Source: Antechinus flavipes (taxonomy: Eukaryota). From it: a stretch of 64,000 nt of DNA. The notes below the pieces were generated by a model. That model was not told the origin of the DNA. It saw only the letters and a list, made by a program, of their open reading frames with translations, and did not search any database. Positions 1 through 64,000 of this stretch are shown here, piece after piece. The number at the start of each line of letters is the position of its first letter. The stretch's first letter is position 1. The position numbers and the translations under genes are program-made. The stretch covers positions 85,808,001 to 85,872,000 of the forward strand of contig NC_067404.1 of the NCBI RefSeq assembly GCF_016432865.1, read 5' to 3'.

Positions 1-230
1 GCCATGGAGCCCGGGCCAAGCTACAGACCCGGGCGGGCATAGGCTGTGCTCCTGAGGAGGTGCAGCCCACCGCCAACTGCCTCGGGGGCACCTTCCCCAT
101 CGGGGGAGGGTCTCTGTCTCCTGTTGAATGAGGGTCACGGCCCAGTGGGTGCCAGAATCCTAAGGGCCTGGGCTGCCAGGAGGATCACAAGGGCCCTGCC
201 ACTCACTCCATTGCCCCCTTATGTCCTCTG
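1..230 (-). other. Candidate exon (probably 5'UTR) of the unidentified minus-strand gene; continues off the window
   Basis: On the minus strand a pyrimidine tract and NAGNAG acceptor ctgcctgctgtcccttag|CAG|AG lie at 232-228. No recognisable protein; short ATG-initiated ORFs only. Confidence 0.25.
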
Positions 231-719
231 CTAAGGGACAGCAGGCAGAGATTCAGCTCCCAGGGTGCCCTATTTCAGCTCCTATCCAAGGGGGGCAGAG
301 TGGATGGGACAGGGTCAGCTGCATCTGGGACGGAGGGATGTGGTCAACCGCAGGCCTGATTTGGGAACGAGAGGGATGACCTGTTCTGGGGAGAAAGAGA
401 GAAGGGGGGTGGGGGAAAAGGGACAGAGCTGAGAATGACCTGAGGAAGGGCCCGGGGAGACAAAGATGGCAGAGAAAAAGGCAAGCGGTCTTAAGGCAGG
501 AGGGAGCCATGGTAGTTTCTTGAGCAGAAGGGTTGAGTTTCAGCACAGAAGCTGCCGAGGTCCTCCCTTGACCACTGAGGGAGTGTTGAGTCATGCCCCA
601 ATTCCGGAGCTGATGTTTTAGTACAAGAGCCTATGGCCTGGTGAGGCTGGGCCCCCATACACTGTGGGAGCTCCAAGAGGACACCAGATTCTTCTGATAC
701 CCTGAGGAGGTCAAGCTGG

Positions 720-721
<2 letters not shown>

Positions 722-772
<51 letters not shown>
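722..772. repeat. (GT)n microsatellite
   Basis: Uninterrupted GT dinucleotide run seen directly. Confidence 0.98.
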
Positions 773-773
<1 letters not shown>

Positions 774-1426
774 TATCTTCCCCCATCCCATGCCCTGCCC
801 CTAAGAGCTGGTAAGATGATGGAACAAAATCCAAGGCTTTAAGAAAGCTGGGGCTGCTCAGAAGTGCCAGCTTTGGGCTCTTGGGCCTCGGTTTCCGATC
901 CTGCTGACAAAACTTTCAGATGTGGAATCAACTATCCACCAGTTAGCATTTATTAAGCGCCAGCTGTATGCGATGCATTGTACTAAGGGCTTCCGGAGGC
1001 CCTTCACTACTACTCAGGATGCCGAGTGCATGTGAGGGTGACTGTGCCATCCTCATGGGGGAAAGTGGAGAGATTGAACCCCACGGTTCCTATCTCTGGC
1101 CCTTCCCGGACAGCCAGGTAAACAGGGGCTGTCTTTACTCCCATTTTACAAACGAGGCCACGTACAGTCTGGTCAATGGGAACGCATAAAAATAACCTCC
1201 CCTCAAACAGAAGCACTCCCCTATCCCCAAAGGCACCCTGGAGCACCGGGACAGGCCGTTGGACTGGGAGGGTGCAGGGGCAGCCACCCACACTCAGGCC
1301 TCGACCTCCCCCGACTTCGCCCCTTGAGAAGTCCCTGAGAGCCAGCGGCCGAGATAAGAGCTGGAGCCACGAGCTGGTTTAGGAGCCGCCGTGCTGGGCG
1401 CTGGACTGGTTTTTTACCGGGTCACT

Positions 1427-1705
1427 TCATTTGATAGCCCAGGGGAAGAAGCGGGCGCGCCACAGAAAGGCGTTCTCGGCCGGGTGGCCGAAGACCACTG
1501 ACCTAACTCTGAGGTGGGCTGGGGGGAATGGGGGCCTAGGAAGGCGTGCCGCCCATGGCCGCTGGTGAAGGGAAGAGGCCGGCCCCCGTAGCATCAGGGC
1601 AAGCAAATTCGAATCTAATGCCCCCGGACTCAGTAAAGCCCTCCTGTGACCCCTAGGGTGGAAAAACATGCACGCGCCAGTAGTGGAGGTGGTCTGGGTC
1701 ACCAA
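1427..1705 (-). other. Candidate exon of the minus-strand gene (3' boundary uncertain)
   Basis: Minus-strand acceptor tctctgccccacctccttccctctctggtggccag|TTGG (AG at 1707-1706) followed by CpG-containing non-repetitive sequence. The translations (GDPDHLHYWRVHVFPP*, or LVTQTTST...WAIK*) are not recognised. Confidence 0.35.
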
Positions 1706-2748
1706 CTGGCCACCAGAGAGGGAAGGAGGTGGGGCAGAGAGAGAAAGAGAAAGGGAGGAGGAAGAGAGAAGACAGTGGACTGCAGCAGGAGCATTTGTGG
1801 GGGCTCACTCTGTGCCCCCACTGTGCTAAAGGACACACAGGTGTTCAAAACCCAGGCCACAGTGGGGAGGGTTGGGGGGAGTGGCCCAGGGCTCGGCTTC
1901 TCTCTGAAGATCAGGGCTGTGGTCTCATGACTCCCCGAAGTCTGGAGTGAGTCGCCCTTAGTGCCTATTGCCAAACTGGGGGAGCTTGAGCTGGTGCCTA
2001 AGGGAGGTTTGGGCAGGGAGGGGGGTGCCACAGGACCCCACCCCTAAGGGATCACAGCCTGTCCTCCACTTGGGCCTTCTCTTTTCCATCTTGGTCAAAA
2101 AATTCAGCGAGCCTCAATTTCCTGGGCCTGCCGATGCCCTCTGCTTGTCTTTGCCCCGGCCCACACCAGCTGGGAAGCCAGGACTGGAAGCCGGTGGGCC
2201 CTGCTGCCTTCTATGGCCTCTCAAGCCAGGATGGCCTCCTCTGCTCAAGAAGGCCCAGTCCCTGGGGGTTCTGGTCCAGCTGGCCTCTCCCTAGGCCTGT
2301 GATGGGCCCTGGAGGGGAACGACAGTGGGATTTGGCGCCTTTTCCTCATTTGCCCTCACGAAGGCTGACTCTGGGCCTGGGGGCTCCTTTCTTTCTTCAG
2401 AACCGGGCCTCAAACCCAAACCAGTGTGATTGGAACGGGCCGCCCACAGGTCCTTGGCCAAGGTCACTGGGTGCTGACTGACTCGGGCAAACCTTCCCCT
2501 CCCGTGGCATTCCTTCATTTACTTATTTCTTTAGATCTCTGGGACTTAGCTAGAGAGCAGATCCCTTGCCTCAGGGGCACCGAATGGGGCAGGCAAACTC
2601 AGCCCTGTTGAAGCATCTGGGGCTATCTTGATGTCTCTAGCCATTGGCCCCAGATGGCTCTGAGGGGGAAATGAGGCAGGACACCCCGCCCTCCCTCGTT
2701 TGCGTGTCACCGCCCTGAGGTCCTGGACAGAACAAACCCAAGCACCCA

Positions 2749-3125
2749 CTACATCCTCGCTCGGTGACCGAGCTTTGGAGACCCCAGATCCAGTGGGGAG
2801 CGAAGCCTTTCGGCCCCATGCGACAAGGGGGGAACCGGAGTGACCTTCCCCAGCGGGGCCGGTGGCTCCCTAGACCCAAAGGCACACGCGTGTCCAGCCC
2901 CGTCCCCGCCCTGATGTGGTGAATGGCACCTCCGGGAGCTTCCGCCATTCTCCTGGGGCGAGCGTGCGGGGCCGGAGGCTGCGTTAGGTGAGCTTGGAGC
3001 TTCATCCCCGGCAGGAGGGTCTGCCCGCCCGAACCCCGGTCCCGAGTGACAGGTGTTTCCTTCCCCCGCCAGGGCCCCTCGGCCCCACCAGGCAAACATC
3101 TGGCCAACTTCAGCTCCACATCTGT
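2749..3125 (-). other. Candidate exon of the minus-strand gene
   Basis: Minus-strand acceptor ctttccctaatgctttAG|ACAG|ATG (alternative AGs at 3127-3126 and 3123-3122). CpG-rich, with two stop-free frames over the segment; protein not recognised. Confidence 0.35.
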
Positions 3126-4773
3126 CTAAAGCATTAGGGAAAGTGGGGCTGGTGACTCAGACCTTGGGAACTTAAAGGTACAGGGTCCCTTTTCCTGGAG
3201 GCTCTGCAAGGAGCCTCAGCCAGCCTTGGCAGCCCGCCAGCTCTCTCCCCGCTCTCCCCTCTCCCCAACGTTCCACGGGGAGACTGGGCCTGCACACCTC
3301 TACTTTCTGTAATTGGAGGCCCAGACCCAGACAGAGACCGGCTCCCCAGGAGGGAAATCTGAGAGTCTGATTTACTTTCCAGATAGGGGCTTCTGCAGAC
3401 CCAAGAGCTCAGGCAGAGGACCGGCCCTCCCGGCCCTTCCCGGAGCGGGCACGCTCATCTCCTCTCACGCCCAGCTTGGACGGCCCCCGGCATCTGACTC
3501 TTCGCCGTCGCCTCTGATCCCGCACCCGCCGGGCTCCCCGACACCCGAGCTCCCTCGCGCCGCCGAGCCCTCGCCGGACGGCGGCTCTGATCGGACGACC
3601 CTTTGAGACCCAAATCCAGCCTTTCCTCGCTCACACAGGGCCTGAAAGCCCGCCACAATCTGGCCCTCTCTCCAGCCTTTTCCAACATTACTCAGCCTTC
3701 CGGCCAAACTGGCTCCTTCGCAGTTCCTCGAACCTGACACTCCACCTCCTGTCTCTTGGCCCTTGCCAGGCTGTTCCCCAACCCCCACCTCCCACCCCCA
3801 GCAGCCGAAATGCTCTCCCTCCTCGAGGCCTCACCTTCCCAGCTTACTCCCTGTCCCTCCCAGTACGCAGTAGGCACTTAAGAACTGTTCCAAGTGAACG
3901 GAACCCTAGACCTCACCTAGCCCAACTCCCTTGTGTTCCGGAGGGGCACCGTTAACGTTGTCTCATCGCTTCCTGAATTCTCGAACCCAACAAACCAACG
4001 AGTGCGCAGGGGTGGGATTCGGAAGTTTGTGGTGGCCTGAGGTGGCAAGGCTGGTGCTGCCCATTGGGTGTCCCAGCCTTTGTGCCAGGGCCGTTCTTGA
4101 GGACTGGCCTTGCCTCTTGCCGTCTCCCCCAAGATGTGGAGCCGAGAGCTCAGCGACCATGTGATCACTGGGAGATGGGAAGGTGAGGAGGCTGAGTGTA
4201 GCCCCAGCTCTGTCTCAGGCTGGCTTTGTGGTCTTGAGTCAGCCTTGGTTTCCCCCTCACAATCATAAGGGTGCCCCGAGTCTCTTCGCAGTCGCTCCGC
4301 CACCTTTCCAGGCCAACATCCTTCTCTTCAGGTACATGATCCAAGCCTCTTCCTTGGCCTCCTGCCTCCCCACTGCCACCAAAGTGATTCTCCCCTGCTC
4401 AATAAGTTCCTCTGGCTCCCTAGTACCTCTAGAATCCCAGACAGATGGCTCTAGTAGGCCCCACTAGGCCCCAGCTGCCCTTTGGGCAGCGGAGTCAAAC
4501 TGTCCCCGGACACGAAGCCGGACTCCGGCCCACCTCAGGGGCCTTGGCCCCCTCGGATGGAGAACCTCCCGCCTTCCTTCTGGCCTCTCACCATCCCAAG
4601 TCTCTCTCAATAACCACCTTCTCTAGGAAACAAAGCCCTTTCTCCCTCCCCCCCCCCAATCCTGCCTCTACCAAGGAGCCAGCCTTATCCCCAGAGCTGA
4701 CAGATTGGGGAACCGAGGCACACAGAGGGGAAATCAGTTCTGGACCCCTAACTACAAGGCAGACCTCTGGAGT

Positions 4774-5021
4774 GACCTTTTCCATTCACAGGCTGCCGAC
4801 AAAAAGAGCTTCATTGTTGGGGGGAGGGGACAACTATTTACACATACCCCCCCTCCCTCCCCACCCGAGGAGAAGGAGGGTTCCTCCTGGGGAATGGTGG
4901 AGGTTGTCGCCATTAAAAGTTAGAATAAGATAGAGTGAGTCTCAGGGCTTCCTCAGTTTCCCTCATCTGTCATCTGGTCCCACTTCATCTGACTCAAGGG
5001 AAACTGGAGCAGCCCAAAGTG
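4774..5021. repeat. Copy 1 of a diverged local duplication
   Basis: Shares gaccttttccattca, gagcttcat, agaataagatagagt, ctcagggcttcctcagtttccctcatctg, gtcccacttcatctgactcaaggga and gcagcccaaagtg, in the same order, with 5687-5917. Confidence 0.9.
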
Positions 5022-5686
5022 AGGAACTAAGGTTCTTCCCTGTGCACCAGAACTGGGAAAATTGTCTCCCCTGCCAAGTCACCTCTTCCTCCACACAGAG
5101 GCTTCAAGAGGGGGAGACCTGCAGAGTCTGGCCAAAGGAGGCGCCAGCCCCGCTCTAGGACGGCGGCCAGATCCGGGCTCTCTTCCCCAGCAGCCGGCGC
5201 CCGCTCAGTGCGGCTGTTGTCCTCATTAGGGGACGTTAGCGCTGGCTGGCCCTCATCCCCGCTCTGGCTCGGAGGACTGGCTGGCCACTCGCATGGATCT
5301 CAGCCTCAGTCACCTTCTCTGGAAAATGGGGAGAAATAGACACGCACGGGATGTGCCGTAGCACCCTGCAGGCTTCGGAGGGATCATTGTGGATCCTGAG
5401 CAGGCAGGGCCCGTCTCTGTGCCTCAGTTTCTCCTCTTCTACAAAAGGAGAGCCCTATCTAAGGGCCCTTCAAGCTCCCCACCTACCTCTGTTCTCCAAG
5501 GGGCCAGGTTGGAGCCCGAGCTTGCCCTTCGAGGCCCCTCCCCAGCAGGCCCGGGCCCTCTAGCCAGCTCCCCACTGCCGCCAAAGGGATTCTTCCCCAC
5601 TCGGTGATTTCTACACCTCCCCACAGACTCTCTAGGCGGTACCCCCGGGATGCCCGGCTATCTGCCCCACCCCCAAGGCCTCGAGC

Positions 5687-5917
5687 GACCTTTTCCATTC
5701 ATGGGGGTGGCCAACAAGAAGAGCTTCATCCTTGGGGGGAGCGAGTGTTTCGATCCAGAACCCCCCAAGGGGAAGGAGGATTCTCCCTAGGGAGGGGAGG
5801 AGGGCGAAGGGTTTCTCTGTTGAAAGAATAAGATAGAGTAACTCTCAGGGCTTCCTCAGTTTCCCTCATCTGGTCCCACTTCATCTGACTCAAGGGACAC
5901 TGAAGCAGCCCAAAGTG
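5687..5917. repeat. Copy 2 of a diverged local duplication
   Basis: Collinear matching blocks with 4774-5021. Confidence 0.9.
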
Positions 5918-6267
5918 GGGAAGGCCCTTAGGGGTCAAGGACTCTCCCAAGTGGGCAGGGTGAGGATCACTGGCCTAGAACTGGTGAGGGGCCCTGGAAG
6001 TCCCCTGAGTGCCGCCCTCCGCTTCGGAGATAAGGGTTATGGTCAGGGGGCTGATGGGGCCCAAGGGGCTGAGGCGGCTCCCCAGCCCTGCCTGCGCTCG
6101 ATGCCGCTTCAAGGCTCGGCTTCACGCTGCCCCTGCTGCAAGAACCCCTGGACCCCGGGCCAAGCTGGCGCATCCCACCCCGCTTGCCACACCTCTCTGG
6201 TCCAGGCCGGGCTGGTGCCCCTGGGCAGCCAGGCCTTTGAGGCTACCTCAAGGAAAGTCCTCCTCAC

Positions 6268-6600
6268 CAGCTCTCTCACCAGGCCTAGGGCCCGGGCAGG
6301 GCCAGTGCCGGGGGGAGCTCCGGCTTCCAGGCACCTCCTCAGCTTCCGGCCCACCAGACGAGAAGCAGAGATGGGGGTGCCGGGCTGGGTTGTGATGGGG
6401 GCCCCCGGGATCACGGGGTCTCTGAGCCAGGAAAGGCAGAATGTCTGGCTGTACAGTTCGAAGCCCTTCACAGAGGGGGCCCGAGGACCTTGGTACGCCA
6501 GGGCCGGGAGGGGGCCGCGCTCTGGGCTGAGCTCCCCGGCTCTCCCCGTTCAGAAGGCTCGCGGCCTCAGCTGGTTTCTCCATCATTCCCCCCTTCCCCC
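6268..6600 (-). other. Candidate alternative first/internal exon with two tandem splice donors
   Basis: Minus-strand donors CTG|GTGAGA (6280/6279) and CTG|GTGAGG (6268/6267), 12 nt apart. An open frame MMEKPAEAASLLNG...PGPRP leads into the first donor. Confidence 0.3.
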
Positions 6601-6999
6601 ATGCCAGCACCAAGCCAGGCCAGGGTTCTTAACCGGCCCCCCTCCCTCGGCACGGTCCTTTTGAGACTTAAGGGCGCCGCACGTGGCGCGGCCCGGCCCC
6701 CAGTCTGGGAGACGCATCGTCAGCGGGGCCCCCAGCTGAACGACCGTCCGGCTGTGGCTGAGCAGGGGCAAAGGCCGTGGGGAGCGTGCCCCTCCCTGTT
6801 GCTGCTGGACCCTGGCTCCGTATCAGGAGCAGCTTAAAGGAGTTGCTTTTTGGGCTGCTGAGCTCATTGAACGTGTGGTCCACTCAAATCTCCAGCTCTT
6901 TTTCAGGAAAAGTGCAGCCGGGTTTGGGTGCCCCCCTGCTCTGGCTCTCCCTGGGTCCTGAAAGTTTTCTTTCCCCGGGATCCAAACCCCAATGACTGG

Positions 7000-8450
7000 C
7001 AGAGACCAAACCCTATGGCAACAGGCGTCCCCCAGGGGCCTCAGTTTCTTCCCCTGGAAAATGAAGGAGTTGGGGTTAGGTCCCCGAGGGCCTCAAAGTA
7101 TCTAGGGATAACCTGGGGGAGAGGGAGAGAGAGACAGAGAAGAGCGCAGAGTGGGCCCCCCCACCCCCACCCCCACCCTGCCCGCTCACCCACCTGTCCT
7201 ACTGTGTGCCCGTCTGCCCCGACCCCCGCCCCTCCACGTACCGCTCCCCGGAGCGGTTCCATTCTCGACTGTCCGGCCACCTGCTCGGCTGCCCCTTCAG
7301 GGCCCCCCCAGCCCGGCCCCGGCGCTCCCCCCGTGCCCAGCTCACTCACCAGGCCTGGGTTGGGCCCCCTCGATGTGGCAGGAGAATCGGCCGGGCCTTG
7401 GGGGCCGCGGGGGCCCTGGGCTCCCTGGGGGGGCGGCCCCTCCACTGCCCTGCATCCCGCTGCNNNNNNNNNNNNNNNNNNNNNNNNNNNNNNNNNNNNN
7501 NNNNNNNNNNNNNNNNNNNNNNNNNNNNNNNNNNNNNNNNNNNNNNNNNNNNNNNNNNNNNNNNNNNNNNNNNNNNNNNNNNNNNNNNNNNNNNNTCCCG
7601 CCGCAGCTCCCGGCTCCCAAACCCCGGCGTCCCCAGTGCCCGGCCGCCCGCTAGGGCCGGCCTGCAGCCCCCGTGCACGGGGGGCGGGGGCTGCGGGGGA
7701 CAGCGGCTGGGGTGTGGGGAGCCGCCGAGCCGGGCATGGCGGGGCCGGGCCTGGGGGAGGGGGCCGGGGCCGGGGCGCGACGTAGATCCGGGCGCGGCGG
7801 CTCCGGGGGGCGGCGCCCCCTCCCCGGTATCCGGGGAGGAAGCTGCCGGCGGCTGGCCCCGCAAGGGGCAGGGCCGCGGAGGCGGGCTCTTCGGGGGAAG
7901 GGGGCGCCTGCGCAGGGGCCCCGGGATTCCCCCAAACCCCAAGAGGCTCCCTCCCGGCCGAATCCGCAGAGGACGCGGTCCCTCCCTCCCCACCTCCGCC
8001 GATCGGCCCCTCCCCTTGCTTCCCGAGCCCCCCCCAATCGGTCCCTCCCCTTGTCTTCACCGCCCCCTCCCCATCGACCCCTCCTCTTGTTTCCAGGGCC
8101 CCCAGTCCGCCCCGCCCCCTACCTCCAAGCCCCCCCGCCGTCCCTCCCCCTGCCTCCAAGCCCCTCCCACAGTCCCTCCCCCCATTGGTGCCGCCCCCTG
8201 CCTCCAGCGGGGCGGGGGAAAAGGGGCTCCCAAGGACTCTGCTTCCACAGGTTCTCCAGTCCCGGACCCCCGCCCAGCCCAGCCCCCGCTCTGGTTCACA
8301 CTTGTCTGCACACTCTGTGTCCCTGATCCTTGGTCACACAAAAGGCCGCTGGAAGGCTCTGGCCCCCGTCCCGGGTGTGTATCCGGGGGTGGGGGGCCAA
8401 AGAGCCGGCCTCCGTGGGGGTGGGAGAGGGCAAGTGTTCCTTTGTGTGTG
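7000..8450 (-). promoter_or_regulatory. CpG island / promoter and first exon of an unidentified minus-strand gene
   Basis: Very high GC and CpG density, GC boxes (ccgccccgcccc ~8107), G-runs, and a strong minus-strand donor CTG|GTGAGT at 7350/7349. An N gap hides 7464-7595. Confidence 0.75.
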
Positions 8451-8562
8451 TGTGTGCGCGCGCGCGCGCGCCTGTGTGTACGCGTGTGCCTGTGTGTGTG
8501 CGTGTGCCTGTGTGCGTGTGCGTGTGTGTGTGTCTGTGTGTGTGCGCCCGCATGCGTGTGCA
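8443..8562. repeat. Alternating purine-pyrimidine (GT/GC) tract, potential Z-DNA
   Basis: (tg)n running into (cg)n, then mixed tg/cg/ca alternation for ~120 bp at the edge of the CpG island. Confidence 0.85.
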
Positions 8563-10729
8563 TCTTCGTCTGACTTGAGGCTGTGGGCATGCGGTGTGGG
8601 GCTGTTCCTTTCCTCCCAGTATCCCCGGATGTTCCCCGGGACTCCCCAACCGGGCTCCCTAAGACTTGGGTGGGTCCTCGCGATCCCGGGCAGACCAGCA
8701 CTGCCCCCCATGTGCGGAGACCGGCTCCAGTAACTGAGTCAGGGCCCAGCGGGGTCAGAGAAATGAAGGCCGGAGCCGGAGGGGCCAGCTAGGGCAGGAG
8801 CAGGATGGCCTCCCCGCACCCAGAGGCCGGCCCCCCGGGCACCCCACCTGCTAGGGCCGCTCTCAGCGTTGCCCTCTGGCCTCTCGCAGGATCCAAGGCC
8901 CGTGTTGGGAGGAGCGGAGCAACAGGAGGTCTGCGACAGGCAACGCATTTAGTAAGTACCTACTGTGCGCCAGACCCTGGGTTGAGTGCTTTAAAGTCCT
9001 TGGGAACCGGGGTTCCCCATTTTACAGGGGAGGAGACCCAGGCAAACAACAGTGAAGCCATCAGGGACTCCCCCCTCTCAGAAGCCCCAGGAGTAATGGG
9101 AAGTCAAGTGTTTCCTGCCTCCAGGCCCAGCACTTTCTCCACTAGCACAGCCTCTGGCTGCAGACCCAGTCAGGAAACGGTGACTCCCAGGGCCCCAGTG
9201 CCCCCCCACGGCATCACTTTCTGAGAGTTGTCAGGAGCCGGGGCCATCTGGGAAGGAGCCAGTAGGAGTCAGGGCCTAGAAATGGGGTGTCCCACCCAAG
9301 TGTTCCCCAAGCACAAGTGATCCCGCTGGCCGAGTCCTGACCCCAGGCCGGAGACCACTGACAGCAAAGTGCCTGAGTACTTGGAAGGACCCTTGCCCAG
9401 AGGCCCCTGGAGCCCAGGGTGGGAAGGGGCGAGAAGCAGGGCCAGCTGAGGCGATTTCCAGCCCTGTGCTCTCCAGGGCCCCTGGGCCTCGGTGGCCCAC
9501 CTCAGCTTCGTGGGGCATGCTCAGAACCCGGTGGGTGCCTGGCACCTAGGCTCCTAATCAGGCAAACAGCAGCTCAACCAGGCTGTCATCTGGTGGCCAT
9601 TTCAGGGATTGCAAATACGAGCCAATTCAAACTGGACCATTACCTCAGTGTCCCCTGGCCACAGCTGGGAGCCCTGGCCGGTTAAGGAAGGCACCGCTCA
9701 AGCCATGACAAAAGGTCCCATGGGCAAAGCGCTTCAGGTTTGCACAGAAACTTAAACTTCACCTATATAGTGTGGGGCCTGCCCAGACCCTGAGCTTGCC
9801 TTCCTGGGGGGGGGGGGGTCCTCTTAATAAAATCTTTGGGCCTCAAACCCAGCGTTTCCTGTTGTGACATCAGAGTTTGGCAAATGTCTCGCACTCTAAA
9901 ACCGTGGCAGTGTGGTCTGTGCCCTTCCCTCCTGTGAAGGACAGGCTAAGAGAACCCTGGTGGGAAGTCCAACTTCATGGGAGCAGAGATGGGCACACTC
10001 AAGGCCAGGCCAGCCTTCCTGGCGGCCACGTGCCAACTGGGCCAATGCTGAGCGACAAGGTCTCCAACAAAAGGAGGGGATGACAGAGGACACAGTTTGA
10101 TGGGCATTCTTGAAGTTTCCTACATCCCTTTCTTAAGTCTAGATAATCGAACAGTAAATCAAGCCTTGNNNNNNNNNNNNNNNNNNNNNNNNNNNNNNNN
10201 NNNNNNNNNNNNNNNNNNNNNNNNNNNNNNNNNNNNNNNNNNNNNNNNNNNNNNNNNNNNNNNNNNNNNNNNNNNNNNNNNNNNNNNNNNNNNNNNNNNN
10301 NNNNNNNNNNNNNNNNNNNNNNNNNNNNNNNNNNNNNNNNNNNNNNNNNNNNNNNNNNNNNNNNNNNNNNNNNNNNNNNNNNNNNNNNNNNNNNNNNNNN
10401 NNNNNNNNNNNNNNNNNNNNNNNNNNNNNNNNNNNNNNNNNNNNNNNNNNNNNNNNNNNNNNNNNNNNNNNNNNNNNNNNNNNNNNNNNNNNNNNNNNNN
10501 NNNNNNNNNNNNNNNNNNNNNNNNNNNNNNNNNNNNNNNNNNNNNNNNNNNNNNNNNNNNNNNNNNNNNNNNNNNNNNNNNNNNNNNNNNNNNNNNNNNN
10601 NNNNNNNNNNNNNNNNNNNNNNNNNTAGTACTTCATCACAATCATATACCACAGCTTGTTTAACCATTCCCCAATTGATGGGCTTCTCCTCAATTTCCAA
10701 TTCTTTCTCACCTCAAAAATAGCTACTAC

Positions 10730-10770
<41 letters not shown>

Positions 10771-11469
10771 AGTGTAAACCATTTACACCAAACAGAAAGT
10801 GACTATTCTTTTTTAAAAATTCTACACAGACATAAAGAGCCCTTGCCATCTTTGAGAGAAAACCAGAGCAGCTCCATTTCACAAATGATGGCATAATTAA
10901 AGCTAAATAATACAAAAATAATTCGAAAAAACATTCCTGTGTACCTTACATTCTCACATAAATCAAGAAGGATAAATGATGCTCTTTTCAAATGGCTGGG
11001 AAAATGTGTGTCTCCCGGGTTGGGCTTTGGGAGTTCAGTTCCGTGTAACCCCATAAGTGTCCATGTATGTGTCTTGTCAGATGTGCATACTCGAGGGAGA
11101 ATAGAGGCTGCTGACCTGTTTATTTAGTTCTAACTTTTAAGCTACTTGACTGATACGCGCTCGAAACAATGGCAACACGGTTGCTTATTTGAAATACTAA
11201 GAACTTGTATTCATTTGTTTGGCTTGTAAAGGGCTGAAATATTACCGAGAATATAATCTAACTTTGCCTTTAAAGAATATGACCCTCGAGAACTCATTCT
11301 GAGTTCCAGAGTGAGTGACTTTTTGTTTGCCTTCTGGGTCAACGGGCAGATTTTTTTAGATGAATTGCAAAATTTGAGGAGTTAAATTTTCAGGGGCCCT
11401 GGATTTTCAACTGTCAGGGTCAAACGTGTTTCCTTGTATTGGCTCCCCTTGAGCAGAAGATAACTACCG

Positions 11470-12920
11470 ATTTTTTTGGTACATATAATAACCTTGTCTC
11501 TTTCTTTGATCTCCTTGGGATACAGATCTAGTAGGGTATTGCTGGCTCAAAGTTTCATTACCCTTTGGGCCTAGTTCTTTATGTTCCTCAAAAGGGTTAA
11601 AACAGTTCATTACTCCAACAACAATGCATTAGTGTGCTGATTTTCCCTTCATCCCTTCCAGCATTGCTCATTTCTGAGAGATGTGAGATGGTACCAGGGA
11701 GTTGTTCTAATTTGCCTTTCTCTAATCAATAGGGATTCAGAGCATTTTAAAAAATGACATAGCTTTGATTTCTTTTCTCTGAAAATTGCCTGTTTATATC
11801 CTTTGACCATTAATCAATTGGGGAATGGCCCTTATTTTTATAAATTTAACTCAATTCCATGCTCAGAATATATTGAATGAGGTTTTTGCCAGAGGAACCT
11901 GCTGTAAACCCTTTTAAAAAAAAGGATTATTTCATTGTCAATGGTATCTTTGAACATAATGTAGTTCCTCTGATCATCTTTTAAGTAGGTTGATTTTTCC
12001 TTTTGCTTTGTCTGGATCCCGATTGTCGTACCTGCCTTCCTCCCCTTACCCATCCCAACATATTAGATTCTGCTCCGGCTCTTTATTTTAACTGTGTGTC
12101 TTTCTATTTCAAGCGCGTCTTTTATAAACAAAATATTGTTTGATTCTGGTTTCTGATCCATTCTGTTATCTGCTTCTGTTTTATGAATGAGCTCATTAAT
12201 TCGAGTTCACAGTTATGATTACTAATTGTATATTTCCTTTCATCCTATTTTCTTCTGTTTTTTTTTCCTTCTCCTTCTCTTTATCCTGTCCCTCCTCAGA
12301 AGTCTCTTTGACTTCTAATCAGTGCCTCCCTTAATCCACCCTCCCTCTCCTCATTCTCCCCACACTTTCTGTTACGCCCTTCTCCTCTCATTTCCCTGTT
12401 GGATAAGTTACAATTCTATACACAACTAAGTGTGTATATCTATTCTTTCATTCTTTGAACCAATCCCAATGAGAGTGAGGTTCGAGCATTGCCCATCAGT
12501 GCCCCCCATTTTCCCTTTTCTTTGTAAAAAGGTCTCCCTTGTGCACCTCTTTTATGTGAGAAAATCATTCCTCATTCTAACTAGCACTTTGAAGCTTTGT
12601 AGCCATTTGCACCTGTCTTCTTCTGAATGTATGTCTTGGTCTTCACAACCAGCAATAGCACCTTTTTAAAGTCCCATTGTTCTGTTTGCTCATTTTCCAG
12701 GGCTATTTCTTGACTTTGAACTTTATGTTGAAGTTGGGCTCTGCTTTTTTTGTGCTGCTGTTTCCAGAGCTAGTTCTAAGTATCTGTCAGTTTGCAGTGT
12801 TTCCAAGGTGACGGGATCCAGGGAGAAGGGCGGTCACTGCTCTTTCCTGTCTGCCAATTTCAGAGGCGTAATATTCTGCACCCCCTCTCCCCCAACTCCA
12901 ATCAATTAAGAAATAGATAC
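11470..12920 (-). mobile_element. Decayed L1 fragments (ORF2 3' piece, endonuclease start, inter-ORF, 5' remnants)
   Basis: Minus ORF 11838-12053 (KAGTTIGIQTKQKEKSTYLKDDQRNYIMFKDTIDNE) corresponds to the L1 ORF2 endonuclease region KAGVAILISDK...KGTIDNE. Typical antisense L1 text surrounds it. Confidence 0.8.
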
Positions 12921-15270
12921 ATGGGGGAGGATTCTGGTAAGATGGCAAAGCAGATTGGTAAATTTCAGGCTCTCTAGATTTTCCCCACAAACAACAAATT
13001 CACACTTTAGGACGACCCTAAACTGGTGAAAAATCCAAAAGACTTGGGGCAGAAGTGGGATCCTCCTGGCACAACCCAAGCAGATCTGAAGAAAGACCCT
13101 GGGCTGGAATTAACCTGTGTGAAGTGTGAACAGCTCCGGACTAGTTCTACACAAACGCCTAGTACAGACCCTTGGGGCTAGCTGGGCTTGGCTAGAGCCT
13201 CAGCAGGAACCACAGAGACTTTCACCTCTGGGACAGCGTGAGGAGTTGGGGGAAGAGTTGGGGAATGCATTGGAGAGATCGAGGGACCCTGGGCTGATTG
13301 GGAACACCAGGCCCAGCTGTGGTGTTGAGACGCAGCCCTGGGTGAGAAGGAGCCAGCGCACCAGGAGTGCAGAGGCAGGGGGCAGGGATAAAGCTGGCTT
13401 CGGGCACCTGCTGGAGGGGGGAGCTTTTGGTTTGGAATTCCAGGTCAGAGGGGAGAGCTCAAGTGAGCTCCCCACCCCACTATTGGTGTGCTTACACTAA
13501 TACTTCTCATCCCAAAAAAAAAAAAAAAGTGAACCAGCAAAGAAAAAAGAATCCAATCATAGAAATTTATTATGGTAATAGCATTAGGATTGGGGTTCAT
13601 CTTCAGAGGAGGACACTGAAGTAAAAAAAGCTTCTATCCTAAAGAGTATTGTTAAATGGCTCCCTGCCCAGAGAGAATTTGTACAAGAAATAAAAAAAAT
13701 CAAATGAGAAATATTGAGGCAAAACAAAAATAAATAAAATTGAATAAAATAATAAAAATTTTTTTAAAATGATCCAAGAAAACTAAGATTATGAAAAAAG
13801 TTATTCAATTAGAAAAGGAGATACAAAGTCTTAAAGAAGAAAATAACTCTTTGAAAATTAGAGTAGGGCAAGGGGAAGCCAGTGAAGCTATGAGAGACCA
13901 AGAAATAACAAAACAGATTATAAAGAATGAAAAGATAGAACAGAATGTGAGGCATCTTCTAAGAAAAACAACAGATCAAGAAGAGAAAACGTAAGAATAA
14001 TTGGACTATCTGAAAGTTGAGACCAAAAAAAGAACCTGGACACAATAATGCAATAACATTGTTCTGAAATGATAGAACAGAAGGGGAAAATAGAAATAGA
14101 AAAAACAATCTACTGTTCAACACACCATCTCAAAGAGATCTTTTGGGGAAAACACTTAGGAACATTATTGCCAAATTTCAAAAAGCCCAGATCAAAGAGA
14201 CAATTTTGAAAAAAAAAAAAAAACAAAACAAAAAACTAATTCAAATATGCTGAGCTACAATTAGAATTATACTGTACTTAGCAGCCATAATAAAAGATTG
14301 CAGGTCCTGGAATCATATCTACCCACAATCAAAAGAACTAGACTTGCAGCCAAAAATATCCTATTCAGCAAAATTATCTATAATATTAAATGAGAAAAAA
14401 ATGGACGTTGAACAAACTTGTAGATTTTCAGGACGTTCTATCAATCAAACCCAAACTTAATAGAAAATTTGACATATAAGAGCTAATACCAAAGATCAGT
14501 TTTAAGGAACTCAACATGGACAAATTGTTGATTTTTTTTAACATGGAAAATTTATACGTATGTTTAAGATTGACGTCAACAATAGGATAGCTCAAAAGAA
14601 AGATTGGGGTAGAGTTAAGGTAAAAAATAGTAATCCTGTTATACAAATGAGGTGTGGAGGAAGAATAGCCACAGAGGTATTAGAAGGGAGAGGAGTTCGG
14701 AAAACCTACTCGAATCCGGAATGGGTTCAATAGACAGTGCTACATATATAATGTGAAGGGTATAGCAACCTCCAAAATCTATAAAGAAATAATATGGCAG
14801 GGATGGGCAAAGGGTGAGGGAAGAGGACAGGTAGGGATAAATTAAGTAATAGCAAGGCAAGTTAGGAGCTAAATTAAAGCAAAGAGTTAATAGGGGTATG
14901 TATATGGGAGGTGGGGTGGAGTGTATGTATGTATATATCTATATATGTATACATAAATGTATCCTTTCTGAACGATAGCCTGCCTGGGGCTGATAGAGGG
15001 GATGAAAGGGGCGGAAAAGAATAAAGAAAAAGGGTATGCAGCAGAGAACAGAACAACACTTTACAAGGAAGTAAAGAAAAGATGATCACTCATGAATATG
15101 ATTTCTTCCACTAATATATATATACTTTATTGAACTGGGAATTTGTTGTTATATATTTTGAATCCCTTCTGATGTTCTGCTGGATATATGACAATGTTCT
15201 CTTTTGTTTTGTACTGCTTTTCTGTTAAAAAAAAGAAACATGAAAATAATAAAAAGAAATCTATAAACAA
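12921..15270 (+). mobile_element. HAL1-like (half-L1) element: L1-type 5' end and decayed ORF1, no ORF2, A-rich tail
   Basis: Starts gggggaggattctggtaagatggc (G-run and YY1-like AAGATGGC). ORF1 coiled-coil remnant at 13791-13994 (LEKEIQSLKEENNSLKIRVGQ...), then a purine-rich spacer and an A-rich end with no endonuclease/RT sequence. Possible degenerate TSD aagaaatagata / aagaaatctata. Confidence 0.7.
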
Positions 15271-15299
15271 GATTGCTTACATCCTATCTCTCTTTAATG

Positions 15300-17130
15300 A
15301 ATAATTTATTTTTTTATTGAATAGTATTTTTTCTCTAGTTACATGTCAAAATTTTTTTAGTATTCATTCTTTTATTTTATTTTATTTTTTTTTTGCTGAG
15401 GCAATTGTTCATTCTTACCATATTTCGCATTCCAAATTTCCCCCCTCTTCTCCCCTCTAGTTTATGCATGTGCTATCATGTAAAACACATTTTCATATTA
15501 GTCACAGTTGTAAAAAAAAAAAAAAAAGGAAACAGATCAAAAGGGGGAAAAAAAACATGAGAAAGAATAAGGTAAACAAAGACAAATCTGCTTCAATCTG
15601 CATTCAGAGTCCATCAGCTCTTGGTGTGGACGGAGATGGCATTTTCCTTCCTGAACTCTTTGTACTTGTCTTAGAACACTGTGTTTCAGAGAAGAGTAGA
15701 GTCATTCATAATTGATCATCACACACAGTTGCTGATACTGTGTCTGATGTTTTCCTGGTTCTGCTCATTTCACTTTACATCAGTTCCTACAGGTCTTTCC
15801 AGTTTTTCCGAAATCTGCCTGTTCATTATTTCTTCTTGCCCAATAGTATTGTTACATTCATATGCTATGGCTTCTTCAGCTGTTCCCCAATTGATGGCTA
15901 TTCCCTCAATTTTTAATTCTTTGCCGCCATGAAAAAGGCTGCTATAAATATTTTTGCACACGCAGGTCCTTTTGTTGTGGGAGACCATTTGATTCAATGG
16001 CGGAATGAGAAGATTCACACGGGATTCTCTTTCAGTCAGAGTTTTAAGAGGATCAAGTAGCCTCATTGGCAATGTGGGTCGGGGAAGAATGCTTATAGTC
16101 CATAAATCTGGCTCTAAGCCATAGTTAGGAATAGTAAAATCTCTATAGCAAGGCAGAGGTTGTTAGAAATAGTGTCTTTTTAGAGAGTAGCCTAGGACTT
16201 ATTGAACACAAAAATAGAACATCTATATGGTTGCCTGGGTTCAAGGAACAGTTACTCGAGTAGCATTCCTTCTGTGGCCTTAGCAGGCCTAAATAGGATT
16301 TTATCAGTGATTTTTTGAGGATTACTACTTTAGAATATAGTTTGAGATCTGGTATTGCTAGGCCACCTTCCTTTGTATTTTTTTCTCATTAATGACCTTG
16401 ATATTCTTGGCCTTTTTTCCTTCCAGATGGATTTTGTTATTTCTTCTAGTTCTATCCATAATTTTGGGATAGTTTTGTTAGAATCCTTACAAGCTGTTAA
16501 GTCATTAGAATTGATAGAGACAATAATTATCTAATTTAGCATGGTTCAGTATGATTGATCTGATCCTATAAGGAGATGTTATGGGCCAGAACTTGAAACA
16601 AGCTACTAAGTGGAACTGATAGAAACAAGGCTTGTGTTCACACCTTTAGAGAGCTCATATAAGCAAGAAGCTCTTAGGGCCACAGAGCACTCTGGGACAG
16701 ACACAGAGCACTCTGGAAGATACAGAAGGCCACAAGCCCACTCTCGGAGGTGGAGTCAGATTCATTTCATCTTCCACCTTTGTGCTGGCTGGAGCCTGAA
16801 GAAAGCAGAGACAAAGGTCAAGCTGCAAGAGCTCTTGGAACCAAGCAGAAAGATAAGCCTCTAAGAAAGCTAACCGGACCCAAGAAAAGAAATGAGAAAT
16901 AAATGTTTGGATTTTATCAGCTGGCTGTATTTGGAGTGATTATAACTCTGAACTGAAACTAAGGCTGCTTCCAGAAAACCTCCCCAAGAAACCTGCTCCC
17001 AGAGAGAACCATTATATTTTAAAGAAGAGAACACCACATAGTTTGATTGATATGGCACTAAATAAGTAAATTACTTTAGGCAAGATGGCCATTTTTTTAT
17101 TATATCGTCCTCTCTTTTGGAGTCATGAAT
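15300..17130 (-). mobile_element. Old L1 3' fragment (antisense), interrupted by a solo LTR and a ~20 bp WSINE1 3' stub at ~15385-15406
   Basis: Antisense L1 3'UTR/ORF2 signatures (cattcagagtccatcag, ttccccaattgatgg, ggccaccttcctttgta). The L1 text rejoins across the LTR at the TSD. Confidence 0.8.
16476..17038 (+). mobile_element. Solo LTR with 6-bp TSD (TAGTTT)
   Basis: TG...CA termini (TGTTAG...CACCACA), flanked by TAGTTT at 16470-16475 and 17039-17044. AATAAA at ~16898; the host L1 sequence is continuous once the LTR is removed. Confidence 0.9.
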
Positions 17131-17469
17131 GTCTTTGATTGAGTAAAGAAAGAGAATGCTGGGATTGGTTAAGAGTCCATCTAAGCTCCCCAACACCGAA
17201 CCCAACGCCAACACCTATGGGACCTCCCTTGAAGTTGTGAACAGTCTGATGGAATGAAACCACTCTCCAACTCGAGACAGATTGGAAGGACTTCAAGAAA
17301 GATCAGTCTCCCTGGGGTGAAAGGGGTGTTCAGCCCCACTCAGAGGCTATCAGGAAGAGCCAGTGAGAGGATCTCTCACCAAAGGAGTCCTTTTGTCCTG
17401 GCTTAGTAGCAGATCAGATCAGTGACACAGCCTTCAGTCCCAGGACAGGCAAGCCTTTGAAAGGCAAAT

Positions 17470-20400
17470 GGCCAGCCTGAGAAACCAGGCTGTGGCCTGG
17501 AAAAAGCAGGCACAGCTACCCACTCTGTGAGCAAGACACTGAACACAAGGGGCCCCTGGCAAATTGTCAACTAGGGAAACCAGCAGGGCTACCCCCTATT
17601 GTGAGCAAGACACCAAATACAAGGGGCCCCTGGCAAATTACAAACTGGAGAACCCAGGCTGTTTTCTGGAGAGAGCAGGCAGGACTACCCCATGCTGTGA
17701 GTAATACTCCAAACACAAGGGGCCCCTGGCAAATTGTCAACCTGGGAAACCAGGCTGTTTCCTAGAAAGAATAGACAGGACAATCTCCTCCTGAAAGCAA
17801 GGGGTCCCTGGCAAATTCTTACCCAAGAAACCCAATCAGGGCTACTCCTTGATGTAAAACTGCCTGCATGGTAAACCAGCAGGGTTATCTCCTGCTGTGC
17901 ATAAGACCCCCAAACAAAAGCGGTCCCTGTAACACTGCCAATTTGGGAACCTAAGTTGTTTTCTGGAGAGACCAGGAAAAGATACTGCAATACACCAAAC
18001 ACAAAGGGCCCCTGGCAAATATCTTACCTGGGATGCAGGGCTACCCCCTGCTGTGAGTAAGCTACCAAACATAAATGGCCCCTGGAAAATTGCCAGCTCT
18101 GGAAACCAGGCTGTTTTCTGGAGAGAACAAGCAGGGCTACCCCCTGCTGTGAGCAAGACACCAAGCAAAAAGGGTCACTGGAAAATTGCTAGTTCTGCAA
18201 ACCAGGCTTTTTTCTGGTGAGAACAAGCAGGTCTATCCCATGTGGGCAGTAAGACAAGGAGCCCATGTAAAATAGCCAACCAAGGAAACCAGCATGATTA
18301 TCCCCTGATGTGAACAAGGTACCAAACACAAGGGGCCCCTGAGAAATTGCCAACTTGGGAAACAGGCAGGCTACCCCCTACTGTGAGTAATACCCTGAAA
18401 CACAAGGAGGCCTTGGAAAGTCAAACTGTTTTTTGGGAGAGCGCAGGAAGATAGCCGGCTATCCCCTGCTGTGAGGAAGGCACAACGAGGTCTCTGGCAA
18501 AATGCCAACTCAGAAAATCATATTTTTCTGTAGGGGGGGCAGGGCTACCCCCTGCTATGAGAAATATTCCAAACACAAGGGGTCCCTGGAAAATTTCTAG
18601 CTCTGGAAACCAGGTTGTTTTCTAAAGATAACAGGCAGGTCTATTCCCTGCTGAGAGTAAGACAAGGAGCCCATGTAAAATTGTCAATCTAGGAAACCAG
18701 TTTGGGTACCCCTACTGTGAGCAAGACACCAAACACAGGGAGCCTTTGGGAAATTGCCAACTTGGGACACCAGCAGGATACCCCCTACTGTGAGTGTGAG
18801 GGGCTTCTTACTCATAACAGGAGGAAAACATAACAAGCTCTGCCTGTTCTTTCCAGAACCTGGGTTCCCAGGTTGCAATTTACCAGTGAACCCTTGCTCA
18901 CACCAGCAGGTAAACATGCCCCCTCTCTCCAAATCTTTCTTTGGGACTGCTTTCCCAAGTTGGCAATTTTCCAGGGATCCCTCCTTTGATCCCTGGGGAG
19001 GATCTAGCAGGGAGAAGTCTTGCTGGTGTCTTGGACTGGCAGTTTCCCAGGGGTTCCTTATGTTTGGTGTCTGGTTCACAGCTGGTACCTTTTCTTGCCC
19101 TCTCCAGAAAACAGCCTGGGTTCTCAGGATGGTAGTGTTCCAAGATCCCCTTGGGTTTGCTACCTTGCTGACAGCAGGGGGTAGCCTCGCTGGTTTCCTG
19201 GATTGAGAGTTTCCTAGGGTCCTCATGTGTTTGGTGTCTTGCCCACAGCAGGGGGTAGTCCTGGTTCCAATTCTCCAATGGTCCCTTGTGTTTAGTGTCT
19301 TCCTCACAGCAGGGGGTACCTCTTCCTGCTCTTTCCAGAAAACAGCCCATTTTTCTGGTTTGCAATTTTCCAGGGGTTCCTTCTTTGCTGTCTTGTTCAC
19401 AGCAGGGGATAGTTTTGCTGGTTTCTTGGACTGGAAGTTTCCCAGGGACCCCTTGTGTTTGGTGTATTTCTCACAGTAGAGGGTAGCTCTTCCTGCCCTT
19501 TTCAGCGAACAACCTGGGTTCTCAGGATGGTAGTGTTCCAGGTCCCCTAGTGTGTGGTATCTTGCTCATAGCAAGGGGTTGCCTTGCTGGTTTTTTGGAT
19601 TGCAGTGTCCCAGGGGCCCCTTGGGTTTAGTATCTTGCTCACAGCAGGGAGTAGTCTTGCTGGTTTCCTGGACTGGCAGTTGCCCAGGGGTCCCTTGGGT
19701 TTGGTGGGATGCCCACAGCAGGGGGTAACCCTGGTTCCCATTATCCAAAAGCCCCTTTTATTTGGTGTCTTGCTCACAGCAGGTGGTAGCCATGCTGGTT
19801 TCCTGGGTTGGCTATTTTACACGGGCTCCTTGTCCTCCTTCCAGCAGGGGCAGCCCTGCCTGTGCGCTTCAGAAAAAAGCCTAGTCTCCAGAGCTGCCAA
19901 TTTTCCAGTGGCTCCTCGTGTTTGATATTGTGCCCACAGCAAGGGGTGGCCCTGCCTGTTCTCTCCAGAAAACAGCCTGGTTTGCTAGTTTGCAATTTTC
20001 CAGGGGTCCCTTCTAAATACAATGGACCTCTGGGAAACTGCCCATCCACAAAACCAGCAAGGCTATGCCCTGCTTTGAACAAGACACTGAATACAAGGGG
20101 CCATTGGAATATTGGAATCAGGGTTACTCCCTGTTTTGAGGAAGATACCAAGCACAAGGGGACTCTGGGACACTGCCAACTTGAGAACCCATGCTGTTTT
20201 CTGGAGAGGTCATGAAGAGCTACCCTCTACTGAGAGGTGAGAAATACACCAAATACAAGGGGCCCCTGGGAAACTGCTATTTCACAAAACCAGCAAGAGT
20301 ACCCCCACTGTGAACAAGACATCAAGAAAGGGACCCCTGGAAAATTGCAAACCCAGGAAACCCAAGTTTTTTGGAGAGAAGGACAGGGTTACCCCCTGCT

Positions 20401-23090
20401 GTGAGCAACAGCAAATGACATCCTGGGAATGCAGGCTGTGTTCTGGAGAGAACAGGCAGGCCTACCTCCTGCTGTGGGCAAATGGCCCAGGCAAATTCCT
20501 TGCCAGGGAACCCTGGTTGCCCCCTGCTGTGAGCAAGACACCAAATGCAAGGGACCTGTAGAAAATGGCCAACTTGGAAAACAAGAGTTTTCTGGAAAAG
20601 GGGGGGGGGGGCAGGAAAAAGGCACTCCTCTTGTGAAGAAAGGGCGCCTGGCAAATTTCAACCTGTGAAACCAGGATGTTTTCTGGAGAGAACAGGGAAG
20701 ACCACCCCATGCTAGGAGCAAGATACCAAACACAAGAGACCCCTGAAAAATTGGCAGCTCTGGAGACCAGGCTTTTTTCTGGAGAGAACAGGTAGTACTG
20801 CCCTCTGGTGGGAGCAAGATAAGGAGCCCATGTAAAATTGCCAACCCAGGAAACCAGCATGGCTACCCATGATGTGAACAAGACACCAAGCACAAGGGGT
20901 CTCTGGGAAATTGCCAATTTGGGAGACCAACAGGGTTACCCTTTATTGTAAGACCCCAAACACAAGGAAAGTTACCTATTGGGGAAGCCAGACTGGGAAA
21001 GAGCAGGAAGAGCTTCCCCCTGCTGTGAAGAAGACACCAAGGGGCCTCTGGGAAATTGCAAACTGGGAAAACTAGACTTTTCTGGAGAGAGGGGACAAGC
21101 CTGCCCCCTGCTGTGAGCAATGGTAAAGTGCATCCTGGGAAACCAGGCTATGTTCTGAAGACAACAGGTAGGACTACTATGAACAAAGGGTCCTATGAAC
21201 CCAGGAACCCTGCTGTGAGCAAAACACTAAGGGGCTTCTGGCAAATCGCCAACCCAGGAAACCAGACTTTTCTGGAAAGGGGAGGCAGGGACCCCTGGAA
21301 ATTACTATCCCAGAGTGAAGCAAAATAACAAACGCAAGGGGCCCTTGGATAATTGCCAACTCAAGAAATCAGGAGAGCTACCTCTGCTGTGAGCAAGAGA
21401 CCCCTGACAAATTGCAACCCGGGAAAGTAGGCTATGTTCTGGAGAGAACAGGCAGGGCTGTAGCACCTCCTGCTGTGGGCAAAGGGCCCAGGCAAATTCT
21501 TTGCAGGAATCCAGGTTGCCCACTGCTGTAAGATACCAAACACAAGGGGTCTCTGGGAAATTGCCAATCCAGGAAACCAGCAAAACTTCCCCCTGCTGTG
21601 AGCAAGACACCAAACAAGGGACCCCTGGAAAATTGCAAACTCCGGAAACCAGGCTGTTTTCTGGAGAGAGAGAGGGCTACCCCCTTCTGTCAACAAGACA
21701 CAAGGGGCTCCTGTGACACTGCCAACCTGAGAATCCAGGCTGTTTTCTGCATAGGAAAGGAAGAAGTATTTCCTGTTGTGAACAGGACACTAAACACAAG
21801 GGGCCCCTGGGAAATAGCTGACTTGGGGGAACCAGCAGGGCTACCCTGTACTATGAGTAAGATCCCAAACACAAGGGGCTCTGAAGAATTGTCAATCCAG
21901 TAAACTAGACTTTTCTGGAGAGAGGGCACAGGGTTAGCCCCTACTGTGAGCAAGGGCCCCTTCTAAATTGCAACCTGGAAAACCAGGCTGTTTTCTAAAG
22001 AGAAGACGGAGGATGACCTCTTGCTGTGAACAAGACACCAAACACAAGTTGTTCCTGGAAAATTGCCAACTCAAGAAACCAGCAGGGCTACTCCCTATAG
22101 TGAGTAAGACCCTAAACACAAGGGGCCCTTGAAAATTGCCAATTTGTGAAGCTAGACTGGGAGAGAGCAGGAAGGGCGACTCCCTGCTGTGAGAAAGATC
22201 CTAAACACTAGGGGGCCCTGGAAAACTGCCAACCTGGAAACCAGACTTTTCTGGAAAGAGGAGTTTCCTCCTGCTGTGAGCAAGGGGCCCAGGCAAATTG
22301 CTTACTAGGGAAACCATACATGGCTACCCCTTGTTGTGAGCAAGATATCAAACACAAGAGGTCCCTGTAAAATTGCTAACTGGGAAACTAGGCTATTTTT
22401 TGGACAGAATGGATAGTGTAACCCCCTTCTATGAGCAAGATACAAAGGGGCCACTGGCAAATTGCCAAACCGGGACTTTTCTGCAAGGAAGGGGCAGGGC
22501 TATTCCCTACTGAGAGCAAAGGGCCCTTGGCAAATAACAACCTGGAAAACTCAGCTGTATTCTGAAGAGAACATGTAGGACTACCTCCTGCTGTGAGCAA
22601 AGGGCCCCCAAAATTTCCTTCCCAGGAAACCATGCAGGGATACCTCTTACTGTGAGCAAGATACCAAATACAAGGGGTCCTTGGAAAATTGCAATCAGGG
22701 CTACCCTCTGCTGGGGGTAAGACACCAAACACAAGAAACCCCTGGAAAATTATAACTTTGGAAACCAGGTAGTTCTACTCCCTGGTGGGAGCAAGCCATC
22801 ACACTTGAGTCCCTTGGAAAAATTCCATCTCTGAAAACCAGGCTGTTGTCTGGAGACAGTAGGCAGAGCTACCTATTTGGGAATACCCCCTACTGTAACA
22901 AGACACCAAACACAAAGGGCGCCTGGACAATTGCCAACCCGGGAAATCAGGCTATTTTTTTTTTTTTTTTTTTTTTGCAGACAACAGGGAGGGCTACCAC
23001 TTGTTGTGAATAATACACCATACATAAGGGGCCCCTGAAAAATTGCCCAAATGGGAACCCAGCAGAGCTACTCCCTGCTGTGAGCAGAAC
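17470..23090 (+). repeat. ~5.6 kb degenerate modular tandem array in the L1 5'UTR
   Basis: Repeated consensus CAGGGCTACCCCCTGCTGTGAGCAAG-ACACCAAACAC-AAGGGGCCCCTGGAAAATTGCCAACCTGGGAAAC-[CAGGCTGTTTTCTGGAGAGAA]. One full monomer spans 18035-18130 (96 bp); shorter monomers lack modules. Confidence 0.97.
18799..20012 (-). repeat. Inverted block of the tandem array
   Basis: Monomers read as the reverse complement (cttgctcacagcagggggtag, ttgcaattttccagggg) only in this interval; forward orientation on both sides. Confidence 0.95.
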
Positions 23091-26000
23091 ACAACCATAT
23101 AAAGTCACAAAATAGGAGTGGAGAAAAAGAAAAAAATGAGCAATAAACAGAAATGAACCTTAACTATAGAAAGCCACTATGGTGAAAGGGAAGACTAAAA
23201 AAGCAATTCAGATTAGGACAAAATGCCCACAGGGGAAATCTCAGCGTGATATGAATTGGTCTCAAACCTAAAGAAGCTTCTTAGAAATGTTCATAAAAGA
23301 CTTTAAGAGACAAACAAGAGAGGTAGAAGAAAAATTGGGAAAATAAATGAGAGGTATGTAAAAGAGAGTCAGCACCTTGGAAAAGGAAGGACAAAAATTG
23401 ATTGTCCTTAAAAAATACAATTGATCAAATGCAAAAACAAATCCACTGAAGAAAGCAACACCTTGAAAAGTAGAATTAATCAAATGGAAGAACAATTACA
23501 AAAGCCAACTGAAGAAAATCACATATTTAAAAGTAGAAATGGACAAATCAAAGCTAATGACTCTATGAGACATTAAGAATCATTTAAACAAACTAAAAAA
23601 AGATGGGAAAATGGAAGAAAATATAAAACACCTTATAAAAAAACAAAACAAAACAAAACAGCCGACCTGGAATATAGATGCAGGAGAGACAATTTTAAAA
23701 TTCTTAGTCTACCTGAAGGCCAGGAAAAAAAAGAGACAGAGTCTAGATACCATTCTTCAAGAGATCCTTAAGGAAAACTCACCTAATATAGTAGCAGCCC
23801 AGGGCAAAATAGTTATTGTAAGTATCCATCTATCACATCTGGAAAGAGTTCCCAGAAAGAAGGCGCCCAGAAACATTGTTGCAAAATTCCGGAATGATAC
23901 TCTCAAGATAAAACTACCATAAGTTTCCAGAAAGGAAAACATCAGTTCAGGTATTGAGGAGCCACAATCAGGATTATCCAGGATCTGGCAGCTTTTACTG
24001 TAAAAGTAAAGGATGGGAAGCCCTGGGATACCATATTGCCAAAAGCAAAGGACCTTGGTTTACAACTACGAATCCACTGCCCAATGAGACTGACCATCAT
24101 CCTTCAGGGGTAGAGAGAGAGCTTCAATGAACAAAGGGACTTTGATTCATTCCTCTTGAAAAGATCAGAACTAAACAGAAAAATTGATCTCCAAACACAG
24201 GACTGAAGAGAAGCATAGAAAGATAAATAAGGAATATATATGTAATTATTAATATTAAATATATATGTATACTTATTACTATTATTTAATGGTTAAACTT
24301 TTTACATCCTAGATGGGAAAATGATACCTGTAACTCTTGAGATATGTATCTGTTATTAGAGCAGTTAGAGGGGACATACATGAAAAGAGGGTATGAATAT
24401 GAATGGACTCTGATGTGATGATATCAAAGAAAAAGACATTAAGGGGTAGAAAAAGGATTGTATTGGGAGGAGAGGAAAGGGTAGGTAAAATGGGGCAAAT
24501 TATATCACATGAAGTGGCACAAAAGATCTATTAAAATAGAGGGAAAGAGGGGATGAGTTTGAGCATTATCTGAAGCTTAATCTCATCAGTTTTAGCTCAT
24601 AGAAGGAATAAATATTAACTTACTTGGGTAAAGAAATTTTTCTTACCCTGTAAGGAAGTAGGAGGAGAAAGGGGAAAGAAAAGCGAGGGGTTGGATAAAA
24701 GGGAAGGCAGAGGGCAAGGTTGGTTAAAAACAAAATACTACTAAGGGCAAGGTTGGTTAAAAACAAAATACTACTAAAGAGGGACAGGGTGAAAAGAGAG
24801 AACAAAAATATATACAGGGAAGAAAATAAGATGCAGTGAAATACACAGATGGTAATCATAACTCTGAATGTGAATGGGACAACCTCGCCCATAAAACAGA
24901 AGGGAATAGCAGAGTGGATTAAGAAACAATCCTACAATATTGTGTTTTTAATTTTTTTTTTTTTAACAAGAAACATATTTGAAACAAAAAGACACATACA
25001 ACGAAAGGGTCAAAGGCTGGAGCAGAATTTTTTATGCTTCAGCTGAAGCAAAAAAAAAAAAAATCAGGAATAGTCATTCTGGTCTCAGAAAAAGCAAAAG
25101 TCAAAATAGATCTAATCAAAAGAAATAAGGAAGGAAGCTACATCTTGTTAAAGGGTACCATAGACAATGAAGTTGTATTGATGCTGAATGTGTATATCCA
25201 CCAAGTGGTAGAGCATCCAAATTCTTAAAGAAGAAGTTAAGCCACTTACAGGAAGAAATAGACAGCAAAACCATAGCTGGGCATCTTCAGCCTTCCCATC
25301 TTGGAATTAGATAAATCTAATCACAAAATAAACAAGAAAGAAACTAGGGAGGTTAATAGAATCCTAGAAAACTTAGATATGATAGACCTCTGGAAAAAAT
25401 TGAATAGGGACAGAAAGGAATACACCTTTTTCTCAACAGTATAGGGCATCTATACAACAAATTCTCCATATATTTGAGCATAAAAACCTCACAATCAAAT
25501 GCAAAAAGGCAGAAATAGTAAATGCTTCCTTTTCAGACCATGATGCAATAAAAATTATATTCAATTAAGGGCAAGACAAAGACTGGTAATCAGTTGGAAA
25601 TTAAATAAAGTAATTCTAAATAATGAGTGGGTCAAACAATAAATCATAAAATCATAAAAACAATAATTTCATCCAAGAGAATGATGGCAATGAGGCAACA
25701 TACCCAAACCTATGGGATGCAGTCAAAGCAGTTCTCAGGGGAAATTTTATCTCTAAATAGTTATATGAATAAAATAGAGAAAGAGGAGATCAATGAATTT
25801 CACATGCTAAACTAAAAAAGCTAAAAAAATAAAAAATTAAACCCTCATTAAATACCAAATAAGAAATTCTGAAATTCAAAGGAGAGATTAATAAAATTAA
25901 AACTAAGAAAACTATTGAACTAATTAATTAAACTAAGAGTTGGTTTTATGAAAAAAAAATAGACAAACCTTTGGTTAATTTGATCAGAAAAAGGAAAGGA

Positions 26001-26535
26001 AAAAACCAAATTACCAGAATCAAAAATGAAAAGGGTGAACTTAGCACCAATGAAGAAGAAATTAAAGCAATAACTAGGAACTATTTTGCCGAACTATATG
26101 CCAGGAAATCTGACAATCTAATTGAAATGGATGAATATTTACAAAAATAAGAAAAATAACTCCAGGGCCAGATGGATTTACAAGTGAATTCTACCAAACA
26201 TTTAAAGAACAATTAATTCCATTACTATGTAAACTATTTGAAAAAAATAGGTGAAGAAGGAAACTTGCCAAATTCCTTCTATGACACAAATATGGTATTG
26301 ATACCTAAACCAGGAAGAGCCAAAACAGATAAAAAAAATTACAGATCAATCTCTCTAATGAATATAGAAGCAAAAATTTAAAATAAAATATTAGCAAAGA
26401 GATTACAACAACTTATCAACAGGATAATACACTATGACCAAGTGGTATTTATACCAGGAATCCAGGACTGGTTCAGTATCAAGAAAACTATTGCCATAAT
26501 TTACCATATCAAAACAAAACAAACAGAAATCATAG

Positions 26536-27022
26536 TGATGCGGGAAAGCTTGCTTTCTAGATTCCCACCCTCTCCTAGTTAATAATGTAAATTGCCCTTT
26601 AACTCACAAATCCTGGTCCCTTTGAATTCCAATAGAAGATCTGACCTGTTCCCAGCCCCACCCAGATATGAGCCAACTTTGGGGCTACACCCGAAAGCCC
26701 CTCGAGCTAAGTCTCCTATTATAAAAAGGCCATGCTGGGAACCCCTCTTTGCAGAGATTCCAAACAAGGCTACCATGTGAGGACCCTCTGTCCACTGGAC
26801 CCTCTATCCAGTGCCCTCCTTATCTTTACCTTCACCTATACTTTAACTTTGCTTATCTAATAATAAACCTCTTTTATTAATCTAGCTCTCTGGGCCAATA
26901 AATGCTTTTATTGGGAACTCCCGCCGCTACTAGACCCCCCCTTGTGTTGAATCTGTACCCCAAACCTGCCACTAGACCTTAACCCTAATTTCATTTAGGT
27001 ACCCCAAAGCTAGACCTCAACA
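26536..27022 (+). mobile_element. Solo LTR with 4-bp TSD (ATAG), ERV1-like, inserted in L1 ORF2
   Basis: TGATG...CAACA termini, ATAG at 26532-26535 and 27023-27026, TATA-like tattataaaa at ~26717 and downstream AATAAA. The host L1 (aacagaaatcata...tcaatagatgcagaaaaagc) is continuous across it. Confidence 0.9.
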
Positions 27023-28281
27023 ATAGGACAACCTCAATAGATGCAGAAAAAGCTTTTGACAAAATACAGCACTTATCCCTATTAAAAACATTAGAGAACA
27101 CAGGAATAAAAGGAGTTTTCCTTAAACGTTTATTTAAAACCATCACCAAGCATTATTTGTAGTGGAGAAAAGCTGGATACATTCTCCGTAAGATCAGGGG
27201 GAAACAAGGATGCCCATTATCATCACTATTATTCAGTTTTGTACCAGAAATGTTGGCTTTAGCAATAAGAAAAGGAAAAGAAATGAAAGGAATTAGAATA
27301 GGCAATGAGGAAATATAACTATTTCTCTTTGCAGGTAATATGATGGCATACTTAGTCCTAGAGAATTATCCCAAAGCCTACTTGAAAGAACCCATTAACA
27401 AGAAATAGAGAAATTCCATGTAAAATTACTGCAGACAAAATAAAATACTTGGGGATCTACCTGCCAAGACAAACTCAGGAATTATATGAACACAATTACA
27501 AAATACTTCTCACAGAAATAAAATCAGATCTAAACAATTGGAAAAATAGCAATTGCTCACGAGTAGGCCAAGCTAATATAATAAAAATTTCAATTCTGCC
27601 TATACTGGTCTAGTTTTTCAATTGCCAATAAATTTTTTTATAGAGCTAGAAAAAATAACAATCAGATCCATCTGGATGAACAAAAGGTCAAGAATATCAA
27701 GGGAATTAATGAAAAAAATACAAAGGATAGGGGCCTACCAATTCTAGACCTAAAACTCTATTATAAAGCAGAAGTCATGAAAAACATATGGTACTGGCTA
27801 AGAAATAGCATGGTGGATCAGTGGAATAGTTTAGATACAGATGATGCAATAATCAATAATTATAGCAATCTAGTATTTGATAAACCCCCAAATTCCAGCT
27901 TTTGGAATAGGATGTCATTATTTGACAAAAATTGCTGGGAAAACTAGAAAATAATGTGTCAGAAACTTGGCATAGACCTACATCTTTCACCCCATACCAA
28001 AATAAGGTCAAAATGGGGACATGATTTGGGCATAAAGGGTGATACCATAAGCAAATTAGAAGAGCAAGGGATAATTTACCTATCAGACCTTTGGGAAAGG
28101 AAGGAACTGATGATCAAAGAAGAAATAGAGAACAATATGAAAGACAAAATGGACAACTTTGTGTTAAATTAAAAAGTTTTTGCACAAACAAAATCAACAC
28201 AGCCAAGATTAGAAGGGAAGCACAAAACTGGGAAATTTTTTTTTTTTTTTTTTTACAACCAGTGTTTCTGATAAAGGCCTC

Positions 28282-28803
28282 ATATGAAAGAAATTTCTTT
28301 CTTGCTTGCTTGCTTTCTTTCTTGCTTGCTTTCTTTTTCTTCCTTCCTTCCTTTTTTTTTAAGCAAAAAGTTAAATTGTTTAAATTATAATGAAAACAGT
28401 GGCATTATATATCCTAATTTAGAGATGTAATATTATATCAAAATATCAAGGATTCTTTTCTTTTCTTTTCTTTTAATTAAAGCTTTTTATTTTCAAAATA
28501 TATACATGGATAATTTTCACCTTACAAAACCTTGAGTTCTAATTTTTTCCTTCCTTTTCCCCCACCCCCTGCCATAGATAGCATGTTAATATATGTTAAA
28601 CATATGCAATTCTTCTATACATATTTCTACAAATATCATTCTGCACTAGAAAAATCAGATCAATAAGGAAAAAATGAGAAAGAAAAAAATGCAAGCAAAG
28701 AACAACAAAAAGAGTGAAAATACTATGTTGTGGTCCACATTCAGTTTCCACAGTCTTCTTTCTGGGTGCAGATGACTTTCTTCATCACAAGACCATTGGA
28801 ATT
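28282..28803 (-). mobile_element. 5'-truncated L1 3' end with a possible 3' transduction, inserted in the host L1
   Basis: Antisense L1 3'UTR at 28475-28803, two T-rich tails separated by ~115 bp of non-L1 AT-rich DNA, and aggcctc repeated at 28275-28281 and 28804-28810. Confidence 0.75.
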
Positions 28804-29390
28804 AGGCCTCGTTTCTAAAATATATAAAGTGTATCAAAATTATAAGAATTTAAGTCATTCCCAAATGGATAAATTGTCAAAGGACATGAACAAACAATTT
28901 TCAGATGAAGAAATTAAAGCTATCTATAGTCATATGAAAAAAATGCTCTACATCACTATTGATTAGAGAAATGGAAATAAATTAAAATATCTCTGAGGTA
29001 CCACTTCACACCTCTCAGATTGGCTAAGATGACAGGAGAAGATAATGATAAGTGTTGGAGGAGATGTGGGAAAATTGGGATATTAATGCATTGTTGGTGG
29101 AGTTGTGGAGAGTAATACCATTCTGGAGAGTAATATGGAACTATGCCCAAAGGGCTACACTGTGCATACCCTTTGATCCCATAGTGACATGTTTGGGTCT
29201 GTATCGCAAGGAAATCATAAAGGAGGAAAAAGGATCCACATGTGTAAAAATGTTTATAGCAGCTCTTTTTGTGGTGGTGAAAATTGGAAAATGAGTAGAT
29301 GCTCATCAGTTGGGAATGGCTGAATAAGTTGTGATATATGAAGATAATAGAATATTATTGTTCTATAAAAATTATGAACAAGCTAATTTA

Positions 29391-29877
29391 TTTACTTTTT
29401 TTCCAAGGGTCAATTCTTTTTTTTTTTTTTTTTTTAAATAACTTTTTATTTACAGAACCCATGGCAGGGTAATTTTTTACAACATTATCCCTTGCACTAA
29501 CTTCTGTTCCGATATTTCCCCTCCCTCTCTCCACCCCCTCCCCCAGATGGAAGGCAGTTCTATACATGTTAAATATGTCACAGTATATCCTAGATACAAT
29601 ATATGTGTGCAGAACCAAACAGTTCTCTTGTTGCACAGGGAGAATTGGATTCCAAAGATATAAATAACCCGGGAAGAAAAACAAAAATGCAAGCAGTTTA
29701 CATTCATTTGCCTGTGTTCTTTCTTTGGGTGTAGCTGCTTCTGTCCATCCTTGATAAATTGAAAGTGAGTTAGATCTCTTTGTCAAAGAAATCCACTTCC
29801 ATCAGAATACATCTTCATACAGTATCGTTGTTGAGGTATATAATGATCTTCTGGTTCTGCTCATTTCACTTAGCATC
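29391..29877 (-). mobile_element. Young 5'-truncated L1 (3'UTR only) with 17-bp TSD
   Basis: Poly-T followed by antisense dasyurid-type L1 3'UTR; atgaacaagctaattta at 29374-29390 and 29878-29894. Confidence 0.9.
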
Positions 29878-29894
29878 ATGAACAAGCTAATTTA

Positions 29895-32723
29895 AAAAAA
29901 TAAAAAAAATAATTATAACTTTTTATTTACAGAACCCATGCCTGGGTAATTTTTTACAACATTATCCCTTGAACTCACTTCTGTTCCGACTTTTCCCCTC
30001 CCTCCCTCCACCCCCTCCCCCAGATGGCAAGCAGTCCTATATATGTTAAATATGTCACAGTATATCCTAGATACAATATATGTGTGCAGGACCGAACAGT
30101 TCTCTAGTTGCACAGGAAGAATAGGATTCAGAAGGTAAAAAAAACCCAGGAAGAAAAACAAAAATGCAAACAGTTTACATTCATTTCCCAGTGTTCTTTC
30201 TTTGGGTGTAGTTGCTTCTGTCCATCATTGATCAATTGAAACTGAATTAGATCTTCTCTTTGTTGAAGAAATCCACTTCCATCAGAATACATCCTCATAC
30301 AGTATTGTTGTTGAAGTATATAATGATCTCCCGGTTCTGCTCATTTCACTCAGCATCAGTTCATGTAAGTCTCTCCAAGCCTCTCTGTATTCATCCTGCT
30401 GGTCATTCCTTACAGAACAATAATATTCCATAACATTCATATACCACAATTTACCCAACCATTCTCCAATTGATGGACATCCATTCATTTTCCAATTTCT
30501 AGCCACTACAAACAGGGCTGCCACAAACATTTTGGCACATGCAGGTCTCTTTCTCTTCTTTAGTATCTGTTTGGGGTATAAGCCCAGTAGTTGCAATGCT
30601 GGATCAAAGGGTATGCACAATTTGATAACTTTTTGGGCATAATTCCAGATTGTTCTCCAGAATGGTTGGATTCATTCACAACTCCACCAACAATGCATCA
30701 GTGTCCCAGTTTTCCCACATCCCCTCCAACATTCATCATTATTTTTTCCTGTCATTTTAGCCAATCTGACAGGTGTGTAGTGGTATCTCAGAGTTGTCTT
30801 AATTTGCATTTCTCTGATCAATAGTGATTTGGAACACTCTTTCATATGAGTGGAAATAGTTTCAATTTCATCATCTGAAAATTGTCTATTCATATCCTTT
30901 GACCATGTATCAATTGGAGAATGGCTTGATTTCTCATAAATTAGAATCAATTCTCTCTATATTTTGGAAATGAGGCCTTTATCAGAGCCTTTAACTGTGA
31001 AGATGTTTTCCCAGTTTGTTGCTTCCCTTCTAACCTTGTTTTCATTAGTTTTGTTTGTACAAAGGCTTTTTAATTTGATGTAATCAAAATTTTCTATTTT
31101 GTGATCAGTAATGGTCTCTAGTTCATCTTTGGTCACACATTCTTCCTCCTCCACAAGTCTGAGAGGTAAACTATCCTATGTTCCTCTAATTTATTTATGA
31201 TCTCGTTCTTTATGCCTAAATCATGGACCCATTTTGATCATATCTTGATATATGGTGTTAAGTGTGGGTCCATGCCTAATTTCTCCCATACTAATTTCCA
31301 GTTTTCCCAGCAGTTTTTGTCAAATAATGAATTCTTATCCCCAAAGTTAGGATCTTTGGGTTTGTCAAACACTAGATTGCTATAGTTGACTGTTTTGTCT
31401 TGTGAACCTAACCTATTCCACTGATCAACTAATCTATTTCTTAGCCAATACCTAATGGCTTTGGAGACTGCTGCTTTATAATATAGTTTTAGATCAGGTA
31501 CAGCTAGGCCACCTTCATTTGATTTTTTTCATTAATTCCCTTGAGATTGTCGACCTTTTGTTCTTCATGTAAATTTTGTTGTTATTTTTCTACGTCATTA
31601 AAATATTTTCTTGGAAGTCTGATTGGTATAGCACTAAATAAATAGATTAGTTTAGAGAGTACTATCATCTTTATTATATTCGCTCAGCCTATCCAAGAGC
31701 ATTTAATATTTTTCCAATTATTTAAATCTGACTTTATTTGTGTGGAAAGTTTTTTTGTAATTTTGCTCATACAATTCCTGACTTTCCTTTGGTAGATAAA
31801 TTCCCAAATATTTTATGCTATCAACAGTTATTTTGAATGGAATTTCTCTTTGTATCTCTTGCTGTTGGATTTTGTTGGTGATGTCTAAAAATGCTCAGGA
31901 TTTACATGGATTTATTTTGTATCCTGCAACTTTGCTAAAGTTATGAATTATTTCTAATAGCTTTTTAGTAGAATCTCTGGGGTTCTCTAAGTATACCATC
32001 ATATCATCTGCAAAGAGTGATAGTTTGGTTTCCTCATTACCTACTCTAATTCCTTTAATCTCTTTCTCTGCTCTTATTGCCGAGGCTAGCATTTCTAATA
32101 CAATATTGAATAATAATGGTGATAGTGGGCAACCTTGTTTCACTACTGATCTTACTGGGAAAGGTTCCAGTTTTTCCCCATTGCATATGATGCTTACTGA
32201 GGTTTTAAATATATGCTCCTGACTATTTTAAGGAAAAGTCCATTTATTCCTATGCTCTCAAGTGTTTTTATTAGGAACGGATGTTGGATTTTATCAAATG
32301 CTTTTTCTGCATCTATTGAGATGATCATATGGTTTTTGTTAATTTGGTTATTGATAGAGTCAATTATGCTAATAATTTTCCTAATATTGAACCAGCCCTG
32401 CATTCCTGGTATAAATCCTACTTGGTCATAGTGTATTATCCTGGGGATGATTTTCTGTAGTCTTTTTGCTAATATCTTATTTAAGATTTTAGCATCAATA
32501 TTCATTAGGGAGTTGGTCTATAATTTTCTTTCTCTATTTTCAACCTACCTGGTTTAGGTTTCATATCTGTTTCATAAAAGGAATTTGGTAGGACTCCTTC
32601 AATCCCTATTTTTTCAAATAGTTTATATAGCATTGTAGTTAATTGTTCTTTAAATGTTTGGTAGAATTCACATGTAAATCCATCTGGTCCTGGGGATTTT
32701 TTCTTAGGGAGTTGGTTAATAGC
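29895..32723 (-). mobile_element. Younger 5'-truncated L1 (~2.8 kb, RT to 3'UTR)
   Basis: Minus ORFs give clear L1 ORF2 pieces: [17 protein letters not shown]...[25 protein letters not shown]...[20 protein letters not shown]...YYCSVRND. Frameshifted; the TSD motif tgaacaagctaattt recurs at 32724-32738. Confidence 0.95.
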
Positions 32724-33124
32724 TGAACAAGCTAATTTTAGAAAGGCCTGGAAGGATTGACATGAATTGATGCTGAGTAAAACAAACAGAACCAGGAATA
32801 CATTTTGTACAAAGTAACAGTAAGATTGTTCAGTGATCATCTATGAAAAACTTTCTTCTTCTTAGTAGTTCAATGAACCAAGGCAATTCCAATAAACTTT
32901 GGATGGAAAATGCCATCTACATTCAGAGAGAGAACTATGGAGACTGAATGTAAATCAATACATGATATGTTCATTTTTTTCCTTTTTTTTTGTTTTTTTT
33001 CTCTCTCATGGTTCTGATTTTTTTCTGCCAAAATGATTCATAAGGAAATGTTTTTTTTTAAATGAATGTATGGGTATAACCAGAAAAAAAATAAAAAACA
33101 AAAAATAATAGTTGCTATGGTTTC

Positions 33125-34490
33125 TACTGTCTGACAACTCCAGGAGAAATGCCAGGAGCAAAACAGAGGTCTGTCCAGAACATTTGTATGACTGACCAAG
33201 GCCTTTGGCACTGTCAATCATGCGGGTTTATGGAAGATCATGGCAAAATTTGGTTGCTGAAAGAAGTTCATTGATATTCTATTCTACATCAATTCTATGA
33301 CAGCATATTTGCAGTTTCTTCATAGTAGGCAATGCTCTTGTGCTTTCCCAGGCACCAGTAGAGTGAAGCCAGGCTGTATGCTTGTTCCCATGATTTTTAA
33401 TATGACGTTTTTGGCAATGTTGCTGGATGCCTTTAACAGAGATGAGCATGGTGTCAAGATCAACTACCACATTGATGGTAAATTATTTCACTTGAAAAGA
33501 TTACAAGCCAAGACTAAAGCGGAGGGAGAGTTGAACTACTTTTTGTTTGCAGGAGATTTTGCAACCTCTCAGGTAGAAGTGCAATGTAGTATGCATCAGT
33601 TCTTTGCTGTTTGTACTAATTTTGTCCTAAGAACACTAAGAGATTCCCCACCAATCAGCCTCACACCATCTATATGTGAAACCATCAGTTATAGCAAATG
33701 GAGAAACATTGAATGCTTTAGATAAGTTCACTCACCTCAGCAGTATACTTTCTGGTGTTAAATGTGTACAGACACATAGGCAGTGAGGTTAGACGGAGCC
33801 TTCACTAAGGTTTACACCATGCCTAGCGTCCAAGAAAACCTTGTCCTGTTGAATAGAAAGAGTGAAGAGAGAGGCAGCTAGGTAAAGTTAGAAAAGATCT
33901 GAGTCAGTGTTTGGGAAGCTCTGAAGCAAAGTGTGGAAGAAAAGAGGTATTAGACTTCCTACCTGAAGATCTACCGAGTTGTTGTGCTGACCTCATTGCC
34001 ATATGTCTGTAAAATCTGTACCGTTATGGGACCCTGCCAGGAAACGAAACCGCTTCCATTTGAATTGTCTTAGGAAGGTTCTGAAGATCACCTGCTAGAC
34101 ACTGAGATCCTCTTTTTCTGAACTGCAAAGCGTCCAAACCCTGAAGCAGAGAGTGCAATTCCCACGGACTGGCTACATATCAAAATACCAAAGGTACATT
34201 TGTCTACAAGACAACTCATACAAAGCAAGTTCTTACATAAAAGTCAGAAAAAGTAATACAAGGACACTCTTAAGCTCTCTCCAAGGAGCTTCGGAACTGA
34301 TTGTGAGACATGGGAGACAGGACTGCCCAGCATGGCCTGCCCACACCAAAGAAGGTGCTGTGTTCTATGAGCAAAGCAGAATTGCAGTAGCACAAAAGAA
34401 CTGTGAAAATGCACAAATTCAGAGACACATACACTCCAAATGTTCACATGGACTATTTGTACCCAATCTGTGGTAGAGCTTTTTGAACTC
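33125..34490 (+). mobile_element. Decayed RTE-clade LINE (RT and C-terminal region)
   Basis: Translated remnants EKCQEQNRGL...LTKAF, VKPGCMLVPMIFNMTFLAMLLDAFNRDEHGVKINYHIDGKLFHLKRLQAKTK...FLFAGD match the marsupial RTE reverse transcriptase. Confidence 0.88.
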
Positions 34491-34499
34491 ATAGTCATA

Positions 34500-34770
34500 G
34501 TCAGACACACTTACCTCGACAACAGTGATGTCATTTTCTTCCTCTTCAAGCATGAAAGAACAACAACAACCAACCACAGCACGATGTATCCCAGCACAAT
34601 CGTATACCACAACTTGTTTAGCCATTCCCCAATGGATGGGCATCTCCTCAATTTTCAATTTTTTGCCACCTCAAAAAGAGCTGTAACTCTTTTTGTACAT
34701 ATAGGTCCTTTTCTTATTCTTTTGATCTTTTTGGGATACAGGCCAAATAGTGAGAATGATGGGTGAAAGT
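34500..34770 (-). mobile_element. Short antisense L1 ORF2 fragment
   Basis: ataccacaacttgtttagccattccccaatggatgggcatctcctcaatttt signature. Confidence 0.75.
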
Positions 34771-35701
34771 GTATTCTTTTAAAGCCTATCTTTTCAGTTT
34801 AGTATTTTTAAGACCTACCTTTTCAAGAGAGTGAGCAGGAACTCTGAAGAACAAGATGAAAGAATACTGACAGAGCAAGAAGATGGGCTGGTCACTTAGA
34901 AAGAGTGAGGGATGACAAGCAAATGGCCCCAGTCCTCTGTTGCTATTCTTCAATGTTGACAGAAGGCAAAGAAAACCTTTGGAGCCTTCCATGGCAATCT
35001 TTTGGAAGGGCAGAGACAAGATTTGACCAGGATGAATGGGTACTTGATCATTGGAGGGAATGCCTAAATAAATGGAGGGAATAACAAATCTACTGGCATA
35101 TCTAAGTATCTTGGTTTCAATTCCCAACCTAGATCAGATAAATTTGATCCAAAGAATTTCCCCCCATTTTACCAGTTCTTATTCTAATTATTAATCTCAT
35201 TTATGGAAAAAAATTTTAATATCATATAATAAAATGCTTATCTTTTAAAATGTCCTTTATACTTTCTTTGACTTATAATTCTCTTAGCTATAGTTGTGAA
35301 AGGTATCTTTGTCTGTTCCTGGCAATTTTCTTAATGGTATGACTTTTAAGTTATAGGTTAACTAGCCCTTTGAAGCTTATTGTAGCATATGCTGGTCTAA
35401 TCTTATTTTCTGCCAAACTGCCTAGCAATTACTCTGGAATAGGGACTCATTCCCCTAATGGTTTGTGTTCATTGAACAATAGGTGGGTCTATGTTTGATC
35501 ATTTCTTGGTATTGTGTGTATAGTCTATCTCATTGATATATTTTTCTATTTTTTAAAAATATCAAGCCATTTAAATGACTTCTTTGTAGTATAATTTGAG
35601 TTCTGTAACTGAACCTCTTTGCCTCTTCATGCTTTCATCATTCCCTTTGAAATTCTTTTTGCTTCTCCAAATATATTTTATTATTCCTGAATTCAATTCT
35701 A

Positions 35702-35915
35702 GGGGCAGCTAGATCTCACAGTGAATAGAACTGAAGAGCTGATTTCAAATCTTGTCTCAGATACTTACTATTTGTGTGATCCTGGGCAAGTCACTTAACT
35801 CTGTTTGCCTCATTTCCCTCATCTATAAAATGAACTGGAGAAGGAAATAACAAAGCACTATAGTATCTCTGCCAAGAAAACTTCAAATGGGGTCATGAAT
35901 GTCAGACATGACTGA
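35702..35915 (+). mobile_element. MAR1-type CORE-SINE
   Basis: ggggcagctag head, core tgtgtgatcctgggcaagtcacttaac and RTE-derived tail ctggagaaggaaat...gacatgactgaaaa. Confidence 0.85.
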
Positions 35916-36199
35916 AAAAATAACTATATAACAGAGACAGAGCCTTCACTAATGACTAGCAGAAACTTTTATACCCTGTTTAGGGTCCAAGAAAACCTTA
36001 TCCTTTTGAATAGGAGAATGAAGGGAGAAGCAGCTAGGTGAAATTAGAAAAGATCTGAGTTCACATATGGATTAAGACATTTTCTAGTTGCTTAGCTCTT
36101 GGCAAATCACCTCAGTCTGCCTAATTTTCCTTAACTTTAAAATAATGATTATAATAGTGTTGTTGTTATGCAGTTATTTTCAGTTGTGTCTGACTGAAT

Positions 36200-36975
36200 A
36201 ATAATGTCCTGGACCAAAGGGGAACCTACAACTCTGTCACTGAGTTAAGAGCTTGTCAGCTGGCTAGCGGGGGCTTAGGCCAACAGCATCTACTGTTGCT
36301 TAGACCCAAACCTAGGCCAGGAATTTTCGGAGTTCAGATTGCAGTGGGGACCGCAATTAACTTTGCCCTGCATCAGATCCCTTAGGGAGCATGGTAAGCT
36401 TACAGGTCCCCAGCCTGTTCCTGAGATCCTAGAATACAACACTCAAAATTCCAAGAAAAAAAGCAGAAGAATCAGCCTAGACTTTCCTTCCAGTAGTATG
36501 GAAGAGTCTAGCCCTCACACCAGGTCTGAAGTCAGGAAGCGAGCTGGAAGAATGAGCAAACACAAAGAGAAATCACCCATGATGAGTTATTATGGTGGCA
36601 GGGTCACTCTAGACACAAATGCAGAAGAGAATGGCACTAAAACATCTGTAATCCAAGACTCAGAGAAAAAGACAGCTTGGGCACAAACTCAGTTGGAATT
36701 CTTGGAAGAGATGAAACAAAAGTTAAAAATATTTTTATAAATAAAATGAGAACGCTTGAGAAAAAAATTGGAAAAAATGAGAGCTTTGGAAGAATGAACT
36801 GGAAAAGGGAATTTTGCTCAAGGGAAGCCTTGCCCAAGGAACAAACTTCCTGAAAATTTGATTGAACCAAATAGAAGTCAGTGACTTCATGGCACAAGAA
36901 ATATTAAAACAAAGTCAAAATAGGATGAAAATGTCAGGTACCTCAAAGCAAAACAATTTACCTGGAAAATAGATT
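36200..36975 (+). mobile_element. L1 5'UTR and N-terminal ORF1 remnant
   Basis: MSKHKEKSPMMSYYGGR...WAQTQLEFLEEMKQK resembles marsupial L1 ORF1. Confidence 0.75.
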
Positions 36976-37167
36976 GATTGTACATATGTAATGATGGGGG
37001 TTATGGGAGGTGCAGAGGCAAATTGAAAAGACAGATTTTTGGCTGAGATACACACACACACACACACACACACACGTATGTATATATGTCAACTTGGAAA
37101 TTCTGTTGGATACAATGATTAACCATAACTCCAAAGAACTGATGATGAAACTTGCTGCCCATTTCTG

Positions 37168-37830
37168 TTTTTTTTTTCTAGTAAATTTATTTATTTTTAA
37201 TACACATTACTTTATGAATCATGTTGGGAAAGAAAAATCAGAGTAAAAGGGAAAAACATGGGAGAGATTAAAAAAAAAACAGAAAAAAGAAGTGAACATA
37301 ACATGTGTTGATTTACCTTCAGTCTCTTTAGTTCTTTTTCTGGATACAAATGGCATTTTCTGTCCAAAGTATATTGGGTTGGGGCAGCTAGGTGGTGCAG
37401 TGCACCAGCCCTGAAGTCAGGAGGACCTGAGTTCAAATATGGTCTCAGACACTTAACACTTCCTAGCTGTGTGACCCTGGGGAAGTCACTTAACCCCAAT
37501 TGCCTCAGGGGAAAAAAAGACAAAGTGTATTGGGATTACTCTGAATCACTGAACCACTTAGAAAAACCAAGTCTTTCATAGTTGATCAACACATATTCTT
37601 ATTGTTGTTGGGTACAATGTATTCCTGGTTCTGCTTGTTGAGCTCAGCATCTGTTCGTGTAAATTTTTCCAAGCCTTCCTAAAATCAGCTTATTCATTAT
37701 TTTTAAGAGAACAGTATTCCATTATTTTAATATACCACAATTTGTTCAGCCATTCCCCAACTGATGGACATCTACTCATTTTCCAATTTTTTGCTACCAC
37801 CAAAAGAGCTGCTACAAACATTTTTGCAAT
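37168..37830 (-). mobile_element. Antisense L1 3' end
   Basis: Poly-T followed by aatacacattactttatgaatcatgttgggaaagaaaaatcagag and the ORF2 3' signature. Confidence 0.8.
37381..37520 (+). mobile_element. WSINE1 SINE with TSD
   Basis: ggggcagctaggtggtgcag...gtcaggaggacctgagttcaaat...ttaaccccaattgcctc with A-rich tail; flanked by caaagtatattggg / caaagtgtattggg. Confidence 0.93.
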
Positions 37831-37834
37831 GAAG

Positions 37835-39445
37835 GTTGCCTAGCTGTACCAGCTCTGGAACTGGATTATAAAGCAGCAGTCATCAAAACCATTTGGTATT
37901 GGCTAAGAAATAGAATAGTTGATCAATGGAATAGGTTAGGTTCATAGAACAAAATAGTCAATAACTATAGCAATCTAGTGTTTGACAAACCCAAAGACTC
38001 CAGCTTTGAAGATAAGAATTCACTATTTGACAAAAACTTCTGGAAAAATTGGAAACTAGTATGGCAGAAACTAGGCAGTGACCCACATCTAACATCATAA
38101 ACCAAGATAAGGTCTAAATGGGTTCATGATCTAGACATAAAGAATGATATTATAAACAAATTAGATGAACATAGGATAGTTTACCTCTCATATTTGTAGA
38201 GGAGGAAGGAATTTGTGACCAAAGAAGAACTAGACATCATTATTGATCACAAAATAGAAAATTTTGATTATATTAAGTTAAAAAGTTTTTGTACAAACAA
38301 GACTAATGCAGACAACATTAGAAGGGAAGCAATAAACTGGGAAAACATTTTTTACTTGCAAAGGTTCTGATAAAGGCCTCATTTCTAAAATATATAGAGA
38401 ATTGACTCAAATTTATGAGAATTAAAGCCATTCTCCAATCGATAAATGGTCAAATGATATGAACAGACAATTTTCAGATGAAGAAATTGAAACCATTTCT
38501 AGTCATATGAAAAAATGCTCTACATCACTACAGATCAGAGAAATGCAATTTAACAACTCTGAAGTACTACCATACACCTGTCAGATTGGCTAAGATGACA
38601 GGAAAAGATAATGATAAAGGTTGGAGGGAATGTGGGAAAACCAGGACACTGATACATTGTTGGTGGAAGTGTGAATGGATCCAACCATTCTGGAGAGCAA
38701 TTTGGAACTATGCTCAAAAAGTTATCAAACTATACATACCCTTTGTCAGCAATGTTACTACTGGGCTTATATCCCAAAGACATCTTAAAGGAGGGAAAGG
38801 GACCCACATGTGGAAAAATGTTTGGGGCAGCCTTTTTCGTGGTGGCAAGAAACTGGAAACTGAGTGGATGCCCATCAGTTGGATAATGACTGAATAAATT
38901 AGTGTATATGAATGTTGTGGAATATTATTGTTCTATAAGAAATGACCAGCAGGATGATTTCAGAGAGGCCTGGAAAGACTTATATGAACTGATGCAAAGT
39001 GAAATGAGCAGAATCAGGAGATCATTGTACTTGGTAACAAGAAGATTAAATGATGATCAGTTCTGATGGACATGGCTCTTTTCAACAACGAGATGATTTG
39101 GGCCATTTCCAATGATCTTGTGATGAAGAGAGCCATCTACACCCAGAGACTGGGAACTGAGTGTGGTTCACAACATAGCATTTTCACTCTTTTTGTTATT
39201 TGCTTGCATTTTATTTTGCTTCACTTTTTCTCTTATGTGGCATGATAATTATATAAATATATATGCATATATTGGATTTAACATATATTTCTACCATGTT
39301 TAACATATATTGGAGTACTTGCCATCTAGGGGAAGGCATGGGGGAAGGGGGGGAAATTGGGACACAGGGTTTTGCAAGGGTTAATGTTGAAGAATTGTCC
39401 ACGCATATGTTTTGAAAATAAAAAGCTTTAATTAAAAAAAAAAAT
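37835..39445 (+). mobile_element. 5'-truncated L1 (3' ORF2, 3'UTR, poly-A)
   Basis: ORF2 3' remnants ([27 protein letters not shown]...), G-rich 3'UTR, aataaaaag and an A tail at ~39420-39450. Confidence 0.9.
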
Positions 39446-39532
39446 TAAAAAATCTCTGTCCTCAGGGAATTTAAATTCTACTTGGGGAGTAAGAGGAATA
39501 AATAAACAAATACAAAATATATACAAAGTAAA

Positions 39533-39780
39533 AGAGGCAGCAAGGTACTACAGTGGATAGAGCATCTGAAGATAGATCCTCTGTGTTCCAATCCTGCCTC
39601 AGACGTTTATCAGATGTGTGGTTCTGTGCAAGTCATTTAATCCTATCTCAGCTTCACTCTAAAGTGGAGAAAATAACAGCACTTATCCTGTAGGGCTGCT
39701 ATGACAATCAACAGAGATAGCAAATGTTGAATTCTTTGCAAACCCTGAAATGTTATAGAAATGCTATTATTATTATTAAA
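39533..39780 (+). mobile_element. MIR-like SINE
   Basis: tRNA-like head gaggcagc...cagtggatagagc, core gcaagtcatttaa and tail ctttgcaaaccctgaaatgttatagaaatgctattattatt. Confidence 0.75.
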
Positions 39781-39994
39781 TAAAAAAAGGCTCATCCAAT
39801 TCAGTTTCATCTTCTCCAGTGCCTTGAACATAGTAGGTGCTTAACAAGTGCTTATTATTTATAAATTATATAATTTATATTTTATATTATTATCATGTTA
39901 CATTTTATATTATTATTTATACATTTATATAAATGTGTTTATATATTCTTATTATGTTATGTATTATTTATAAATTAAATTATAATTTAACATT

Positions 39995-42580
39995 TACAGA
40001 TCTCATCCCCCCCAAAAAACCCATTTTTGCAATGTACATATGTCCTTTTCCCTCCTTTAAGATTTCCATTGGATACAGACCCAGTAATGACACTGCTGGG
40101 TCAAAGGGTATGCACAGTTTTATAGCCCTTTGGGCATAGTTTAAGATTGCTCTAGAGAATGGCTGGATCATCTCACAACTCCACCAACAATGCATCCCTC
40201 TCCCCACATTTATCATTATCTTTTCCTGTCATCTTAGCCAATCTAAAAGGTGTGAGGTGGTACCTCAGAGTTGTTGTAATTTGCATTTCTCTAATCAATA
40301 GTGACTCAGAGCATTTTTTTTCCTCATATAACTATAGATGGTTTTAATTTCCTCATCTGAAAATTGTCTGTTCATACCTTTTGACTATTTATCAGTTGGA
40401 GAATGACTTGTATTCTTATAAATTTGACACAGTTCTTTATATATTTTAGAAATGAGATCTTTATCAGAAACACTGGCTGTACTTCCCTTTTAATCTTGTT
40501 TCTTTTGGTTTTGTTTATGCAAAACCTTTTAAATTTAATATCATCAAAGTTGTCCATTTTGCCTTTCATAATGTTCTCTATTTCTTCTTTGGTCATAAAT
40601 TCCTCTCTTCTCCAAAGAGCTGAGAGGTAAATGATTCCTTGCTCTCCTAATTTGTTTATGGTATCATCCCTAATGCCCAAATCATGTACCTATTTTTTTT
40701 ATTATAGATTTTTATTTACAAGTTATATGCACGGGCAATTTTACAACACTGACAGTTGCCAAACCTTCTGTTCCAATTTTTCTCCTCCTTCCCCCCATCC
40801 CCTCCCTCCGATGGCAGGTTGACCAATACATATTAAGTATGTTAAAGTATAAATTAAATACAATATAAGCATACATGTCTTAACAGTTATTTTGCTGTAC
40901 AAAAAGAATCGGGACTTTGAAATAGTGTACTAGTAGCCTGTGAAGGAGATCAGAAATGCAGGTGGGCAAAAATAGAGGGATTGGGAATTCTATGTAGTGG
41001 TTCATAGCCATCTCCCAGAGTTCTTTCGTTGGGTGTAGTTGGTTCAATTCATTACTGCTCTATTGGAGCTGATTTGGTTCATCTCATTGCTGAAGATGGC
41101 CAGGTCTATCAGAATGGATCATCATATAATATTGTTGTTGAAGTATATAATGATCTCCTGGTCCTGCTCATTTCACTCAGTATCAGTTCATGTAAGCCTC
41201 TCCAGGCCTCTCTGAAATCCTCCTGCTGGTCATTTCTCACCGAACAATAATATTCCATAATATTCATATACCACAATTTATTCAGTCATTCTCCACTTGA
41301 TTCTCAATTTCTAATTTCTGGCCAGTACAAAGAGGACTGCCACAAACATTCTTGCACATACAGGTCCCTTTCCCTTCTTTAAGATCTCTTTGGGGTATAG
41401 CCCAGTAGAAACACTGCTGGGTCAAAGGGTATACACAGTTTGATAACTTTTTGAGCATAGTTCCAAATTGCTCTCCAGAATGGTTAGATGCATTCATCAT
41501 GTACCTATTTTGACCTTATTTTGGTATGGGATGTGAGATGTAGGTCTATGCTGAGTTTCTGATATATTATTTTCAGTTTTCCCAGAATTTTTTTTGTCAA
41601 ATAGAGAGTTCTTATTCCAGAAACTGGAGATTGGGGGTTTAGATCATTATAAGTCTTGATTATTGTGTTGTATGTATCTAATCTATTTCATCAATCCATC
41701 ACTCTATTTCTTAGCCAGTACTAAATGGTTTTGAAGACTGCTGCTTTATAATATAGTTTTAGGTCTGGTACTACTAAGCCACCATCTTTTGTATTTTTTC
41801 CCTTAATTTCTTTGATAACCTTGACTTTTTGTTCTTCCGGATGAATTTTGTGATTATTTTTCCTAGTTCTATGAAATAATTTTTAATTGATATGGCACTG
41901 AAAAAGTAGACCAATATAGGCAGAATTGTCCTTTTTATTTTATTAGCTTGGCCTATCCATGAGCATTTGACATTTTCCCACTTGTTTATTTCTGACTTTA
42001 TTGGTGAGAGAAGTGTTTTGCAAATGTGTTCATAGAATTCCTGGGTTTGTCTTGGCAGGTAGACCCCCCCGCCCCCAACAGTAATTTTAAATGAAATTTC
42101 TTTCTATCTCTTGTTGATGGGCTTTGTCAGTAATGTATAGAAATGCTGATGATTTGTGTGGGTTTGTTTTAAATTCTGCAACTTTGCTAAAGCTGTGAAT
42201 TGTTTCCAGTAGGTTTTTGGATGATTTTCTAGGATTCTCTAAATATATCATCTGCAAAGAGTGATAGTTTTATCTCCTCTTTGCTTATTCTAATTCCTTT
42301 CCTTTCTTTTTCTGTTCTTATTGCTAAAGCCAGCATTTCTAGTACAATGTTGAATAATAGTGGTGATAATGGGCATCCTTGTTTCACCCCTGATCTTATT
42401 GGGAATGCATCCAGCTTTTCTCCATTACAGATAATGCTTGCTGTTGGTTTTAGACAGATACTGTTTATTATTTTAAGGAAAGCTCCCTTTATCCCTATGC
42501 TCTCTTATGTTTTTAATAGGAATGGGTGTTGTATTTTGTCAAAAGTATTTTCTGCATCTATTAAGATTTTCATATAATTT
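39995..42580 (-). mobile_element. Decayed antisense L1 ORF2 segment hosting a nested L1
   Basis: Continuous antisense L1 ORF2 text (RT region at ~42200-42570). Confidence 0.85.
40697..41495 (-). mobile_element. Nested 5'-truncated L1 with 16-bp TSD
   Basis: atcatgtacctatttt at 40681-40696 and 41496-41511 brackets a T-tail plus antisense L1 3' end. Confidence 0.9.
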
Positions 42581-43099
42581 CTGTTGGTTTTTGCTGCCCA
42601 TTTCCTGACCAAGCGCTAAAGAACTCAAAATTGAGTCCAGTAGATTGAGAGAGATATTTTTAGTTTTGGCCAGTGAGAACCTTTGTTTTATTTAACTATA
42701 CATGTTTATAGCAGGGATTTTGTTTTCTGTTTTTTCTTGTTTTCTCAAGGGGGCTGCAGGTGAGAGGAAAGTGGGAGAGAAGGCTAATTTTTGTTCAGAA
42801 ATAAAAAAAAATTAATTTGACCAAAAAAAAGAAAAAGAAAAAGAAAAAAAAAGGCAGGGGAATGTGTTCTCCTTCTCTCTCCTCCCGCCTTCTTTTCTCC
42901 TCCTCCTGTTCTAGTCTTTCCTGTTCTGGCTTCCTTTCCTCTCTTTTCATCCCATCTCCCCTACTTCTGTTTTCTTCACCTCATAATTATCCTAGTCGTC
43001 CATGTTTCATTTGTCTCTGGAGTTTCCTTGCATTGTTCCCTCAGCATGACAATAGTTGGATAAGTGACTATTGAGTGGACTATGAGAACTACCATCACC

Positions 43100-43636
43100 A
43101 TGGCAGCCCAAGTTCAGTCCAAACTCATTTTAGGAGGTGATAGGGGGACTGACAAAACTACCTTCACCAAGCACCACTTGACTGGGGAGTTTGAGAAGTA
43201 TGTTTATGGTTATCCTGGATGTGGAGGTCAAGTTCAGTGTATGGAATTCCAAGAGAAGTTCTGAGACTTCCCCAAAGATTGCTACCTCCAAGTCTACTGT
43301 GCCATTATCACATTTGGGCTTGCTTCTAAAGTGACCTAAAAGAGCATCCCAAACCGGGACAGAAATCCAATCCAAGCATGCAACAACATCCCAGTGGGTT
43401 GTGTGGTAACAAAGTGGACACCAATGACAGTATGGTCAAGGCCAAGGCTGTTGTCTTCCACCAGAAGATCTCTAATACTATGACATCTTGGTCAGGAGAA
43501 GTTACTCCTCCTCTGGTTTGTCAGGAAACTTATTGGAAACTCAGATTTGTAATCTTTGGTGAAACAGACTTTTGCCCCACCAGAGATCGTCAAGGACCCA
43601 GCCTTGGCTGCACAGAAGGAGCATGATTTAAAGGTT
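43100..43636 (+). pseudogene. RAN: Processed pseudogene of the GTPase RAN, degraded by indels and substitutions
   Basis: Intronless collinear remnants [35 protein letters not shown] (cf. [32 protein letters not shown]), QEKF, LCGNKVD...VKAKAVVFHQK, and a C-terminal gcatgatttaaaggtt (EHDLEV). Confidence 0.92.
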
Positions 43637-45799
43637 TCTGTTTCTGTTGGCAGCAACTTATGGGCCTCTCTTCATTTTTAGCATTTTGGTGACAACTTTT
43701 CTTTTACATGCCATCTCCAGATCACTCAAACAACTGATAAAGGAAGCTAGAGTCCAGGGCCAGGAGCCAATTTTGCCAGGTGCCTGTTCTGGAATGGTAC
43801 TTTATTATTTAGTGGGGGGGGGCATACATATACTTGACTATTAAGATGCTGAAGGAGATAAATGGCCTTCAAAGCCCATGTGGTGGTTCCAAAGCTTGCC
43901 ATACACATCTGTGCCAGTTTCTGGGAAGGTTCAAGGATAGGATTGCCATTTTCTCTCCCTCCCCACATCAGTCCCATTTCTTTTTTGAACACACTTTAAT
44001 AAAGTTGCATTTCGAAAGGTGAAGAAACTAGAAAGTTTACTGCAGACATCTTTCAGTTTTCTGTTTTCTAAACTTTGTTAGTTGTGCTTAGTGAGTCTGT
44101 GGATCAACTCAATCCAGAACCCAGGAGGCTTTTCTAATAAGGTTTTTCAAACGCCTAACTTCAATGGCCTCAATTACAAAGAAAGTGCTAGATTTGACAT
44201 TAGGCTTACCGATTTACCGTGTGCTCTGCTCTTAGATAATTGCTCCAAATGGATAAGGGTTGGGGCATGCAACGTGTCTCCTGGTGTGGGTGACTGCGGA
44301 CACACATGCATTTGCACATGTGCATCAGACCCTTGCAGGCAGTACAGGTCAACAAAGTCACTTCTCTCACTAGGGTGAAGTCCTGTTGCTTTACAGAAGG
44401 TGACTTGGGGAAGAAGCAATCAACTGAAGAGAAGTCCAGGGCCAACTTACCCCATTTCCTGCTATGCCTATTGGCTCCGATGGCTGCCTTGTTTGGCCAT
44501 GGGAAGCAGGTTGGAAGGAAGGTTTGAGGTGATTAAGGAAATGAGCTGCACACTCACCTTGAGTTCTCTGGCAGCTCTAACTGGGCTGCAGGCCAAACAT
44601 CCTTCCTGTAGTCCAGTGTAAACCACAGAGGAAGCAGATTTCAACTCACGTGATTGATTAAGGAGTCCCAATGGCCAGAACCAGATATGGGCAGTGATGG
44701 GGGAATTAAATGTAAGCCTTCAGATGAAGAACCTCTGAACCCAGATCCTCTGATTTTAGCCCCATCTTCTTTCTACTGCCCTCGTCTGGCTGCTATAAAA
44801 CTTGGCCAGGCAGAACCGAGGAACCCTGAGTCGATCCACAGAGGGAGAGGAATGCCAGAAAAAAAGAGGATCCTCCATGTTTTCTCTGCCCCTGCCCTTC
44901 CCTCTCCCCAGCTGGAAAGCTTCTAAGACATCATTTAGGCCAAGCTCTCCCATTTCAGCACAACTGAGGAAACCAAAGAAGACCAGAGAAGAAGAAGGTA
45001 TTGAGATGGTTTTCAAATGATCTCACACAAGTTCCCGAGGGATTTTCAAGACTGCCCCTTCTTGCTACAGCAGACCTGAGGAAGATACTAAAGCGAGTAC
45101 ACCGAGGCAAAGGAGCTCAGGATCGTAATGTCAGAGTTGGAAAATCACTAAGAGATTACCCAGTCCAAGCTCTTCTGAGCCAGCGGAACACCAGAAGGAA
45201 CCAACTTACAGAAAGGAAAGTCCACAAGGAATCAAGACTGATTGATATGGGCTTGAACAAGATGCCCAAGTAAGAACTACTGTATCACACAGCCAAGGAA
45301 CTCTTTTGTTGGCTAGAATTAAAGAAGACTGAGGTTATGTGTTGCATTGTCTATATTTATGCCAGACAAGGCCCCAAGTCCCCAGAGTCTTTTGGACCCT
45401 TGGCTCAAGTTTCCCTTGGCATGGAGATCTGGAGATGGAGTATCAGATGAAGAACAAAGAGGCCATTTTGGCTGGATTGCCAAATGAAGGGAAGGAGTGA
45501 TAGCCAAGGAGAATGGAAAGGTAGATTACAGAAAGTCGGGTCTTCAGACTGGTTCTAAATGAATTGCACAGTAGGTGCCTGCACCTAATAGGTCCAGGTA
45601 GGATGAACAAGAACAGAGGATATGATTACTCATCAAGTTTTGACCAGGAATGGGATGGAAGAATTTGTGGAAATCTTGGAAATGACTAGGCAAGTCTTCT
45701 CAACAGAGCTCAAGGTCATTCAAACCCTGAAGACCAAGGTTCACTAGGAGAGTATATTCTGGGCCTAAAGAGAGTTAGATCTGAACAGGACAGGGCCCA

Positions 45800-47560
45800 T
45801 TCTTTGATTTCACATGTCAGCAAGATTATACTTTATATTCTACAAGCTACAGGCCTCATCAATATGTGAACCAAGAATTACCAGAAGAACAGGCTAGTTT
45901 TCAAAGAGGCAAAGGAACTAGAGACCAAATTGCCAATATTTGCTGAATTATGGAGAAAACAAAGGGAGTTCTGGAAAACTGGGAAAAAAAACAATTGGTT
46001 TAAGATTGGGAAAGTATATTGTCACTTTATTAATTTAACTTTTGCACAGAGAACATCACCTGGATGAATCAAAAACCAAAATTAAAGTTGTCAGGAGAAA
46101 CAGTCTCATTTATGCAGATGAGACCAATCTGATGGCAGAAAGTGAAGAATTAATAAGTCTCTTGATGAGGAAAGAAGAGATTTATAAAGATTAGCTTGAA
46201 GTTTAACAGCAAAAGCCAAACCCAAACCCTCAAACCCCCAAAATCATGAAAACTGATTCCATCACTTCCTGGCAAACAGAGGAAGAAGAAAAGGAAAGAA
46301 GTGTCCGATTTTATATTTTTGGGTTCAAAGGTCACTGCACTCAGCAGTTTGCAGTCATGAAGTTAAGATGCTGCTCCTTGGGAGGAAAACTGACAAATCT
46401 GTGCAGCAGATTAAAAAGTAGAGTCGTCACTTAGCTGACAAAAGTCAATACAGTCAAAACAATGGTTTTTCCAGCAGCGATGTAGATATGTGAGAGTTGG
46501 ATTTTAAGGAAAGCTGAGGGCTGCAGAGTCGGTGTTCCGAACTGTGGTGCTGGAGAAGACTTTTGAGAGTCCTTTGAGCAGCTAGGAGGTCAAATCAGTC
46601 AGTACTTAGAGAAATGAATTCAGGCTGAAAGGAATTCACTGAAGGTTAAATACCGAAGCTGAAGTTTAGATACTGTGAGAGGTGATTCATTTTTAATCAC
46701 CTTGATAGAATCATATCAAAGTTCTGTCTATAAGATCCCAGAGCTGTGATCTGCAATTTCTAAGTTTACTTGCTTGGTCATAAGAAGTTAATTACAGGCC
46801 TCCCACTCTTTTTTGTCCTTGTCATGGTGGCCAAGCCCAGTGTGGCAGATATGACAACTACATGGAAAGGCCCATCCCCCAATATTTTTGTTCCTCTGGA
46901 CAAAGTGGCTTATCCACTTGTCCAGTAGGAGCAGATAACCATCTTGTGACTACTTAGGTGACTGACTGTGATAGTTTGCTCCATTTCTTCCTGCTTGACC
47001 TAAGGAGAAGCCCGTTCATCTTGTTTGGAGCTATTTCTTGCTTCACCCAACTTGTGACCTTACTGACATATTATTTTGCTTATTTTAGCTTATATGTCAC
47101 ATGTCAATCAGTGGCATTATTCTGTATTTGGTCTAAGTATTCTGGAATGACTGCACATCTAACCTTATAAAAATAGGGCCCTGGAAGGAGGAGGCAGCTC
47201 AGATAGAGAGGAAAATCTGAGGTCTACTTCATTAGAGATGATCATGGACCTTTTAATAAAGGGCCATTGACCCAGAGCTCTGCCTCAGTCTCTCTTATGG
47301 TAGATGGGTAATTTTAATCCCCACAATCCTTTGGCCACATATCGAAAAGGTGGGACTCATTGGGAAAGACTGATGTTGGGAAAGAGTGAAGGCCAAAGGA
47401 GAAGGATATGGCAGTGGTTGAGGTGGAGAGAGAGCGTCATGGAAGCAGCAAACACGAGCTCGAACAGACTTCAGGAGATAGCAACTGATGTGCCCAAAGG
47501 GCCTGGTGTGCTGTGATCTATGATGGTCCATGGACATGACCGAGCAATAACAGCAGCGTT
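45800..47560 (+). mobile_element. BovB-like RTE LINE fragment, interrupted by a solo LTR
   Basis: Matches BovB-type text: ggaactagagaccaaattgccaatat, atggtttttccagcag...gtgagagttgg...aaagctgag...actgtggtgctggagaagac, ctttggccac...ctcattgggaaagactgatgttgggaaag, and a 3' end gacatgaccgagcaataacagcagc. Confidence 0.85.
46674..47325 (+). mobile_element. Solo LTR with degenerate 4-bp TSD (ATAC/ATCC)
   Basis: TGTGAG...CCCCACA termini, ccttataaaa TATA at ~47165 and AATAAA at ~47255. BovB text gaagtttagatac|...|atcctttggccac rejoins across it. Confidence 0.85.
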
Positions 47561-48659
47561 CCTTGAGCCCACTGGTGTGCTACATGAGTTCAGTATTTTG
47601 ATGGAATAATGGAATCTTTTAGTACAGAAATATTTGTTTCAAAAGGAATAACCATAAATATGCAAACTCACTTGCTTAAAAGGTAGGACCTTGGTCTCTA
47701 GGGGGGAGAAGAGGATTAGGGTCCAGTTCCTATGAAGCACACTCCTGGTTCCAAATCCCAAACCGCTCTTGAACAAAAGCCACAGCACCCTGGCTTCTCG
47801 GGATTTTCACTCTTGGCTGGCTGGCTGGCTATGGCACCCCACCTGCAATCTTGCCTCCAAGGCTGCCATGATCACCCCAGACACCTAAAACAGAGGTCAA
47901 GGGATGCAGAATAGAAGCAAACAGCCCCATGCCCATTTCCTGGGGGTCCGTGTTTCCCCTGTCACCAGGTCAGTTCATGGCATTTACTCTGGGCACAATA
48001 GGTAGGAGTGGCCAGAAGGAGCTCAGGGAAAAAGAAGATGGCAGAAAAGAGAGGAAACCATTCAGCCTTACCACTTATACACAGGCAGCTAATCAAAGGA
48101 GGCTACTCCCACCCATGTGGTGGGGGATGCATGGCCCACAGACACACTGCTGTCTTAGAGGTCTGAGGCTCATGTCCAAGTGGAATTGCTCCCAGTGACC
48201 ATTTTTCAGCTGGAGAAGCAGGGACTTCATTCAGGTCTTTAGAAGAGAGCTTTGGTCGAGGACCTTGATTTGGGCATATGTCACAAGTCCAAGTGGAACC
48301 TCCCTTCCTACTGTGCCCTGTTGGAAGGCCAATGCCAGAACACAAGGATGGGCACCATGAGAAGTAGTTGTAGACACCTGTAATTCAATACCCAATAAGG
48401 TCCTCAGTAAAGAATTCCCTTTGATTAGAGTTGGTGCCCCCACCCCTGGGCCTCCAGATGAGGCTGAAGAAAAACCTTCCTTGGACATATGACCTGGGTT
48501 TGGCCACCTAAGCACATGGATAAGTTTTGTTTTATTATCAAGGTCCTCCTTTGATGTGTAGAAAATAATAAATAGAGAATCTCTAGAAAGTAGTTTGAGA
48601 GGGAGAGCATCACCTAGCAGTTTGAGGGCAAGTGTCAGGAAAGTCTGTTCGGGTAGAAA

Positions 48660-50760
48660 GTGAAAGAAGAAAGCATTTCTTTGAAGGGGAGATGGGGTGA
48701 GAGGGCATTCTCTCAAGGTGTGAGGAATAGCCAAGGCAAAGACATGGAGATGGGAGATGGAACAAAGAAAAGGTAAATCTGCCTGGACAGCAGAGGTCAG
48801 AGTTCAGTAGACTAGAAACATAGGTGGGAGCTAAGTTGTGAAGTCAGTCAACAAATATTTATTGAGCACTTATTATGGGCCTGACACTGTGCTAAGATCT
48901 GGGATACACATAAAAGCAAAAACCCAGCCCCTGCTCTCAAAGAGCTCTCTTTCGTTTATTATGATCCCTTTTCTTATTTATTCTTTCCACCCCCCCATAG
49001 AAAAAGCTGGAAAAACAAAGCCCATTACAAACTCGTAGAGCCCAGCCAAACAAATGTCCAGATTGGCCACGTGAGAGAGGGAGAGGGGAAAGAATGAGCA
49101 ATTATTTAACTCCTACTTCCGCGGCACTGAGTGCATTCATGAGCTGGAGAAGGAAATGGCAAACCACTCCAGTAACTTTGCCGAGAAAAACCCCAGTGGA
49201 GGCACAAAAAGTCAGGCGTGGCTGAAAACAACTGAACAACTTAAGGGCCTACTATGTGCCAGTGACTGTGTTAAATTCCATGCTTTACCCATGCAATCTC
49301 ATTGTGAAACAATATGCAAACAACTTTGTACGTGGAAGACAAGATGTGGAGAGCATGTGACAGCTAAGGCAGCTGAGGAGTGGAAGTGGCCATGTGCTAA
49401 AGTTTCTTGAAGAAGAACAGATGTCATCTGAGTTTTAAAGGAGCCCAGGAAGTTTTGAACCTAGAGGTCCTAGGGAGCCCCTAGGGTTGATTAAGTAGGA
49501 GAGTACCATGGTCACATCTACAGTGAAGGAAGATCTCTTTTTCAGCTGGCTGGACCATCTTGGGAGAAACGAGACAGGAAGAGCACTGAGGAAGCTGTTT
49601 CAGTAATTTAGTGAAGAGGTGATGAGGGCCTGGGTGAGTGCAGAGAAGAGGCCAGACATGGAGGGCGTCCCGAGGGTAGAAAGAGCAAGAACTGGCCACT
49701 GATTGGCTCTGTGGAGTGAAGGAGGATGAAGAGTCCGGGATAATGTTGAGATTATGAACCTGAGACACTGGAAGGATGACTCAGGGAATTAAGGTTTGAG
49801 GGAGAATGATCGTTAACTTAGTTTTTTGCGTATTGGGTCGGAGATTACTCTGGAACACATAGTTTGAAATATTCAGTGATGTAGAGGCTGCTTATCTAGA
49901 ACTGGGAGACTTCTGCCTAGAAACGACAGTTAAACCATCGGGAGATAAGGAGGTACCAAGAGAAGATAGAATCTTGGGGGTATATTCAGTCAGTGGGATG
50001 GAGAGAAATCTGGACCCCGAGGAAGGGTCACCTAGTAGGAGGAGAACAAGAAGAGACTTAAGCATGTTTGGAGGCAGTAGAGAAATAACCGTTTGGTGGG
50101 AAAAGATTGAAGATGAGAGAAGGAAAGAGAGAAGAGAGGAGACAGAAGAGATTGAGAGACAGGGAGAGAAGAGATGATTGAGACTGGAACTTAGAAAAGT
50201 CGGGAGGAATGAGATGAAGGGCACATGCGCACAGAAGGTCCTTGTCAGACAATGAGGGAAAGGAGGAGACAGCGGGAGGTGATGCGGACTCATTCTGAGG
50301 TAAAGAGACAGGGACAAGAGGGAGCTCCCTGTTAAGGGCCTCAATTTTTTCTCAGGAAATTAGTCAAGATCCCTAGCTGACTTGTAAGAGGGAGGCTAGA
50401 GGAAGGAAGAGGAGGGGTGAAAGCCTTTCCCTGGAGAGGGAGATGGAGAATGAATTAGGGAGGATTAAGAGGACTGGAATTACCTGGCAATTAGTAATGG
50501 CCCCGGGCAGAAAACTCTAAGATTTTCTCCAGCTTTACGCGGTATTTCCTGAGCCCCAAGGCAGGAGGCCAATGGCTGGGGGACTCTTCCAAGCCTGAGG
50601 TTTTAGTGTAGAAGAGATTTGCCACCCGACGAGGATCAAAAGTAAATGACAAAGTCAAGTTGAAATGGTTAACTACAAGGCTGAGACTGGAGAGGAAGGA
50701 GAGTGAGATCAGATCCAGCTAATGGCCTCCCAAGAACAGGGAGAGGTGCAATGGGAGGGG
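48660..50760 (-). mobile_element. Ancient L2 remnants (antisense) with a MAR1 fragment at ~49135-49240
   Basis: Antisense L2 3' end gtcagtcaacaaatatttattgagcac at 48842, gaggtgatgagggcc at ~49615, and purine-rich L2 RT-region text. Confidence 0.65.
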
Positions 50761-52099
50761 ATTAGGGTCCNNNNNNNNNNNNNNNNNNNNNNNNNNNNNN
50801 NNNNNNNNNNNNNNNNNNNNNNNNNNNNNNNNNNNNNNNNNNNNNNNNNNNNNNNNNNNNNNNNNNNNNNNNNNNNNNNNNNNNNNNNNNNNNNNNNNNN
50901 NNNNNNNNNNNNNNNNNNNNNNNNNNNNNNNNNNNNNNNNNNNNNNNNNNNNNNNNNNNNNNACATTCCCTCCCTCTAGCTTTTTCCTAGCTCTCTGTGG
51001 AGCTTTTGTTGGGAAGGAGCAGATCAGGGGAGTTTAGGAGGCTGAGGAATTGGCGAATCAGAGGTAAGGTTAGGGAGAGCATCAGTGTGAATAGACTGAA
51101 GTCTTGTTGTATGAAGAAGAGGAGTATGTCAGGCTCAGGGCTGAACTCCTGGAGAAAGAAGGCGTCACAGCCTCTGGGCGAGGTACGACAAATATAAAAC
51201 TGGGTATATTTCAGAGGAGGACAGAGGGAGGCTGGAAATGGCAGAGATGGGAAACAAAAGTCATCCTGACTCCCCTTGAGGACCAGAGAGTTCTCACATC
51301 CTGACTCTGCAAATACAGCAGGTGGTATTGTTTCAAGCTGTACACCCCAGAAGCTGGAGAAAAAGGGACCCACTCATGCTGTGGGACCATGTGGTTCACA
51401 ATTATCAGAGTAAGAGTGGCACCTTGTGGTTCACTTGCTAGCTGCTACTGTGCTCTTGTAGACCCCCCCTCCCCCATACAAAAATGGCCCTCTACAATCT
51501 ACCTGAAGAGTTCTTCAGTCTCTGCTTGAGGGAAGCCCATTGATCCTCAAGGGCAGCCCATCCCATGCTGGGACAAGTTTGTGCTGACTTCCAAAGAGAG
51601 CAAAGAAAGGAGTCACATATGCAGAAATCTTCGGAGTAGCTCTTTTTGTGGCCCCAAAGAACCGGAAACCAGGGGCTGCCCATCGTTTGGGGAATAGATG
51701 GACAGATGGGGCTATAAGAATGTAATATGGTATATGACTGTATTGGGCTAGGTAAAAAACGACCAAAGGGATCGTTTCAGGGGAACCTCAAGTGTCACTG
51801 ACTTCAGATTCAGCACTCTATCCACCTTGCTTCCTTATTGTTCAGAAATGATAAGACTGAAGTGAGCAGAACCAGGAAAACAATCGATACAACTGTAACA
51901 GAAAGATCTGAGAACTCATGAATGCCCTGGCCAATCACAATTCCAGAGCATCTATGATGAAACAGCATCCCCATCTTCTAACAGAGAGGTAAGGGATGAG
52001 ACACCCATTTTTGAGTATGACCATTGGCTTTCCTCCCTCCCTCCTTCCCTCCCTCCCTTCCCTTTTTTTTTCCTTTTTTTTTTTTTTTTTTTTTTTTTT

Positions 52100-52233
52100 G
52101 CTGAGGCAATTGGGTTGTGACTTGTCCAGGATCACATTGCTAGGAAGTGTTAAGTTGTCTGAAGTCAAATTTGAACTCAGGTCCTCCTGACTTCAGGACT
52201 GGTGCTCTATCCACTGCGCCACCTAGCTGCCCC
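52100..52233 (-). mobile_element. WSINE1 SINE with long poly-A
   Basis: Reverse complement of WSINE1 (gctgaggcaattggg...cactgcgccacctagctgcccc) preceded by a long T run. Confidence 0.93.
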
Positions 52234-52869
52234 TGCCTTTCATTTTCTATGAAATTTGGATCCGTTGATTTTAGGCTGGATCGAAGGAGATAAAGCTCAG
52301 TGATTTTTCTAGTTTTCTTGTTGGTTGCTTTCCGGAACAGACCCCTCTGAGCAGTGTGTTAGCTTGCCAGCAGTGATTTTATTCCTGATGAATAAAAGCA
52401 ACCCATGTCATCAGGTATTTGAACACTTCATTGCCTATGTGCAAGATACTGTGCTAGGAACAGAAAGATTCAAAGTGTTGGCTCCCTAGTTTCAAGGTGC
52501 TTACAATCTACTGGGAGGCTACAAGAAGTCAACAAGGAAACAGAGGGGGGAAGCGAAAAGGAGAAACCCAAAGTGAATTAGGAACATTTGAGAAGAAAAT
52601 TAGAGAGAAGACTCCTAGCTGAGGGGATCGGGGCAGAGGAAGCTACTAAGTCTGAAGGTGGAGATGAGAAAGGGGTACGTGGCACCACAACCACTACGGC
52701 CATCACTACCACAGCTGACATTAACCAAGCATTTTCCAGTTTTCTGGCACTTAGAATTTCGGTTACTCTTCACAGCAAAACTATGATAGGATTTTCTGGT
52801 CCTTTTAAATCTAGGACTAGATCCTGTTACCTCTAATCTTTCAGCCCTTTCTTTCTTACACCACTTTCT

Positions 52870-53650
52870 CTGCTCTGATTTGATTTGTCACTCTGCCCAA
52901 TCTCCACCCCATAGTTAACTGATCCAACTTCACCCTTTCTCCTGGGATCAGTTGCTTCCTGGGCCTACTAGCCCGTGTTCAGCCCCTTGACAAATCCCAA
53001 CCCTGAACTACTCCCCCGGTCTGCCATTTCAGCCCCTGCTCCCTCATCTGGTGCTGAATACAGCTGGAGGGAGTCACAGACCTTGTTGACTGGGGACATC
53101 AAATTTGTGATGTCCAAATTCAACGAGGTCCTTAACCGCAGCAAAGCAAACTCTTATTCCTCCCTAATTACTGGCCTCGCTCATTCCTCACAGAAACCAT
53201 TCCAGGAGAGGAAGCCCTCCCTGCTTCCTTCTCACAGTTGAGGCCCTCACCTTTTACTTTACTAAGGAAAAGGAGATTCCCTCTCCTCCCTTCCCTTCCC
53301 TTCAAAGCCCCACAGACTTTCCCCTCCAAGTTTCTGGAAATGAGATGCCCCTTTTCCACGAGAAGACCAACTCTGACAGGTGCCTCCTTGATCCCATCCC
53401 TCTTAATTGATTTTGCTTGCTTTATTTGAATGTCATGCATGCTTATATATGCACTCAAGGGCAAAGACTCGCTGTGGACTTTCTCTGGATCCACAGTGCC
53501 TGGTACACTATCTGGAACTGCTTCATAAATACTTCCTTGACTTGGCTTGTTTCTGCCATCAAAACATATACTCCCCGAGGACAGGCGATGTTTGCTGCTT
53601 CTGGCACATTGCCCCACATAGAGCAGGTGCTTAACTCATGCTTGTTGATC
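52870..53650 (+). mobile_element. Ancient L2 remnant
   Basis: Pyrimidine-rich L2 RT text ending in the L2 3' terminus gcaggtgcttaactcatgcttgttga. Confidence 0.6.
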
Positions 53651-53899
53651 CAGTGCTATTCTGTCCATTTTATAGATGAGTAAACTGAAGCCTAGAGAGG
53701 TCAAGTCCATGGTCACATAGGAAGTAGTCAAACTGACCTCTCTCAAAATCTAGCCTTTTCCCTATGACCTTGTCCCTATGACAAATGCACAGGTGGGAGA
53801 AGAGAGGATAGAACTGATACCAGGGGCAATCCCACGAGACCTGAATGGAAAAGGATGGAATAAAGTCATCTGTGCAGATGGGCACTGGGCTTAGAATCA

Positions 53900-54070
53900 G
53901 GAAGATTCCTCTTTCCGGGTTCAAAATCCTCCCTAGCCATATGACCCCGGGCAAGCCATTTCACCCTGTTTACCTCGGTTCTTCGTCTGTAGAATGAACT
54001 GGAGAAAGGAATGGCCAGCCACTTCAGGGTCTCTGCCAGAATGGGCTCATAGCAACCTGAAACAACTGAT
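53900..54070 (+). mobile_element. MAR1-type SINE
   Basis: atgaccccgggcaagccatttcac core and ctggagaaaggaatggccagccact...ctgaaacaactga tail. Confidence 0.75.
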
Positions 54071-56972
54071 GAAAGCCCTTTTTTCGACTGCAGAAAAAGT
54101 GCCTTATGTTTCCTCTCCAAGAGTTGCTGGCCTATTGTCTCAGGTTACTTTTATGGCCACCCTCCCCACACCAGGAGTTCCTGTCTTTAAGCCCTGAAGA
54201 CCAAAAGAGAACGCTTTCCTGGTGGTCCCCCTGACCCAGGGTGATCTGGAAGGTCCTCCTGGCCTGCTGTGTCCCTCTTGCATTGGGGAATCGCTTGTTG
54301 GTTGGCTTTATAAGGATGCCCGATACCATGGTCTGTCCCCTCCTCTTTCCACAGCTGTGAACTGCCCTAGGTGCCAGTTTGAGCTAGCCTGGAGACTAGA
54401 AGCAAATGCAGGGGATTCAGCCGAGGGACAGCTCCTTTTCATCTCACGTGCAACTGAGGCCCTCTAGTGATCAAAGCCTGTACGTCAGGTTCTTGCTGTT
54501 TACTTCAAAAGGTAACCAGTATTTCTTTTGCTCTTTTCTTGTGAAGATAATCGATCTATATTTTATATATTTTATAAAACATCTATTTTTTTTTACCAGT
54601 TGACTCTGCATGAAATTGCTACGATCATTGTCTAGGCCATTTCTTCCCCACACATCTCATTTTTCACTTGGAAGAATTGATTTTAATAAGTGATGTTGCA
54701 GTGATTTTGATTTCATGAAATCAAGTTTTCTTATTGCTATTGTTCTTCATGGAAATCGAAGGCCTAAGATTGTCCGGAGCCTCGCCACTTATTTTGACCA
54801 AATACTCCTATAAAGTCTCCTCTTTCATCTTGGACCTGGTGAGTAAAAAGGTCCTTCCAAAGCCCCCGCCCAGGGACTGACAAGTTTGGCTTCTAACCCC
54901 ATTAGACCAACCCGGTAAATACAGAGGTACATACCAGCAGACTAGCTACTTGAGAATGAATTCTTTGGCTAGGGTGGTCCAGGTAACAAAGACAAACTGC
55001 CTTTGGACCTAGGTGGGCCTGCAGGATGGAGCAGAGGGCCGGAAGAAGGAGCAGGCTATTATCAAAATCTGGAAAATAGGCCTTGGCTGTTGGTACTCTT
55101 TGTCCAATGACAAATGAGTAGCTATGGCACCTGGACTGCTATTTATCTTGACATTTTCCCTGAAAATGGTGCATGAGCTAAAGGCCATTGCGGTTAAGTG
55201 GAAGGATGCCTCCTTTGCGGCCTAGTGGAAGGATTCCTCGGCGATGCTTTTTGGAGAAGGTAGGAGTTAGCAGGTTCTAATCGACCAACCCATATGTGCC
55301 TACACATCAGGCAAAAATGAAACAGGAGCTGCCTCTGAGGAGAGTGTCTTATATTCCAGAAGGCACATCTGCTACATGTGAGCGTGTACAAAATAGGTTC
55401 CAGGGTTTTGGGGGGTGGTAGTGCCAGTGCGGGGAAGCACTAGCTATCGGAGGACCGAGAAAGGCCTCCAATGGGAGTGACTTCTTGAGCTGAGGCTCAG
55501 AGGGTTAGGGTCATAAGGGGAGGCAATCCAGGTATAGAGGTGCAAAGGCTTCTCTTCTAGAGGATATGGAATCTCGGATGGGAAGAAGGATAAGACATTT
55601 GGTTGGAAGGAAGCCTGCATGGAGGTGGGTTGTATGTATTTAGTCTGGAAAGGCAGGACTGGAGCAAGCTGGGGAGGGTTTTACAAGTCAAACAGAGGAG
55701 TCCTGGAGGGGATAGGGAGCCAATGGAGTTTCCTGAGTGACTCCAAGTGGAAGATGTCCTGGAGAGGGGAGCAGTGAGGTAGGAGGCTAATCCAGTATCT
55801 TCTCCAGGCTTGATCTTGGGGCGCTCAGCTCCCTCCGGTTCCTTTATCATTTCTCTGGAGGTGGCTCTTAGATCTCCACGTTCAGCCATAGTCTCTCCAT
55901 TGAGCCCCTGTCCCATATCACCAACTGCTTTGTTTAGTCTTGAATGTCAAACCACACATGTGGCAGTGGGTTGGACTTCAGTGCTCAGATGAGAAGCTGC
56001 TGCTTCCTCATGGGAGGAATGGGTCCAGTCAGCGCTCCGAGTCCAGAGCTGAAGCTTGAGATCTTTGAGGGAGGGAGGCCGACCGCATCTGAGAAGACCA
56101 CACTCCCAGTTGTGGGACCCCAGCGCAGTTCTGGGTCTCGTGGGCCTAGAGCCCAGGTAGATGATGTTTCAGGTAATATTTGACAGGCTTATTTCTTCCA
56201 ACTTCCACTTTGCTCCCGTCACTGGCGGCCCTCTGCCCTCAAAGCTGTGTGGAATTCAGGGCTATTTTTGTGGGGCCCCTCAGATACGGATTCTCCGTCC
56301 CCTCTGGCGCTAGAGTCCAAAGAAGCCGGCTCCCGAGGGCTATGGTCCCATTCTTAGTGCTTTGTAACAGATTCTTGCCTTGATCATATCTATGGGGGTG
56401 GCTACAAGCCAACCCCCCTTTGAGCCACCCTATTATCAGATGACTAAAAGACAAAGATAATTTTGGGGTGACTTTTATATCCGAGTCATTTTACTGCCTC
56501 TTCCCCCCACTCGCCAGAGCTCTCCCTAAGACAAAGCAAACAGAATGCAAACATTTGTAGCGCCTCCCCTTAAGTGGGGAGGTCGGCCCCCCAAGAGCAG
56601 CCGGCCACTCTCCTCAGAAGGACTCCAGAGCACACCAGGATCCCCTGGGTTTCCTGCATAAGCTGGCCACCACAGCAGGATTCCCTTCAAGATCTTGTGT
56701 TTTGCTCTCCTAGCACCTTGGCTAATTCGCCTCCCAGGCCCCCCAGCCAAGCTCTGCTCAGCCCAAGGCCCTCCTCCCAGTCCTGCCCCTTCCAACGCTG
56801 AAGACTATGCCTGCCATTATTTGGCCGCTAAGCAGACACGGCTAGGGGAGCACAAAGTCTCCATCTTAGAATTGGACGGGGTGGAAGGAGGGGGAGGAGG
56901 AGGCAGCTGGGGAGGGGTGTTTGGACACGGTCTCTCTATTTCTGAGCTATCTGCGATGGAGTAGGCTGAGAA

Positions 56973-56984
56973 CCATTGTAAACA
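56973..56984 (+). promoter_or_regulatory. Overlapping SOX (CCATTGT) and forkhead (GTAAACA) motifs
   Basis: ccattgtaaaca seen directly; functional status unknown. Confidence 0.35.
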
Positions 56985-57085
56985 GAGAAGGCATTTTTTA
57001 GCACTCTCTAGCCCTCCCCCTTCTCCCTCCTCCCGGCACCGAGGACTAGAGCTAGAACATCCTTTAATAGAGGATGAGAGGGACG

Positions 57086-57099
57086 GTAGCCATGGCAAC
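57086..57099. promoter_or_regulatory. RFX X-box palindrome GTAGCCATGGCAAC
   Basis: One mismatch from the perfect palindromic X-box GTTGCCATGGCAAC, upstream of a CpG island. Confidence 0.6.
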
Positions 57100-57449
57100 A
57101 ACGGCTCACCTTCCCCAATCTCCTCTTATGGGGATGGGGGATGGGGATGAAGGGGGAAGTGAGAATTAGCCCGGATGCAGCAGTAGAAACGTAGGCAACA
57201 GGGAGGGAGCAGCCTTCAGCTCCTCCCTTCTCTCTTCCTTTTTGTCATCACTGCCTTGGGATAGAAAATGGTGGAGCAGGCAAAGCCCAGCAGCTGGAAA
57301 TCGAGTGAAAATCAGTGAAGAGGGCTTTTGTCCTGCTCCAGGCTTTTGGTGACTCAGGAAAGAGGAGCTTGGGAGGGCGAATAATAGCCACAGGCCTCTT
57401 TCCTCCATCTCCTCCCCTTCTTTCCTGTGAACCACTGACTGAGGTTGAA

Positions 57450-58870
57450 CATATAGAAAGGCAGTGTGGAGAAAAGAGGGGGCTGGGAGGTTTTCAATAT
57501 GAGGGGGGCACCTAGCCCTGAAGCTCCTTGGGCTTGCTGATGGTGCACATAGAGGTCTGACTGGGCCCTCAAGGAAGGGCCACAGGGACCGCCTCCTCCC
57601 TTTCCTCTCATGGGCTAATGCCCATGGATGGAACAACTTAAAAAAAAGTGGAAGGGGGAAGAGAAGGCCAGACAGAGACACCTGGGGAAGGTCCAGGCGC
57701 TCCTCCCTTCCGCTGCCAATGGCGCCTGGGAGGAGGAGTCTGTGGGGTGAGTGGCGGAGGAGGGTGGTCTTTGGCTCTGGGCCCCCTTCAGGCCTCCCCT
57801 TCCCCTGTGCTGCTGCAGACGGTGAGAGGAAGGAGCGATCAGTGAACCACGAATGGTGTGGGCATGGATGGGGGTTATTAGCTTTGTGCCAGGGGCTGGC
57901 TGCGGGATGGGGGGGGTGGGGAAGAGAAGGACAATGGCCACCGGTGTCCTCCCTCTCCCTCCCTTCTTCCTCGCCCTGCTAACGGCAAAGCGTAAAGAGC
58001 AAGGCAGACACAGAAGGTGGGACGCGGGAGTGGCTGAGCTCGGAGGGTTTCGCATCCTGCTCTTTCCGGGGAGCCGAAGGGAGGAGTCTCCCCGGCCCGG
58101 TAAAGAAGACTTAAAAAGGGGCTCCATCTTTCCAACCAAAGAACAAAGATGGAAGATGCTAGAAAAGGAGGAAGGCTGGGGAGAGCGGATTGGGGGGGGC
58201 TTGCGTAGGAGGGGGTGCGCTCCCTCCTCATTGGCCTAGCCAGTGGCGCAGAGGGAGGAGTCTCATTGGACAGGCTCTTCGGGGCTGCCTCCTCCCTCTT
58301 CCCAACCCTTCCCTCTTGTGAGCCCAATGGCTGAGTCTGGAACATCCTAGAAAAGGAGGAAGGCTGGGAGAAAAGATGGGGGGGCCGAGGGACTGGGGGG
58401 AAGAAGGGGGACGGCGATGTCCCCGCGCTTTCCCCCTTTCTGCTGCGGATGGTGCTCAGTGGGGAGGAATCTGTATGGGGGTGGTCGCTTTGCCCTCCAT
58501 CCCTCCCATGCCGCCCCTTCCCCTGTGCTGCTGCAGATCCCGGGACTGGGGACCCCCCCCCCGCCCCGGGGCATGCCGGGACCCAGATGGTCACTTTCTC
58601 TGTCGGGCACCGGTTGCGGTTGCGGGAGAAGGGCGGTGGCGTTAGGGCTTCCTCTCCTGCTCCTCCTCTCCCTTTGCCCGTGTGGACAGTACGAAGGGGC
58701 AAAAGACCGAAGCCGGGGTTTGGGGTGGGGGGCAGCGGGGCTCAGATGTTTTCCTGCCCTTCTCTTGCAGAGGGGATCCCTGCTCTATCCTCAGGAGCCA
58801 CAGGCCGAGGGTGGAATATGTTGAAAAAGGAGCTAAGCTGGGAGAGAGGAAGGAATAGGGAGGGGGCCGA
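57450..58870. repeat. Degenerate ~190-bp-period repeat at the upstream side of the CpG island
   Basis: Exact 22-mer ctagaaaaggaggaaggctggg at 58159 and 58347; exact 24-mer ccccttcccctgtgctgctgcaga at 57796 and 58514; ggaggagtct recurring at ~57731, ~58080, ~58254 (ggaggaatct at 58463). Confidence 0.7.
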
Positions 58871-60150
58871 GATTTTTCTCCCCCCTCTTACCCTTTCCCC
58901 TGTTCCCCGCCCCCCCCTCCCCCTATTCCGTTCGGCTCCTGCTGGTGCTGAGGAGAGAGGAACGTGGGAAGGGCTGGGATGGCGGCGTGGCTCCCCCTTT
59001 CCCCCGACTGCCGCAGGCAGGAGGAGGGGGGTTAACGGGCCGGGCCAGCCCGGAGCCCCCTTTCTCCGGCCGGTCGCTGTTGCTCCCCGAGGGAGGCGCG
59101 GGGCCGCGGGCTGCCCAAAGGGCTCGGAATCGGGGGCCTGAGCTTGCTTCCCGCTCGCCGGTTGGGTGGCCCTGGGTCAGCCTCTGCAGACTAGGGGACC
59201 TTCCCGCCAGGGCCGTGAGGAGGTTCCAGTGGGCAGCACTCCCAGGATGCCCAGACCCGGCGCCCGCGCCCCCCTCCCAGCCCCCACTAGCCTAGGGTCC
59301 GTACCCTGCTAGAGCGGGGGGGGGGGGAGGGAAAGGGGGGAAGGGGAGTAAGCGTGGGGCGCGCAGGCCTATGGGGCCCGGCAGCCAGGCCTTTCCCGTC
59401 CTGCCTCGCCGCTGAGGCCAGTGAGCTCAGGCCCAGCTCCGTTGGGGGAGGGGCCCATCCCACGACCCCCCTTCGTTCTGGGGCCCAGGCTGAGCCGCGG
59501 AGCTGCTTGGGAGGACGGGCCCCGGGCCCCCGGAGCTTCTGAGTCTTTGTGAGGGGGAGGACCCCGCGGCTCAGGCCGAGAAGGGGGGGGGGGGGACGCT
59601 GGTGGAGGGCGGAGTCAGCAGGTCGGAGCCGGACTGGGCCCGCAGCCTGGCGAGGAGCTTTCTCGCCTGCCTCTCCTCGTTCCCTCCCGCCATGGTCCTC
59701 ACGGGCTGGGGCTCCCATCTGCCAGTCTGCAAGGGAGAGCCGGGGGCGGGGGCCGTGGCTGCCGGGGTGCTCTTTGTCCCCCTTGGGACTGGGGGGGCGC
59801 TGGGGTGTGAGGGCAGAAGACTAGGGAGTGGCCGGGGAGGGCCCTTTGTCCCGGGCCCTAATCCCTCCTCTCCCTCCCCTTCCCCTGTGCTGCCCGGGGC
59901 AGAGAGGAGGCGGCAGCGCAGGCCACTGCCCAGCCCCCTTAAATGCGCTCTGGGGCCCCCTCTGAGAGTCTGCTTCTGGAGGCCAGGGTCTCTCCCTCTC
60001 TGACCTTTGGGGCTGCCCCTCAGCCCGCTGCCCAGCGCCTTGCCCGGGAAGAGGCCTTGAGGAGTGCTGGCCAGTGGATTGGATTGGATCTGGGATGTCC
60101 CGGCTGGCTTTCTGGAGGTCCTTCGTGCGGGCCTTGGTCTCGGCAGGATG
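57600..60150 (+). promoter_or_regulatory. CpG island / promoter region of an unidentified, probably plus-strand gene
   Basis: GC- and CpG-rich, CCAAT/ATTGG boxes (57716, 58209, 58324), G-runs, TATA-like TTAAAT at 59939, and downstream plus-strand donors at 60611/60612 and 63299/63300. Confidence 0.7.
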
Positions 60151-60611
60151 GACACCACGAGAACGTCAAGAATGGAGTCTAGTTTTTATTCTGGCCCAGC
60201 CTTAATCTTAGTGCAGGAGGCAGGAGAGCCCCGAGAGGCAGCTCAACGAGAGAATGTCCGTCGTCCAGTCCTTGTTGGCCCTTCTGTACCTTATTGTAGT
60301 TCTATCTTTACAGCGCACTGAATATGCGGGAACTAGAGAAGCATCCTCTCATCAGTTCCACTGAGTTAACACCTTGTTTCAAGTAGACTTCTCCAGAGTT
60401 GCCGCCCTCTACATGATCCATGGCACTCCAGACCCGCTGGGTTATTCGAGGAGCCTGGAGGCTTCCTGCTCCCGGCCACCTTTGGGGTGCCGGCGGCTGT
60501 CTAAGGAGGGCCACACTTTGAAGGGAAATCTCCATGACTGAGCGGCACTGGATCGCTTGCTCAGGTCAGCAGATCGGCCTCTCCAGTTCTTTTTGCCCAT
60601 GTCCTTGAGGT
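59970..60611 (+). other. Candidate long 5'UTR exon with several upstream ORFs
   Basis: Non-repetitive sequence between a TATA-like element and the donor GGT|GTAAGT (60612-60617); it contains several short ATG-initiated ORFs. The start is inferred. Confidence 0.4.
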
Positions 60612-62019
60612 GTAAGTGCTTCCAGAGGCCTCAGACTGACCGGTTGACCCGTCCAGCTCTGCCTGTTCCCTATGCTTGCCTTGACCTGCCAGCCAATCTC
60701 TGTGGCAATCCTCCCCGCCCCCCCCACTCCCCGGGGCAGCCTCCTCTGCTTCCTCCACCCAGAAGAGGTAGCATTTCATCCAGGCCTTAAGGGGTGACCG
60801 GGATTTCCCCAAGGCTGGGGAAGTGATGGGATGGCCCCTGGAGGGCTTAGGGAATGGCCCAAGGGGTACAGGCAGGGGAGCCTTGTGAAGGGGAGCTGGG
60901 AAGTAAGCTGGGGCTCGGGCTGAGATGGAGAGGGCCCTGAGTGACCTTGAGCTTGAGCTTGAAATTGAGATGGACAGAGACCCAGCTGTCCTAAATAATT
61001 CTCGTGCCATATTTGTTTTAAGTGAGACCCAGGAGCGGGATGGGGGTGGGGTGGGGCTGGTCAGAAAGAGAACCGGAACTCATGGCCCCCGAACCGGGGA
61101 TGTCACCAGTGGGCAGATGTCAAGGACGGGGCAGGGTCCCTCACAGACACAGAGTGTTCCTTTCCAGCCTCGTGGGAACAAAAGCCTGGAAGGCCCAGGA
61201 TCAGATGCCCAGTAGTGGGGGCCAGCCCAAGCAACTGGTGATTTCATGTGAAGGCATCTCCTTTCCCAGGAAGAACCGATGCTGCTGCAGGATTCGGGGA
61301 AGCTCAGGAAGACTTGTTTAAAGGAATGGTGGTCCAAGAGAACCACTGCTAGAGAGGCAAGAGAATGTAAAGCCGGAATAGGGAATCTTTTTTCTGCCCA
61401 GGGCTCTCTGGATATTTAGAACATCATTTGAGGGCCAGCTTAAAACCTGAAGTGATGGGAGGTTGTGGTGCCTCGCTTTCAGCTCTTCAAGGCCTGCGGG
61501 GCCAGACCAAATGGTTCTGTGGGCCTTATGCAGCTCCCAAGCCATTTGTTCCCTCCCCTGATGTAAAGGGACACAGACGCTGAAAGACATGGGGACTCGT
61601 CAATGAGATGATGCAAACTGAGTCCAGGGGGGCTGCTGAGGAGCCTTGGCTCCCTCCTTTGCTGGACTGGAGGTGCAGAAGGAGGCACAGTGTTTGGACT
61701 GTTCTCCTCCATTAAAACCCAACTCCTCTTGTCTTCCTGCTTGGATGTGTGAATTTATGCTCTCCAGCTCTGTGTGTGTGTGTGTATGTCCTGGCACACT
61801 CAGGGGTGGCACGTGGGGGGTTGGTGAACACCATGTCTCTCTGTAGGCCTTGGAAGGGTGTGGCCCAGGCACCATATTCAGTACTCGAGTGGTGGCTAAG
61901 TAGTCCAAGAGTGTGGTGTGTACCTATTGAATGCCAGCTAGGTGGCATCCACATAGTGGATGGAGCCCTGGGCCTGGAGACAAGAATATCTGAGTGCCAA
62001 TCTGGCCTCAGAAACTTCC

Positions 62020-62165
62020 TGACTGTCATTTTACCCTGTTTGCCTCAGTTTCCTCCTCTGTAAAATGAGCTGGAGAAGGAAATGGCCAACCACTGCAGTA
62101 TCTCTTCCTGGGAAATCCCAAGTAGAGCCACAGGGTTGGACGCACCTAAAATGACTGAACAACAA
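62020..62165 (+). mobile_element. MAR1-type SINE fragment
   Basis: cctcagtttcctcctctgtaaaatgagctggagaaggaaatggccaaccactgcag...atgactgaacaacaac. Confidence 0.85.
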
Positions 62166-62604
62166 CATCCCATGCCATTGCCTGTTCCCCCAAGGCCTCG
62201 ACTCTGTGCCCTCCTTCTGGCTACTACAGTCCACTCCCCACCACTGCCGGCCCTCCAATGAGACTCCCTCCCGTGGTTTGCGCTGCCAGACTTGACTTAG
62301 AAAAAAAACAAAGCATACCCAATCCATCTCTGTTCGCTCCCAAAGGTCCCCTTAGTCTCAGATGGAGCCTGGCTCCCAGTGACCCAGCCTGGAAGGGCTT
62401 CCCTGCCCTCACCCCGGGATGTCCAAGGGATGCACTGTCCCTCCAAGCCTTTCTCTCAAAAGCTCCAGAGTGGCGGGAATAGTGGTGTCCATAAAGCCTC
62501 AGGCTTGGATCCGGATGACTGGGATTGGGCCCCCCCCAACTTCTATAAGCCAGAGGCGGGGTTCCAGGGCTCCTGAAGAAGACAGTCTGATGCTGGCTTC
62601 TCAG

Positions 62605-63299
62605 GCAAGACTGAGGCAGCCACAAGCTCTGTCCTGCTCTGATCCGGGGTGCCCACGTGATTCTGCCCGACCACCCCGTGGCTTGCTGTGCCGGTGGCCC
62701 TGCCCACAAGTGCCTGTCACCATGCCCATCCTTGGGTCAAAGACCTTTGCCCAGGCCCCGCCCCCCCACCCTTGCCCGGATGTGTGCCTGTGCCCATGCC
62801 CGGCTGTGGCCCCGCTAGGGCCCAGTCCGGGTTTGCAGGCCCGCCCTTGCCTGGGCCCCGCTCCCGGGCCTGCTGCCAGGCTGCCAGTCGGGAGAGCAGG
62901 AGATCATGCTGCTGTCTCCCTGGGAGCGGCTCGCGAGCCATTTCTGAGGCTCTGCTGCCATCTAGCGACGGAGAGTCTGCCGCTCCCAATGGTGGCTCGT
63001 GCTCTGCTTTTCCAGAGCGGGCTTGCTCCTGCCCACTGCGGAGGAAGACACTTGGAGGGTCGGAGCATTTGCCCCCCTGGCCAGGAGCCTCCCCCGGTAC
63101 GCCGGGGGGCAGTCGGGAAGAGAGGCCTGATGTGGAAACGGAAAACCAGGGACTGCCAGCTCCGAGGAGTGCCCCCCCTTTGGCTGCCACACCAAGGCCT
63201 GAGGCAGGCGATGTGCTGGCTCCTTGGGGAGCTGGGGAGCTCTTCTGCAAGCGCCATTTGTGCCCGTGTCAGCCATCAAGCCCAGCCCGCAAGCATCAG
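62605..63299 (+). other. Candidate exon of the plus-strand gene (coding status unknown)
   Basis: Acceptor-like ttctcag|G at 62604/62605 and strong donor CAG|GTGAGT at 63299/63300. CpG-containing; one frame is open throughout but the protein is not recognised. Confidence 0.35.
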
Positions 63300-63489
63300 G
63301 TGAGTCTCTGAGATTCCCCACTGCTTCTTGGGGATCAGACCTGGAAGGACGGGAGACTGTTGCAGTTATCGGGTCAATAACAGAACGCAAGGGGTCCCCA
63401 GCCACCTTGCCTTGAACTCTCTGTCTTTCACAAGGGCACCTCAACCTCATGTTGAAAAGGGGGCTCGTTATCTCTCCTATGTCCCTGAC

Positions 63490-63740
63490 CCTCCTCACCC
63501 AGTTGGTTGTTCAATCCTTTCAGTCGTGTCCAAGTCTTTGTCGTCCCATTTGGGGTTTTCTCGGTAAATATAGTGTGGTGGTTTGCCGTTCCTCCTCCAG
63601 CTCGTTTTACAGATGAGGAAACTGAAGCAGACAAGGGTAAGTGACTGGCCCAGGGTCATACAGCTAATACGTGTCTGAGGGCACATTTCAAGTCAGGAAG
63701 ATGTCTTTCTGACTCCAAGCAAGGCACTCTATGCTCCTTT
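63490..63740 (-). mobile_element. MAR1-type SINE (antisense)
   Basis: gttgttcaatcctttcagtcgtgtcc...ttttacagatgaggaaactga...cccagggtcatacagcta. Confidence 0.85.
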
Positions 63741-63744
63741 GTAT

Positions 63745-64000
63745 ACTTAATAGAATTTTATTTTATTTTTTAAATTCCATGGAAAAATAATTTTCAATAT
63801 TTATCTTTGTAAGGTTTTTAAGTCCAAAATTTTCTCCTTCTTTCCTTTCTTTCCCTCCCCCTTACCCAAGACAAGAAGCAATCTGATACAGGTTATACTT
63901 GTACAGTCCCATGAAACATATTTCCACATTAGGCGTGCTGTGAAAGAAGAATTAGAACAAGAGGGCAAGACCATGAGAAATGAAAAAAAACCCAAAGTGA
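63745..64000 (-). mobile_element. Antisense L1 3' end, running off the window
   Basis: T-rich tail then cccttacccaagacaagaagcaatctgatacagg...tgctgtgaaagaagaattagaac, typical of a marsupial L1 3'UTR. Confidence 0.75.

Follow-up and report, generated by a model that had tools for sequence, protein, structure and literature searches.

An array of 69 short tandem monomers lies immediately upstream of a decayed L1 ORF1 in the window (the whole 64-kb stretch of DNA that we analysed), and together with a non-repetitive leader and a short tether it forms an exceptionally long 5'UTR. The first-pass annotation had offered two readings of this region, a marsupial L1 5'UTR built of monomers or a satellite caught at its birth; the adjacency of a same-orientation array to ORF1 and the joints between leader and monomers at other loci uphold the former, and the best reading is therefore a lineage of marsupial L1s whose 5'UTR is made up of monomers, whereas the satellite-birth reading fails. 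We think it likely that the family to which this copy belongs carries a short monomeric 5'UTR, and that this copy or its source element was expanded by ~60 monomers near the time of insertion. The array itself is old and static, an ancient fossil common to related species.

Architecture of the element and its array

The features describe what is probably a fixed, long-dead and essentially full-length L1 on the plus strand, laid out as leader, monomers, 43-bp tether and ORF1:

16313-17114, minus strand: upstream flank outside the element, an older L1 ORF2 fragment with an insertion
17115-17462, plus strand: non-repetitive 5'UTR leader (5' end uncertain within 17115-17140)
17463-18796, plus strand: array part 1, with 16 nhmmer matches and a truncated unit at the inversion junction
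18797-20015, minus strand: inverted array block of 15 reversed monomers (nhmmer minus-strand matches at 18844-20015)
20016-23092, plus strand: array part 3, with 38 nhmmer matches
23093-23135, plus strand: A-rich tether from the last monomer to ORF1 (sequence read)
23136-24290, plus strand: decayed L1 ORF1 (Pfam, phmmer, tblastn)
24291-29389, plus strand: intergenic spacer and decayed ORF2 (RT motifs, DNA identity)

An nhmmer profile built on 7 seed monomers matched 69 units in 17463-23092 (E 3e-30 to 3e-3), in keeping with the 60-70 monomers that the first-pass annotation had estimated from length; the matches span 5098 of the 5630 bp, and the profile gave zero matches in the remaining ~58 kb of the window. 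The units are 75-96 bp long and make up an array with a GC content of 50%. Tandem-repeat analysis with TRF, which had been proposed for defining the monomers, recovered local arrays with periods of 96, 89 and 73, and a repeat search grouped the sequence into four families of 32, 15, 14 and 13 members, 60-80% alike. A block of three monomers has four copies, at 18131, 18539 and 20697 and, on the minus strand, 19955. The earlier description of the array made no mention of the opposite-orientation monomers found here (15, against 54 on the plus strand), and the inverted block that they form is also marked by a switch in AT skew and by inverted-repeat pairs in the repeat search. Two homopolymer runs lie in array part 3, G11 at 20602-20612 and T22 at 22957-22978. 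At the 3' end the limit claimed previously holds, with the last monomer ending at 23092 and the ORF1 ATG at 23136; tandem monomers thus stand directly 5' of ORF1 with a short tether between them, as in the monomeric layout of rodents.

ORF1, whose N-terminus is complete, is interrupted by a stop as early as codon 7 and by additional stops and frameshifts. Marsupial ORF1-like proteins map to 23218-24284 with E values down to 2e-33 (tblastn), the top phmmer matches are marsupial L1 ORF1-like proteins of Sminthopsis, Macrotis and Monodelphis, and Pfam Transposase_22 (PF02994) matches with an E of 2.4e-4 at 21.8 bits, just below the 22.4-bit cut-off; these similarities point to an L1 ORF1 with a predicted RRM/Transposase_22 domain. 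A HMMER search with a 117-aa piece of ORF1 returned 13 matches, the named ones marsupial, and a word search with the 117-aa piece returned zero. Downstream on the same strand, the motifs PGPDGF (26162), IPKPG (26301) and QGCPLS (27205), a weak RVT_1 match (E 0.0019) and DNA that is 74-84% identical to that of other L1s in the window mark a decayed ORF2 with a reverse transcriptase; Pfam did not recover the endonuclease domain. This part carries a nested insertion at ~28284-28803, and the element is broken again by nested insertions past 29389. We found neither the 3' end of the element nor a poly(A) tail nor a TSD; a direct repeat matching the 5' junction was likewise not seen beside an A-rich tail.

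The 5' limit had been placed at 17140, which is close; the minus-strand ORF2 fragment, which extends to ~17114, sets the start of the leader within 17115-17140. This fragment consists of two parts, 16313-16465 and 17039-17114, on either side of a 573-bp insertion (16466-17038), and its peptides are KMAILPKVIYLFSAISIKL and KNTKEGGLAIPDLKLY (tblastx and blastn against other L1 copies in the window); contig alignments break off at 17038/17040, the boundary of the insertion in the upstream flank. Reading 17115-17160 revealed no recognisable canonical YY1-box L1 start (a G-rich run, then CAAGATGGC), and the leader lacks the canonical start GGGGAGG...AAGATGGC; a YY1-box-type start is, by contrast, seen in the second L1 of the window, at 12924. 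The 5' end of the element may be decayed or slightly truncated. Alignment of the leader with the 5'UTR of the second L1 did not rise above shuffled controls. We rejected the CAAGATGGC at 17083-17091 as an L1 start, as it falls inside the minus-strand ORF2 fragment and departs there from the family sequence, and we rejected twin priming as the origin of the head-to-head L1 fragment, the inverted piece being ORF2 sequence located upstream of a complete 5'UTR.

Family context and the origin of the long array

The leader is part of a high-copy dispersed L1 family: summed contig depth over 17200-17399 reaches 20474 against 13.8 for single-copy sequence (a depth that should not be read as copy number). 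Alignments starting at 17243 involve over 170 contigs, whose upstream consensus continues the leader family. Contigs of other loci join the leader (17269-17344) to monomers and also join monomers to monomers. On the same scale, the successive 200-bp bins of 17400-18199 have depths of 450, 1470, 20 and 840; over its initial ~750 bp the array stands at 30-100 times single-copy depth, as against 1.5-27 times beyond. Over 18037-18157 the array is 93% alike with one paralogous contig, and for the first monomers this relative elsewhere is nearer than any inside the array (at most 86%), which speaks against the earlier suggestion that one motif was amplified in situ. These first ~750 bp probably represent the standard monomer set of the family, whose usual number, taken from contig depth and from the consensus length of another dasyurid, is probably ~9, for a 5'UTR of ~1.1-1.2 kb.

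We propose that the L1 family normally carries a short series of monomers, each 75-96 bp long, and that repeated duplication of blocks comprising one to several units, likely by unequal exchange or replication slippage, would have enlarged the array of this copy, or of the element from which it directly derives, by ~60 units and 4.9 kb around the time of insertion. A 1.2-kb stretch of the array would afterwards have been inverted, and the array would have stopped changing, save for a few monomer-sized indels, once its monomers had drifted apart, to decay later as presumably neutral, methylated DNA.

Alternatively, the long array could be a family trait, inherited by retrotransposition from an active dasyurid L1 subfamily with ~60-70 monomers and present in more such copies, a reading that we consider unlikely. 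Monomer diversity (~0.155) somewhat greater than the private branch of the L1 body (0.105) hints at some diversity before insertion, most array bins lie above single-copy depth, and sister long-array copies, expected to be ~77-81% alike, would fall near the 80% likeness cut-off and could be missed. However, depth drops 20-100-fold past the first ~750 bp and stands at ~1.4-1.6 times single copy in bins 17800-17999, 18800-18999, 20000-20399 and 21200-21399; published full-length dasyurid L1 copies measure 6.4-6.8 kb with a 5'UTR of 1158 nt (PMC4408412); and 105 kb of Sminthopsis sequence (two loci reached from ORF1 matches, whose ORF1-like genes are ~64% alike at the DNA level) contains neither monomers nor leader. 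No second array was found in the 64-kb window or in these 105 kb of a related genome, a word search for other arrays, based on a 238-aa translated ORF of this one, gave zero matches, and an exact scan of metagenome contigs for a 21-nt monomer core gave 0.

There is little chance that the array is not L1-derived at all and that a 5'-truncated L1 happens to lie next to a minisatellite of other origin or to repeats from the interior of a different transposon. Such a juxtaposition would agree with a leader that has no recognisable L1 start and no significant likeness to the 5'UTR of the second L1, and with the missing TSD; yet L1 5'UTRs of different families are known to be non-homologous, 50% GC is typical of mammalian L1 5'UTRs (PMC5381506), the N-terminus of ORF1 is complete, the monomers reach to within 43 bp of the ATG in the same orientation, and the leader, itself a dispersed family, is joined to monomers at other loci.

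Age and stability of the array

Monomers of the array share a mean identity of 0.714, the same at every lag with no dependence on distance, and the median identity to the best partner is ~0.84. Neither identity nor self-alignment disclosed recent duplications within the array, and a recent higher-order repeat was considered and discarded, the long self-alignments being just 57-64% identical. Divergence from the consensus is ~0.155 per monomer; because the private branch of the L1 body is ~0.105, the duplications appear to be about as old as the insertion. The CpG observed/expected ratio of the array stands at 0.054.

Comparison with orthologues, which the first-pass annotation had proposed, bears out this stasis. 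Contigs of three related organisms (D, E and F; divergence ~2.2%, 3.3% and 5.5%) are collinear with the array and differ from the assembly in it by monomer-sized indels only (92, 74, 70 and +176 bp), including a contig of organism F that is collinear over array part 3 with indels of +176 and -70 bp. In a run of the same organism (A), two contigs cover 17313-22946 at single-copy depth over the array, one (17313-19773) with 0 differences from the assembly and the other (19747-22946) with 1 mismatch and 1 gap. The left inversion junction is spanned by contigs of A, D, E and F and the right one by contigs of A and F; the inversion is common to the related species, and the length of the array is nearly unchanged in organisms up to ~5.5% diverged.

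These data leave very little room for the recent or ongoing birth of a satellite, in which one L1 5'UTR motif amplified in situ would still be expanding and homogenising. The units are arranged in tandem and the monomer-sized indels differ among species, as such a process would have it; against it stand the 71% mean identity with neither a neighbour effect nor young duplicates, the near-equal array length at ~5.5% divergence, the low CpG ratio and the first monomers that are closer to other loci than to their array mates. With bins mostly near single-copy depth as well, the array does not have the properties of satellite DNA, and a decayed, single-locus sequence without recent duplications, with almost equal length and a common inversion up to ~5.5% divergence, contradicts the satellite birth in progress that had been suggested. 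An assembly artefact, inflated or mis-joined, is scarcely credible: repeats are easily mis-assembled and the run of organism A may be the assembly's own source sample, but three other organisms (three studies in all) are collinear over the array and both inversion junctions, the monomers have diverged enough for their 31-mers to be unique, and the agreement among contigs of A, D, E and F speaks against the misassembly that the first-pass annotation had named as a way to refute its claim.

Significance and comparison with known systems

L1 5'UTRs are often replaced, and the tandem-monomer promoter design is known mainly from rodents. The present copy suggests that short monomers also make up the 5'UTR of a marsupial L1, and that a monomeric 5'UTR region is capable of an approximately seven-fold expansion, to a length (~6 kb) about twice that of the cow 5'UTR (3.2 kb), the longest recorded for any mammalian L1 family; mammalian L1 5'UTRs range from 906 to 3229 bp (PMC5381506). 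The array also supplies a datable case of tandem repeats within a transposon: it would have grown in a burst and then frozen as its units diverged, and it has no bearing on satellite birth in progress. As one dead copy the element has descriptive value, unless monomer structure is confirmed at the level of the family. More tentatively, we entertain the possibility of a dasyurid L1 lineage with a truly monomer-built promoter of at least ~9 units of 75-96 bp, each around the palindromic core AGGGGCCCCT, a lineage that would have originated independently of the monomeric L1s of rodents and could have run away to ~70 units in single copies; if true, marsupial L1 would provide a second natural system for how monomer number drives or limits transcription.

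Transposable elements have also given rise to tandem repeats and satellites (PMC6947457, PMC9659126), among them PROsat of Phodopus, which comes from an L1; there, too, an internal piece of a retrotransposon was amplified head to tail. In contrast, the array described here is single, sits inside its parent element, has not spread as an array and is not homogenised, and it is therefore not a satellite.

Mouse and rat L1s provide the closest structural parallel, as tandem monomers make up most of the 5'UTR, a short non-repeated tether leads to ORF1 and monomer number can vary between copies. Rodent monomers measure ~200 bp in the mouse A, Tf and Gf types and ~650 bp in the rat (PMC5381506), whereas the units here are far shorter (75-96 bp) and unrelated in sequence, follow a non-repeated leader of ~330 bp and number 69 over 5.6 kb rather than the handful seen in rodent copies; the present copy is without a CpG island today, and its monomers are a putative promoter.

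In unit size and 5'UTR position, compared by description only, the monomers resemble the 70-100-bp motif duplicated two or three times in the L1 5'UTRs of opossum, horse, elephant and hyrax (PMC5381506), and the opossum, with three copies (PMC5381506), is also a marsupial; those elements hold 2-3 copies against the 69 found here. The youngest L1 consensus of the Tasmanian devil, L1-1_SH, has 6676 nt with a 5'UTR of 1158 nt, and its clean full-length copies range from 6432 to 6762 nt (PMC4408412). L1-1_SH and the present element are both dasyurid L1s in which a long spacer separates ORF1 from ORF2, and although the 5'UTR of the present copy reaches ~6.0 kb, its leader, first ~9 monomers and tether together amount to ~1.15 kb, which, on a comparison of lengths alone, lies near the 5'UTR of L1-1_SH.

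Monomer array and the L1 that carries it

A degenerate tandem array occupies 17463-23092 of the window, with local periods of 96, 89 and 73 (TRF); a repeat search found families of up to 32 copies, 60-80% alike, and numerous inverted pairs. A monomer profile seeded with seven well-kept 96-bp units and run with nhmmer over the entire window gave 69 matches (E 3e-30 to 3e-3), every one within the array and together spanning 5098 of its 5630 bp, with no match in the other ~58 kb. Monomers take a long form of ~95 bp, a short form of ~74 bp that lacks the 3' 21 bp, and several further forms that differ by internal deletions; each unit contains the palindromic core AGGGGCCCCT. Fifty-four matches lie on the plus strand and 15 on the minus strand, the latter forming a single block (18844-20015) with inversion junctions near 18797 and 20015. 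GC content is 50% in the array vs 34-36% in the L1 coding part, and the array's CpG o/e is 0.054. The 96- and 75-bp units have lengths divisible by three, and the array consequently contains spurious ORFs (110-238 aa) on both strands (18684-19400 on the minus strand, others in 18.7-22.7 kb), which a gene caller could annotate as genes; no similar proteins came up in a word search of the database.

Features flanking the array
12924-14476, plus strand: second L1, of a different family, with a textbook 5' start, GGGGGAGGA...TAAGATGGC, at 12924
16313-16465 and 17039-17114, minus strand: older L1 ORF2 fragment, split by a 573-bp insertion (16466-17038)
Last monomer to the ATG at 23136, plus strand: A-rich tether of 43 bp, read from the sequence
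About 28284-28803 and after 29389: nested insertions in the L1 ORF2, which interrupt the element

A decayed L1 ORF1 fills the kilobase after the ATG. Its Pfam Transposase_22 match (E 2.4e-4) falls slightly below the curated cut-off, and marsupial ORF1-like proteins align to 23218-24284 with E as low as 2e-33. A 117-aa piece of ORF1, used as query in a full HMMER search, returned 13 relatives, six without a name and two with archive identifiers only; the named relatives come from Sminthopsis crassicaudata, Macrotis lagotis and Monodelphis domestica and are L1 ORF1-like proteins. One of two Sminthopsis loci taken from these matches (L002, S. crassicaudata) holds at 10001-11176 an intact single-exon L1 ORF1-like gene of 391 aa, annotated as an uncharacterised protein, with a 42-bp unit repeated 2.6 times within its coding region; the other locus (L001) has a near-identical first exon, and the gene may be a recently active or domesticated ORF1. 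Same-strand ORF2 remnants lie 3' of ORF1, with RT motifs at 26162, 26301 and 27205 and a weak RVT_1 match, and are 74-84% identical to other L1 copies of the window as far as 29389. Neither a poly(A) tail nor a TSD was found for the array-bearing L1. Among the nested insertions (28284-28803 and 29390-31000) are a CTTT-type microsatellite and minus-strand repeats starting with poly(T), and L1 fragments of either orientation are densely nested throughout 27-43 kb of the window. Elsewhere, 5900-10900 and 57000-63500 are GC-rich with numerous long ORFs on either strand and contain two N runs (7464-7595, 10169-10625); these stretches may be CpG islands or exons.

Identity of the leader

The leader, the non-repetitive sequence upstream of the monomers, begins within 17115-17140 since the minus-strand ORF2 fragment reaches 17114, close to the 17140 proposed by the first-pass annotation. 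The 16466-17038 insertion is the end of a high-copy repeat, since numerous contigs stop at 17038 and their flanks there are AT-rich and variable. No canonical L1 start is recognisable in the leader; CAAGATGGC at 17083, considered as one, is part of the minus-strand ORF2 fragment. Nor is the leader significantly similar to the 5'UTR of the second L1, which is GC-rich, ~600 bp long and free of monomers, with ORF1 from about 13530. Different L1 families often have unrelated 5'UTRs (PMC5381506), so such dissimilarity is no surprise, but it leaves the leader's identification as L1 indirect. The window shows that this genome holds at least two coexisting, unrelated L1 5'UTR types.

The stretch 17200-17399 is part of a dispersed family, with a summed contig depth of 20474 vs 13.8 for single-copy contigs; alignments of more than 170 contigs run from 17243 on, and the upstream consensus of these contigs extends the same family. 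Numerous contigs of other loci join 17269-17344 straight to a monomer, or monomer to monomer. Dispersed-family depth and contig joins, together with position and orientation, make it very probable that leader and monomers are one L1 5'UTR.

Integrity, history and extent of the array

We aligned Logan contigs of four runs, from organisms coded A, D, E and F, to 17000-22999.

Contigs of four organisms across the array
Organism A (that of the assembly): word share 0.90; divergence about 0; contigs 17313-19773 (0 differences) and 19747-22946 (1 mismatch, 1 gap); depth 13-14
Organism D: word share 0.49; divergence about 2.2%; collinear; lacks 92 bp (18449-18540)
Organism E: word share 0.29; divergence about 3.3%; collinear; about 173 unmatched letters ahead of 20015
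Organism F: word share 0.15; divergence about 5.5%; collinear; lacks 74 bp (17526-17599) and 70 bp (21519-21588)

The two contigs of organism A jointly span the array and both inversion junctions, and this collinearity across the four organisms rules out the misassembly against which the first-pass annotation had cautioned. It follows that the inversion and a near-present array length predate the split of these organisms. At the right junction (20014-20020), organisms E and F have about 173-176 more letters (176 in F), or ~two monomers, that are absent in the window, and the junction was therefore remodelled after the inversion. The palindromic core adjoining this junction may have favoured strand switching.

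Mean pairwise identity between monomers, measured over profile columns, is 0.714 (5th-95th percentile 0.61-0.81) and does not vary over lags 1 to 30, and long self-alignments are 57-64% identical; by these measures the array holds neither young duplicates nor signs of homogenisation. Subtypes with common deletions recur, a three-monomer block occurs four times (18131, 18539, 19955 on the minus strand, and 20697; 66-78% identity), and unit 20456 matches unit 21454 at 89%; the array therefore grew through duplication of multi-monomer blocks. The median best-partner identity of about 0.84 corresponds to about 0.08-0.09 per lineage, vs a private branch of about 0.105 for the L1 body in a three-copy ORF2 comparison; the duplications therefore date from about the time of the insertion, and may have arisen in the source copy shortly before retrotransposition or in place shortly after.

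Contig depth, which does not equate to copy number, is highly uneven across the array, at 450, 1470, 20 and 840 in the four successive 200-bp bins of 17400-18199 and 19-380 past 18200, where several bins stand at about 1.4-1.6 times single copy. Because consensus-like deeper monomers (18539, 20697, 21582) lack such excess, the excess is specific to the first units; 18037-18157 matches a paralogous contig at 93% identity, and the best in-array match of that monomer is at most 86%. On the simplest reading, the family's usual 5'UTR comprises the leader and the tether with about nine monomers between them (17463 to about 18225), about 1.15 kb in all, and the remaining ~4.9 kb would be peculiar to this copy or a rare sub-lineage. 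In the Tasmanian devil, the published consensus L1-1_SH has a 1158-nt 5'UTR, and clean full-length copies measure 6432-6762 nt (PMC4408412). That the long array is instead a family-wide trait is unlikely given this depth profile, although equally old sister copies would fall near the limit of the 80% likeness cut-off.

Function and known monomeric 5'UTRs

Nothing suggests that the array functions at present: its divergence in organism F is similar to that of the adjacent leader (5-6% vs 4-6%), CpG is almost absent and the parent L1 is dead. By likeness to rodent L1 monomers, the units would formerly have had promoter activity. The classic monomeric L1 5'UTRs are those of mouse and rat. In opossum, horse, elephant and hyrax, L1 5'UTRs are reported to contain 70-100-bp motifs in two or three repeats, and at the family level the L1 5'UTRs of mammals are 906-3229 bp long (PMC5381506); transposon pieces turned tandem repeats are likewise well reviewed (PMC6947457). 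The array locus is an old, extreme, single-copy marsupial case of these known phenomena, monomeric 5'UTRs and transposon-derived tandem repeats.
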